Program-made: the position numbers and the translations under genes | Source of the DNA: Podarcis tiliguerta | Taxonomy: Eukaryota | Reading direction: 5' to 3' (one strand) | DNA length: 64,000 nucleotides | Assembly (NCBI GenBank): GCA_965153285.1 | Contig: OZ229117.1 | The notes under the pieces: model-generated | Told to the model about the DNA's origin: nothing | Database searches by the model: none | Seen by the model: the letters and a program-made list of their open reading frames with translations, nothing else | In this document: positions 1 through 64,000 of the stretch, in pieces | How positions within the stretch are numbered: position 1 is the stretch's first letter | How the letters are laid out: each line of letters starts with the position of its first letter

Positions 1-262
1 AAAGGCTTCCCACTCTGCAACATCATAGCCCCTGTTCTGGATTCCACTTTAAGCATCAGCCAAAAAGATGTCTCTCCCTATACAGTGAAGGTTCTCATAC
101 CTCAGAGGCTGAATGCCTCATGCAGGGCCCAGGCTTGTTGATTTCTGGAAATCAGAGGCAGCCTGCTGAGCAAACCATCACTAGGCAATTTTGTAAGACA
201 GTCCTTGGGATTTGTCTGCTGAACGGAGCTAAGAGGCCATGTTCAAACATTGGAAAGCTTAC

Positions 263-379
263 CTGCAACAGATCTCGAAACTTGTTGGACATGGCAGCCA
301 TGTCTGAAAGACAGCTGTCAATCTTGGGTTGTGCTTGTTCACCCCCAAACCCCTGGCTAAACAGCTTGGCACAGTCACT
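263..379 (-). CDS. COG4: COG4 exon 14 ([39 protein letters not shown])
   Basis: cacag acceptor, gtaag donor, 117 nt. Confidence 0.95.
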
Positions 380-1075
380 CTGTGTGAAAGCACAAAAGAA
401 CCTGAGGCACAGGAAGAGCCTTGTTTGTTACCAGGAGCAAAGGAGAAACATGACTGGTGATTGTGAGAGAGAACATAGTTAAAGAGAAGTTAAAGAAATG
501 GCCTCTGAAGCTAGACTGGCAAGCAGGAAACAGTGGGCTCATGCATTAGTGTAAATAAACACAGAAGAATCCTCTGCTCACTAACCCTCAGGAGGAAAAC
601 ACTTGGGGGAGGGGGCTGGCCTTAGAAATAGGTGGGAAGACTCTCTGACACAACCGTTTTGTGGGCTCAACACAGTATGCAGAGGGTAACATTTTAAAGG
701 GCAAAGGAAAAAGGCAAGAGCTGACATGGGAGAGGACTTCACTGACAGCCTCTACCTCTTCACACCAAGCAAACCCTCACAGCTAGGGCTAAGCAGGCAG
801 TGGGCAGCTTAAACCCAGTAGCTTATTTTAACAGACATCTTATTGAGAAGTTTTATTTGTAATTTAAGTGTGTTTTCCACCCTAAACTGCTGGGATGAGC
901 CAGTTAAAAAGTTTAAGAAAATGAATCAATCTAGATAAAAGCTCCCAACTGCAGATTTGAGTCTGGCCAACAGGCAACCTCCCATGAGCAAAGAGCGCAG
1001 ACTAACAACAGATAAGAGAAAGATGCCCTCAAGACCTTTCTTGGTAATCAGTGGTGGAAGGTCTGCTGACAGTAC

Positions 1076-1138
1076 CTCCAGGGTCTTCTTTAGTGTCATG
1101 ATGTTTTCACTGCAGATCTCCACATTGTTTAATGTCAC
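1076..1138 (-). CDS. COG4: COG4 exon 13 (VTLNNVEICSENIMTLKKTLE)
   Basis: AG/GT boundaries, 63 nt. Confidence 0.95.
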
Positions 1139-1766
1139 CTAAAGAATGGGAGGAGGCAGAGAGGAAAGGGGGATCAGAATCTTGTGAAATTTGCTACTCC
1201 TGGGAAGATCCTTGCTGTGGGCACCATTAGGATTGGGCACGGAGGACATAGCCATATGCTCTCTTGAGACTTGCCACTGCTTGCTTGGCTAGTGGGTTAA
1301 GACAACCCACCTGTTTGGCTGCCTCCCTCCCTCCCTCTGGACAGAGAATACAGAACACCGTGGCTGACCTCACCACTCCCTCTCCATCCCATTCACCTGG
1401 ATGTAAGTACAACTCTCTTCATTGCAAATACAAAACCTTATTATACTTGACATTCATTCTCGGAGCCCATCACACTGACTTCTACTTGGTGACATCCATC
1501 CTTTCTCACCCAGTTACACTGCTCTGACACTATAGCTTAATCTTCCAGATCCTGGCTAATGCTTATGTAGTTTTATGTAGTTTTTCAATTTCATTGTCCT
1601 GCATGGGACAATGACAATAAAAATATCGTAATCATAATCGTAATAAATAATAATTAGAATTTATATACCGCCCTATACGCTGAGGTCTCAGGGCAGTTCA
1701 CAGAAAAGATCACAATGCTTGCTCCCATTCCTTCCCTATGTCTCCCACCTGTATCGCAGGTGTTTA

Positions 1767-2084
<318 letters not shown>

Positions 2085-2715
2085 TCACTGCCTGCCACCC
2101 TCCTACTCCCAACCTTTATTTAGAACCAGCTTCTATTTCAGCTGCTCATCAGCACATGGAAGTGACACACACAGTTCCCAGGAGGGCTCAGATATTCTGC
2201 TCTCTTGCCCAGGAATATTCTTGAGGCACTTGGCCATCCATCCCCAGAGCATCTGTTCACTGCATGCCAATGAAGTGCCCCTAAAGTCACAGCCCTTCTT
2301 GTGCGCAAAAATGGCCAGGAACCTGGAAGGCTGCAGTATGAAGAAGCCAAGGAATTCTGCATGTAACATTTGCCATTGTGGAACTAGACATGATGGGACC
2401 CTTGTGTCAAATTCAGAATTTCACTCTCTGCTCAAAGAAGAGGCTAGCCTGGTCCTCTCCGCTGCTCCTCTTGAAGCATTTCACAGAAAAGAGGCTGGAA
2501 GTTGACTACCCTTTCAAAGCAGGAGACAAAAGCTTAAGAAGCTTGGAGCAGATACTTATAAGGCAGGTAGGAACCTGCACCTCATGGCGCCATCTGGTGG
2601 AGACCAAGGAGGCCAAAAACCTATGTGCTGAAAATCTGTAACCATAAGCGCTACATTAGGTAAACTGCCTGGACCACCGCAGTCTAGGAGGACCAAAAAG
2701 CTTCACACCACACAC

Positions 2716-2882
2716 CTGAAATCTGACTCCAGCTCCGTGATGGAGTGGTTGATCATAGCACAGAGACAGTCAATGCTGGAGCTGGAAAGAGCCCGCCCAA
2801 TGCACTTCTTCACGATATAGAAGACATCATCCACCATACTGGAGGTCAGCTGACCCTTCTCACATGTGTCCATAGCAACAGC
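2716..2882 (-). CDS. COG4: COG4 exon 11 ([24 protein letters not shown]...ESDFR)
   Basis: AG/GT boundaries, 167 nt. Confidence 0.96.
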
Positions 2883-4734
2883 CTGGCAAAGAAATCGACA
2901 CACATCAATGACTTCCACAGAACACCTACATTGGTGCAGCTGCACTGGCTACCTGCATGTTTCCCAGCCTAATTCAAAGTGCCTGTTTTCACCTATATGA
3001 TTCAGGACCCTGCTGGAGTCATTGATCTTCATCTGAGCCATCCTCTGGGTGCACTCTTTGAGGGAGATTCAGAGAGAAGGAACAAGGGAGAGCATGGCTT
3101 TTCAGCTCTGGTTCCCAGTCTGTGGAAGGCTGTCCCCAGTGAGTTCTGTCTGGCACGGTCAACAACATCCTTCAGGTGCCAGGTTAAAACTTGTCTCTTC
3201 TACCAGGGATATGACCTTGTATGACACCTATTTGATTGCATGCTCTTCCTGCTGATGTTTTTGGTTTTTCTGCTGGCCTTGATTATAGGTTAGCAGAATG
3301 GTTTTACTGAAATGTATTGCCTTATATGTTATGTTGTTCAACCTTTAGTAAGTCACTTAGAGTAAGACAAGTAAATAAGGAGGGCCAACAAGACTCTTCA
3401 CGACCTGCAAAGCCAGCTGATCATGAACTGCTCTGGCAGGCAGGTGCGCCCTCCAAACATGGCCTGCAGTAAAGTTAGTACTTCCCTAGTAGCTGTTCTT
3501 TGGTCAAGTGGAAAGTGAGGCCTTGTGAGAAACCAGTAAGAATTATGGGAGCTGTCCTGTAGCTTTAATCCATGGACTTGTTGGCCCCAAGGGCATGAGA
3601 GGTTTACTATGGGAAAAGAATTCTCTGGCTCAATTGAAGATCTGACACCTGGGTTCAAAGTTATGCACATACACTCTGTGATGTTATCTATCTTTAATTG
3701 CTTGGGAATGTGCATCTGCCTAAGCACCACCAATCTCCATGGGAAGGGAGGAAACACCTTGATCTAGGCTCTGGAGTCTTAATTGGTTCAGGTGCCACAA
3801 GTTAGAATTATTAACCCACAAGCTGGTCATTGGGCAATTCAGATGTAATCAAGGGTTTTGACTGGTCCTGGGGTTTCCAATTCCACGTGCAAATTATGGA
3901 TAAAAGATCTTGAGAATGGTTTGAAAGCACGCGCTCTGCAATTCGCAAAATCGCCCGGCTGCTGATGTCCACCAAAGCAGCCGTCCTTTCGTCTTTTGTT
4001 CTTGTGTGATGAAGAAGGACTTTGAACTGTTCTATCTTTGCTTTAGAGTATAGAAGTATTAGCTAGCTACATTTTACAACGTTCTTATTTTTCTCTGTAC
4101 TTGTAATTCACAAAAAGATGTGCCTGCTTACTAGCATGTTCTTTATGTTTTTTTAAATAAATTTTAAGAAAGAAAACTTCCTCTTGTATTGTGTGTGCCT
4201 ATCCAGAGGAATGGCTAATTCCAACGCCTAGACTTCTTGGTTGCGCTCTACCAAAGGATTTCTGCCTGCAAGCTTGTGGAAGCAACTTGTAGTTTGGGGT
4301 TAGCCGGTAACAAAGGAGCACCGCTGACTCCCTTGAGCTGTGGCTTCTGGTAACCCTGGGTCGAGGGAGTGGTGGCAGCCCTACCAGTTCTATTTTGTCC
4401 TGTTTTTGGAAAAATAAACGGGCTTGCCAGCCTTGCTCCAGAAGCCTGCTCTGGCCGGAGAAGCAAAGACAGGTGAGGGAGGGGCAAGTGGCTGGGCACC
4501 CGATTACTACATGGGCCTTCCAGAATTTGCTGTGCCTGAAGAAGAGAGGATATTTTTTTAATCTATGAAGAGAATTTCAAAGGGGTCTCAAAACCATAAC
4601 AGTCTTTTCTGGTGCTCACACTATAGGCAATTCAGAAATCCCCAACATTACACCCCACAGGAATTTTCAGAGCCCAGTCAATTAGAAGGGCCTCAATCCA
4701 CTATGATGCACTCAGTACCCTAAGATTCAACTCA

Positions 4735-5004
<270 letters not shown>

Positions 5005-5769
5005 TCACCCACTTTGTATTGCAATCAACAGCCTATTTAGGAGGAAAACAAGAACAGTGGAATGATGCTCACACAAGACTTGGGCCAGGGGGGAAAATGC
5101 ACTCAGAATGAATTAGGCAGCAGGTTTTTGGAAGGCTTCCTTAGATCCTGAGGCAGGAGTAGGAGTTATGGCCTGCAAGCTCTGACTCTTTCCCAATATC
5201 AACACCAAGCAGCTTTAAGCCATTTCCACACCCTCCTTGATAACCGCAGCCCAAGGGAACACAACCTTCTTGGCAGGACTGAAGTTGCAGAGGTGAGGGG
5301 GTGGGTTGAGCAATTCCTTAGTCCTGCTCTGTACCTTCCTAAAATGTTAATGCCTCTTGCCTGCCTGGATGGAGGATTGAGACAGATATGTCTGAGTGTG
5401 CCTGGAGAAATCTTGTGCTGTTTGTTGCATGGCTGGAATTCAGCCAGATGTACAAAGGTGAGAGTCATTGTTACTCTGCCCACTTCCATCCCAACCCTAC
5501 CCACATTGGCACATGAATCTTGGGAAATCCTGCCTGATCCAGAGCCCACAAAGCATGGCCAAGGAATCCTAATAGTGCAATCCTAACCATACCTACTCAG
5601 AAGCACGTCGAACTGAATTCAATGGGTAGTAATGCAGCATAATTTGTTAACTTATTATTTCTGTTGTGAAATCTTGCCCATTACACAAGTTCATCTGGTA
5701 AGCCAAACCAACCACAAGTCAAAGAGCATCTCAGATTTGGTTTTGTGCAAGGAGCATTTAAGTTTTCAC

Positions 5770-5903
5770 CTTGCTTCACATCCTCTGAAGCCATGGAATC
5801 TCCCACCTCAAAGTCGGAGATGATGCGCCTTCTAATGAATCTCAGATACAGCTCACTCCGTGCATTCATCAAGGTAACCTCTGTTAAAATGGGGTCAAGT
5901 TCC
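5770..5903 (-). CDS. COG4: COG4 exon 9 ([22 protein letters not shown]...EDVKQ)
   Basis: AG/GT boundaries, 134 nt. Confidence 0.96.
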
Positions 5904-7164
5904 CTGTGAGAAGAAAAATGACAGTCAATAGCAGAACCACTGAGAAAGCAGGCATTTCACAACAAGATGAGGTAGTAGAACAAAGCCCTCAAGACAGCTC
6001 TGGACAGCCAGCAAGTTCATGTTGGAATCCTGAAATTGCCACATGTAAAACAATGCTTCCAGTCAACAAACAAATGTTTGCAGATGTGGAAATGTAGTGC
6101 AATGAGCCATTCTGGGACCATAAGGCTGGCTTTGCCATTTCCTGTCATGCCAATGATTTGTGGTTTTTGTTTACCAGTGCTGTGAAAACCTGTTCCTCAT
6201 AGCAGAGGAACAAGCTTAAGGGGAGGCCTTGCTGTTCCTGCAAGGAAATTGGTTAATAACTGTGCATTTGGGTTTGGCAGGAACAAGAATCCCTAGACAC
6301 CTCAGCGTAGTCATCAGCTGGGTGGCTAAAACTTGAGCTTAGCTATGACCAGAGACAAACTCATAAGGTAGGTAAAACTTGCCACAGCAGCTCTGGAGAG
6401 TGGGTTTTAAACTGGTGCATGTACACCCCCACCCCCACCCCACACTCTTCCTTTCCAGAAAGAGATGCAAACCTCTGGCTGCTGCAAATTGCCTTCAATC
6501 CTATAAATTCACCCAGCTAATTGAACAACTCAAGCAGAGAAATGTAATACCAGCCAGGACTTAACCTAGATTGGAACAGGGTCCAGTTAATGGCCAGTCT
6601 TCAACAGAGCCAGCAACTGCCACAACCCTTTTGAGTACCTTCCTGAGAAAGCATTAGCAACCAAGTGGTAGTTGTCATAATCATTTGCTCCAGCGTGTAA
6701 GTCACCTCATAAGTCCCTGGCCTGCTCATCCTCTCCTCACCACTTTACATTCTTACCTATGCTAATCTACTCTTCCCCCTTTTCCATTCCAATTTGCAGC
6801 TTATATGATCACTCTCTGATGCAAATGGTTCCATCAAACACATAAATACTGTACAACACAATTTCATCTCGTGCAGTCTTCCATTGTGAGACAGGCCAGG
6901 GGAGAAAGCAGGTGATCACCCCTAATCTATGAAAGAGCCTCTGCCTCCTAGTGGACAGATGTCTGGCCCATTGGGTGGTGACAAAGGAGAGCACACTAGA
7001 TGGCATCACAGAGAGAGAACACACTAGTTTCGTAAGACTGGGCCTGGTCCTTTCCAGGATACCTTTGGACATTTAAGTGCCAGGTCAAACCACAATTTCC
7101 CACAATGAAAAGAGTTGTGGCTGAAAAGCAGGAAGGAAAGAGGGGGAGATTTTGGCCAGTTTAC

Positions 7165-7223
7165 CTTGGCTCAATCTTTTCCGCAACTGAACTCCTCATC
7201 ATGCTGTTCTGAACATGCTGAAA
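7165..7223 (-). CDS. COG4: COG4 exon 8 (FQHVQNSMMRSSVAEKIEPR)
   Basis: AG/GT boundaries, 59 nt, phases match neighbours. Confidence 0.92.
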
Positions 7224-7547
7224 CTGCAAGCGTAAGAAGTAGAGAGCTGTTAGAAATCTCTTTTCTGCTTGTTGACTCCTAAATTACCAGTCTCCCCCTG
7301 CTGGAGCAGTAAAAAGGCAACAGGTAGAGGGAAGGAGAGCTAAGGATGACCTCTTCATTCCATACCCAAGGGGAATTTACATAGGAGTTAAAGAGAGATC
7401 AGAAACAGAAGGATGCTGACAGAAGCTTTTGAAAGAAGCATTAAAAAGAAAAGAAAAAACACACTAATAAGCAAACCCCAGAAGTATTTGCTATGTTGGA
7501 CAATAGGAGTCTACAGGGAAATCACCACCAAGCCTTAGAGCATGACT

Positions 7548-7553
<6 letters not shown>

Positions 7554-7592
<39 letters not shown>

Positions 7593-7611
7593 CAGAGAGA
7601 GAGACAGAGAG
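7554..7611. repeat. (GA)n microsatellite
   Basis: Direct reading. Confidence 0.95.
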
Positions 7612-8316
7612 AAACAGAGAAAGCGAGCAAGCTCATTTATTTGCTGGGCCTTGAAGCTCATTGGGTGGCCTTGGACAAGCCAGCTAAACTGACACACAGG
7701 AGAATTGGAAGGCAATGGGTAGCATCGTTACCCATTGGTGTACATGGCACATTGCAGAGTTAGTAACTTAGGGACTACAGGAAAAGTCACTCACCTTCTG
7801 ACATGCCTTGAGTGAGAGGGAAGGGGAGGGTGTGGGGCTGTGGCTGCAGACATTTGGGGGCACTTTTCTGTGTGGAACCTAAAGACCCTTTAGGCACATC
7901 AGCCTGGGTGCACTGGGTGGCCACACTCTGCCCCGATTCTGCCCCATTTTGCAAATGGGACAGAAACAGTGACAGCCACCACTGGGATGTTGTAAAAACT
8001 GAACCAACAGGGATTGAAGGTATACAGCAGGCAGGATGGGGGTGTGGGTGAGAGTAACTGGGGCCACTAGTAATTAGAGCATTTGAGTTCCCTAACCAGC
8101 CAAGAGACTAGCCTTCTGCACTGCCGCCACCACCAGTAAGAGAACACAGGTGACCCCAGCAGCAGCCCACAATGTGAGGTCTGCATGTGCTGTCCCTATT
8201 GTTACAAGCTGCATAAAGGGCTCTCTTGCACCAGCAAACTCAAGAGAAGCCTCATGGAACTGGCTCAAAGTGGGTTCCTCCATGTCTTCCTCAGGCCACA
8301 CTGGCAAGTCTCTCAC

Positions 8317-8474
8317 CTGTCTGTGATAGGATCTCTGCTGGATAAACTTGTCCACAACCTTTTCTACCTGTCGATCACATTCTGTCTGTAGGTGCTTAAT
8401 CAGTGTATAAAGCCTGCCTGGTCCATAGTAGGTCTCCACAATGGGCTGGTGGGTCTCCACAATACGGGCAATCC
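8317..8474 (-). CDS. COG4: COG4 exon 7 ([21 protein letters not shown]...SYHRQ)
   Basis: AG/GT boundaries, 158 nt. Confidence 0.96.
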
Positions 8475-8652
8475 CTAGAAGAAGAAAAAACAGGTGATAT
8501 GAGACTGTTGTACAGTGCTCCAGAAAAAGCTGCCACCCCATCCTGTGAAGACAAAAGGATCATTCCAAACAGAAGTCCAAGACTATCCTCCAACACTTCA
8601 CTGCTTGTGCAATGCTGTCAAGACAGCATCCTGTTTCTAGTAATATGGAGAA

Positions 8653-8840
8653 GGGCCACAGCTCAGTGGTAGAGCATCTGCTTGGCATGCAGATGCTCCC
8701 AGAGTCAGTCCTTAATGGCATCTCCTAGTAGGTCTGGGAACACGCCCCAACTGAAATCATGAAAAGTCCCTGGCAGTCAGTATAGGCAGTACTGAATTAG
8801 ATGGACCAATGGTTTGACTTAGCATAAGGCAAATATTCTA
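8653..8840 (+). mobile_element. tRNA-derived SINE (Squam3-like), degenerate
   Basis: A-box AGCTCAGTGGTAGAGC head and AGATGGACCAATGG...ATAAGGCA tail. Confidence 0.75.
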
Positions 8841-8869
8841 AGGTATTCTCAATGGTGGCAGGGGGTTAC

Positions 8870-8975
8870 CTTCAAAAAGTAGGGTCAGCGTGTCTGCAAA
8901 GATAGCTGCAGCTCTACGGTCACTCATGTCTGTCTTCATCACCAACTGCAGGTTCTCCTCCGCTTTATTTGCAAC
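8870..8975 (-). CDS. COG4: COG4 exon 6 ([12 protein letters not shown]...[10 protein letters not shown])
   Basis: AG/GT boundaries, 106 nt. Confidence 0.95.
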
Positions 8976-9354
8976 CTGAAAAGAATGGAGATCTTTAGCC
9001 TATGTTATCCCACAGCCTCAGTCAAAACTCATGCAAGGACAATCCTCCTCGAGGAGCCTTTTTTTTAAATTAAGATTTTGTTAATCAATCAAATCTTTAC
9101 AGCAGTCCAAGCTGGTGGCCATCACTTTAACCTGTTGCAGATAGTTCCATAGTTGAATTATGTGTTACGTGATGGATATGAGGCTGCTTGTAACTGTGCA
9201 CACATCTACTGTGTCTTTACCCATCTTTTTTCTAAACTGAAAAGTCCCAGTTTCTATAAGACTGACCCACTAGAACAGGAGCAATGGCTCAACCCCAAGA
9301 AGCTCAGAATGCATCTCAGCTGCAAATGAGCAGAGGTTCTCAAGCTACACTTAC

Positions 9355-9548
9355 CTGTTTGCACAGGTACTCGGAGAATTTACTTAGTCCTTCTTCATGC
9401 AAGCCCAGCAAAGGAAATATCTTGAAAAAGCGCTCCACTTGGGGCAGGTCTTCCTGTTTTGTGGCAATGTCAAATTTCTCAGTCACAATCACCTTCAGGC
9501 GCTGTTCTGCCTCCTGCAGAAGCTTCAAGTTGGCCTCAATTATGCTGC
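9355..9548 (-). CDS. COG4: COG4 exon 5 ([14 protein letters not shown]...FSEYLCKQ)
   Basis: AG/GT boundaries, 194 nt. Confidence 0.96.
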
Positions 9549-10075
9549 CTGCCCAGAAAAGGAGAGTCCCAGTATCATTTCTATGCAATGGCTCCGTACT
9601 TAAGGAAGAACTTCCCCTCAGAGGTGGGTCACACATCAATATTATCACTTTAAAAAATGCTCCTTTTTGTTCAGACCTTGGAAGGGCACGGTGATTTGCT
9701 TCTGCTGGTTATCTTATTTCATCCCTTTTGACATTTAATCTGACTTTTAATTAGGATTTATGATGGTTCTGTATTTAAATTCTGTTTATTGTGTTTTTAA
9801 AACATGTGTCATGCCCTGCCCTGAGACCCTTGTGTGAAGCACTAGGGTATTATAAATATGTGAAATAAAAAAAGCGGAATGATAGTAGAAGTGTAGGCAG
9901 CATTTGTTCGTGGTGACAAAGTTGGCTTTTGTTCATTTTTACTAATAACAACAGAAATCATCACAGAAACACAGAATTGAAGGATGACTTCTGGGTGTAT
10001 TCTGTAAAACCAAATGGCACTTAATGTACTTCACAACAATCAGGTGCCTTTTTTGGCTATTGTTAATATATTAGA

Positions 10076-10431
10076 GGGATGTGGGTGGCGCTGTGGGTTA
10101 AACCACAGAGCATAGGACTTGCCAATCAGAAGGTCGGCGGTTCGAATCCCCGTGATGGGGTGAGCTCCCATTGCTCTGTTCCTGCTCCTGCCAACCTAGC
10201 AGTTCAAAAGCACGTCCAAGTGCATGTAGAGAAATAGGTACTGCTCTGGCGGGAAGGTAAACGGCGTTTCCGTGCGCTGCTCTGGTTCGCCAGAAGAGGC
10301 TTAGTCATGCTGGCCACATGACCCAGAAGCTGTACACCAGCTCCCTCGGCCAATAAAGTGAGATGAGCGCCGCAACCCCAGAGTCAGTCACGACTGGACT
10401 TAATGGTCAGGGGTCCCCTTTACCTTTACCC
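10076..10431 (+). mobile_element. Full-length Sauria SINE (Squam1/POM type)
   Basis: tRNA-like head (GTGGCGCTGTGGG; GGTTCGAATCC), ACCTTT-repeat tail, perfect 13-bp TSD TTAATATATTAGA (10063-10075 / 10432-10444). Confidence 0.92.
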
Positions 10432-10496
10432 TTAATATATTAGAATTTCCCCAAATATTGTTTTTACAGTGTAGGGTGGGATATTAGATACAATTA

Positions 10497-10757
<261 letters not shown>

Positions 10758-11839
10758 CTAATGGAGACCACAACACCCGATGTGATGATTTCCCAGGTGG
10801 GTGCTCCACACCAATCCCACCAGCCAGATTGCTGCTCTGTGAGCATGCATTCAAGATACGATAAGCAGGGCCTCCAAGATCCAGCACAGCAGGGAAGAGT
10901 TCTCCAGGATGCAACTAGCCTGGCCACGATCACACACATTCGTCTCATTGAGGCCGGGCCAAAGCAGCACACGCTGCATCAGGATGTCTTTGAAAAACAT
11001 TTGGAAACTTAAGCTGAAGTTTTGACTGCGGCAAGCTTTTTTGCAGCTTGCTATTGCTATTGTCATGGCTTCCAATGACTTCTTCTAAAGTCCTAAACAG
11101 CTTGGAGGCAGACCATCTCTTCCCACAAGGATCCTGCCCATCTGCACAGGGGAGGCTCTGCTCTCAGCACCAAAAGGGTGCCTGGTGGGAATGCAGGGGA
11201 CAACCATTGTCATGGCACTGTGTGTGTGGCATTCCATGCCCTGGGAGATGAGATGAGCTCCCTTCCTAGCAGTTTTCAGATGCCAAGCAATGACATTTAA
11301 TGCCTATAATGCACCCTTTCCTTGCCTATCCCTGTAGTAACTAATATATTTGAATACCTTAGACCCTGGCCTGTTGTCTCTTCGCTCTCTCCCCTTTCTG
11401 TGATCATAGCCCACTTTAACTCCAGGTTAAAAGGTCCCAACATGTCTCTTTATTATGCATGTGAAGGGATATGCCCATGTAAATGGAGAATATGTGGGGA
11501 CAGTCATATTTGAAACAAGTGCATCTGAAACATTTCTGCAACCCTTGACAACTCAAATAAAGACCACATCTCAAAAACAGATGAGTAAAAGGCGACAGCC
11601 TTGTATTATTGAATTTCTATACTGCCCTACTTATGAAGATCATGCGGTAGTTCACAATATAAAAACACAAAAATACATACCATGATAACAAACAATATCC
11701 TCTCAATATTATTATTACTGTGCAGGTATGAAAGGACCAGTGATGGGGGAGAGAAAGAGAAATTCCTCCTTAAATGTCGACAATCACACACAGACATGTC
11801 ATGACAACCCAATCAGACTCAAAGCTCAGTATGGCTTTA

Positions 11840-12040
<201 letters not shown>

Positions 12041-12057
12041 CTACAACTGCTACTCAC

Positions 12058-12140
12058 CCCATGCGATGAAGGGTAGCCATCTTGCTCTCCACAGAGCTCT
12101 GCTGTTCCAGAAGCATCTCCAACTCTTCTTCCACGGCTTT
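12058..12140 (-). CDS. COG4: COG4 exon 2 (KAVEEELEMLLEQQSSVESKMATLHRMG)
   Basis: tttttcag acceptor, gtgagt donor, 83 nt, in frame. Confidence 0.95.
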
Positions 12141-13033
12141 CTGAAAAACAGAAATATAATGCTGCAGGCATAATCAATGCCCAATTTGCAGCTTGTCCCT
12201 TTCAAGATCAATGGTAACGGCATGATTTAAGAACTCAATGTGACATCAGATCAGGGATCCAAGCAAAAGGTTGCTAATAGGGGTTGGGCATGTCATGTGC
12301 TCTATTCTGCATCAGTTTATCCTTTCCATGAAAGAGGGTATGCTTCCTCTCAAACAACAATGGAGTCCGTTACTAGATAAATGGGATATTCAACACTATC
12401 ATATCCTACTCCTGAGCTTCCAGAGGCAGATACTCCCCTGGAATGATCCATCAAGGCTCTTTTGTCTCCTTGGGTTCAGGACCTTTGCACACATGATCAA
12501 TATTTGTTGCACATCACTAGCTCTGATTCTACCCGATCATATGGCACAATCCACATTGGATTTCGGGTCCCCAACATAACGCCCACAACCACTCCCTGTG
12601 GTGTACTCTGAAGACAACTGCACCTGCCCATGCATGCTTAACACTGTGTGGTTCTGCCAAGCAAACTGCAGGCATTCATGTGCCGTACACTCTTCCCTTT
12701 CTTGGCCCAGAGAAATTCCTCTTAGGAAAGGAAGGGGGGCAGCTGGAGGCTCATGCCTTTCTTTGTCTTGCCGCCTTTTCAGGAAAGAAAAAGGCAGGAT
12801 CCTGTTACTACCTTTAACTTTTAAAGAAGAAAGTGATATGGGTGTGTTCCTGGCTGTTTTTATATATATGTTACTTTTACTGGCTTTTATGTTGAGTGGG
12901 TTGGAATGTTTTGCCCGTATTTGAGTGGGTGGCGGCGGCAGCAGGCTTAGTGGGACTGTTTTGCCTTCTTTGTGGGGGTGTTTGGATTGCCTGCGTTTGA
13001 GGTTGCATACCTTTTGGCTGTTTGTTTTGGTAG

Positions 13034-13701
13034 TGTTGTAAACAAAAATTGCCCTTTTCCCTTATGGGGTATCCAAGAGCCCATATAGAGTCCTTACATA
13101 GGTTCCCTATTGGTAGGAGAAAATAACAGAGGCCAACCAGAGACTATTGAGAATCAAAGCAGCTAGTGAGCTTGATCTTTATTGATCTGTTGCAACAGGG
13201 TGCTCCCCTTACATGCAGGAAAGGAGGAGGACCCAGAAAAATGGTGTGCAAGGCCTTATAAAGACTTTTGAAATTGCCACCCTGTAGATCAAGACCACCC
13301 CCAGAAATATCATACATACATAACAGAAGGGGTGTAACCTCAGATACATCATACCTACATCACAGAAATTTAAATGTTGTTTTTCTCTTGTCCTTGTTTA
13401 TCTCCTGTCTGGCAGGTTACTTGATTGGATTTCCTGCGTAGCCTGGCCAGTCTTTTGTAGTGATAAATACTTAATTCCTGGGCCAGGTCACAGGCTCACA
13501 CCCTATTCAAACAGACATATCCTTAAGACAGGATTTGTGAAGGAAAAGAAAATGGGGAGGCTTTTCCATTTTGACCTTGCAGAGAAAAGATTTGGTCAGT
13601 TTAGGAATCAAAATGGTTCCAGGTTGGCCTTCCTGTGCTGATCTATGTACGTGCGGTTATGAACATCACCATATATCTAAGACCTCAAAATTCCTATCAC
13701 A
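13034..13701 (-). mobile_element. Solo LTR (ERV1- or Gypsy-type), 668 bp
   Basis: TG...CA termini flanked by 4-bp TSD GTAG (13030-13033 / 13702-13705). On the minus strand a TATA-like TTTATAAG (~13262-13255) precedes AATAAA (13183-13178); tandem ~27-bp repeats upstream of the TATA. Confidence 0.75.
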
Positions 13702-14159
13702 GTAGGTTTGCTGATACCTCTTTTGCTTGTTTGGGGGGAGGTTGCCTCCCCTTTGACTTGCTTATGATAGTGTTTTCCCTATAGTTTACTTGGGACAAGG
13801 TATTCTGTGTATCACTAGTTTTTGGGTCTTTGCAGTACCCACAACACTTTATTAGATTGCCAAATGTGTCCCAGGCCACAAAAGGTTTGGAACTAGAGTA
13901 CCGACGGTTGTTACAACATCTATCCAGAAACCGAAACAGACACTTGCTCAGATGCACCCAGGCATTTTATCTGTGGAATATTTGTGGCCCTATGACATTT
14001 TAGGTTTTCATCATTTTACCTTGTTTTAAGTTTTGTGAGGGAGAGTCATGAGCATCTATTTAACCCACCCTTTGCCAACCATGCAGCCCCAACATCATTT
14101 GATCACATCTGGTGGGAAACAGGTTGGCGAAAGCTGAGCTCCCATCTTGAAGGAAGGAG

Positions 14160-14495
14160 AACCTAAGAGAGGTTTGATGGCTCAGGCCAAAGGCAGCCCA
14201 CAGAGTCCAGCATCCTTTCCACACCATGGCCAACCAGATGTCCCAAAGGGAAACCCACAAACAGGATATGGGTGCGACAGCAACTCTCCCCTTTGCAATT
14301 CCAGAAACTACTACTATTCAGAAGCATCGCTGCCTCTGACCATGCAAGCAACATATAGACATCCTGGATAATAGCAACTGAAAACCTCCTCTTCCTCCAT
14401 GAATTTGCCCAATACTCTTTTAATGCCCTCTAATTAGTGCCCACCCCTGCCTCCTGCGGAAGGGAGTTCCACAGTTTAGCTCTTTGCCGCGGGAA
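14160..14495 (-). mobile_element. CR1 LINE 3' fragment
   Basis: Minus strand encodes the CR1 ORF2 C-terminal motif KLWNSLPQE followed by a CR1-type 3' UTR. Confidence 0.75.
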
Positions 14496-14675
14496 GATGG
14501 GGCTTTCTTTTGGGGGAAAGGGGGCCTTGCCCGCCGCTTGCTTCCCCGTTCCTAACTCAAGGCGGCGGCGCGGAGGGGGGCACCCTCGACAGGAGCGAGG
14601 CCCGAAGGGATACCGAGGCAGCCTAGATCCGGAGTGACGGGGGCTGGGAGGGGGAGAATATAATCCAAGCCGCAC

Positions 14676-14837
14676 CTCCTCCCCGCACAGGCGGCTGTAG
14701 GCGGCCTCCAGCTCCGGCAGGTCAGTGAGCGCCCGGATTTGCTCCATGGATAGCGAGGAGGATGAGGAAACAGAAAGTCCGGAGCCGCCGCCATCACTCC
14801 CTCCCCTCAGGCCTGAACCGGCCGCCGACGCCGCCAT
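14676..14837 (-). CDS. COG4: COG4 exon 1 (MAASAAGSG...ELEAAYSRLCGEE)
   Basis: ATG in AAAATGG context at 14837-14835; donor GTGCGG; 162 nt. Confidence 0.9.
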
Positions 14838-15442
14838 TTTGGCCCCACGTCGTTCTAGAGATAAGAAAATTGAAGAGTCGCCCTGGATTAGCCAGGAAAT
14901 GGCGCTTCCGGGCTCCTGAGTACGCTTTTTTTTTAATGGTACCCCCCCCCCCCGCCCGGGCCCTAAACGTAGACGGACCACAGAAGCCGCGGGATGGCGG
15001 CTTTTGTTACTGATCTGAAATTAGATTTCTGCGCCCTCTTTCGCCCAGGAAGCTCACGGCTCTCCTCCCACATTTTATTCTCACAACCACCCTGCGAGGT
15101 AGCCCTACAAGCCGAGAGGCAGCGATTAGCCTAAGGGCAGCCTCTGACTTCCAAGGCTGAGCCGGGGGCGTTGAAGCCGTGTCTCCCGCGGTCTCCCCTG
15201 GCTCTTGATGGCTGCAACGCCTGTTTGACTTCATTTCACTTTGTCTCTCATTGCCTTTCCTCCAAGGGGCTCAAAGCGCTGGACGCAGTCTCCATGCTCC
15301 ACGGGGGCTGCTTTATCCTCACAAAACCCCTGCGAGAGAGGCGGGGACATGCCCGAGACCTCCCAAGTCCTGGTCTAACACGGTCACCAGGACCCCGCAC
15401 CGGCTCAGTCCATTTCAGCCCAAGCGTTTCAACATAACAACA

Positions 15443-15578
15443 ATTTTATTATTTATACCCCGCCCATCTGGCTGGGTTTCCCCAGCCACTCTGAGCGGCT
15501 TACAGTATATAAACATCGTCAAACACCAAGCATTAAAAGCTTCCAGATACAGGGCTGCCTTCAGATGTCTTCTAAAAG
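15443..15578 (-). mobile_element. L2-like LINE 3' end within the bidirectional promoter region
   Basis: TTTATTATTTATACCCCGCCC...CTCTGAGCGGCTTACA is the reverse complement of the common squamate L2-type tail; similar decayed tails at ~1655, ~31370, ~54015 and ~57990. Confidence 0.6.
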
Positions 15579-16299
15579 AATACAAGCGGAGAATAAAACC
15601 CGGGAGGAAACGGAGCACAGGCAGACAAAGGCTGGCAGGAGAATGGACAGAAAAGACAGTGAAGCTCCTAGAAAGTGGGGAAAGCACAGCGTCCAAAAGT
15701 GAATTCGGCTTCCGGCGTCCGTGTATACGTCTACACCAAAATAGACTATCGCAGACAAATCGTCACATCCGGGAACATTAATATAGGTGCCCTAGCTATT
15801 GCCTGTGTCTCGTGGTGCGGAGGTGGGGTACAACCACCAACAGCGGCGTTTCTATTGCAGAATCAAATGGTGAGATTATTTCCAGAGCAAAACCACATCA
15901 GCTCCAGGCTAAAACGGGTACAGTGGAACAGTCCAAGCCGCGCGGGGGTTGCTTCTGGCACGCCGTGGCCAGCCCAATCGCTCAGTTCCGCGCTCCTTAC
16001 GTGGAAGGACCCAAGGAGCGCGGGAGGCCGCTGAGGCAATGGCGGTGCTTGACTGCGGGCTGTGGAGGAAGTGAAGCAGCGGCAGGATCCGCCGCCATCC
16101 GCGCTGCTCCTGCGGTAAACCCTGCCAGATTCCTTTCAGAATTAGGCTGCAACTTCTCTAATCCCCGGCGGGAGGAGGCCATGGCGTATTTGTAGGCTGC
16201 CACGCGCGCGGTGTTACCGAGGCCCTTTAGTGGACCGTTGCTGGGCGACGCCGGTGCAGGCGGGAAAGAGCTCTGGACGAGCAGGCGTTGAGGGCGCCG

Positions 16300-16377
16300 C
16301 GCTTTTTACGCTTCTCTGGACCATTTTGGCCGCATTTCACTTTGCCCACTGAGGGGAGGGGGCGCCTAGCAGCAGCG
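16300..16377 (+). other. SF3B3: Probable non-coding exon 1 of SF3B3 (5' end approximate)
   Basis: Pyrimidine-rich initiator-like CTTTTT/CTTCTCT, YY1-like CCATTTTGG, donor GCG|gtagga at 16377/16378. The ATG exon begins at an acceptor, so an upstream exon is required. Confidence 0.5.
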
Positions 16378-17276
16378 GTAGGACGCGCGCTGCTTTTTTG
16401 CAAATCACGAGGGAGTTTTTCGTGCAGGGTTTAAGCTCGACCCTCCATTGTTTTAACCCACATAACTTGCAATACCAAGGCAGGTTTATTGTGGAGGGGG
16501 AAGCCGCATTGAGCGGGGTGGCACTTACGTTTGAGTCAACGTGGAGAGGACGGTGCTGCTCTTTATTTGTAAGGGATTTATTTCTCCGCCCATCCTACTG
16601 CACGTGTATTCGAATGTGAATGTGGTCAGGATTCATGCAGCCGTGCAGTCCTGTTTATGTCTACTCAGAAATAAGGCCTGTTAAAATGGTTCTCCCTGAT
16701 CATGCCATACATCTTTTAAGTTGTCTAATATTTTTTAAAATAACTTTGGTGATCTGGACTTTAGTCCATAAAATATTATATCATAAAAATGTTTTAGTTT
16801 TTAACATGCCACAAGATATTTAGTTGTTTTAGCTGCAGCAGATTTAATGGCTGCTACTCTGGGAATGTCTGCTCCATTGTAATATGTGAATTTATTAAGT
16901 AACAAATTGTAAAAAGTGTTTGTATCCCCTCCAATGAAACTGCAAGTTGATGTTGATTCATCATTAAAATTAGGAAACAAATATTTTCAGGGTGCCCGTT
17001 ACTTTCAGTTTTAACACTTGCTTCCTTCATAAGAACATTTTGCTTTGTGGAAAGTTAGGAAGGAAAAACCACCTCGTTGAGGTTTTTCAGTCTGTGAAGT
17101 GTTCATATGAACCATCTCTCAAATGGGTTTAATGTTCAAGTTTTCTCCACCAATTGGCATTTATGTTAATGTGTGGTCAGAATTGAACAAGTGTGAAAAA
17201 GCATGCATAGTGTATTAACTGCTTGGTTTCCTTTTCTCAGCAGGTGAACTGAGGTGAAGTGATATCAATCGGCACC

Positions 17277-17346
17277 ATGTTCCTTTATAACCTAACTCTG
17301 CAGCGAGCCACCGGGATCAGTTATGCCATCCATGGCAACTTTTCAG
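17277..17346 (+). CDS. SF3B3: SF3B3 exon 2 coding part (MFLYNLTLQRATGISYAIHGNFS)
   Basis: Kozak-like GCACCATG; donor gtactc; 70 nt. Confidence 0.96.
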
Positions 17347-17913
17347 GTACTCAGTTCTGGCTGAAAGCTTAGATGAAAGGTGAAAGCAAAGTCTGATATT
17401 AGACATAGCATGTATTTCTGCTGAAGTTGTATACCTGCAATTTTGTTTAGAATGGCAGAAATACTATTTCAGAATTCTTGTAGAATATGGGATCTCAACT
17501 TTGTCATATTTTTCTGGGCCAGTTTTTTGAACCTCTTCAGACATCAGGCAGTGGTTAGGCTTGCAACGTTCACTTTTCTCCTTGGCTTATCAAAAGGCAA
17601 GGGAGGGCAGGGTTAAGTGGCCACACATCATGTATAAGGATAGCAGAGCAATATGCTTTTGAAAAGTAAGCAACTTGTCTGTTGACCTCCAGTTCTGATT
17701 CAAGATTTGGCATTCTGATTTCTGGTCTGCATCACAATTTCAGAACGACTAATGTGTTCTCTCTGTAAAAAGTGGTCACAACTGAGGTAGGAAAAACAAA
17801 CCTACAAGGCACTTTTGAACTTGTAAGCAGCAATGGGAGGTTTGATAGAGAAGTGCTGATGCTTTGGCCATCTTCCTCTTTGGCTGATGATCAGGTTTTT
17901 CTTTTCTTTTTAG

Positions 17914-18240
17914 GTACCAAACAACAAGAAATCGTTGTTTCTCGAGGCAAAATCTTGGAGTTGCTTCGTCCTGATCCGAACACAGGAAAAGTTCATACTT
18001 TGCTGACAGTGGAAGTCTTTGGAATCATTCGCTCTCTCATGGCCTTCAGATTAACTGGTGGAACCAAAGACTACATTGTGGTGGGCAGTGATTCAGGTCG
18101 CATTGTTATCTTGGAATATCAGCCCTCAAAAAATGTGTTTGAGAAGATTCACCAGGAAACCTTTGGCAAGAGTGGCTGTCGCAGAATTGTTCCTGGACAG
18201 TATTTGGCTGTGGATCCTAAGGGGCGAGCTGTCATGATCA
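17914..18240 (+). CDS. SF3B3: SF3B3 exon 3 ([12 protein letters not shown]...KGRAVMI)
   Basis: AG/GT, 327 nt. Confidence 0.97.
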
Positions 18241-18774
18241 GTAAGTTGGGATGGTTGTTTTCAGTGGTATCTGTATAATACTGTTGAATAACTGAATGGG
18301 AGAAATGATTTGGATAAGAAACATTGGTTGGTTTTTCTATCCTTGGTTTAGGTTTTGAAACTGCTCCAATCAAAAGTGCTTTTATTGGCGATCCCAGTGC
18401 AACTAGGTCTGTGTTGCAAATGGGAACTGAGAAGTTGTGAGTTTCCTTAGGCCATCTAAGTGAGTTTGTGGTTGAGTTGATATTTAGACCAGGGATTCCC
18501 AGTTTATACTATTAGCCACTCCAGCTAGATTTACTCAGCCAATCAGGGTGATTCCATGTTACGAAGAATTTGTTGGAATGTAGTATAATTTCCTGCTACC
18601 CATTTGGTACTTGATGTGGTTATGTGTATGACTGCAGAAAACTGAACTAGAAACTGAATTAGAAAACTGAACTAGCCAAGTTTGCTTAATGGGGTGTAAG
18701 TGGAGTCTTCTGTGGGTGTCAGTTTGAAGAAAAGCACTTGAGCCCTATATATCTGGTGCAACAGTTTTCTCTTC

Positions 18775-18851
18775 CCTGAAGTGATGATTAGGAATTCATG
18801 TCTCTTCTCTGACATAAGACATGGAGACATTTGGATCCAATTCTGATCAGG
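18775..18851 (+). ncRNA. SNORD111: Box C/D snoRNA, SNORD111 family (SF3B3 intron 3; positional equivalent of SNORD111B)
   Basis: Box C GTGATGA 18781-18787, guide TTCATGTCTCTTC before D' CTGA 18809-18812, C' ATGGAGA, box D CTGA 18843-18846, terminal stem CCTGA/TCAGG. Guide is antisense to 28S rRNA GAAGAGACAUGA; SF3B3 is the known SNORD111 host. Confidence 0.9.
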
Positions 18852-19365
18852 TTCTCATCATAAATGCCCATTTTCTTTTGCATGCATCATGCCATTTTTT
18901 TTAAAGCTGAAATGTAATTTTGGGGTTTGATACAAATCTTAGTAGCTAAAGTGGATCTGTAAAAACATTGAATGTTGAACATGGTTTTTTAATTGTTTAC
19001 CATCCTGTGATAAGAAAAAAGGTGTCTTCAGGTGAGCCTCCACTGCCGTGGTTATAAGAGCGTATGCAGCTACCTTAATGCCACATTTCCTTTATATGGG
19101 GCAGCACTATGACAATAGCAGTGATGGCTCTTGTAGGCCAGAAGAGGATGGGTATGCGAAACCCAAGTCCTGCTGTGGTTCAACTTCTAATGTTAAACTG
19201 GTTTAGTGTTACATCTGAATGCAACTACTGGTTCTTCCATCAGGAAAGTAGCAGGGGAAAACTGCTCTGTCTTGAGAGGGCTGCAAGGCCTGCTTATGCA
19301 AGAGGATTGGGCAGACATCTTCTGGTTCTGTATTCCTAATGTTCTCTCTCTCTATCTCTTCGTAG

Positions 19366-19538
19366 GTGCCATTGAGAAGCAGAAGTTAGTGTACATTCTG
19401 AACAGGGATGCCGCAGCCCGACTCACAATTTCTTCCCCATTAGAAGCACATAAAGCAAACACCTTGGTTTACCATGTAGTTGGAGTAGATGTGGGGTTTG
19501 AAAATCCCATGTTTGCCTGTCTGGAAATGGATTATGAG
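19366..19538 (+). CDS. SF3B3: SF3B3 exon 4 ([14 protein letters not shown]...LEMDYE)
   Basis: AG/GT, 173 nt. Confidence 0.97.
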
Positions 19539-20702
19539 GTATTGAGGAATTCGTCTCTCTGGTGACTCTTCCCTGCTCAACTGTTTGTGTGTCTCTTTTT
19601 AAAAAATGCAACTAACACCTTGTTGACTCCTTTGTCAACGAAGTCAACTGTCCATCTTCAAGTTCTCCAATATGCTTATTATGCCCTTCTTATAAATAAG
19701 CTGTCTTTCATCGTATTCTCCATAAAACAGCAAAATAGAGATTTCTCTGGATGGTGTGGAGGAGGCCTCCAGTGCAACCATGGGTTAGGTCCCCACTATC
19801 AGAGTTAGGCAAGTCACATGACTGAGTACATAAACAGATCAGAAGGGCAAGGAGGGAAACAGGCCTTGGTGGGCAGGCAAGCGATTGCAGAGAGCAAGTG
19901 CTCTCCAAAGGTGCCCAAGTCCTTGACTTTGGGCTTAGAACACAGCTTAAGATCAGAGGGCACTTCACCTGAATTTGTACTAGTAGTTTGTTCTTAGTGG
20001 CATATTAATAGCAAGAACAGTATTACTATTTGTTGTGTATGTAGTGTCATTTATGTACCGGTATGATACATTCCTGTAACCTAAGAGATTTCCATTCTGA
20101 AACAGACACAGGGAAACAGTAAAAGAATTGGGGAGGCAGGTGGAGAATGTATGCTTGTTATTTAAGTTATGTCAGCTCTGGATACATGTGGGACAGGCAC
20201 TGTAAGGAGTTGCATGGATATCTCTTGAAGTGCTTTGGGGTGTTTTTATTGGTTAGTTTGATTATAAGTTTATATTAGAGGTCTCTGTACTGCCCTTCAC
20301 CAAAATGGTCACAGGGTGGTTTACAAAGAACAAAACATAATTTTAATTTTTATAAGTAATTCTTATATATTACAGTCCATTGATTTTGTGGCAATAGGGT
20401 CAGTTGCTGCATCAGATAAACAGGCAGGTGGCAGACTGAATAATCAGTTTCTGAACTATTGGATATTTAAATTTTTTATTCATGGCAGTTTTTCTTTTGG
20501 GACCTTCACTTACAGTGCAGGCAAACCTTTTCAGTCTGCTTTATTACTCTTAATTTTTTCATTTTATTATGAACATTTATATAGTATTCTTCAGTTGAAA
20601 TTTCCAGGACAGCTTACGTTAAAAATGCATCTAAAAGTATGTTCTCTTACGAGGCAGAGTATGACACTAATTTATTGTTGGTACATGTATCGTTTTCCAC
20701 AG

Positions 20703-20844
20703 GAAGCTGACAATGACCCCACAGGAGAAGCAGCGGCCAACACCCAGCAAACCTTGACATTTTATGAGTTAGATCTGGGTTTGAACCATGTTGTCAGGAA
20801 ATACAGTGAACCCTTGGAAGAACATGGCAACTTTCTCATTACAG
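20703..20844 (+). CDS. SF3B3: SF3B3 exon 5 (EADNDPTGE...GNFLIT)
   Basis: AG/GT, 142 nt. Confidence 0.97.
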
Positions 20845-21532
20845 GTACTGCTACCATTTCCAGTCCTTTTAGGGAAAAGGCATTATCCTAAGATGTCAGA
20901 AAGAGAACTGCTTGAGACAAATGCACATTTTCTGTAGGCTCAAGCTGTACTTGATGAATGAAAATTACATATCCTTGATAGTTGCTTTTGTGCCATGCTT
21001 TACAAAGATGCAACAAGTAATTCCACTCTATGCTCCACATTGGAAACCTAAAGTAGGTTAATAAGTGGAGACCTCAGAAACAATCAGATTCATGAAAGCT
21101 CACCGTATGTAACCCTCTCACTCCTGTGCTTTTCTTTGCTACCATGATGATTGTCTGCACCTTAGTCCAAACCATGACATTGTCTTATTGCAGCAGACAT
21201 TCAAGCACGAATACATTACTACCAAGTAGTCTGGGAGCCTGGCCAATACTGGACAGGGCAGGATTGGCAGAGGGGCAGCCAGTGTAGGAGAGCTGGCTTG
21301 CCAACCAGTTGAGTCATGCTGTTGAAAGAAACACCCGATATTTGCAAGTCCCTTCTTGCTTTCACTTCCTCTGCTTGAACACAGACCCCTCTTCAGCCTG
21401 AAAATGGTGGCAAACTTGTGCAGTTTTTTCTCAAGTGTACCTTGGGTAAACCAGTTCCACAAGAACCAGACGAAACTATAGATTCAGCTGCTCTTCTTCA
21501 GCTTCTTACACCATGTTTCTTTTATTTGTCAG

Positions 21533-21645
21533 TCCCTGGAGGTTCTGATGGTCCCAGTGGAGTGCTGATTTGTTCTGAAAACTACATCACCTACAAAAAC
21601 TTTGGTGACCAACCAGATATCCGATGTCCCATTCCCAGGAGAAGG
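21533..21645 (+). CDS. SF3B3: SF3B3 exon 6 (PGGSDGPSGV...PIPRRR)
   Basis: AG/GT, 113 nt. Confidence 0.97.
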
Positions 21646-22543
21646 GTAAGGATCTTGTAGCTTTTTTTCACCCTAAAGGAATATCCCAGTAGCATTCTCT
21701 GGGCAGCTGGAAAAATGGTTCACCTTTCAGGTTTGGCCAGAAAATGCAGCATTTGTATGAAGATGAATGCATTATTAACAAAGCTGTGTAGGCTTCATTG
21801 AGGTCCTTAGTGAACTTGGGTTTCCATGGAGTGGGGAGTGGGTCTTCCCATGCCATACCTTACTTGTTAACTCCTTTTCCATATCAGCTAGTAAGAGCTG
21901 GCAGCAAAAGGTTGACTTGCGATTTTGCAAAATTCCCAAAATTCTCTCAATGCTCATTATCTTGCTAAGACTTTTAGGGACCATTAGGAATCTGAATCTA
22001 TGTAACAATATACCTGAAGAGTCCACAAGGGACTGTGCTGCCTGAGCTAGGCAGGCAGGTCACCATTGCCACCTCCAGCAGCTGTACTGGTAGACTACAA
22101 TAATTGTGGATGAGGTTGCTTTAGAAAGTGCATACTCCATCGCCACTTTGTCATAACTGTGGAAAATACTCTTAAACAATATTTGCTTTCATCACAGCAA
22201 AATGGCAGCAATGCACGCACTTTGCAGGGTGATCTTGCCCACTGTGCCTTATTCTGAGCAAGGCATGAGAGAGGCACCAAGGAGAGCATTTGGGCCATCC
22301 TTGCTTTATGGGAGGAAGGACCCAGTTGGATGGCTAGCAGTAGTGGCAGCTGGTGATGGAGGCAGGTCATTTGAGGGTAGGGGTGCCTAGTCTTCAGCCT
22401 GAGCCAAGTGGTGTAGAGTAGCTCGTTATAGGACCATCCACAAAAATATTAATTTCCTAGTAGCTGAAACTATTATGATATAAATTATTACTTAAGTATG
22501 GAAGTACTGCTAATTGTAAACTGAAAGTGAAAACGCTGTTGTG

Positions 22544-22613
22544 GCTTGATGTGATGAGTTGATGTCTCTTCTCTGATGGTTATTGTGGAGATGGCATTTC
22601 TTTCTGATCAAGC
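22544..22613 (+). ncRNA. SNORD111: Box C/D snoRNA, SNORD111 family (SF3B3 intron 6)
   Basis: Box C GTGATGA 22551-22557, guide ATGTCTCTTC before D' CTGA 22573-22576, C' GTGGAGA, box D CTGA 22604-22607, terminal stem GCTTGA/TCAAGC. Confidence 0.88.
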
Positions 22614-23323
22614 ATTGTTGGTGATTACATACTTGGTGCTGTGCAGGACACAGAAGACACTGCCTAGAGGTTTTTAAATTGCAAATCTATATTAGACAGT
22701 CAAAGACATCATTGAGAGAGGGCTGTACCTCCTGTCTGGTGGAGTTGGGGTACAGTCTCCTTTGTTGCTTTAGCCTTCAGGCAGCAACTACAAAAGGTCC
22801 TCTTTCAGAGGGTGTTTGAGACCCTTGAGCTGCAGTTTTAAGGTTCATGTTTTTGTTCCACTGCAAACCATTGCTTTGTCTGTTCTTTTTGTTGGTAGTT
22901 GAATTTTATGTTTTAATGTTTACTTGTAAGGTCTCTTGAGGTGCTTTGGCAAGAGTTGGGGGATATAAATAATTTAATAAATAGATCATGTTGGAAATTA
23001 ATATTTGAGGGGGAGGGTGGGGGGGAGGGAGAGCTGGACTCAGGGATGGTGAAGTTTATAGCTCCTGCAAGGCCCAGTGAAAGAAGCGAGGGAAGTGGCT
23101 TGATAGAGGGGTCAGGAGCAGCATCACAGAAGAGCCCAGGAAGGAAGACTAGCAGGAGAACTTTCCCAGAATGGAAGGAAGCAGTGAGGGAGCCTGGCAA
23201 AGCTGCTATAAAGAGGGGTGATATTTGCAGTAGGGGGGAAGCCATTAACAAAGGCGATTTCTAGCTATGATTCCATTAGGGCAGCTTCTGCCTTTGAGTC
23301 TGACTTGCTGTTCCTTCTGGCAG

Positions 23324-23461
23324 AATGACTTGGATGACCCTGAAAGAGGCATGATTTTTGTCTGCTCTGCTACACACAAGACCAAGTCTATGTTCTTCTT
23401 CTTGGCTCAGACTGAGCAGGGTGACATCTTCAAAATCACCTTGGAGACTGATGAGGACATG
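23324..23461 (+). CDS. SF3B3: SF3B3 exon 7 (NDLDDPERGM...ETDEDM)
   Basis: AG/GT, 138 nt. Confidence 0.97.
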
Positions 23462-23578
23462 GTATGTCTCCCGTTGCTCATGAATGTTTGCTTGTGTGTG
23501 AGGGGGAGGGAAGGAGAATGGGTGATGTGTGAACTTTCATATCCAGCTCAAGCAGTAACTCATTTGTGGTGGTTTCAG

Positions 23579-23682
23579 GTAACAGAAATTCGACTCAAGT
23601 ACTTTGATACAGTTCCTGTCGCTGCTGCCATGTGTGTTCTGAAAACTGGGTTCCTCTTTGTGGCTTCTGAGTTTGGAAACCA
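23579..23682 (+). CDS. SF3B3: SF3B3 exon 8 (VTEIRLKYFD...SEFGNH)
   Basis: AG/GT, 104 nt. Confidence 0.97.
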
Positions 23683-24103
23683 GTAAGTAAAATCTCCGAC
23701 TTCTTTCTGAACGGTTGCTGAATTTTTATGCTTGATACTGCTGTTGATGTTCTGCAAAGCACACATGCAGTTTTGGCTACCTTTCCTTCTCCAAATCTGG
23801 AAATTGTCCAGGTTGTGGCTGAATCTCAGACCCTTGCAACCAACCACAGGTATGGCCTGCCTGCTTGGTTTCATCTTGCCAATTTCATCAAGGAGTGTGT
23901 CAATGTCCTGTTTTCAGAATCTTACAGCAAGCATGGGTGTTGTGGGTTATTATGTCAGGATAAAATTTTGGATTTGTTTAGCCAATGAGGCCCAAACACA
24001 TCTATACACATATAGCCCGTGGTGTGATATTTCATTCACTGGAAGAGAGAAAGGATCTGGGGCAGAGAGCATATCGTATTGTTTGCCTTTTCTACAGATA
24101 GAC

Positions 24104-24289
24104 CAGGGGTAGTCAACCTTTTTATACCTACCACCCACTAATGCATCTTTCTTGATGGTAAAATGTCCTTACTGCCCACCAGTGCTCTATGGAAGGAGGA
24201 TTCAGCTTGTGCCGTAGAGCCCCCTACTGCCCACCTAGAATCCTGAAACGCCCACTAGTAGGCGGTAGGGACCAGGTTGGCAACTCCTG
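24104..24289. mobile_element. Non-autonomous hAT DNA transposon (MITE), 186 bp
   Basis: TIRs CAGGGGTAGTCAACCT / AGGTTGGCAACTCCTG; perfect 8-bp TSD AGATAGAC. Confidence 0.88.
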
Positions 24290-24485
24290 AGATAGACAAA
24301 TAAGGATGTGAAGATGTGTCTTAAATTTGGCCACTCAGCTACTCTCCTTTGTCCTCGAAAGTGTTTTCTTCAGCAAGCAGCCCTACATCTTGAACATAAT
24401 TGAAATAGCAAAGCCTGGGGTGGGGAGGAAACGGTCCAGTTTCATCAGAAGTGGCCCTTCTATAGTCTCCCTCTTCTCTTTGCAG

Positions 24486-24651
24486 CTACCTCTATCAGAT
24501 TGCTCATCTGGGGGATGATGATGAGGAGCCAGAGTTCTCCTCTGCAATGCCCTTGGAGGAAGGAGACACATTCTTTTTCCAGCCACGGCCTCTCAAGAAC
24601 TTGGTGCTGGTGGATGAACTGGACAGCCTGTCTCCCATCTTGTGTTGTCAG
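24486..24651 (+). CDS. SF3B3: SF3B3 exon 9 (YLYQIAHLGDDDEEP...SPILCCQ)
   Basis: AG/GT, 166 nt. Confidence 0.97.
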
Positions 24652-25479
24652 GTACGCTGTGTGCTTTGTCCCATAGCTTGTGACGAGCAGCTGGGTTCTG
24701 TGTTGACCTCCGATGCTGGACATTGCATAACCCGCTAGACCTTGAGAATAATTCCAAAAATGGTATAAGTCTCCAAAATTCCTTTAGATCAGAAACACAA
24801 AGCAGGTGAGTTAGTTCTTTGTCATGTTTGTATTTCACTTTTCCTCAGAGTTGCTTAGCGCAGCATTCCTGTCGCTCCTCTTCCCACCATTTATTTTCAC
24901 AGCTGCTACTTTGGGTTGTAGGTTAGGAGGTGATACCCCTATGAGAGAGTGTCTGACTTGGTGGAAGTTGTATCCAGTGCACTGCACTCTTCTGAATTTT
25001 GCCACTTTTAATTTTGCATGGGATTTGTTAGGGGCCCAGGACTTAACACTTTATGCACCCCCAATAGTTTGCAAAGTGGGCTAGCATAATATTTTCTTAA
25101 GTTGTGCCAGCTGTAGGTCAATGTGCAGCATTTTTACAGAAGTGACTATCTGAAGGGAGGGAATTCTGTCAGGAGAGAGCCCACTCCCAGTTGGAGCAGT
25201 CAGGATTTTTTATTTTTAAAAAGGTGACATTTGGAAGAGGAATGGCTTGAGGACCACATTTGTTTTGCCATTCCTGAATGACAGTGGGGGATCTATGGAA
25301 GCAGTTGTTGTTGTTTTTTTAAAAAAGGCCTAAGGTCTTGAGTGGAAACAAAAACCCTTTGGGGGAGCCACTTGCGGCAGCTGATTTATAAAAAGGTAAT
25401 TTTATACAAAACACCAAAATGTAAATTAATACTTTAAAGTACCTCACAAAACTGCAAGCCTTTCAAAAAACTAAATAAT

Positions 25480-25885
25480 TGGCAAACCAAGTTAATGGAC
25501 TATGTTGAAATGCGAAACTAACCGGAAAGCTCAGAAATCAAGACGACAAGAAATTTCAAAAAGAATGGGAAATATTTATGATGTATTTGCAAAAGTATTG
25601 TAAACAGGTTAATACATTGGCAGGATTTTAAAAACACTTGAAATTTAAGAAATAGTACAGGAAATCTTAGGTAAAAAAATTATTTGGAGTAGCAATGTTA
25701 ATGCAGCTGAAAAGAAAACTTAAGGAACAGGGGGTGGGGAGTCACGGGGTTCGGAGAATCCCATCTTATGGATTTGATATTGTTTATGTATTTTTCTTTG
25801 TTTGTGGTTATTGTATTTGTTATTATGTGTGTTGTTGTTTGTTATTTTTGTTGAAAATTTATTAAAAATATATATATTAAAAAAG
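25480..25885 (+). mobile_element. 5'-truncated L1-type LINE 3' end
   Basis: Frameshifted ORF2-like C-terminus WQTKLMDYVEM/KLTGKLRNQDDKKFQKEWEIFMMYLQKYCKQVNTLAGF*, T-rich UTR and A-rich tail. Confidence 0.7.
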
Positions 25886-26222
25886 CCTAAATACAATTTT
25901 GAAGGGAAATCCGAAAAGTTGAAATCTGAAAAACATGGAGTAAAAGGTTGGAAAATGAGCTCTTCCATAAAAGATCGCTCCAATCGTGAGACTAATTCAG
26001 GGGAATATCTTCCCCACTTGATGTCATTTGCCACTAGTTATTAATGCAGATTACCAGTTTATCAAGTGGCAAATGTGAGAACCTTTGCCGCAATCACATA
26101 TATAAATGGGAGTAAAATGTTTTAGCTCTATTTATGATGCTTTGAAAGTGATAACTGATCTTAATCGAAGAACCTGTCATCTTTCTTCTCTTATCCCTGC
26201 ATCTTGGCTGCTTTCTGTGCAG

Positions 26223-26318
26223 ATAGCTGATCTGGCTAATGAAGACACCCCTCAGTTATATGTGGCCTGTGGGAGGGGACCTCGGTCGTCACTGAGGGTC
26301 CTTAGACATGGACTTGAG
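26223..26318 (+). CDS. SF3B3: SF3B3 exon 10 (IADLANEDTPQ...LRHGLE)
   Basis: AG/GT, 96 nt. Confidence 0.97.
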
Positions 26319-26435
26319 GTAAGAAGGGCAGGACATGAAGAGCAAAGCCATTCTAGATCTTCCTCTTGGGTGAAACCTTTTTTGTTAGATGAGAATGGAT
26401 TCACTGGTGTATTCTGAAGCTGAGTAGAGCTAGAA

Positions 26436-26571
26436 GAGGCATAGGCAAACACTGCCCTCCAGATGTTTTGAGACTACAATTCCCATCATCCCTGACCACT
26501 GGTCCTGTTAGCTAGGTATGATGGGAGTTGTAGTCCCAAAACATCTGGAGGGCCAAGTTTGCCTATGCCTG
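26436..26571. mobile_element. Palindromic hAT MITE (MER3-like), 136 bp
   Basis: Near-complete inverted repeat; 8-bp TSD AGCTAGAA/GGCTAGAA (7/8). Older relatives near 30550, 35063, 41055, 47530, 50940 and 61420. Confidence 0.88.
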
Positions 26572-26884
26572 GGCTAGAATGTCAGCCTAACTGATCTTAC
26601 AGTTTGTTTGGATTTTAGAGCCAGGTGGGTGAATCACCTTTGCTGCACTGTGTGAGAATGTCATAAGAAGTCATAAATAGCATGTGCATTGGGGATTTTA
26701 GAGAAATATACTGAGCTAGATTTTCCAGTGGTTGGGTTCAGTGTAAAGCATTTTTATAGTGGTTGAAGGACAGAATAATTCTTTTGTTTTCTCCTGTGTA
26801 ATAGTAATAATTAGGTCCGTTTTATTTGGTGGAGAAAAGCTCTGTTTTAAGCTTTTTAGCATTAATAAATATGTCTTTCTCTAG

Positions 26885-26957
26885 GTATCTGAAATGGCCG
26901 TCTCAGAGTTGCCTGGTAACCCCAATGCTGTATGGACAGTGAGGAGGCATGTTGAAG
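26885..26957 (+). CDS. SF3B3: SF3B3 exon 11 (VSEMAVSELPGNPNAVWTVRRHVE)
   Basis: AG/GT, 73 nt. Confidence 0.96.
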
Positions 26958-27773
26958 GTAGGAGGTCTTCTGTGATGCAAATGCAGCGGTAAATGGCACG
27001 TTGAATTTCATTGTTTATCTACAAGTCACCTTTCTTGGTTCAGCTGTCATTGCCTGGAGAGCATCTACCGCCTCAGGATTATGACTTTCATTCTTAAACT
27101 GGAGTAAGCACAAATGTTGTGTGAAAATTGCACGTACCAACTAGGAGAGAAAATCTGCCTGTTTGTAGGTTTTTAGGAGCCCCTCCCTGCTGAGAGCAGG
27201 AGTACTGACAGTGCTCTTGCTCCTCTTGCTATGGATGTGGTGCATTCTGTTCAGTGCTCTCTTGGCAGTGTTGCCTTTAAGCTCACTGTCGTGGCCTTTC
27301 TTGGTGTCTCTTAGTATATGATCATGATCATTACCACTCATGGTGTTCCTTCAGCCTCCACCCCCGCCTTTCACTGAAATTGTCTTTGCCATACAGCCTT
27401 TGGTATCTTATGTGCTACTACACCTTCTGTGTGTTCCTGGAATCTCTGCTGGCGCAATGAACCTGGGCGGCTGTCCTGGGACATTCTGTCTTGGGGTGTA
27501 TTATTGCAATAGAACCTGACCTGTCTGTGGAAGAAGAAGAGGCCTTAATGCACAATCCTGGGCTTATGGTGGTAACATGATTATTTCGCTCAAAAGCTCC
27601 ATGTGCAGCACAATTATGACTCTTTATACTACATCATTTGCTTAATCATGAAAGAGTATTGTGCTTTTTTGGAATTAGGGGAAGTTGTAATGCCCTTCCC
27701 TGAAGGCATGTCTGAGAAATAACCAGGTACTCCTCTTGACTTGCTTTTGCCATTTGCTGAAGGCCCTTGTTCC

Positions 27774-27780
<7 letters not shown>

Positions 27781-27811
<31 letters not shown>

Positions 27812-27820
27812 TTTGTTTGT
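27781..27820. repeat. (GT)n then (GTTT)n microsatellite
   Basis: Direct reading. Confidence 0.95.
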
Positions 27821-30800
27821 TTTTGTTCATCAATTAATCTGTCCTCTGTGATGGAGTCAAAAGGTGTATATGGTCTTCAGACAGGACACCCGTGCTGTTC
27901 TCAGCTGTCCAGCTAGCACAGAACTCTGGAAAGCCAGGGCCTGTTTTGATCAGCCTTTGTGTATTTTCAGCAGTTCAAGATTTGCTCTGAAAATGCTTTC
28001 CTGACCTGCAAGGGTTGCTTGTCATTCACATGGCTGGTGGTCAGGGGAAAAAAATGCCCCTGTGAGACTTTTCCCAGACAGCAGCTGGTTTTTCATGGAG
28101 TGGAACTTAGAATCTTAGAGTTGGAAGGGACCCAAGGGCCATCTAGTCTAACCCCCTGCAATGTAGGAATCTCAGCTAAAGCATCCATGACAGATGGCCA
28201 TCCAACTTGTTCCATGTGTGGAAATAAATTTATTATATGTGGACTTCAGTGCCTCATAAATGTTTGGGTGACCAAGTGAGTCCCAGCTCTCACGTTACAG
28301 TGTAGTTGAGTAGAATACATTGGTCAGGAGGAGAGCTTTACTGGTTTAGTTTTGTATCATGCACAAGGTTGTTTGATGCACTTAGTATTTATTAATGGCT
28401 CCCTCTAACCAGGTGTGTGCCAGTTTTCACCATGTACTGTGTTAATGCAGTGGCTTGGTGTCCAAAAAATGCCAAGCTATGCTTTCTTAAACCATGGTTG
28501 GGTTGTACCCTGCCCAGTGGCTTAACTATGGTTTGTTTACTGCCAACAAACCACAATTTGAAGCTGTGGGTTCTTGTTGGCTTTGGAGCCTTGTTTAGTT
28601 TTTAATTATAGCTTGTCATTATGTATGAATCCACCACATTTGCTCAATTACTATTTCTTTGGTCGCCTCACCACCTCCTCACTAAGCTACAAAGACATGC
28701 GGCAAGATCAGCTTGAAAAGAAACCAAACTTGGGAAAAGAAAGCCATGGTTTGTTTTATTATCTGTGGTATAACTTGTGCCATATACATGGTCAAACAAG
28801 CAATGGCTTCACTTTCTGTTCAAACCAGGCCAGTAGTACAAAACTGACTTGGTCATAATGTGGTAATCCTGCCTGTGTCTGGCTTGTGCTTCTGAAGTTC
28901 TGCATTCTCTCATGTTACATGTGTACCATATGAACCCCTTCCAAGCAAAAACTAACCTTGGCTGGTATGTGGTTCCTGCTACTACCAATACCAAGCCTTC
29001 TTTTTTCTTCCACAGGTGGCTGGTGGTGGAGGTGCTGATCCCCTCCCACAGGTGTGTACCTACAGCCAAGGGCTGTAACTGGAGGGGGGGAGGAAGAGGC
29101 ACAACACTGAGGCTCTTTTTAAATTACTTTTCTTGCAAACACCTCTGTCAACAAGCTATGTAAGAAGTCAGTATTCAAGTACCACCTGAGTCCTCAGCCC
29201 TCTCCTGAGCTCCTGGGATAAGAACTGGCTTTTACTGTCCAATTGCTTTCCACATCCTTGGAGCCTTTCGCAAGATAAAGTTAAGCTTCACATGCCTGTA
29301 ACTGTAAGGAACTGCCATCTGTTCTTGCCCACTGGTCCTGGGCATTCCAGTATTTTAATGGGGGGGGGGGGGTGAGACCCAGTTCATGTTTAGAGATGTT
29401 AAAGTCTAGATATTCATTATACCATATCCTTCTACACCCCAGAGTTCTGGGTTTAGTAACTATGGTTCCTTACCGGAGTTCCCACTCTGGCTACAAAATG
29501 AACAATACAGGCAGCTGTCTCTGATGCGCTGTTGACATATGATGGACCTTGTCTCTGCTCACTCACCCTGTTGGCCTCACCTTGCTCTGTGCTGAGAAGG
29601 AGAAAACGAGGTGCTGCTTGCCTTTCTTGATTCCTCTCTGGCTTGACTTCTTTCCCCTACCTTTCACAGGAAGTTGGTGGTGGTGTTACCATTTCACTGC
29701 TGCTCACAAAATGACTTACACAACAATTTAAGTACAGCATAGCTTATGCAGCAGTTAAAATCTGCTTGCAAAGAGGCATGAGATCACGGGCATATCTGCA
29801 ACTTTTAAACCGTGATCTTCAAGTGCTGCTGTGATCACTCCCTCCCTCACTCAAAACTTTGCCGATGCTGTATTTTATGGAGCAGCCAGACACTGGGCAC
29901 AGGTTTCATTTAATTTTTCCAAGAGAGTTTGGGCTAGGAAAGCCATGTATGGACTGTCATTAGAGCTAACAGGTTACTTCTGCAACCACAAGAAAGGAAT
30001 CTCAACAAAATATAATGTTTGTGAATGAATTCTCAGTGCTAATGATACTGTTAACAATCTAGTCCATGATGAACTTTTGACTATTCGGACACTATGATTT
30101 TCCAAATAATTGATTTGTTTCTTGTGTTTAAAAGGGGTAAATTGAATTGTGTAGATGAAAAGAGTGGGGGAAACACATGAGGGATGAAGCTGCATGGGAA
30201 CCCTGATAGTTTTGCAGGAATGCCCCTCCCCCAAAAGCTAGTTCTGGCATCTGTCGGGTGCCAGCAGACTTGAGGACAGAGGGGGTGCTTTGTGAATAAG
30301 GAAGCCTTGCTGCCTGTGTTGCTGAACTCTGTGCATCCATTACAGTCAAGTCCAGCTTATGGCGTGGGTGAATCTGAACACCTGAGTGCCTTGATCTGGA
30401 ACTGTGTTAGGAGTCTGTGGAGGACTTGGGTGGCGGTTTTAGGCTTTATTGTGACAGAGAGGAGCACATGTCATGGAGATGGGAGTGAGTGAGCTCTACT
30501 CAGGTCAGCAAGTAAAAGTGTGAATGGCTTTGCTTTTGCCAGCCTTAGGGCCCTCTCATCGGTTTTGGACTATCAGCTTTCCCCAGCACAACTGATGGGA
30601 GCTGCAACCCAAAACAGCTGGATAGGCACCAGTTTGGTAAAGGCTATACAGTAAGCCTGAAATTTATGCGGGGTGTGTGTGTTTACATTCTGGGGATAGC
30701 ACCGAAAGTCAAAATCACATATAGTCAAAACACGTTGGAGGATATTGTGAAAGTGTTACCCCCCCCCCACCAGATGCCTGCCCCCCCTTTAAATTATTTG

Positions 30801-32826
30801 CCAAGCACATAAAGCTGAATTCGCACAAATTAAATATATGTAAGTTACAAGTTTACTGTATCTAGTTTCTGAAGCTGAACTAATTAGAGCCCTCCTATAT
30901 GAGTTGCTCAGTTGCTTGTTCCTTTGCCTGCTGCCTCCACAGGATTGGCTGTGAGCTTGGTGGGCCAGTCCGCTGTTGGTATTTAACTCTTTAGAATGGC
31001 TGTTTTCCATATCTGAGTTCTTTGAAGCTGGTGGTCTACAGATGAAAAGAAATATACAGCCTAAGATCCTGATTTGTGTGCTGCCCCTGTAAAAGGCCAA
31101 GCTGGAGAGTGCTTAACTTGGCAAGCATAGGTGACAGGAACACGGAAGCAGCCTTGTATCCATTCAGACCATTGGGCCATTGGCTCAGTATTCTCTACCC
31201 TAACTGGCCGTGTCCCTGCAGGGCTTTCTTTTGGGGGGTATTTGCAGCGCTACTGGGGATTGCACCAGCAGGGGAAATGTTTTCTGCTATAGTGGTAATT
31301 TCTAAATGGTTTCATTGGCAGAGTGAATGTGAGGAAATTGAACAGTGAAGTGTCTGTTAAAATGTTACATATTTATTTGTTTATTATTAAATTTGTTAGT
31401 CACTTTATGTTTCCCAAGGCAACCCAAAGCGACTTACAGCCAATTACAATTCATATTAATATATCTATGCATTGTCTAAATCCTGTGTAATCTCTGGCAC
31501 TATATTTAAAACATGTGAATAAGCTATTTTGTTTCTATGGATGGAAGACAACTGGAAAGTGTTCATGTACCCATTTCCAAGCTGAGTGGACACTATGTTA
31601 GTTAACATTACAGTCTCTTCTTCAGCCCCACTTTTTTTTTTTTACTTCAGTTGAATCCATGTTGCCCCCCCTGGTATCTCCATCCTTGGCAGTATTGCTG
31701 TTTAAGTCTTCCTTTTTGCCCCCATTCATTTCAATAAAACTGCAGCCAAATTCTTTCCCTTCTGCCCCTTGAACAAGAAATCCCCTTGGTCTTTTTGCTG
31801 GTAACTAAACCGGACTTGCTACTTAGCATCTATTGTGGAAGCCTGAACTCTAGGGAGGACAGCTGCTTGACCTGGAGTTCCTGTAGGGCTCCATTGCGGG
31901 AAGATGCAAAGAGAAGAGCATCTTGATGGAGAACTGGGGATCTTGCCACTCTTTCTAGTGGTTTCTAATCTTGCATTTTGATGGTTCAATGCAATCTATG
32001 CCTGTGAAGGCGTAGAAGTTTCTCTAGCTCTGCAAAAGCCTGCTCTGACTCAGATTCCTCAGTCTGGCGCTTAATAGTTCAGTGGCATTCTGGGTTTGTT
32101 TCTTTCTGGAATGTGGAAAGAAGGTGTGTGGCTTCTTACTATTAACTTCTGGTGGAAAGATCTAAAAGCTGTGAGAGGTTGCTAACCATTTGTTCTCTGA
32201 GCTTCCATCTGCTTCATTAGTTCATTGTTTTCATAATACTGTTTTGTTATCCCTCCTGCCATCTCGCATCTTTTTTTTATAAAAGAACTAAATTAGCTGC
32301 ATCTCACATGTTTTAGTTAAGTTACATTATCTGGGTTGGTGTATTTTATTAACCTGTGGGATTTATTTTGATCTGCATCACAATTTTCGTTTTACAGATA
32401 CACTGTGTTTGTGTGTGTAATTTAGAGAGAGCAAATGAGAACAAACTGTTCTGTTGGCTGCGGGCATAAACGTCTTGTCTGATCATTTTCTTGTGGTTAG
32501 GAGGAGAGAAAGAAACTGTTTTTACTCCAGTTCTACTCTGACCCAGATGTGATTATGATATAAATGGGGGGGGGGGAGGCTCTCAATGAAGGTCCACACT
32601 TCTTGCACAGCTGTAGCTTCCTTGTGCCTTGAGTGTTCTTCTCCTTTTACCATGGTCCAAGTGTCTGAAGGCCATGCTGCCCCCTGTCATGAACTTGTGT
32701 GCGATGGTGACGATGGAAATAACTGTAGTAGCCTTTGTGAAGAGTTTCTGTTGTCCATAGTTGTTCTACAAACCTCTTTCTTGGCCTTCTAAATATTGGC
32801 ACCTGTCTTCTTTCTTCTGTAATTAG

Positions 32827-32978
32827 ATGAATTTGATGCCTATATCATTGTGTCCTTCGTCAATGCCACCCTGGTACTGTCTATCGGAGAAACTGTAGAG
32901 GAGGTTACAGACTCAGGATTCCTTGGTACTACGCCCACCTTGTCTTGCTCATTGTTGGGAGATGATGCTTTGGTGCAG
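32827..32978 (+). CDS. SF3B3: SF3B3 exon 12 ([16 protein letters not shown]...DDALVQ)
   Basis: AG/GT, 152 nt. Confidence 0.97.
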
Positions 32979-33791
32979 GTAAGGGGCCTTTTACCCCCTT
33001 CTTTGTGTTCTGCTTGCCTTTTGCAGCCAGGCCCGTTGGCCTTCTCAAGAGATGCAAGGAGAGAGGGTTTGGTTGTGGTGCTCTCCTGGCATGGATGGGG
33101 TGGTGGTAGCTAATTTAATAGTTGTGACCTGCAAACTGGCTAGAGGATAAGGTCACCTTTAAGGTTGGGAAGGGGTTGTTTCCAGAGCCTTTCAAAGTAA
33201 GATTCCCTTGGTGTTCCACTCTTACTAAAAACGTTTCATCTTCTTCTGCATTATTTTAACTGGTTGCATAGACTAATATTCCCTGTAATTTTTGTTTTGT
33301 TTTGTTTTTAAAGGTAGATAGGAGCATGTGGAATCTTGATCATTTACCTTGGTGGCACTTTTCAAGTTGCTGTTTGTTGACCTTGCCCTCTCTCAGCTAG
33401 ATACAATGAGAGCACTTGATGGTGAATAGCAGAAATTAGTTGCGTGAATGTGATAAAGATTATAGATCACTTTGCAAACTAAAAAGCTGTATAGGAAGGC
33501 ATGGAAAGCTTGTCATGTGCTTGTGGCAAATGGGCTACAGATGAGCAGGCTGAGTAAGCTTTTGTAAACCAGATAAGGTGCTGGTTCTTCTGCTTCCCTT
33601 GTTGACCTCTGGTGTGTCCAAATGACAGTAAAAAAACGTATGTGAGCAAGCAGTTTAGGAAAAAATTTAAAAAGGCTAGGCTGATAACTTCTGTGAACTG
33701 ACTTGCAAGGCTGGCCTAATAATGGAAAGAACAGCAAAGGCACTTCCTGTCAGGTGGACTGACTCAGCATCTTATTTCTGTATTTGTTTAG

Positions 33792-33947
33792 GTTTATCCT
33801 GATGGCATCCGGCACATCAGAGCCGATAAAAGAGTTAATGAGTGGAAAACACCAGGGAAGAAAACCATCGTCAAATGTGCTGTGAATCAGAGACAAGTGG
33901 TGATCGCACTGACAGGGGGAGAGCTGGTCTACTTTGAGATGGACCCG
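33792..33947 (+). CDS. SF3B3: SF3B3 exon 13 ([18 protein letters not shown]...FEMDP)
   Basis: AG/GT, 156 nt. Confidence 0.97.
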
Positions 33948-34376
33948 GTACGTGAGCTTAGCTGGAGGGAGATGTGACTTTCATGAGGGTTTGCAGACTA
34001 GGCTTGCAGTGGAAACAAATGAGAACTGCATCACAGCATTATTGGGCTCCTTATGTCGCATTCCTTCATTTCACGGGTTCTTGTGCAGAATAACATTCAG
34101 GTGATTTGTGCCATTTGGGTGGGGTGGGTGTTTGGGGGTTGCTTTGGTGGGCCATTGCAGAGACTGGTATATTTTTTAAGACCAGCTTATCTCTGATAAA
34201 CTTGGTGTTCTTCAAAGTGCTCCAGGCTTCCTACCTCAAAAGGTCAAACAAGCAAGGTCATCTGTCATCATACATGGTTTAAAGAGTTTACTGCACAGCT
34301 CTTGATCTGAAATGCGTCTGGTTCTGCTAATCCAGGTGTGACTTCCTTCCTCCATTGTGCCTTTTTTCCACACCAG

Positions 34377-34532
34377 TCAGGGCAGCTGAATGAATACACA
34401 GAGAGGAAGGAGATGTCTGCTGACGTGGTGTGCATGAGCTTGGCCAACGTTCCCCCAGGAGAGCAGCGCTCCCGGTTCCTTGCTGTTGGGCTGGTGGACA
34501 ACACTGTGCGCATCATTTCCCTCGACCCCTCT
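34377..34532 (+). CDS. SF3B3: SF3B3 exon 14 ([12 protein letters not shown]...ISLDPS)
   Basis: AG/GT, 156 nt. Confidence 0.97.
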
Positions 34533-35540
34533 GTAAGTGCTTCCTGAGAGTCGCTTGCCTGTAGCTAAGCCTTTGCTGACCCGAATTAAAGTATTGTAAC
34601 AAAACTACACCCCCCAAAAAAAAAACTGAGTGAAAGGAAGTTCCAGGGGTGGTTAGCAGGGCTTTCCTTTCTTTGCATGTGAGAATGCACTAGACTGACT
34701 TTGGTTTGTTATGTAATATGAAAGGAGAGCATATTGGAAGCAAGCAGACTCATAAAGTGGGCAATACAACTGCTGGTGCTTCATCAGAAACCCCAAAGGC
34801 ATGGCTTACTCCTCCAGTACCCCAATATGTCTTCCAGTTTGAGCTGACTCCAGCTGAACTCTAGCATGCTCTTTTCCCAACCCAAACTGCAGTTGCTTTC
34901 TCTCCCCTCCCCTTCTTTTTTTGATACCCCTGCCTCTTAATTTGAAGGTTCAGGCATTCCAAAGGGCTTGATACCAATAAGGAGCATCAAGCCTCTGCTC
35001 ATGCTTCAGTGGCCATATAATAGGTCAATTCACAATAACCAAGGTGTACGTTGCACATGAGCTTTCTCCAACCTGGTGACTTTCAGATGGTTTGAACTAC
35101 AACTCACCCCAGCCCTAGCCAGTTTGGCTGAGGATTATGGGAGTTGTATTCCAAACTTTTGGAAGATACTGGTTTGCCTGAAAGAAGGTCAGAGCTAAAA
35201 ATGATTCTTTAAAGACTTCCTCAGATGAAATGAATCTTCCCACAGATTGCTCCAAATGGAGAAACACTTTGAGCTGGTTGGCATAATCAACATTGCCATG
35301 TGCTTCTTCAGTCTTTTCAGACTGCTGGGGGATGTGGTTGAATGCCCTCCTACATAGAAAATTGGCAGGTCAGCCTAGTCTTCAAATGTGCCAGGCATTT
35401 TTATACAAAGGTGAATCCAGCCATTTACAGTTCCTCTTCTGATGTCTGAAGTGGTTCAGGGTAGCAACAAAGACCTTATGTGTTATGCTTTGCTCTTTCT
35501 CTCTGCTTTAGTAATGGTGTCTTCCTTCTCCATCCCTTAG

Positions 35541-35684
35541 GACTGTCTTCAGCCGCTGAGTATGCAAGCTCTCCCTGCCCAGCCAGAATCACTGTGTATT
35601 GTGGAAATGGGTGGAGCTGAGAAGCAGGATGAACTGGGAGAGCGGGGCTCGATTGGCTTCTTGTACCTGAACATTGGCTTGCAG
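35541..35684 (+). CDS. SF3B3: SF3B3 exon 15 (DCLQPLSMQALPAQPES...LNIGLQ)
   Basis: AG/GT, 144 nt. Confidence 0.97.
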
Positions 35685-36287
35685 GTGAGCAGTTACTGCC
35701 CAGAACCTTTGCTAGATCCTTGATATATGGGATTGGACCAGGTCTTGCTGCATTTGACTGGACTGTGTGGGAAGCCATACTCCTGAGTTCGTACAACCCT
35801 ATAGAGACCCGTTCCACATACCCTCCCAGAAGGCCTGCCAGAATAGAACACTGCGTCCCTCCTGCCACCTTCTTCACTCTTCCAGAGCTCCCGAGGAACG
35901 GAGCCCTCTCCCGCTTTATTAAGGCAGACTCTAATCCCATTGTGAAGGATACCTTCTGTCTGCCAGGGAGGAGGGTGGAAGTGTTAGAGCTCATCTTCCA
36001 GCGGGTCAGGGGTCTTTGTATTTAGGTGGGAAGTGGCAGTAGCCTACACTTTAAGCTGCTTCACAAAAAAGCCTTTTCTTAGTTTGTTAAAGGATGAAAC
36101 AGCAGCTTTGTAGCAGTGTTGTGCTTAATTTTGTACATGCCAGAGAGAAGCTGGAAATAGTAAGACTTCCAGAGTCAGGAGCTGAAGATACGTTGGTATT
36201 CTGAGTTCATCTGGTGCTCTTTTTCTCTCTGCCTGCCCTTGTCCCTCTCCCCCCACCTTGCTTTGGTCATCTGCCCTTGTAACCCAG

Positions 36288-36410
36288 AACGGTGTGCTTC
36301 TCCGAACTGTCCTTGATCCAGTTACTGGTGACCTCTCTGACACAAGGACCAGGTATCTGGGCTCGCGCCCTGTGAAGCTCTTCCGAGTCCGGATGCAAGG
36401 CCAAGAAGCG
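36288..36410 (+). CDS. SF3B3: SF3B3 exon 16 ([12 protein letters not shown]...MQGQEA)
   Basis: AG/GT, 123 nt. Confidence 0.97.
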
Positions 36411-37112
36411 GTGAGTGAGCGGGGAATCAGAGGAGTGCACTCATGAAAAGCTGGAGGGGGAGGAGCAAAAACTTCAGGAGGACTGTGAATCTGGTGACTA
36501 AGATCTTTTAGAAATTTGGGACGGGATGAGTTCACATCTAAATTCCTTGTTTACCGTCTGGTACAGAGGGAAAATACATGCTATTGGATGGGGGTGTGAG
36601 TGAGGGAGAAAACAAGTGTTGATGAGGCCAGGGGAAAGGAAATACCTTGGCCTGCTTCTGGGTCCTGCTCATTTTAGCTGCTTGTGGGAAAGGGAGGGGG
36701 GCATTAAAGGAGGAGGAAGTACTCAGTGTACTTTGTTTGCCTGGCTCTTGCTGCTGTAGTCCTTGCACCTGATTTACAGAGTGCAAGGTGTTTTTGAAAG
36801 TTGGTGATAAAGTAGCCAGGCTTGTGGCCTTCAGGATCATATTGTTGTGGAGCTGGAAGGGACCCTGTGGGTCATCTAGTCCAACACCATGCAATGCAGG
36901 AATCTCAATTTGGCCCCCTCACAGCTCCTCTTATGCTGCTGGCTTGGGGACTCCTAGAGCCTGTAATTAGTTCTGCCCTGCCAACAGAACCTTTGATTGT
37001 GGGCTGCTAGGAGGAGAAGGCAGCCAGCTTGGTTCCCAGAGGTGTGAACTGCTCTGTCCCATTTGCTGTTCTCTCCCTAAGTTTTCTCTCTCTTCTTTTC
37101 CTCCTGCTCCAG

Positions 37113-37267
37113 GTGCTGGCCATGTCAAGCCGTTCTTGGCTGAGTTACTCCTATCAATCCCGCTTCCACTTAACACCCCTCTCATATGAAACGTTGGAGT
37201 TTGCCTCTGGCTTTGCTTCAGAGCAGTGTCCAGAGGGCATAGTAGCCATCTCAACAAACACACTGAG
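37113..37267 (+). CDS. SF3B3: SF3B3 exon 17 (VLAMSSRSWLSY...STNTLR)
   Basis: AG/GT, 155 nt. Confidence 0.97.
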
Positions 37268-38204
37268 GTTCGTATCAAAATGCCAGCAGTGGGAAAGGAA
37301 ACAAATAATGGAACCTGTTTGCCTTCTCTCTTGGCACACAGGACTATCTGTCTGTCTTGCTTGTCTGTCCCAAGCTCCTTCCTGTGCAAAGCAGGGGCAG
37401 CTGGTGCCCAAAAGGGTTGCCCTGAACGCCTCCTTTCTACATGACCTTTCATGGGTAAGGTGGCTTACCCACTCTGCGTTGAGTGGCTTGATCTGGCCTC
37501 CTTCCCAGTTGCTCAAGATGGGAAGGAGAGCTGTACATGGCAGCCACCCACCCACGGCAACCCACCTGAAACATGACTGGTTGTTGGGAGGAGATTATTC
37601 CTTGGTGGTAGCCAGTCTGTGGAGTGTTCACTTCAAAGGCTGCGCTACATTTTCACAAAGCATCAGGTGGTTCTGAAATAGCAGCCATGTTGGTTTTGTT
37701 GAAGGTCTACTTAATCTCTCTTCCGGGGCAGGAGGCAGCTGTCTCTCCTGATCTTGAATACTAAAGGAGGTTGCCTGGCATGCTGATACCCACAGGCTTT
37801 CCTTCATGAAGCTCCATAGAATACAAAGTACTGTGAATTGGCTGTCGGGTGGTCATTGTAAATAAGCCTGCAAAAGTAACTAGTCTCTAGCCATCATGCA
37901 AGTGCAGGCGAATATACAATGCTCTTCCTTCCACTAAGCAGACTGAAGGAGGAGGGGCACAAGGACCCTTTCCTCCTGTGCCTGTCACTCACACACTCAT
38001 GGAGCTCCCCATCACTGATGGCTACCAGGCAAGTTGTCAGTTTTCAGGTTGAAAATGTCCCGCGTCTGCTTGATGGAAGGTGGTTCATGCCACAGATGCC
38101 TGCCCACCAGGGAGGCTCCATTGTTCGGCTTGGATGTCCTTTTAGTTCCTTTAAGGTGGCTCACTGGGATAAGCTTAATGTCTGCAACTTTTTGGCTCCC
38201 ACAG

Positions 38205-38379
38205 GATTTTGGCCCTGGAGAAGCTTGGAGCTGTCTTCAACCAGGTTGCCTTCCCGTTGCAGTACACTCCTAGGAAGTTCGTCATCCACCCTGAGAGCAA
38301 CAACCTAATCATCATTGAGACGGACCACAATGCTTATACTGAGGCCACTAAAGCCCAAAGGAAGCAGCAGATGGCGGAG
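38205..38379 (+). CDS. SF3B3: SF3B3 exon 18 (ILALEKLGAVFNQ...KQQMAE)
   Basis: AG/GT, 175 nt. Confidence 0.97.
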
Positions 38380-38609
38380 GTAACATGCCTGGCTTCTGCC
38401 TGGGGCCCAGCTCTCACCAAAGAAGGGCAGGGACAGGATTCTGTGAGCTGGAGCTTCTTTTGCTGCTGCTGTACTTGGTGGGGAAGTTGTCGCAACACTC
38501 TGCAGAGCAGTGACCACTTTCCTTTCTAGAGAGGAGGCTAGTCTGCTTTTGTAACCCATGGAAAAGCTCACTTACTTTCTGCACCTCAGTTAGGAATGCC
38601 TAACCATCA

Positions 38610-38886
38610 AAATCACAAGAAGCAGTGATGGCCACCAACTTGGATGGCTTTAAAAGAGCATTAAACAAATTCATGGAGCAGTAGATTATCAGTTGCCTAC
38701 TAACCATGATGACTATATTCTGTCTCCGTTGCCAAAAGCAGCATGCCTCTAAAAGCCAGTTGTTGGGAATGATTTAGGTCCTGCTTGGGCTTCCAAGAGG
38801 CATCTGCTTTGGCCACTGTGAGAACAGGATGCTGCAGTAGAGATAGGTCTTTGGCCTGAACCAGCAGGCAGCTCTTACAGTCCTTT
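38610..38886 (+). mobile_element. CR1 LINE 3' fragment
   Basis: GGCCACCAACTTGGATGGCTTTAAAAGAG...AAATTCATGGAG ORF2 end and GGCCACTGTGAGAACAGGATGCTG...CCAGCAGGCAGCTCTTA tail; same family as the 14160 copy. Confidence 0.78.
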
Positions 38887-38909
38887 TTTTGCCCCCTTGT
38901 GCATTGCAG

Positions 38910-39115
38910 GAAATGGTGGAAGCTGCAGGGGAAGATGAGAGGGAACTAGCTGCAGAGATGGCAGCCGCGTTTCTGAACGAGAACCTTCCTGAGTCCATCT
39001 TTGGTGCTCCAAAAGCAGGAAATGGACAATGGGCGTCTGTTGTCCGGGTGATGAACCCCATCCAAGGAAACACATTAGATCTAGTCCAGCTGGAGCAAAA
39101 TGAAGCTGCCTTCAG
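38910..39115 (+). CDS. SF3B3: SF3B3 exon 19 (EMVEAAGEDERE...NEAAF)
   Basis: AG/GT, 206 nt. Confidence 0.97.
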
Positions 39116-39580
39116 GTAAGGAACAGTGTCTGCACCTCTGAAGCAAGTTACCATTTTGAATGCTGTCCTTTCTGCTAAATAATGAAAATTACTCTTAATA
39201 CCAGGTCATACTTTGGTCATACTTGAAGTACACCAGTCAAACCAAATATTTACTTATACTATTGTTGCCAGATGACTCTAGAATCTAATTAAATAAAGCA
39301 AAAATGCAGTCTACCTGAAGTTGTTTGGGGTCTTGGGGCCGATAGCAGTCATTTACCATGATCTTCTCAGCTGACAACGGCCCTAATTAAATCTCATTCA
39401 GTTTGTGCATTGCATTTGTATGCTGCCTTAGCACAAGCAAATGGTACAACATACTCTTCGCTGCTGCCATCCCCCAAAGTGAACTTTCTTGCTCTTAGTT
39501 GCTGTGAAGCAACTACTTCTTTTGCCTCCCCAGTCTTCCCTTGTCTTGTCAAGTAACATTATCGTTCTGGCTCTCTACAG

Positions 39581-39737
39581 TGTGGCAGTGTGCCGATTTG
39601 CCAATGGTGGTGACGACTGGCATGTTCTAGTGGGCGTAGCCAAGGACCTCATCCTCAACCCACGCTCTGTGGCTGGAGGCTTTGTCTACACCTATAAGTT
39701 GATAAACAGTGGGGAGAAGCTTGAGTTCCTGCACAAG
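39581..39737 (+). CDS. SF3B3: SF3B3 exon 20 (VAVCRFANGGDDW...LEFLHK)
   Basis: AG/GT, 157 nt. Confidence 0.97.
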
Positions 39738-40538
39738 GTGAGAATTTCCTCCACTAGTGGGTTGGAGGGGGAGGAATCTGGGAAGATGAACATGGATGGG
39801 GCTTGCCAAGAGGTTGCTAAAATGTACTGATGAGACCCGACTTTTTGGGACGGAAATCTCTTGGTTGGGAACAGAGGACCATCACTGTTAGTAAGTACTC
39901 CACAAATGGTTTTCCTTCTGTGCACAAAACAGCAGCCATATCAAAAATCACATTGGATTTTGCCTGTGTTTGCCATGCAAAATGTATGCATATTGCTTGC
40001 TGCCAGGGAAATTTGAGCAATTATAGTAGTGGTGTGACAGTTGCAGTTATCTAATGGACATTTGAAGCAAAACAAGCATAGACCTGTGAATGGGTCATTT
40101 ATAGGTGATCTGACTTGAGCATTTGCAGCACCTGATGGTGGTTGCTGAATACTTTGGCTTCTGTTGACATGGAGAAAGCCAACAATGTACAGAGCACTGC
40201 AAAAGTTGAATTCTTCCTCCTTGTTGATACCTAGCAGCCTGGACCTGTGTGGAGGCAGGTTCTTTTGTTGGGCAGGAACCGGACTAGGAGGCCCCTTCCT
40301 AGAGGCAGTTTGTCCTTGTGGGCTTGCAATGTCCATCTCTTCCCCAGTGGATGCAATGGGTACTTGATTCAAGTGGGCCCCAAAAGTCCGTGGTGGTGGA
40401 TCCGCATCCTTTGCCAGGGCTGAAACTTGCCTATCCCTGCAGTGGCGGGACATCATCTATGCAGTGAGGGTACTATTAATTATCTTTGTTTAGTCTGCTT
40501 GACAAAGGCTTCTTCTCTTTCATTTCCTTTCTGTTCAG

Positions 40539-40664
40539 ACCCCAGTAGAGGAGGTACCAGCTGCTATTGCCCCCTTCCAAGGCAGAGTGCTCATTGGTGT
40601 GGGGAAACTCTTGCGGGTATATGACTTGGGCAAGAAGAAGCTGCTCCGGAAGTGTGAGAATAAG
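40539..40664 (+). CDS. SF3B3: SF3B3 exon 21 (TPVEEVPAAIAPFQGR...RKCENK)
   Basis: AG/GT, 126 nt. Confidence 0.97.
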
Positions 40665-41498
40665 GTATTTAGAACGTTGTGTGTGTGTTTGTGTGTGCAG
40701 ATCTCCTGGAAGCTGCATTTCCTAATGCAGATACACCCTATTGCTTTTAACAAATTTGGTTGAAACCTTTGAACTTTTTTCAAGTTCCAGGGAAACATTC
40801 TCTTGCCCAGAGCTTTGGCTTCCTTCAGATTGCTTAAGGGGCAAGTCTTCAGGGCTGTTTCCACCCTCTCTGTACCTTTCTTTCCCTTGGGAATAGAATT
40901 GAGAATCTGAGGCTCAAAGGTGTGGTCTTGTGTTTATGAAGCTATGGCCTGTGATTCACACAAGGTGATAGTTGAAAGTTTTGGATTTTTTTTTAGTCAT
41001 TCCTGACACCAACTTTATAATGGTGTAGTGAACCGTCTGCACAAAAGGGCACAGAGCAGCCTGGACCCTCCAAATGTTTTGGACTACAACTCTCATCAGC
41101 TATTGTCAGCGTGGCCAATGGTCAAGGATGATGGGATTTGTAGTTCTGGCGGGTTCTGGGTTATAGAAAGTAGAAATAGGAACATTTTCATATTTCACAG
41201 ATTTGCTTTACCCTTGTTTGTTTGGCCTTCTGAGTATTTCTAGAATCAGGAGAGCTACCTAGAATGATGTTAGCACTGGTTCTCGGTGCACATTCAGATA
41301 TAGAAAGTGATCACAGATAAGCAATGTCCCAACTCTCCTTTTCTCTCTTAGAAAGCTACAGCATAGCCTTGCAGAGAGATGCCAGTGATATTCAGATTTC
41401 ATTTGCGTAGTGGCTCAGGAAGGGATTTTGGGGCTTGCCTTGAACAGCCTCCCTTTTCTGCTTTTTGAACGTTTTTCTGAATTGCTGTCACTTCCCAG

Positions 41499-41711
41499 CA
41501 CATTGCCAACTACATCTGTGGGATCCAGACCATTGGGCACCGAGTGATCGTCTCGGATGTCCAGGAGAGCTTCATCTGGGTGCGCTACAAGAGGAACGAG
41601 AACCAGCTGATCATTTTTGCAGATGACACCCACCCCCGCTGGGTCACCACTGCCTGCCTCCTCGACTATGACACAGTGGCTGGGGCTGACAAGTTTGGCA
41701 ACATCTGTGTG
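41499..41711 (+). CDS. SF3B3: SF3B3 exon 22 (HIANYICGIQTIGHR...FGNICV)
   Basis: AG/GT, 213 nt. Confidence 0.97.
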
Positions 41712-42381
41712 GTGAGTCAGCCTGAAGGCAGCCAGGAAACTCCTGGGGCTCATTTGAGAACTGTCCCGCTATTTTGATTCCCTGATGCAGGAGACGCCAG
41801 TGAAACCCCTGGCTTTTGCTTTTGCTAAGCACCATTTAGCTGGTGGCCTGTGAGACCTTTCTCCCACACTCACACGCTGCTGTCATGGGCGGTGGCAACT
41901 TCCTCTGGACTCTTCTGCCAAAGTGCACACCTTGTGACTGTTCTGTTAATGGAGACATATGCTTTGTTGCTCTTCTTTTGTGGCCTGGATTACACACCAC
42001 AGTCAGCCCACAGCTAAAAACAGGCTGCGGATTTATGTGGTTGTGTTGGTGCATGCTGCTGAAAAGTTCTTGCTCTGCTCCTCTCCTGCTGCTGCTGCTG
42101 CGACGGCTTGTTGTGACTTCCAGACCTCATCCTGTTGGTTTGTTTGCTTCCAACAAGCACAGGCAATGAGTCAAGAACAAACCTTGGCTAACTCTCATGG
42201 TTTATTGGGGGAGAAGCATGCTGTGAACCCAGGTTGGGGCACTCACTGTGGTTTGATGTGACATGCAGAGTGTTTGCTTGTTTGGGCTTTTCTGAATTCA
42301 TGCTTACAACACCTTCTAGTTATTCCCTTTTGCCACTGAGGCCACGCGTGAGTTTGATTCTCTTGATGCCTTCTCCTGTAG

Positions 42382-42480
42382 GTGCGGCTGCCGCCCAACA
42401 CAAATGATGAGGTAGATGAGGACCCAACTGGAAACAAGGCGTTGTGGGATAGAGGCCTTCTTAATGGGGCTTCTCAAAAG
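42382..42480 (+). CDS. SF3B3: SF3B3 exon 23 (VRLPPNTNDEVDEDPTG...NGASQK)
   Basis: AG/GT, 99 nt. Confidence 0.97.
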
Positions 42481-43590
42481 GTAACTTTGGTGTAGGGAAG
42501 GGGGTGCTTCCTCAGGTGAGAAACTGGAGGCTCTTTCTAGTTCTCTGGTTATTTATTAACTTCATTACCTGCCTTTTTCTGGAACCAGCAACTTCCTTTT
42601 AAAGAATATATAAATCTATGCATAAATCTACTGATAAAAAACATGTTACGGTGAATTGGTTTTTAAAAGCCAGAGTATCCGTATGGAATTAATAACATAT
42701 CTGTCTGCCGGTTGAAGCCTGAAAGGGGTTTTGAAATTAACTTCTGTGTCTACATAAATACAATGCGGAGCAGAGTTAAACCCCTGCATAGAGTGAAATT
42801 GTACTCCTGTGGTCAAGCAGGTGCCTTTGGAGCTTTGTAATTAGGGTTGTTTGTAGTTGTTGTTTTTCGTGCACAAAGGAATAGAGATTTTTTAAAAAGT
42901 TCACAGAAAAATGTCTTCCGTGTTCTTGAAATGCTGTAACATGATACAGGCAAAACTTTTGTGATTTCCCCCTACTCTGTTTTGAGAAGTTCCTGGGGAT
43001 AGGAGGGACAGTTTCCAATCGGGGAACATTGGACCCCTGTTAGTTAAATGAAACTTGAAACAGTATGGGGGAGAAACAACCCAGGACAACTGACCCCATG
43101 TAATTGTTGAGCCAGTATAGGGAGTATGAAGTGATTCAGGTTTGCTTAATTTTTTACTTTATTTGCAATGTCTTCTGAGGTTCATAGCACCCCTGTTACT
43201 GTAGGAGAGGTAACCCTCCTACACAATTTTATTTTTTACACTTAGCTAGCAGGAAGTAAATTTTAAGACATATTTCAACAGTCATCCTGTTTTAGGGGGG
43301 GATAATTTAATTGACACTGCATTTTAGAAATGTGAAATACAGTCTTAATGAAATACTGTGCTCATAATGGAAGGGGTCCAATGTACTCCAGTAGCCTAAT
43401 AGCACCTCCCTCCCCAAGCATTACACATAGGAAATCACTGTTCCAAGTTTGCATTATAAGTGTGTTTAGAAATATCCTCACCAACCACTGGAAGTGATAA
43501 ATGTAGGTTTTCTTTGATGAAAATGAGATTGTCTGGATTTAATGCATTATCCTAGGTCACCTGCTGAACTCTTGCTTGTCTTCCTTTCAG

Positions 43591-43734
43591 GCAGAGGTGA
43601 TTATGAACTACCATGTAGGGGAAACAGTCCTGTCCCTGCAGAAGACAACTCTAATCCCTGGAGGCTCTGAATCTCTTGTCTACACGACCTTATCTGGGGG
43701 CATTGGCATTCTGGTCCCATTTACGTCACATGAG
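43591..43734 (+). CDS. SF3B3: SF3B3 exon 24 (AEVIMNYHVGE...PFTSHE)
   Basis: AG/GT, 144 nt. Confidence 0.97.
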
Positions 43735-44369
43735 GTAGGAAGTTCTTGTATGATGGAAATATTAAGAGTTGTTCATCTACATAGTGCAGCAGGAGCACTT
43801 AATGCCCTGCAGTAGTGACAGTGAGTTATGGGAGGATGGAAGACAAAGTTGAAAGGGTGGGGAAGCTATGCCACTCCCTGCCCACAGTTGGCCTCTTGGC
43901 TCTTCCTTGTGTGGATGAGAAATGGATCTGCTTTAATGCAGTACTGAGCTTGGCTGCTCTTGGACCTCCTGAGCTGCCTATGGCTCTCTTTGCTCTCTGT
44001 ATGTCTCCCCCCCTCCCCAATGCATACACTGATACCTGGCAATAGAATGTACTCTAAAAACCTTTGCTAACACAGGTGACACCCACATTTGCCAGTTGGC
44101 TCTGCCCATGAGGCATGACCAAAATTTTATTGCATGACAGAATGAAGCAGAGCTAAAAAGGACTCACAGAAATTTTGGCATCTGGTTGCCCAAGGTACAA
44201 ATGGGCTGGGCTACTTGTTAGAAGCATTTGTCCAAGGAAAGGACTGGGTGACATATTTTACAGGAATATATGGCCCCTGCTCTGACTCACCCTCACAAGT
44301 TTACTATACTCAGTTATTATAACTGCCAGAATGGCCAGACATCACCCCCCCAATCAGATTAAGAGGCTA

Positions 44370-44748
44370 ATCGTAAGCCAACTAGCCAATAAAGCTCCAG
44401 GAGAAGACATGATCCCAGTGGAGATTTATAAGATAAGACCGGATTTCTGGCCACCCATTTTTGCAAAACTGTTTTCATATATTAACAGCTCAGGTTGCAT
44501 ACCGGAAGGGTGGAAGCTGAGTGTAATTGCCCCAATATGTAAAAATTGTGATTAGAAAAATCCTGCCATTTATAGACTCATTAGTTTGTTAGATGTAGCC
44601 TCTAAACTATATGCCAGGCTCCTTCTTGGGAGACTGGAAGAATGGGCAGATACAAATAAGGTGATATCTGAAGTCCAGGTAGGTTTCCAAAGAGGGAAAT
44701 CCATATTGGACCAGTGCTTTGTGATGAACTTTCTGCTATGTAAATACA
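44370..44748 (+). mobile_element. Degenerate LINE reverse transcriptase fragment (RTE/RTE-X-like)
   Basis: NKAPGEDMIP...IPEGWKLSVIAPI...YRLISLLDVASKLYA...QVGFQRGKSILDQ matches the N-terminal non-LTR RT motifs; contains an internal stop. Confidence 0.85.
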
Positions 44749-44801
44749 TCCTTCCCCAAAATGATGCATGCCAGCCTGCAGAGGGCTCACTCTCTCTAGG
44801 A

Positions 44802-45125
44802 CAGGGGTCAGCAACCTTTTTTTAGCTGTGGGCCGGTCCACCGTCCCTCAGACCATGTGGTGGGCGGGACTATATTTTGAAAAAAAAACCCTGAACCAAT
44901 TCCTATGCCCCACAAATAACCCAGAGAGGCATTTTAAATAAAAGCACACATTCTACTCATGTAAAAACACCAGGCAGGCCCCACAAATAACCCAGACATG
45001 CATTTTAAATAAAAGGAGACATTCTACTCATGTAAAAACACACTGATTCCTGGACTGTCTGCGGGCCGGATTGAGAAGACGATTGGTCCGCATCCAGCCC
45101 CTGGGACTTAGGTTGACTACCCCTG
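44802..45125. mobile_element. Non-autonomous hAT DNA transposon, 324 bp, with internal ~64-bp duplication
   Basis: TIRs CAGGGGTCAGCAACCT / AGGTTGACTACCCCTG; 8-bp TSD CTCTAGGA/CTCTAAGA; repeat units 44907-44970 and 44978-45041. Confidence 0.88.
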
Positions 45126-45273
45126 CTCTAAGAGGTTTGTTCAGGTGGCGTGTTGTCAACCAGTGTACCAATCACAGCCGCTCCTCTTTTCAATGCTGGC
45201 CCCGGGTGTGGCATGACACTGCTGCTTCCAGCTGTTTTCCTTTCCCTTTGATGGCGTTCTCTGCTCTTTTCAG

Positions 45274-45378
45274 GATCATGACTTCTTCCAACACGTTGAG
45301 ATGCATCTGAGGTCTGAACACCCTCCTCTCTGTGGACGAGACCACCTCAGCTTCCGCTCCTATTACTTCCCAGTGAAG
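45274..45378 (+). CDS. SF3B3: SF3B3 exon 25 ([15 protein letters not shown]...YYFPVK)
   Basis: AG/GT, 105 nt. Confidence 0.97.
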
Positions 45379-46326
45379 GTAGGCTGAGTTTGTGGGTCTC
45401 TGCTACGTGTCCATCATATGCTAATAAACACTTGAGCTCTGCTCATGGGTAAAAGTTGCCAATGTGAAGGCCAAATTTCCCCCTGCACTTTATGCTTTGG
45501 TCAGAGCATCTGCTGAGGTTGCTGGAATGGCTTTTCCAGGACAGGATTCTGCTTGCTAAGAAGGGTAATCAGCAATGGGGCCTATATGTCTACATGATTC
45601 TCTTTTTCTTTTTCACCATCTTGGTGGTTTGTCTGAATAGACGTTTATCTTTTCTAAGTGATAGGTATAGATTTCAAGCCCCCTCCCCGCAATTCCCTAT
45701 TGCAGTTCTCCCTGGTGATGGTAGCATCCCCTTAGAACTAACCTAGGTATCAAGGTGGGTCTTCTTTTTTCTTGGGAAACCATGTATTTCTCTTGGGTCA
45801 CCTGTACATCATGGATAGGGCAGCACTGTCCATGGTGTCAGAATTTGGTTTCTGCCCCCCCATATGAATCTGCATTTCAGGAAATGCTTCTGTGACAATG
45901 AGGAGTCATGTAGCAGGTTATTTCTGCATTAGAACTGTTAAGTCTTCATTTCTAGACTGCAACATTATCAGTGTAGCTCTAAACCTGCAAGTTCACCACA
46001 TGCCCTGGCGTGATCTTGAGCAAGACAGTTCGAGGTTTTTTTTGCTGGAGTTTGCTAGTTTTTTGTCCCTTCCCCCCCATTCCATGAACTTGTGGACACC
46101 CTCATTTTTCACTTTTTGGCAAATGTCTGCTGAACACCTGTACTTTTTTAAAGAGAGAATTTGCTTTTATTCATTCTGACGTTTGTGGAGAACCTTTGGG
46201 CCTCTTAGACAAGGCCTCTTGTTCTGTGTGCTTTGGGTCTGCTTTCTGTGCTTGAGCCCATTCCCTCCTTCGTTCCATGGGCTGCAGCTTCTAAAATAGC
46301 CCCCCACCCTTTTTTTCTCTTGCTAG

Positions 46327-46467
46327 AATGTCATTGATGGGGATCTGTGTGAGCAGTTCAACTCCATGGAGCCCAACAAGCAGAAGAACGTGTCTGAAGA
46401 GCTGGACAGGACCCCACCAGAGGTGTCCAAGAAGCTAGAGGACATCCGCACCCGCTATGCTTTCTGA
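46327..46467 (+). CDS. SF3B3: SF3B3 exon 26 coding part (NVIDGDLCEQF...IRTRYAF*)
   Basis: Acceptor tgctag, TGA at 46465-46467, 141 nt. Confidence 0.97.
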   Translation, partial: NVIDGDLCEQFNSMEPNKQKNVSEELDRTPPEVSKKLEDIRTRYAF

Positions 46468-47001
46468 GAGGCGCCTTTTCAGGGACGTGGCTGGGATTCC
46501 TGTTCCAAAGATGTTTTGAAGGGTATGAGCTTTTTTGGCCAGTTGCTCCCACTTTGGTACTCTTGTTTTCTTCCAGTGGCTTGAAAGTCCAACCATGTCA
46601 TCAACCTGTTCTGTCCATGCTGTTCCAGGAGTCAGTCAGGTTCTCCCAAGTGGCGAGGCCTCCCCTTTCAGGTGTGTTTCTGGCTCCACCCTTTTTACAG
46701 ACAGTTTGGGTGCTGCACCCACTACCGACCTGCCCTTGGACAAGGCCCTGGTGCCCTTTCCTTGTCAAGTGAGCTAGCTAGATGAAGTCCCCTTTTCTGA
46801 GTTGGTAAGATATGAGCACAGGGACGTTAGGGCGCCTCCTCTTCCATTGGCCAGTGTCTGGGAAGCCTTGTGGGCGTGGCTGGTGTAATTTTTCCATCCT
46901 GCAGTTTTTATTTCTGTGTTTGTAAATAGAGTCTTGTACCAAGTTAGCCTTTTGTCTGCTGAAGAGATGGCCTGTGTGAATCTGGCCATAGATTTTTCTT
47001 T

Positions 47002-47007
47002 AATAAA
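47002..47007 (+). terminator. SF3B3 polyadenylation signal AATAAA (ATTAAA also at 47021)
   Basis: First AATAAA after the stop, ~535 nt downstream, followed by GT/T-rich sequence. Confidence 0.75.
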
Positions 47008-48809
47008 ACCCAGCATCTGGATTAAAGGTTGGCTGACAAACCTGTTTGGTGACTTCTCTCATGAATTTTACCTGCTCCTGGGGACATGAGCTAGGGAGGA
47101 GCTCTGCCAATGGCACATTAAATTCATGGGAGGATCAATCTTGTCATTCATTTTAAAATGATGGACTTCTTACCCTTTGGGCTGCAGAGGAAAGCCACGT
47201 TTCCCTGCACTTGCAGTGTCCAGTATTAGGCTCTGTATTTCTCTAGAGATCTTACTCTCCATTTACTCTGCTGTGGAAGACTTGTTCAGCCCTCTCAGCT
47301 GTCCTAAGGAGGTTTATACTTAAGTTCTGGAATTGTCTCCCAACCTACCCTACCCCTTCAGAGAAGATAACATTGCTGTTATGTTTACTTTCCTCAAAAG
47401 CAAACCTTTTGCACTTCCTCCCTCCGAGCCATTCTTCGGGCTGCATTACATGTGAATGACAGATCTCTTTGTTTCTGTGGTGGGCTGACTACTTGTTTTA
47501 AATGTAATACAGGGGTTTGATTCATCCGAGTCAGCCTGGCCCAATAGTCAGGGATAATGGGAGCTGTAGCAAATATTTGGAGGGCACAGGTTCCTGAACT
47601 CTGGAGGACAGTGCAGGTGTCTATGGAACTTGTGACTGGCTGCAGCTCCTAAACACAGATACTTGCTTGAAGAGATACAAATGCCCTTCAGATATTATGG
47701 GGACCAGATGTTTAGTTCAAAATGTGCTGGCTGCTGAGAGACCAGTGTCTGGTTTTAATAGTTGTGAGCTCACCTTTAGTTGAGGTCCAGCTAGAAATAC
47801 AGTGGAACTGGCAGCACAGCCCCTTGGTGGAATGGGCACTTGCCGGATCAGGCTACAGAGAACAGTATTTTATTTAAGCCCAAAGCCAGGTGATTTCAGA
47901 TCTAGAATTGGGCCAGGCTTTCTGGGCCTCTTTCAAGACTTTCCTGGTGCTTCAGGTTGTTTTTGTTTCAAATGTCTTCGCTGAACAATTACTTTAAAGT
48001 GCTATTTCTCCTTCCATGTATGGATGTGGGAGTTCTGGATTGGATATCATCCATTTCAGAAGTAGAACTAAGCAAATTGTCTTGTCAGCTGAAAATCTCT
48101 ATATTTCGGCTTTGGGTAGGCGCTGACATGCTGTGTCAAACTGCCACACTGGACCTTCTCTGACTCCAAGAAAAGGAGAGCCCATCAGAAGGGAGCCAGT
48201 AGCCAGTGAGGGATTGCGGAAAAGGGAGCAATCTGTGTCTGGTTAGGAAGTCTCTTGCCCTCTTAGACAAGGCCAGAGTGGAGCAGTGTGTAGCCTTTGA
48301 GGACTGCTGCTGCCCAGCTGCCTCACTAAGGTTGGGGCTGGTGGAGAGGCCTAACACAGCCCAGCCTTGAAATGGTTCAGTGATTAGGGGTGGGGATTGA
48401 TGTGAAGGGCAACTGTCAGTGACAAAGACTGTGGTAAAGCTTGCTGTGGGGAAGAACTATCTTCTATGCTGCTATAGTGGAAGCTACAGAAATAATACCC
48501 CTCAGACTTCACCCCTGTTACTTCTCCACATACACAAGCAGGCACACTTGGATACTAAGCAGCTCTTTAGATTCTATGGGCATAGAAATGCTGGTTTCTT
48601 GATACAAGGTGCTGGAATTATGCAAATGGCTGTGAGAAGAGAGAGGGTTGGGGATTGATGCACTGGCTGGAACTGAAATCAGCAACGCCCAGCTCCTTTC
48701 TCCTAGTCCAGAGGCTGCGGCTTTAGAGCAACAGCATTAGAAAAAGAAAGGCCCCAGAAGGCTAAAAACAACAACAACACATGCTTATTGCTTTCCATTT
48801 GAGAAGATA

Positions 48810-48994
48810 CAGAGAGAGGCAGCTATTGATTGCTACCTCCACTGTTGGAGGCAGTGTGCTTCTGAATGCCAGTTGCTGGGAATCACACAAGGAGTTTCAA
48901 TTGTGCTTTGCCCTTTGAGTTTCCTACAGGCATCTATCTGGTTTGTCTCTGCCAGAGCGGGATGGGTCCTACAATCCAGCAGGCTCTTATGCTC
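48810..48994 (+). mobile_element. CR1 LINE 3' UTR fragment (intergenic)
   Basis: GGAGGCAGTGTGCTTCTGAATGCCAGTTGCTGGGAAT...CCAGCAGGCTCTTATG resembles the 38610 copy. Confidence 0.65.
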
Positions 48995-49307
48995 ATCTGA
49001 AATACACCTTAAGACATCTCTCTAAGAACCCCTACTAGGCTAGAACTATAGAAGCTGGTGCTTTGTTTTTAAAAAATACACTTACCTTTCCATTTCTGTA
49101 ACCATAAATTCAGAATTGGAATGGCTGGGACAAATGTGTGTTAGCATTTGTGTTGTGATTCCAGGAGGGTTACAGGTAGGAAAACCACCTGGAGATGTTG
49201 TGTGCCTGGCCTGAAGAAACAACTGCTTTGTTCCTCTTACGCGTAGGAGAGTAAGAATGGGTGGGATGGGGTGGGAGGAACCAATTTGCATTAATTACAG
49301 TACAACT

Positions 49308-49313
49308 TTTATT
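49308..49313 (-). terminator. Probable distal MTSS2 polyadenylation signal AATAAA (a proximal AATAAA lies at 51325-51320)
   Basis: Minus-strand AATAAA after U-rich UTR-like tracts containing TGTA motifs. Confidence 0.6.
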
Positions 49314-50384
49314 AATACTGGAATCTTCACAGTGCATTCGTTACTTGTAGCAGTGACTATTTTAAATGAAGGGAGAAGGGAAGGATAATTAACTTTAAGA
49401 ATGAAAGAGGGCGGGTGGGTAAGGCCAGGGCTGCTAGCAAAAGGGGGGTGGGGTAGGGAAAATAAATTAGAAAAAAAGAACAAGTTAACAGCACCAGAAT
49501 AGTTAACATCAGTTGAGAGAGACATTTTAAAGGGTTTTTTTCCTCTGTACAAAAAAAAAATAAAAATAAAAAGCAAAATGCAAACATTTCTCACGCATTG
49601 TCACTGTTGTCATTTCTGGCCATGACAGGGAGGAGGGGGGGCACCCACAGGAAGGTTGGTTGGTTAGAAACTAAACTGTTATTACTACGACAGTATAAGA
49701 GTTAAGGAGGCTACAACGTGACACCCACGCAAGCGCACATAAGACGTCTGGGCTGTGGGGAGGGTGGAGGGGACTGCTGTGGCTCTATGTACAACAACGA
49801 CAACACCAGGCCCTGCTGTGCCTTGCAGGGGCTAAGGATGGGGAGATGGGGGGGATCCAGCAAGAGGGAGCAGGCGCAGTTGTGCTTTCTCAGAGGCTTC
49901 TAGGCTCCCCAGCCCTTGCAAGGGGCCTTGAGTTGCCTGCTTTGGCCACCTCGTGTATTCACCACCACTGTGCTTTGCTCGTGCCTCACCACACAACACT
50001 CAATGCTGTCCACAGCTGTGCTCTCTCTCTACTTTAGAAAGGGTTGTTGACCACCATGCTGCTGCTATGAGAAACGTGGTGGCATCTCTCTTGGAATAAC
50101 TGTCACAAGCCCATCTTTCAATTTTTTCTTTGCATGGGTAAGCTCTGTACTCGAATGCCTGGCCAATCCAAAGACAAAGGAAGCCCCCTAATGTCTAGCA
50201 TGGGCTCTGCCTCCCCCACTTTAGCAACCCCATATGTGCTACATCTGTGCTGTTCAGTGATCCTTGGATACTCGACAGTCCCAGGACAGAAAAGCAAGAC
50301 ATGCTCATTCTTGAGCCCAACAAACACAAAAGGTGGAGGTTATGCAGCAGGGGCCATTTAATGGACCCTCATTTGTTGAGGAAG

Positions 50385-50510
50385 CTTGATCTGTAAAGCA
50401 TGAGACTCTTAACCCAGGACCAGGCCCCATGTTGGACAAGATTTCTGCATTGCAAAGGGTTGGACTAGGTGACCCTCATGGTTCCTTCCAACTCTACAAT
50501 TCTCCGATTC
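50385..50510 (+). mobile_element. Squam2-like SINE remnant with CR1-type tail
   Basis: GCATGAGACTCTTAA head remnant and GGGTTGGACTAG...CCTTCCAACTCTACAATTCT tail; related tails at ~28105-28210 (-), ~36835-36905 (-) and ~61190-61247 (+). Confidence 0.65.
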
Positions 50511-51639
50511 CTTCCTAGTCAAGCACAGAGAAAGGCCTCTCCCTCTTTCTCCCTCATCTTAGACCACCTTAATTCCCAGCCACTGACTTTCCCCATCACT
50601 TTCTCTTTCTTTCAAGACTGTCCCCTTTCCCAACATCACTTTCCATTTGCCAACACAGCCGATTTCTAGACTTTCTGGGACAATATCAGGGTGAGCACAA
50701 GGTAGATTCAAGTCTCTTGCACTCTCCAGATCTGGGTATAAGCAGTTGTTAAAACAGTTGCATTACATAACTAATATAAATAAACTTGAATGAATTTATC
50801 CAAACCCTTAACAAGTTGTTTCTGTGGGGCAGAATAGGCAGGTAAGTTCCAAATTTGGGGGGCAGGTGGAAGCAAGCAAAACAGCTTAAAAAGGTGATGG
50901 GCACAATTTGGATTCCTTCTGACTACCTGGCTTGCGTGCCCTAAGCTTCAGCCCTGCTGAACTCTTAACTCCCATCAGGCCCAGAAACCGGCCTAGCCCA
51001 TGGTCAGCATTGATGGGAGTCTTAATAACATTGGAAGGTGAAAAGTTCTCCATCCCTGGCCTAAAACAGTGAGAAATGTGGATATTCTTACAGCAGCTGC
51101 ATGGCCCAAGCTGGAGCTTCTAGCTGGGAGCTGCAATCCAACTCATGCTCCTTCAGCTCCAAGCACAGAGGAAGAAGCTGTGCTGAATATTCATCTGGTT
51201 ATAAATCTGGAGGCCAAAACCAGAACAAGGGAGCTGGCCTGTTTCTGTAAATCCCCTCTGCACCCATTTTTAAAGCCTGCTTGTGGCAATTCTTTCCTCA
51301 CTTTCTGCTGGGGCACTTTTTTATTATTAAATTACAGCAGTGGACTCTAATTTCAAGAGCAGGTCAGGGTGAATCGGGGAATCGTACCATGAATGGGATG
51401 TGCGGCAGCAACATCGCCAAAGGTAAACGAACCAATCAAGAGGGTTGGTTCAGCTATTTCCCTCTCTGCAGATATCTTTTTACCCCTTTCAAAGTATCCA
51501 CCCAATATTGACAAAATGGGCCCCCTTTTGATGCTGTTAGAAGAGGCACCCTGCCACACACTCACAGGTTTAGTCATAACCATACCCATACCTGGCCAAA
51601 ACAGGCTCACATTGGAAACAGCAGAGGACACTGCCCCAG

Positions 51640-51791
51640 ACCCAGTACTCCACCTAACTCAGCCTTGCCTAACACTGCTTGGCAGCAGCCTCCCACAACA
51701 AAGATCTTTCCTACTCTTATCTGGAGATGCCAACAGTTGAACCTGGGACCTTCTGCATGCCAAGCAGGTGCTCTACCACTCCGCTACAGCC
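51640..51791 (-). mobile_element. tRNA-derived SINE (Squam3-like) within MTSS2 3' UTR
   Basis: Minus strand reads GGCTGTAGCGGAGTGGTAGAGCACCTGCTTGGCATGCAGAAGGTCCCAGGTTCAA; similar to the 8653 copy. Confidence 0.75.
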
Positions 51792-52504
51792 TTTCCAGTG
51801 ACACCAGAACCTGAGAGCATCAGTTTGACAACCTTTGGCCTTGCCAGATGGTTGTAGCAGAATTCAAGAGCAGACACCCTCGGTCTTTGCACACACCCTG
51901 GTTCCAAAACCCTCTAAGGCCCTCAGTTACCAAAGTCCTCCACTAACATCCACAAAAAGGCTTCTTTTGCCCCTATATCCACTTTAGCTATTCCAGAGCA
52001 ACAGCTGTCCACCTTCACCTTTCCACCACTGCCAATTCTGTTCCCTCCCACCCACCTTCAAGGGAGAACCATGGCCACTGCTCTTACCAAAAGGTTCAAG
52101 CCCGGTCCTGAAGTGGCACTGAGGGCAGGTCAACAGCAGCCCAACCCTCGGCCTCTCAGATTACAGAGCTCCTACCCCACTTGGGACGAGAGCACAATCC
52201 TCTTCCTGAATATAACCAACCTGTCCATTCCTCTCCCAGTAGAGCCATGGAGGAAAGTGAGGCCGATAAGTCTGTGGCTGTGACTCAGCCTCTTGTTGGG
52301 GGGGATTGGGCCCTCCTGCCTGGTGACATGCCTGCAGGTTGTCCACTCCCTGCCCCTTGCACCCTCTCCTCCAGCTGCGCATTTGGGATCCACCAGGGAA
52401 CACGAGAGGCTTCCGGGATTGTTCACGGAGGTGTTAACTGCTGCTTGTAAAGTCCTTCTTGAAGTAGCTGATACAAACAGATGGCAAACAGAAAATAACT
52501 GGAA

Positions 52505-52505
<1 letters not shown>

Positions 52506-52534
<29 letters not shown>
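52506..52534. repeat. (AGAC)n tetranucleotide repeat in MTSS2 3' UTR
   Basis: Direct reading. Confidence 0.9.
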
Positions 52535-52535
<1 letters not shown>

Positions 52536-53089
52536 GAGCTGTGAAGGAAGGATTCAGCACAGGACTAACAGTGCATTTTTTGTCCGGAGGAGGTGGGTGC
52601 TCTCTAGGAATGGCAGCCTCCATTTCTTTGCCATGTGCTAGTGTGTCGGGGTGTGTGTGTGTGTAGTTTATACTAAGAACACTGTAGTTGCTAGATCCAG
52701 TTCAGGTTTTCACTCCTCCCTGACAATCATGGAGCAAGGGAATGGCCTCCCTCCTTGTGGCGGCAGCAGCAGCAACCGGTCTCTCTGCAGGCCAGGATGA
52801 AGGAAGGTGCAGGAGGGGAAAGGAAACCTGGGCAGGGCAGCAGATGGAAAAACAATGTGTATAAAAGAGGCTCCAAAACCAGTTCAGTGCCAGGCTGTGC
52901 CTGTGCAGGTTTGTTAGCAAAGGCATATAGATTAGTCTCCTTTATATCTAGACTCTGACACGATCTCCATAAAGTGGCTTTGCCTTTTGTGGTTCGTTTA
53001 CTTCTCTTCCATTTCCCCTGGTTTAGTCCTGACTCTGGTTGCTCTCCAGCCACAGGGTGGGCACTGAGCAGGCGCTGGGGAAGAGTCCA

Positions 53090-53853
53090 TCACAAAAACC
53101 GGGGCGCCGACCTGTCATTGGTGATGGTCCTGCGAAGGCGCACCCCACGCCGGATGGCCACCAGCATGTCTTCCGCCGGAGGGTCGCTGGAGGCTGCCGG
53201 GGGAGGAGTGGGTGTCTCTTCCCCGGGACCAAGGGCAGAGACCCCCGTGGGGAAGGGAAACTGGCCCTCGCCAAGGGCATGGGCACTGGCCACCAGCTCC
53301 CCAATCTTCTCCACCAGGCTGTGCCGGTTGGCTGCCAGCTGCTGCTCCTCCTCCTCGGTGGAGAGGTGCTTCCCGGCATACACAGAGATCTCCATCACGT
53401 TGCTGCCCCAGGCGGTGTTTGGCAGGCTCAGCCTCTTGGGTGAGGCTTTGGCGAAGTCCATGGCGCTTGGTGAGGCATCGTCAGTGTAGAACACACATTC
53501 CTCGCTGCCCACCCGGGTGGGGCCGGTGTACCCAGGGGAGTCAGGCACTGTTGGCGTCTTGACAGGGACGATGGGGGGTCTGATGGGAATGGGGCCGGCG
53601 TTGGAGAGGGTTCGGCGTACCGTGGGCTTGGTGGAAGGTGTGCGGCGGATGGTGGCCACCCCTGGCGTGGCGCCGGTGGGCAGGGCAGTGCCGGTGGGCA
53701 GGCCAGCAGTAGAAGCAGGCCGCTTGGTCTGGATCATGCGCCGGTAATTCTGGGCAATGTTGCTGTTGCGAGGGATAGTCGAGGATTTGTCGAATTCGCT
53801 CTGGCTCTCCCCTTCCATGTCACCGTTCACGGAGTAGCAGTCGTAATCTGAGC
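53090..53853 (-). CDS. MTSS2: MTSS2 last exon coding part (SDYDCYSVNGD...WH2...RSAPRFL*)
   Basis: ccacag acceptor, TGA at 53092-53090, 764 nt. Confidence 0.96.
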
Positions 53854-54191
53854 CTGTGGAGGCGACAGATGGACAGAGTAGGTGTCAGCATTCTCAGCTG
53901 GCAGGGGCAGCACAGCCAAGCAGCCACTGCTGCACCCCATGCACAACACTCTCCACTATATGAGATCTTTCATACGTATATATTTTGATTCCGTTAATAT
54001 ATATAACTTGTGCCTATTTTAGTTGTAAGCTGCCTTGAATCCCATTGGGGGGGGGGAAGGCAAGATATAAATAAATATAATAACCATGTATACCACCCTA
54101 AAAATATTTATCGTTAAACTGGGCAACCACATTAAGTAAAACGCCACCCCACCCCTTCCCAGGGTGCCAAGCAGCCCATTGGCAAAGATAC

Positions 54192-54357
54192 CTTGCGAGG
54201 GGATGGTGTCCTCAGAGCAGGAAGGAGTGGTGGTTTGTGTGCTGTAGCCACTGGAGTACTGCAGGGAGTCCCGGCTACTCTTCTGGTGCTCAAGACTCAG
54301 GCCTCGGGTCAGCACCATGGCCAGGTCACTTGCGGCTGGGGACACTTCCTCCCCATG
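54192..54357 (-). CDS. MTSS2: MTSS2 exon (HGEEVSPAASDLAMVLTRGLSLEHQKSSRDSLQYSSGYS...IPSQ)
   Basis: AG/GT, 166 nt. Confidence 0.95.
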
Positions 54358-55347
54358 CTGATGGAGAAACAAAATGGGGTGGGGTGAGGAGTGAGAGGTG
54401 TGATGAGCTGGTCTCAAAGCAAATGGCACCCTGAGCTGTAGGAGATGATACCATGTGTGTGCCAGGCCACCTGCACCCAAAGGTCAGAAAACATTAATGG
54501 AAAGCAAGTGGAGATGGGGAGATAGGAGAATGAGCAAGTCATCTCATTCCCCAAAACTATGTTGGCCGTGAACACAACACCCCTAGTGGGCAAGCAGCTG
54601 GTGCCATGAGGGTGGTTAGCCTGGATCTCTCCCAGGCTAACATGCGTGCCCCAATTCCACATGCACCCCATGAGCCCCTCATCATTGCAGCTCTGCTCAA
54701 GACAGGATGTGCAAAGAATTCCCATTTCTTTTGTGTGCACTGGGGGGGGGGGGCTGAAGGGAGGGGGCTTTGTGGGGCAGAGGCAAGGTGGAAATAGGAG
54801 GAGGAAAGTGGTGCCTAAAGGCAGTGGCCAGCCCTCCCTCCCTCCCATGGCTATTCCCCAGTGACTCACATACAGCAGCTGGTGAGAGTAGGCATCATGT
54901 CTGCCAGGGTCACTCAAGCAGGTCCCTCACCAAACATATGAAGTATAAGCAACAGACATGCATCATTCAATTCCTCCAGGGCTCCACAGCCCCATCAGGG
55001 CAAAGGGCTACACAGGAAGCTGCTGGCATGCGATGGCATGCTGGGGGTGGCAATTTTTCACAATTCATATCAGCAAAACCCATCAACTGCAAAACAATTC
55101 TCCGAGAGAACTTCCTCTGCTGCCCTGAAATTCCCTTCTGCACTCAGCTCAAGGATGCCATTTGCTATTTGGGTAAATCTCCTTCTGGAAGAAGACATGC
55201 AGAGGCGGCCCGGGTCTTCTCCTCCAGGGAGTTGCCTCTCTGCTAGCTAAGGTTTGGGACAAGTAAGGGTTCCATCACCTGGGTACCAAACCTATTCCAA
55301 GTTCCTGTCCCCCCAGTCTCCCATTTTGACACTGAAGCTGGCTATAC

Positions 55348-55524
55348 CTTGGCAGCAATGGAGGCCGGGGACATGCGGGGCCTGGAGCCTTCCTCCAAGC
55401 TGATTCCTGGGTATACCAGGCTGGTGGAGCCCAGCTCAGCTTCACGGAGATGCTCTACGCGGTCCTTCCTTCGCTGCAGTGTGCTTGCCACCGGCTGTTC
55501 ATAGAGGCTAGCCTTGGACCAATC
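55348..55524 (-). CDS. MTSS2: MTSS2 exon (DWSKASLYEQPVASTLQRRKDRV...SPASIAAK)
   Basis: AG/GT, 177 nt. Confidence 0.94.
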
Positions 55525-57330
55525 CTGCAAAATCCAAGAGGAGATGGGTAGGACGGCACAGCTGGGGCCCCAACATCAGGCACAGCAGTGCAAAGTCAGG
55601 TGGGTATGGAATAGGGCAGAAATGGGAGATGAGACTGGATGGAGAGGGATTGGGCAAGGGGGTGGGGAGAGAGGAATTGGCAAAAGGGCCACCCCAGGGC
55701 AAAGAGCAGGGGTTGTGGCAATCACAAAATGGCTCTGCCACCATTTTGCTCTGTTGGGCTGGGGACGGAGAAATCCCCTCTTGGCTTAAAAAGGGTTTCA
55801 ACAAAGACAGGAAAGGTGGAGGCACCAGGCCAGGAGGGTGCCCGCTTCCTTTTAAAAGTGTGGGTTGCTTGAAGCAGCTGACAGTCATGATACCTCCAAC
55901 AATATGTGTCCCCCATCCCACTGGAATCCCAATTCTCTCACTCTCCTCAAACACATTTTCTGGAAAAAGTCAGGTGGATGCATCTTCCCTCTTACAGAAA
56001 GTGCTATATAAATACTGAGTGTTCAAAACACAGCACATTCAGTTCTGCACGATCCATACAGTGGTCCTGAAAGGCAGACTGCTGTCTAAAAGCACTCAGT
56101 GAGCTCATGGCTGATCTGAGAATGGAAGGACTTCCAGGCAGGGGCTGTTCTCAGCCCCCCCCCCCACTTCACTCCACTCACACCAAACCCTACATGGTGT
56201 TTGTTTATGGGAAGCAGTTCCTGCCCCAACTCAGAGATGGCAGCACAGGGACATTGCAGAGACTTTGGGGGGGAGGGCAGATGGGTCAGCTGAGGGGAAA
56301 TAGTTCATATTCTGCCATCCCAAAGCTGTCCTGATGCAGGCTTCCTGTGTTCAGGAAGAAGGAAGCAGCACTTCCTGTTTCCAGAGCACTTTGATGTGCT
56401 CACAATGCCAGTGTGCAAGAGGAAAGAACAACTGCTTCAGACAGCCTGATGGGTTTGATCTGGGGCCACATGGGAGCCTTTCCTACCTGCACCTAAAAAT
56501 GCTGGGGTGGGAGCCTGGCTGGGTTCAACCAATGAGCATATTAAATGATGCAGAAAAAACCCCAAAACAGAACGGAACTTGTGCAGAGCAGAGGCTCTTG
56601 CTCCTGAGTGACCTCTGCAGCATCACCTCCATTGCTTTCCAGAGGGGAATCCCTAGGCTGCTGCTGGAAGATTAGGCTTGGAGCTACATGTTTCCGGAGC
56701 CAACAGAGCCACAGAAGGCTCCTGTTCCAGCTCTGGAGCAGCTGACTCCCCTGGTCAAGATCTCGGAAACGGACACACCACAATATACACACCAGGCTAA
56801 GGCTTCTTCTGGAGCTTCCTTCAGTCCTGGCCACATGAGCTACATTCAGGGGTTTCCACTGAAACACAGTAAGAAACCACGGTGAAGAGAACCCAGAGCA
56901 CACGCATGACCGCTGCACACCCAGCCAACCTGCAGGGGGTGGGAAGGGGGCGGCCCGTGGCAACCGGCTGGGCAGAGCTGCAGAGGAAGCCAGAATCACA
57001 CCGGAATCATCAAGCCAGGACCAAAAAAACAACAACCATCAAAAAGCCAAGAGCCAAAAGCCAGCCAACAAGGTGGGACCGGGAACAGAAATGGTGGAGG
57101 AAGAAGAGGAGAGGGAGACGGCAACCAGAGGAGCAGGAGGAGGTGTCCATTTCCCCCAAGGTTTGTGACATGCTAAAGCCCTGCAGTGCATCAGCCACTG
57201 GGTGGGGTGCGTATCCCTGGATCCTGGGTGTGTGATGGGTGGGTTGGTGGGTGGGTGGGAAGGATGTTGCCGATTTGCGCGTCACCTTCCGGCCGCCTGA
57301 CCATGCCCCGGGGGCAGAGCTAGAACTGAC

Positions 57331-57405
57331 CGAGGTCGGGGAGTTGCATTCGCTAACAGACTGGCAGGTTTCTGAGGCCTCGGACGATGCGGAGCTGGAG
57401 GACTT
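57331..57405 (-). CDS. MTSS2: MTSS2 exon (KSSSSASSEASETCQSVSECNSPTS); alternative donor extends it to 57286
   Basis: Acceptor ggcag; donor gtcagt (75 nt) or gtgacg (120 nt), both in frame. Confidence 0.85.
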
Positions 57406-57506
57406 CTGCCATGCCCAAAGTCCAAAGGTCAGCAGGAGCAAAACAGACATATGGGAGAGAAGGGAGAGAAGAGACCTGGTTAAGCAGCTGGTGGAGGGAA
57501 AGCAGC

Positions 57507-57510
<4 letters not shown>

Positions 57511-57554
<44 letters not shown>
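57511..57554. repeat. (GA)n microsatellite; a (TC)n tract on the MTSS2 sense strand
   Basis: Direct reading. Confidence 0.95.
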
Positions 57555-57557
<3 letters not shown>

Positions 57558-59025
57558 CGAGGAGGCAGATGCAAGCGCAGGGCAGCCAGCCTTGACACTC
57601 AAGAGCCAGGTGTTAGATCACAGCAGGCAGTGCAAGCACCGGAGGAGCCACACACGCTCACGGGAAGCCCATGAGGGGCCTCACATGGATTTTGCACAGG
57701 CACTTCCAGGCCCTCTGCAATAACTCTTCAGCAGGGGAAGCGATGAGGAAGGAGCTGGGAGGAAGGAAGGCCGCCTTCCTCTGCAAGGGCAAGAGGAAAG
57801 GGCCAGCTGCAGGAAGCAGAGAGGCAGGAGGGGAAAGCCTCCTCTCGCCCAGGGTGTGGAAACAAGGCACACAGGAGGCCAGAGGGGCGTCCCAAACTTC
57901 CTGCACCTTCCTCACAGGTGCACACTCGGCAGCTGCCCTCTTCCTGCCCGCAGGCCAGCCATTCTGCTTGCACCTCCATGAGACACTTTACAAAAACACA
58001 ACATTATTCATAAATATCTTAACTTGCTTCTCTTGGAGCCGCCCTCGGCTCAGGGCAGCTTGATAAACCTTCGCTCTGCAAGTCTTGGATAAAATCCCTC
58101 TGGACCATCTGTTGCAGAAGCCCCAGAGAAAGAGCTGCTGGCTCTTTACACTTAAAAGAAATGGGGACGTGAGAACCTTTGAGTGGCTGTAACCCTCCAT
58201 GGCTGTGGGATTCAGAAATCCATGCTTTAGTGCCGCCTTCACAGGCCTGGAGCCCTCCAGATGTTCTGGGCTCTTAATTCGCACTGGAACGGCCACACTG
58301 GGGCAGGCATCTTAATAGGCAGCAGGCTGGCAAAAGCTACTTGAGTGGGTGGGGGGCTTGTTACATTCCCTGCAGCACTAAGCCCCTTCCCCAGTCACAG
58401 AGAAGCCATTATGTGCACCTGGCTATTCAGCTGGAGGGATGAGAGAGATTTTTTTTCCCTTCAAGGGAAGCTCCGAGCTGCAGGTCCCCCAAATCTGAAG
58501 CCTTGACACCTATGTAGGAGTTCTTCATCACCCCTGGAGAGCTGAGGCTGTCAGTTCCTAGGGCTCAACAACCACCGGGTGGCCAAGGAGAGAAGCAGGC
58601 TTCTTTTCCTCACAGATTTCTGGGCCTACTCCCTTCCCAGGCGAAAAAGAGACGTGGCTGCCAACACCTCACCTGGAGCCAGCTAAAATGGGGACTGGCA
58701 CACCCATCCGTTGCACAGCCCATATAGTGCTGGGAACTTACCCCATCTAAATAGTCAGCCAGCCTGGTTTATAAAAAGGAAGGACTGAGGGCAGAGGAAT
58801 CTGATTAAACTGGAGGGGTGGGGGATGGCAGCTCATTCAAGGGGTCTGTCACCTGTCCTATGGCCACCAGCACCCTTGACTTCCGCTAAGAGGCTGTGCA
58901 TGCACAACCAGATTGGGCTTGCCTGCAGCAGAGTAACAGCAAGAAGAGTGTTGATAGTTGCCATGTTTGCCCAGGGCTTCCCCTTTACATTCTGTGGCCT
59001 TTGGCGGCTGCCCCGCAGAGCTTAC

Positions 59026-59236
59026 CTGACTGGTGAGGTCCGAGGGCATTGGCGAAGGTGGCTTGGAGAACATGGCGTCCTGGGAGATGAAGCCAGAGTC
59101 ATGCGATGAGACGCTGGACAGGCGGGTGTTGGCATTGACGGGCTGTGCCAGGCTGCGGTAGCGACATATGGAAGTTGGAGAGTATGTTTGAGAACGCGTG
59201 AGCCACGGGGGGCCACCCTGAGCACTGCTAGCGCCG
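59026..59236 (-). CDS. MTSS2: MTSS2 exon (GASSAQGGPPW...LSSVSSHDSGFISQD...SDLTSQ)
   Basis: ccctttag acceptor, gtaagc donor, 211 nt, phase-compatible. Confidence 0.88.
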
Positions 59237-60086
59237 CTAAAGGGTAGCAGGATGAGACGGCATGGTGGGCAGGAGGGGGGCAGGACGAGGCGCGCAGGAG
59301 AGACAAAGCGCATCATCAAAGCGCATTGATGGGGTAGGAGTGAGAATAGCAGTGGGTGCAAAGGAAGGAAGAGAGAGTTTTGTTTTCATTTATTAAAAAA
59401 ACAAAAACCCAGTCCAACCCACACAAAATGAGGAATTAAGTGGCATTACAGACAGGAAAGGAGCATATGGGGGAAAGTGACACATTCTTCTGTCCCAGCT
59501 AAGAGACAGCAGTGGTGCTGAGGGCCTGACAATGATCACACACACACACACACACAAATATACACACACAATCCCAGGATGTTTCTGCACTAGGCCCACT
59601 GCTCTGGAAGTGCCATGTTCCCCCACTTCTTAGTCCACATGGCATGCCAGAGTTTCCTGAGGGAGCCCGAGACACAGTCGCAGCATGAGCAGGCAACACG
59701 TGCTTAAAGCACCTCAGGGCTCCTGTGCCTTTAAACATGTCTCCTTTGCAAGTTCAGGTGACTGACTCCATTGCTTCCTGTTGATCCAAGCTAGGGGACT
59801 GTTGATCAACAGAGCTTTGAATTGCTAGTTTCTCTTCCCACAGGGATGGGGAGAGGTTTGCATTAGTTATTTGAACTTGGGATTTTTTTTTAAACAAAAT
59901 ACCACAAAAAGAACTATTTAAAAAAGAAAAGAGTCACTCAAGAATTGTAGCACCTCACTTGCTACCTCCGTGGGATCCTACAAGTGGCGACAGGCCCACT
60001 TAGAGAAAGGCAGGTCATGCTATGCTCCTCTTGGCAGTCATGCCCTTGAGCTGGGAGATTCCTCCAGCTGCGCCAAACACACCTAC

Positions 60087-60184
60087 CTGCACATGCTGGA
60101 TTTGCGGGACCCAGAGCTGCTGGGAGAGGACGGCGGGGTCTGGTAAGACCAGCTATAATCAGAGCCCTTCAAATCTTTGATCAC
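60087..60184 (-). CDS. MTSS2: MTSS2 exon (VIKDLKGSDYSWSYQTPPSSPSSSGSRKSSMCS)
   Basis: AG/GT, 98 nt. Confidence 0.95.
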
Positions 60185-61018
60185 CTGCAAAATATTTGGC
60201 ATTAAAAGGTAGCTTCATGACACTTCTCAGGTTGCAAAACGTTCTTCCAATTGTGTCTCATTTGTCATCCCAATTAGAGCAGAGTCCAGGGGGTTACTCT
60301 GCTTTCTCAGAAAAGGAGGACATGTCACCAGTGGCCACTCAACAATCCCACACAGGCAGGCACACATTCTGACAATGCCCCATTAAGACCACCTTTAGCT
60401 GCCTCGAGACCACTGGTCCATCTAACCACTTCAATTCCACCTTATAAGCCTGCACTTCTTTTCTTTGTTTAATTCTCAAAAGACATATGTTTGCACATAA
60501 GGCCCATAAGTCATTACTGGGTTTGGCTAAGCTCCTGTATCCATCACTGTGGGTGTGAAGGAATAATGAGTTTCCGTTATATAAAGGTATTTTGAACCTA
60601 GCAAGTATTTTCCAACTCCTTCCTTTCGGATTACCTCCTCCCCGGTTTCAGTTAGAGACTCTGCCACTGCTAGAAGTTTGATGCTGGGCTATCTGGGCAC
60701 CTGTCACAATTAAATTCTGAAAGCTGGAGCTTGGGCTGGACTAGTTCCAAATTTCCCAAACTGCATGATGCAATAAATTAACTGAGAATTTAATCAAGGG
60801 CCTTCTAGGATTTGTTCTGATTTAGGGAAGCTGCTACTGTGTTCTCATTATTGTCACTTTTAAATTGTTAATGTTTTATCTTTTGTACTGGAAGCCACTC
60901 AGAGAATTTGACTTGAAGAATCACATACAGATTTGGTATATAAATCCAAATAACTCCCACATAGCTACACATCCTTTTCTAAAACCTCCCCAGCACTCCA
61001 TCCTTTTGGTTCTCCCAC

Positions 61019-61126
61019 CTGTTCACTGGCTGATGGCAATTTGTGGGGGTCAGCTGTCAGGACCACCAGGTCGTCAATGATGCCCTGCAGGTGGGTGATC
61101 TCTCCCAGCATGGTGATCTCTCCATT
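61019..61126 (-). CDS. MTSS2: MTSS2 exon (NGEITMLGEITHLQGIIDDLVVLTADPHKLPSASEQ)
   Basis: AG/GT, 108 nt. Confidence 0.95.
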
Positions 61127-62188
61127 CTGCAAAAGAGACAAGAGGAGAGAATCAGGCATTTGCTGCGTTCGGGAGAAAGACAACTCAATATTCCTGCATT
61201 GCAGTGGGCTGGACTAGATGGCCCTTGTGGTCCCTTCCGATTCTATGATAAGTATCCTTGCATCACAAATGGACCCTTTGCAAGTCCTGGTTCTGTCTGA
61301 TGAAGGTTATGTGGGTTAACCTGGGCAGGGCCCAGCCATATGGTTCCCTAGCCTTGGAGATAGAAGTATGGATTTTTGGATGAAGAGCCAAAGGCAACTT
61401 AGCAGTTCAGCCTGGGAGATACTACCACAAGCACAGCCCACCTCTGGGGATGAGAGTTGTAGTCCAAAATAACTAGAAGGCACCAGGTTGAGAAAGGCTG
61501 ATCTAATATGTGGTCGTCAAGAACCACATACACGACCCTGAGCTCCTGGGAGGAAAAGGTGAGATATAAATGCAATAAATAAATAAATCAACAGCATCTC
61601 AAGGGAAGGGCTTGACCAAAGTTTCATGAATTGTTGGCGCACACAGCCTCCTTAACCTTAACTTGGCAAGCCCACCTAAATCCTCAACAGGACTGGCTCC
61701 CATGCACAGGCCTGAAGCCTTGGAGAGGAATGGATAGATAAAGACAGAATGTAGATTAGCCATATGAACGGGGCAAGTCCTTTTAAAGCATTGCTTCAGG
61801 TGGGAGAAGAGGTGTGTGCAGGTGTGTGACAGACAGTGTTGGGTGCAATGCAACCCTGTTGACACCCCATAGCTCAGAGTAAGTCTAGGAGGAGACGGAG
61901 TTTGTTTTTCTCTGCAAGTTAGCTAAATTTGCATGTATATGCATAAATCACCACATACAAAATTGAGGCACATTTTTCTCCAATGGGCCCGTGCACCAAA
62001 TATTTTAAGTACCTACCAATACCCAAGATGTATACTGTCACTATGGAAGGGGTGGTGGTGGCTGCCAGAATTTTGTTTGCAAATTAAAATACACTATAAG
62101 TAAGGGACTTGTTTTCTCAGTTTACTCAACCCATGAAACAAATGTGGGCAGCTGAATATTGGGTAAGGTAGGGGTGGGGGGAACCTAC

Positions 62189-62346
62189 CACCACAGGTTG
62201 CAAATAAGCGATGAAGGTGCAGAACCGCCCTCGCTCCTCAATGAGTGCCTTGCGGACAGCCTGTTTCTCCGTTTCTTCCAAAAGAAGGTACATGTCATTG
62301 ACATCTTGGAGTGCATTGTCCAGTTGAGGCTGCAGGTCCCCTTTAC
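62189..62346 (-). CDS. MTSS2: MTSS2 exon (KGDLQPQLDNALQDVNDMYLLLEETEKQAVRKALIEERGRFCTFIAYLQPVV)
   Basis: AG/GT, 158 nt, translated by hand. Confidence 0.95.
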
Positions 62347-64000
62347 CTGCAAGAAGGACAGGGAGACAGAGACATCACCTCCTCTTCACCCACCAGCCCC
62401 CAGGTCCAGCCTCAAAGCTCTGGCCTACTTCTGGAGGTAGCCCCTAAACAGATGTGGCGTCTCAAATCTGTATATTTCCTGACTATGGTGAAACTGGGTA
62501 ACCTAAACTGGAGCACTGAGAGGTCCTCTAGGTAGAGAAAATGCCAGTCTAGAAACAAGCAAACCTTCCTAGATTTTACTGCTGCAAGTGATGTCTCCCG
62601 ATATCTTCAGTGACTGGTGGTCTCTGCTGAATAAACACTACCTGGGCATAGAGCAGAGTCCAACCTGGTGTCACAGATTTCTATCAAAGAGCCTGTCATG
62701 TCCTCAATAAATGGCAATTTCTCATCTTCTATTGTTCAGACACGAAATTAAATTCTGTTTAAACCAGTTTGTTTATAGCATGATGCAACCGTATCCAGAC
62801 TTACTGAATAGCTCCCAAGAACCAAAAGCAACCATTTTGTGAGTCCTCTGACCTGTACGAGAGAAGTTTAAAATACTCAGAAGGTTGTGAAGAAACACAC
62901 CCAAGTTGGTTTGCCAAACGCTATGAGGGGCTATTTTTTGTTCAATCTACAAGCTATTTTTGGAGCCTTTTTGCCTGAAGAGCAGGTTAAATGACTTTTT
63001 AAATAAGTAAACACTGGTCTTTGACCCTGTTGTCCAGGATTTGTCATTCTGATGAACTATGATGTTGGCTCTGAAGCTCTCAGTCCCTATTGTTATGATA
63101 GAGGGAAGCTCAGTTTCATGCTTGCTTAATTTTTATGGATGTTCACATGTGATAAAATCGATGATTTCAGACAAGTAGCACCATGACTGCATATATTGCA
63201 AAGGTCTATAAAAGTGTGAGGGCCACTGTTAATATCTGTGGCCGGCCCTCCAGGAGCCACTGAGCCTACATCAGCCCTGGTGACATTTCTGTCCATGTCT
63301 GCATTCCGAAAGCAGTGATATTGGCCAGATATGTCATATCACTGGTCACTGTGGAAAGCAACAAACTGTATTTATGTCTTTTCTGGTCTGCATGTTGTGC
63401 ACTGAATGCCTTATACTTTGTATACCGCTTTGGAATTTTTAAATATTAAGCAGCTTACAAGTAATTTAAACTCAATCTATCAATAATAACTACATTTGTA
63501 AACAGGGCTAAGCCAAAACCTTCATTGTTTTTCAGGATCATCTTCTGCATAACTTAACATGCCCACCATGCTATTTCAATATTGCTTGCAATAATGCCCA
63601 CCCCCTTCTCTTTGTACTGCCCTTCCTTGCCTACTCCCTCAACTGACTTCATTTGACTTCGCAGATGTCATCATGGAACCAAGCCTTATTTCACCCCATA
63701 GTCCCCAACTGCTACCAATTCATGAAGTAGTATGAGGCAATAAAGTGGGTGGAGGATGTCACAACTGTCCCCATCTCCACTCCAAGGAGCATCTCGCTCT
63801 TTTCCTTAAGCGCCTGTGTTGGCTCCCACCAAGGATGCAAGCTCTCCATCCCCTTCTCTTCACTTCCTATGAAATATTCCTCTTTTTGACCTCTTAGTCC
63901 AAGTTATCCTTTACCTCTGCCTTCTTCTCCCTACTCTGCCTTTGCAGCTTTGACTATGCCATTCTACAGCATCTGGAACAGCAGCCTCCTCACTCTCAAT

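What the first reader, a model, noticed from the sequence alone, without database searches (positions are those of the whole stretch)
47010..49300. IL34 is not recognisable at its conserved position between SF3B3 and MTSS2
Seen: only ~2.3 kb separates the inferred SF3B3 polyA signal (47002) from the MTSS2 one (49308). The gap has no CpG island, no assembly gap and no recognisable coding exons, and part of it is CR1/MITE debris. Known: human order is COG4-SF3B3-IL34-MTSS2-VAC14, and I recall the same for chicken; IL34 is the second CSF1R ligand, supporting Langerhans cells and microglia. Inference: IL34 was deleted or relocated in this lizard lineage. If deleted, CSF1 alone (or a substitute) would maintain skin and brain macrophages. 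I cannot say whether this loss has already been reported.
Basis: partly seen in the sequence, partly recalled or inferred. Interest (0 to 1): 0.78.

Follow-up and report, generated by a model that had tools for sequence, protein, structure and literature searches.

The report
Known IL34 gene loss in lizards
The short stretch between the SF3B3 and MTSS2 genes really does lack the immune signalling gene IL34, but this loss in lizards and snakes has already been published, so the finding is correct and not new.

Summary
SF3B3 (+) ends with stop codon TGA at 46465-46467 and has AATAAA at 47002. MTSS2 (-) ends with its stop at 53090-53092 and has AATAAA (minus strand) at 49308. The two hexamers are 2,300 bp apart and the two stop codons 6,622 bp apart. 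The window has no N. The gap has 46% GC and CpG o/e 0.12. Its open frames are no longer than chance gives. None of 204 stop-free six-frame pieces covering 46950-53100 matched an IL34 family in Pfam. Short-read contigs from four runs (four studies, four organism labels) tile 46500-50000 colinearly, with indels of 8 bases or fewer, so nothing is hidden by a collapsed assembly. COG4 / SF3B3 / MTSS2 synteny was verified exon by exon.

The interpretation (deletion of IL34) is supported, but it is already in print. Pinheiro et al., eLife 2020, report IL34 lost in Squamata. Salve et al., BMC Biol 2026, describe a segmental deletion between SF3B3 and MTSS2 in 261 squamate assemblies, with long-read validation, read searches and relaxed selection on CSF1R. 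Novelty: already known. Interest: low.

The parts
1..14850 (-). COG4 (partial; runs off the window start). It is the left-hand synteny anchor, divergent from SF3B3 across a GC-rich promoter region at about 14-16 kb.
   Evidence: Stop-free pieces 2706-2948, 4735-5004, 8095-8559 and 9343-9708 hit Pfam COG4_m (E 1e-7 to 7e-20), and 10497-10757 hits COG4_N (E 3.5e-16). GC is 0.53-0.56 at 14-16 kb. The first-exon end at about 14850 was read by eye.
16000..47025 (+). SF3B3. The last coding exon is 46327-46464, the stop TGA is at 46465-46467, and the 3' UTR runs to AATAAA at 47002-47007. The start coordinate is approximate.
   Evidence: Pieces 41544-41777 and 43576-43815 hit Pfam CPSF_A (E 4e-21 and 3e-10). 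SNORD111 lies at 18772-18854 (+) (Rfam 46.8 bits). Contig depth in X15 falls from 206 to 48 at about 47066 (the RNA nature of that run is a guess).
47010..49300 (.). Tail-to-tail intergenic gap where IL34 lies in other vertebrates. There is no gene, no CpG island and no assembly gap.
   Evidence: It is tiled colinearly by contigs of 4 runs: X5 record 25 covers 46500-48857, X3 record 20 covers 47411-49266, X1 record 7 covers 48858-49402 and X5 record 32 covers 48859-49445.
47436..47669 (.). Moderately repeated snippet inside the gap, of undetermined class.
   Evidence: Summed contig depth is 197-314 against a baseline of 12-18 in X1 and X5.
48833..48887 (.). About 55 bp fragment of a very high-copy dispersed repeat, of undetermined class. 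It is the only place where most contigs break.
   Evidence: Depth is 4,743 (X1) and 4,049 (X5) against a baseline of 12-18. Many unrelated contigs match just 48833-48887, and loose ends lie on both sides.
49290..53092 (-). Inferred MTSS2 3' UTR, from the stop at 53090-53092 to the minus-strand AATAAA at 49308-49313. Its true end is not shown.
   Evidence: 0 of 114 six-frame pieces of 49300-53100 hit an IL34 family.
53090..64000 (-). MTSS2 coding exons (partial; runs off the window end). It is the right-hand synteny anchor.
   Evidence: 53090-53830 hits WH2 (E 7e-6). Its best named relative is 'MTSS1-like protein, partial [Gekko japonicus]' at 92% identity. 62129-62374 and 60968-61213 hit IMD (E 4e-20 and 1e-6).

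Best explanation
The interval is the scar of an old segmental deletion that removed the whole IL34 gene from between SF3B3 and MTSS2. The published work places this event on the squamate stem, after the split from tuatara. SF3B3 and MTSS2 now end tail to tail about 2.3 kb apart. What lies between them is ordinary CpG-depleted non-coding DNA with two short fragments of dispersed repeats.

Shown here: absence of any IL34-like coding piece at the locus, intact flanking synteny, and a sound local assembly. Taken from the literature, not tested here: absence of IL34 from the rest of squamate genomes and reads, the timing of the loss, and relaxed selection on CSF1R. Inferred: CSF1, the other CSF1R ligand, alone sustains CSF1R-dependent macrophage lineages in these animals.
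For: COG4(-) / SF3B3(+) / MTSS2(-) were verified exon by exon with Pfam, Rfam and a named MTSS2 relative. The gap is 2,300 bp between polyA hexamers and 6,622 bp between stop codons. 0 of 204 stop-free pieces across 46950-53100 hit an IL34 family at E<=10, whereas exon-sized pieces of the flanking genes were picked up at E 1e-6 to 1e-21 by the same method. ORF lengths are at chance level. There is no N and no CpG island. Contigs of 4 runs from 4 studies and 4 organism labels are colinear, and all 12 listed indels are <=8 nt (6 more not shown). Divergence of organism E in the gap (20 of 731 and 25 of 597 letters) is about the same as or higher than in the SF3B3 3' UTR (13 of 567), so nothing there looks constrained. 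Literature: PMC7717901 and PMC13005343.
Against: No IL34 sequence could be obtained from any tool. The Pfam scan therefore has no positive control on a real IL34 exon, and that Pfam-A holds an IL34 model is my recollection, not a call result. IL34 diverges fast: identity is 44-48% between sauropsids and human. Only 46950-53100 of the window was scanned for it. X1 may be the sample the window was assembled from and is not independent. All runs laid were contigs, not raw or long reads. The published genome-wide searches used BLASTn, plus DIAMOND on annotated proteins ('tblastn' occurs 0 times in the main text). The authors themselves concede that highly diverged forms could escape such searches.
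Confidence: 0.93

Rival explanations
1. IL34 still exists in this genome but has moved to another chromosome region, or has diverged so far that nucleotide searches and annotation pipelines miss it.
For: The published genome-wide searches were BLASTn with human, chicken and other outgroup queries, plus OrthoFinder/DIAMOND on annotated proteins. 'tblastn' is absent from the main text, and the authors concede that diverged forms may escape. IL34 is only 44-48% identical between sauropsids and human. I could not run any genome-wide search.
Against: No hit was found in 261 squamate assemblies, raw DNA reads or RNA-seq. The SF3B3-MTSS2 distance is significantly contracted across squamates, which fits deletion in place. 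CSF1R shows relaxed selection in several squamates. Nothing IL34-like lies in 46950-53100 here.
Confidence: 0.04
2. The assembly is collapsed or mis-joined here, and IL34 sits in sequence missing from the window.
For: Contigs break at 48833-48887, a high-copy repeat with many loose ends. Only contigs were available, not long reads.
Against: X3 record 20 (1,850 nt) runs through that repeat from 47411 to 49266. X5 record 25 covers 46500-48857 in one piece. X1 record 7 and X5 record 32 reach past 49400. Neighbouring pieces overlap by about 30 nt, and all 12 listed indels are <=8 nt (6 more not shown), in 4 runs of 4 studies. There is no N in the window. Long reads span the same locus in Podarcis muralis and Naja naja (PMC13005343, Fig. 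6 legend).
Confidence: 0.01
3. Decayed IL34 exons (a pseudogene) remain in the gap, so the gene was lost by decay and not by deletion.
For: A deletion cannot be told from very old decay by absence alone. The boundaries cannot be delimited because the nearest outgroup diverged about 250 My ago.
Against: 0 of 90 pieces in the gap hit an IL34 family. The gap is 2.3 kb, and the paper reports a significantly contracted SF3B3-MTSS2 distance across squamates. Open frames are at chance level.
Confidence: 0.02

Closest known systems
IL34 loss by segmental deletion in Squamata (Salve, Sonal & Vijay, BMC Biol 2026, PMC13005343; first noted by Pinheiro et al., eLife 2020, PMC7717901)
   Same: Same flanks (COG4, SF3B3 | MTSS2), same contracted SF3B3-MTSS2 interval, same absence of remnants, and the same conclusion about CSF1R and CSF1. 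The paper's Fig. 6 shows the SF3B3-MTSS2 junction of a wall lizard inside a 5-kb view, which matches the scale seen here.
   Different: Nothing of substance. This report adds a protein-profile scan of the interval and of the MTSS2 3' UTR. It also adds colinear short-read contigs from four coded runs for this particular genome and its close relatives. Whether this species is among the 261 assemblies could not be checked: supplements are closed and the organism is coded.
IL34 absence in the Australian ghost shark with FUK-COG4-SF3B3-MTSS1L-VAC14 kept together (Pinheiro et al. 2020, passage read)
   Same: IL34 is missing from an otherwise intact synteny block.
   Different: This is an independent event in a cartilaginous fish. 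No sequence was compared here.
'Hidden' GC-rich genes of birds that were assembly dropouts (Hron et al. 2015, cited in PMC13005343; known to me only from that citation)
   Same: A conserved gene that appears to be missing from annotation.
   Different: Here the locus is fully assembled, has 46% GC and no gap, and is confirmed by independent contigs, so it is a true absence at the locus and not a dropout.

Membership tests
IL34 gene (four-helix CSF1R ligand; Pfam IL34 family, whose existence in the library is recalled) | Coding exons matching the IL34 domain profile | tested here: not met
   0 of 90 pieces (46950-49360) and 0 of 114 pieces (49300-53100) hit at E<=10. No positive control on a real IL34 was possible.
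IL34 gene (four-helix CSF1R ligand; Pfam IL34 family, whose existence in the library is recalled) | A gene on the SF3B3 strand between SF3B3 and MTSS2, with promoter and open frames | tested here: not met
   CpG o/e is 0.117 with no island. The longest stop-free piece is 106 aa, which is chance level. Only 2,300 bp are available.
Squamate IL34 segmental-deletion locus (PMC13005343) | Flanking synteny COG4-SF3B3 | MTSS2 conserved | tested here: met
   COG4_m and COG4_N, CPSF_A, SNORD111, IMD and WH2 hits lie in the expected order and on the expected strands. The MTSS2 exon is 92% identical to the Gekko japonicus MTSS1-like protein.
Squamate IL34 segmental-deletion locus (PMC13005343) | SF3B3-MTSS2 distance contracted relative to non-squamates | tested here: inconclusive
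   The distance here is 2,300 bp (signals) or 6,622 bp (stops). The comparison rests on the paper.
Squamate IL34 segmental-deletion locus (PMC13005343) | Assembly at the locus validated by independent reads | tested here: met
   Contigs of X1, X3, X5 and X15 tile 46500-50000 colinearly. These are contigs only, and X1 may be the source sample.
Squamate IL34 segmental-deletion locus (PMC13005343) | No IL34 elsewhere in the genome or transcriptome | not testable with these tools
Notes of this scan hold nothing under 'IL34', 'CSF1R' or 'interleukin'.
Squamate IL34 segmental-deletion locus (PMC13005343) | Organism is a squamate | tested here: inconclusive
Runs and organisms are coded. The best named MTSS2 relative is a gecko at 92%, ahead of a penguin at 88%.

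The most novel reading that the evidence does not exclude
Squamates keep a second CSF1R ligand after all. It would be either an IL34 so diverged or relocated that BLASTn, DIAMOND orthogrouping and annotation all miss it, or an unrelated structural substitute. If so, the published 'natural IL34 knockout' would be an artefact of search sensitivity. A lesser variant: the 'empty' gap is transcribed. A run guessed to be RNA covers 47037-48768 at a quarter to half the depth of the SF3B3 3' UTR, which could be a long SF3B3 3' UTR isoform or a convergent read-through overlapping MTSS2.
Probability: 0.05. Interest if true: 0.55.

Novelty: already known. Interest (0 to 1): 0.1.

Why it matters
IL34 is one of the two ligands of CSF1R. 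In mice it is needed for Langerhans cells and for part of the microglia; this is established knowledge that I recall, not taken from a call. A whole vertebrate order without IL34 is a natural experiment on ligand redundancy, and that is why the published papers studied it. This window confirms the published picture for one more genome at base-pair resolution and opens no new question.

Tried and rejected

2. As a result there is no IL34 query. I made no search of the protein databases for squamate IL34-like proteins, ran no positive control of the Pfam scan, and folded no structure.

3. The search of earlier findings by the words 'IL34', 'CSF1R' and 'interleukin' found nothing. By place it returned two notes on other matters, an SF3B3 poison exon and an MTSS2 microexon, neither of which was used.

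4. blastn of the gap against the rest of the window, to classify the repeats, gave 0 hits. A self-comparison gave none either.

5. Rfam on the whole window returned only SNORD111 in an SF3B3 intron and nothing in the gap.

6. I considered a Pfam scan of the whole window and dropped it. 824 pieces of >=40 aa lie outside 46950-53100, which would need about 12 more calls for a remote possibility.

7. A CR1 origin for part of the gap is not supported at protein level.

8. Supplements of PMC13005343 (Tables S1, S4, S5, S7, S8, S12) were not opened because they are closed. They may list the species examined, the tuatara IL34 status and the read sets.

Full report
**What is at the coordinates**

The window carries three genes in the order and orientation expected for the vertebrate IL34 neighbourhood.

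- COG4 lies on the minus strand from the window start to about 14.8 kb. Four stop-free pieces hit Pfam COG4_m and one hits COG4_N (E 1e-7 to 7e-20).
- SF3B3 lies on the plus strand. Two pieces hit CPSF_A (E 4e-21 and 3e-10). SNORD111 sits in an early intron at 18772-18854. The last coding exon is 46327-46464, followed by TGA at 46465-46467.
- MTSS2 lies on the minus strand. Two pieces hit the IMD domain. The last coding exon, 53090-53830, carries a WH2 motif. It is 92% identical to 'MTSS1-like protein, partial [Gekko japonicus]', the best named hit among the 120 listed of 292 proteins found.
- I searched these genes exon by exon and never joined exons.

**The gap**

- AATAAA stands at 47002 on the plus strand, and AATAAA on the minus strand at 49308.
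- The two hexamers are 2,300 bp apart and the two stop codons 6,622 bp apart.
- The window has no N. The interval has GC 0.46 and CpG o/e 0.117, with 14 CpG.
- Its longest stop-free piece is 106 aa. 500 first-order Markov simulations give a mean maximum of 112 (sd 25), and 53% of them reach the observed value.
- One caveat: other minus-strand polyA hexamers lie at 51320 and 50357, and inside the gap at 47869 and 47754. The true 3' end of MTSS2 is not shown.

**Is anything IL34-like there?**

- I cut every stop-free six-frame piece of >=20 aa from 46950-49360 (90 pieces) and every piece of >=22 aa from 49300-53100 (114 pieces).
- I scanned each piece against Pfam-A at E<=10.
- 0 of 90 and 0 of 114 matched an IL34 family. 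Each scan gave eight unrelated single-member families, with best E-values 6.5e-4 and 5.1e-3. That is what about 100 searches give by chance.
- The same procedure recognises exon-sized pieces of the neighbouring genes at E 1e-6 to 1e-21.
- Two limits apply. I had no real IL34 exon as a positive control, and that Pfam-A holds an IL34 model is my recollection.

**Is the assembly sound?**

- 20 of the 24 listed public runs hold part of 46800-49500, and 14 hold at least half of its sampled words. They come from nine studies and several coded organisms.
- I laid the contigs of four runs on 46500-50000: X1, X3, X5 and X15, from four studies and organism labels A, B, C and E.
- X5 record 25 covers 46500-48857 in one contig.
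- X3 record 17 covers 46500-47409, and X3 record 20 covers 47411-49266.
- X1 record 7 covers 48858-49402, and X5 record 32 covers 48859-49445.
- Neighbouring pieces overlap by about 30 nt. All 12 listed insertions and deletions are <=8 nt; 6 more were not shown.
- Two single-contig joints (skips of 65 and 86 nt near 48370-48470) have sides under 30 nt and are not reliable.
- Most contigs break only at 48833-48887. Summed depth there is 4,743 (X1) and 4,049 (X5) against a baseline of 12-18, and many unrelated contigs match just those 55 bases, so it is a fragment of a very abundant dispersed repeat. X3 record 20 runs straight through it.
- A second, moderately repeated stretch lies at 47436-47669, with depth 197-314.
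- X1 matches the window almost perfectly. It may be the source sample and is not independent. The other three runs are.
- These are contigs, not long reads, and they show presence, not depth. Still, no room is left for a hidden gene.

**Repeats**

- No reverse-transcriptase or transposase family was hit.
- The gap has no blastn match elsewhere in the window.
- The repeat class stays open.

**Constraint**

- In organism E the gap differs at 20 of 731 and 25 of 597 letters (records 10 and 11). The SF3B3 3' UTR differs at 13 of 567 (record 9).
- The gap is no better conserved than the neighbouring UTR. This is a weak test, and it gives no hint of a hidden functional element.

**What is known**

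- A full-text search for 'IL34' plus 'squamate' found three papers and listed two. 'IL-34' plus 'squamates' plus 'CSF1R' found one.
[quoted passage not shown] They give the human order FUK, COG4, SF3B3, IL34, MTSS1L, VAC14.
- Salve, Sonal and Vijay, BMC Biol 2026 (PMC13005343; outline, sections 7, 8 and 16, and passages read), analysed 261 squamate assemblies. Their main results on IL34:
  - They confirm the absence of IL34.
  - COG4 and SF3B3 lie on one side of the locus and MTSS2 and VAC14 on the other.
  - The SF3B3-MTSS2 distance is significantly contracted in squamates.
  - PacBio and Nanopore reads span the junction in Podarcis muralis (a 5-kb view) and Naja naja.
  - BLASTn of assemblies, raw reads and RNA-seq found no IL34.
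  - CSF1R shows relaxed selection in several squamates.
  - They call IL34 'the strongest empirical case' among 53 genes.
The paper's main text never mentions tblastn. Its protein-level step is OrthoFinder/DIAMOND on annotated proteomes.
- The authors note that highly diverged forms could escape such searches, and that deletion boundaries cannot be delimited because tuatara diverged about 250 My ago.
- Whether tuatara IL34 specifically is intact, and which species were examined, is in supplements that I could not open.

**What I could not do**

I could not fetch the gecko locus or a non-squamate locus.
- I had no IL34 sequence from any tool.
- There is therefore no database-wide search for a squamate IL34-like protein, no positive control, and no test of relocation.
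- The scan's own notes on this genome hold nothing under IL34, CSF1R or interleukin.
- The organism is coded.

**Verdict**

The mechanism is an old segmental deletion that left SF3B3 and MTSS2 tail to tail, with CSF1 presumably the sole remaining CSF1R ligand. It is already known (2020, 2026), so interest is low. The only residual opening is the small chance that a very diverged or relocated ligand has escaped nucleotide-level searches.

Noticed in passing
window 46500-48768 (run X15): A run guessed to be RNA, from a close relative (organism E), has contig depth 206 over the SF3B3 3' UTR up to 47066. Depth is then 48-103 over 47037-48768 and nil over 48957-49775. If it is truly RNA, read-through or a long 3' UTR isoform of SF3B3, or an intergenic transcript, crosses most of the 'empty' gap.
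   Followed up: no
window 47754, 47869, 50357, 51320 (minus strand): Further minus-strand polyA hexamers lie inside the gap (AATAAA at 47869, ATTAAA at 47754) and inside the supposed MTSS2 3' UTR (AATAAA at 51320, ATTAAA at 50357). The MTSS2 3' end inferred at 49308 is one of several possibilities.
   Followed up: partly
window 18772-18854 (+): SNORD111 box C/D snoRNA (Rfam RF00611, 46.8 bits against a gathering score of 46) lies in an early SF3B3 intron. It was the only Rfam match in the window.
   Followed up: no
window 44286-44822 (+): Two adjacent stop-free pieces (89 aa each) in a late SF3B3 intron look by eye like a LINE reverse-transcriptase remnant. The first gave no Pfam hit at E<=0.01 and the second was not scanned, so this is unverified.
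   Followed up: partly
window 48833-48887: A snippet of about 55 bp is present at about 250-300 times single-copy depth in two runs, with many different flanks. It is a fragment of a very abundant dispersed repeat of this genome group, of undetermined class.
   Followed up: partly
window 14000-16500: A GC-rich stretch (GC 0.53-0.56) lies between the first COG4 exon (minus) and the start of SF3B3 (plus). It looks like a shared bidirectional promoter.
   Followed up: no
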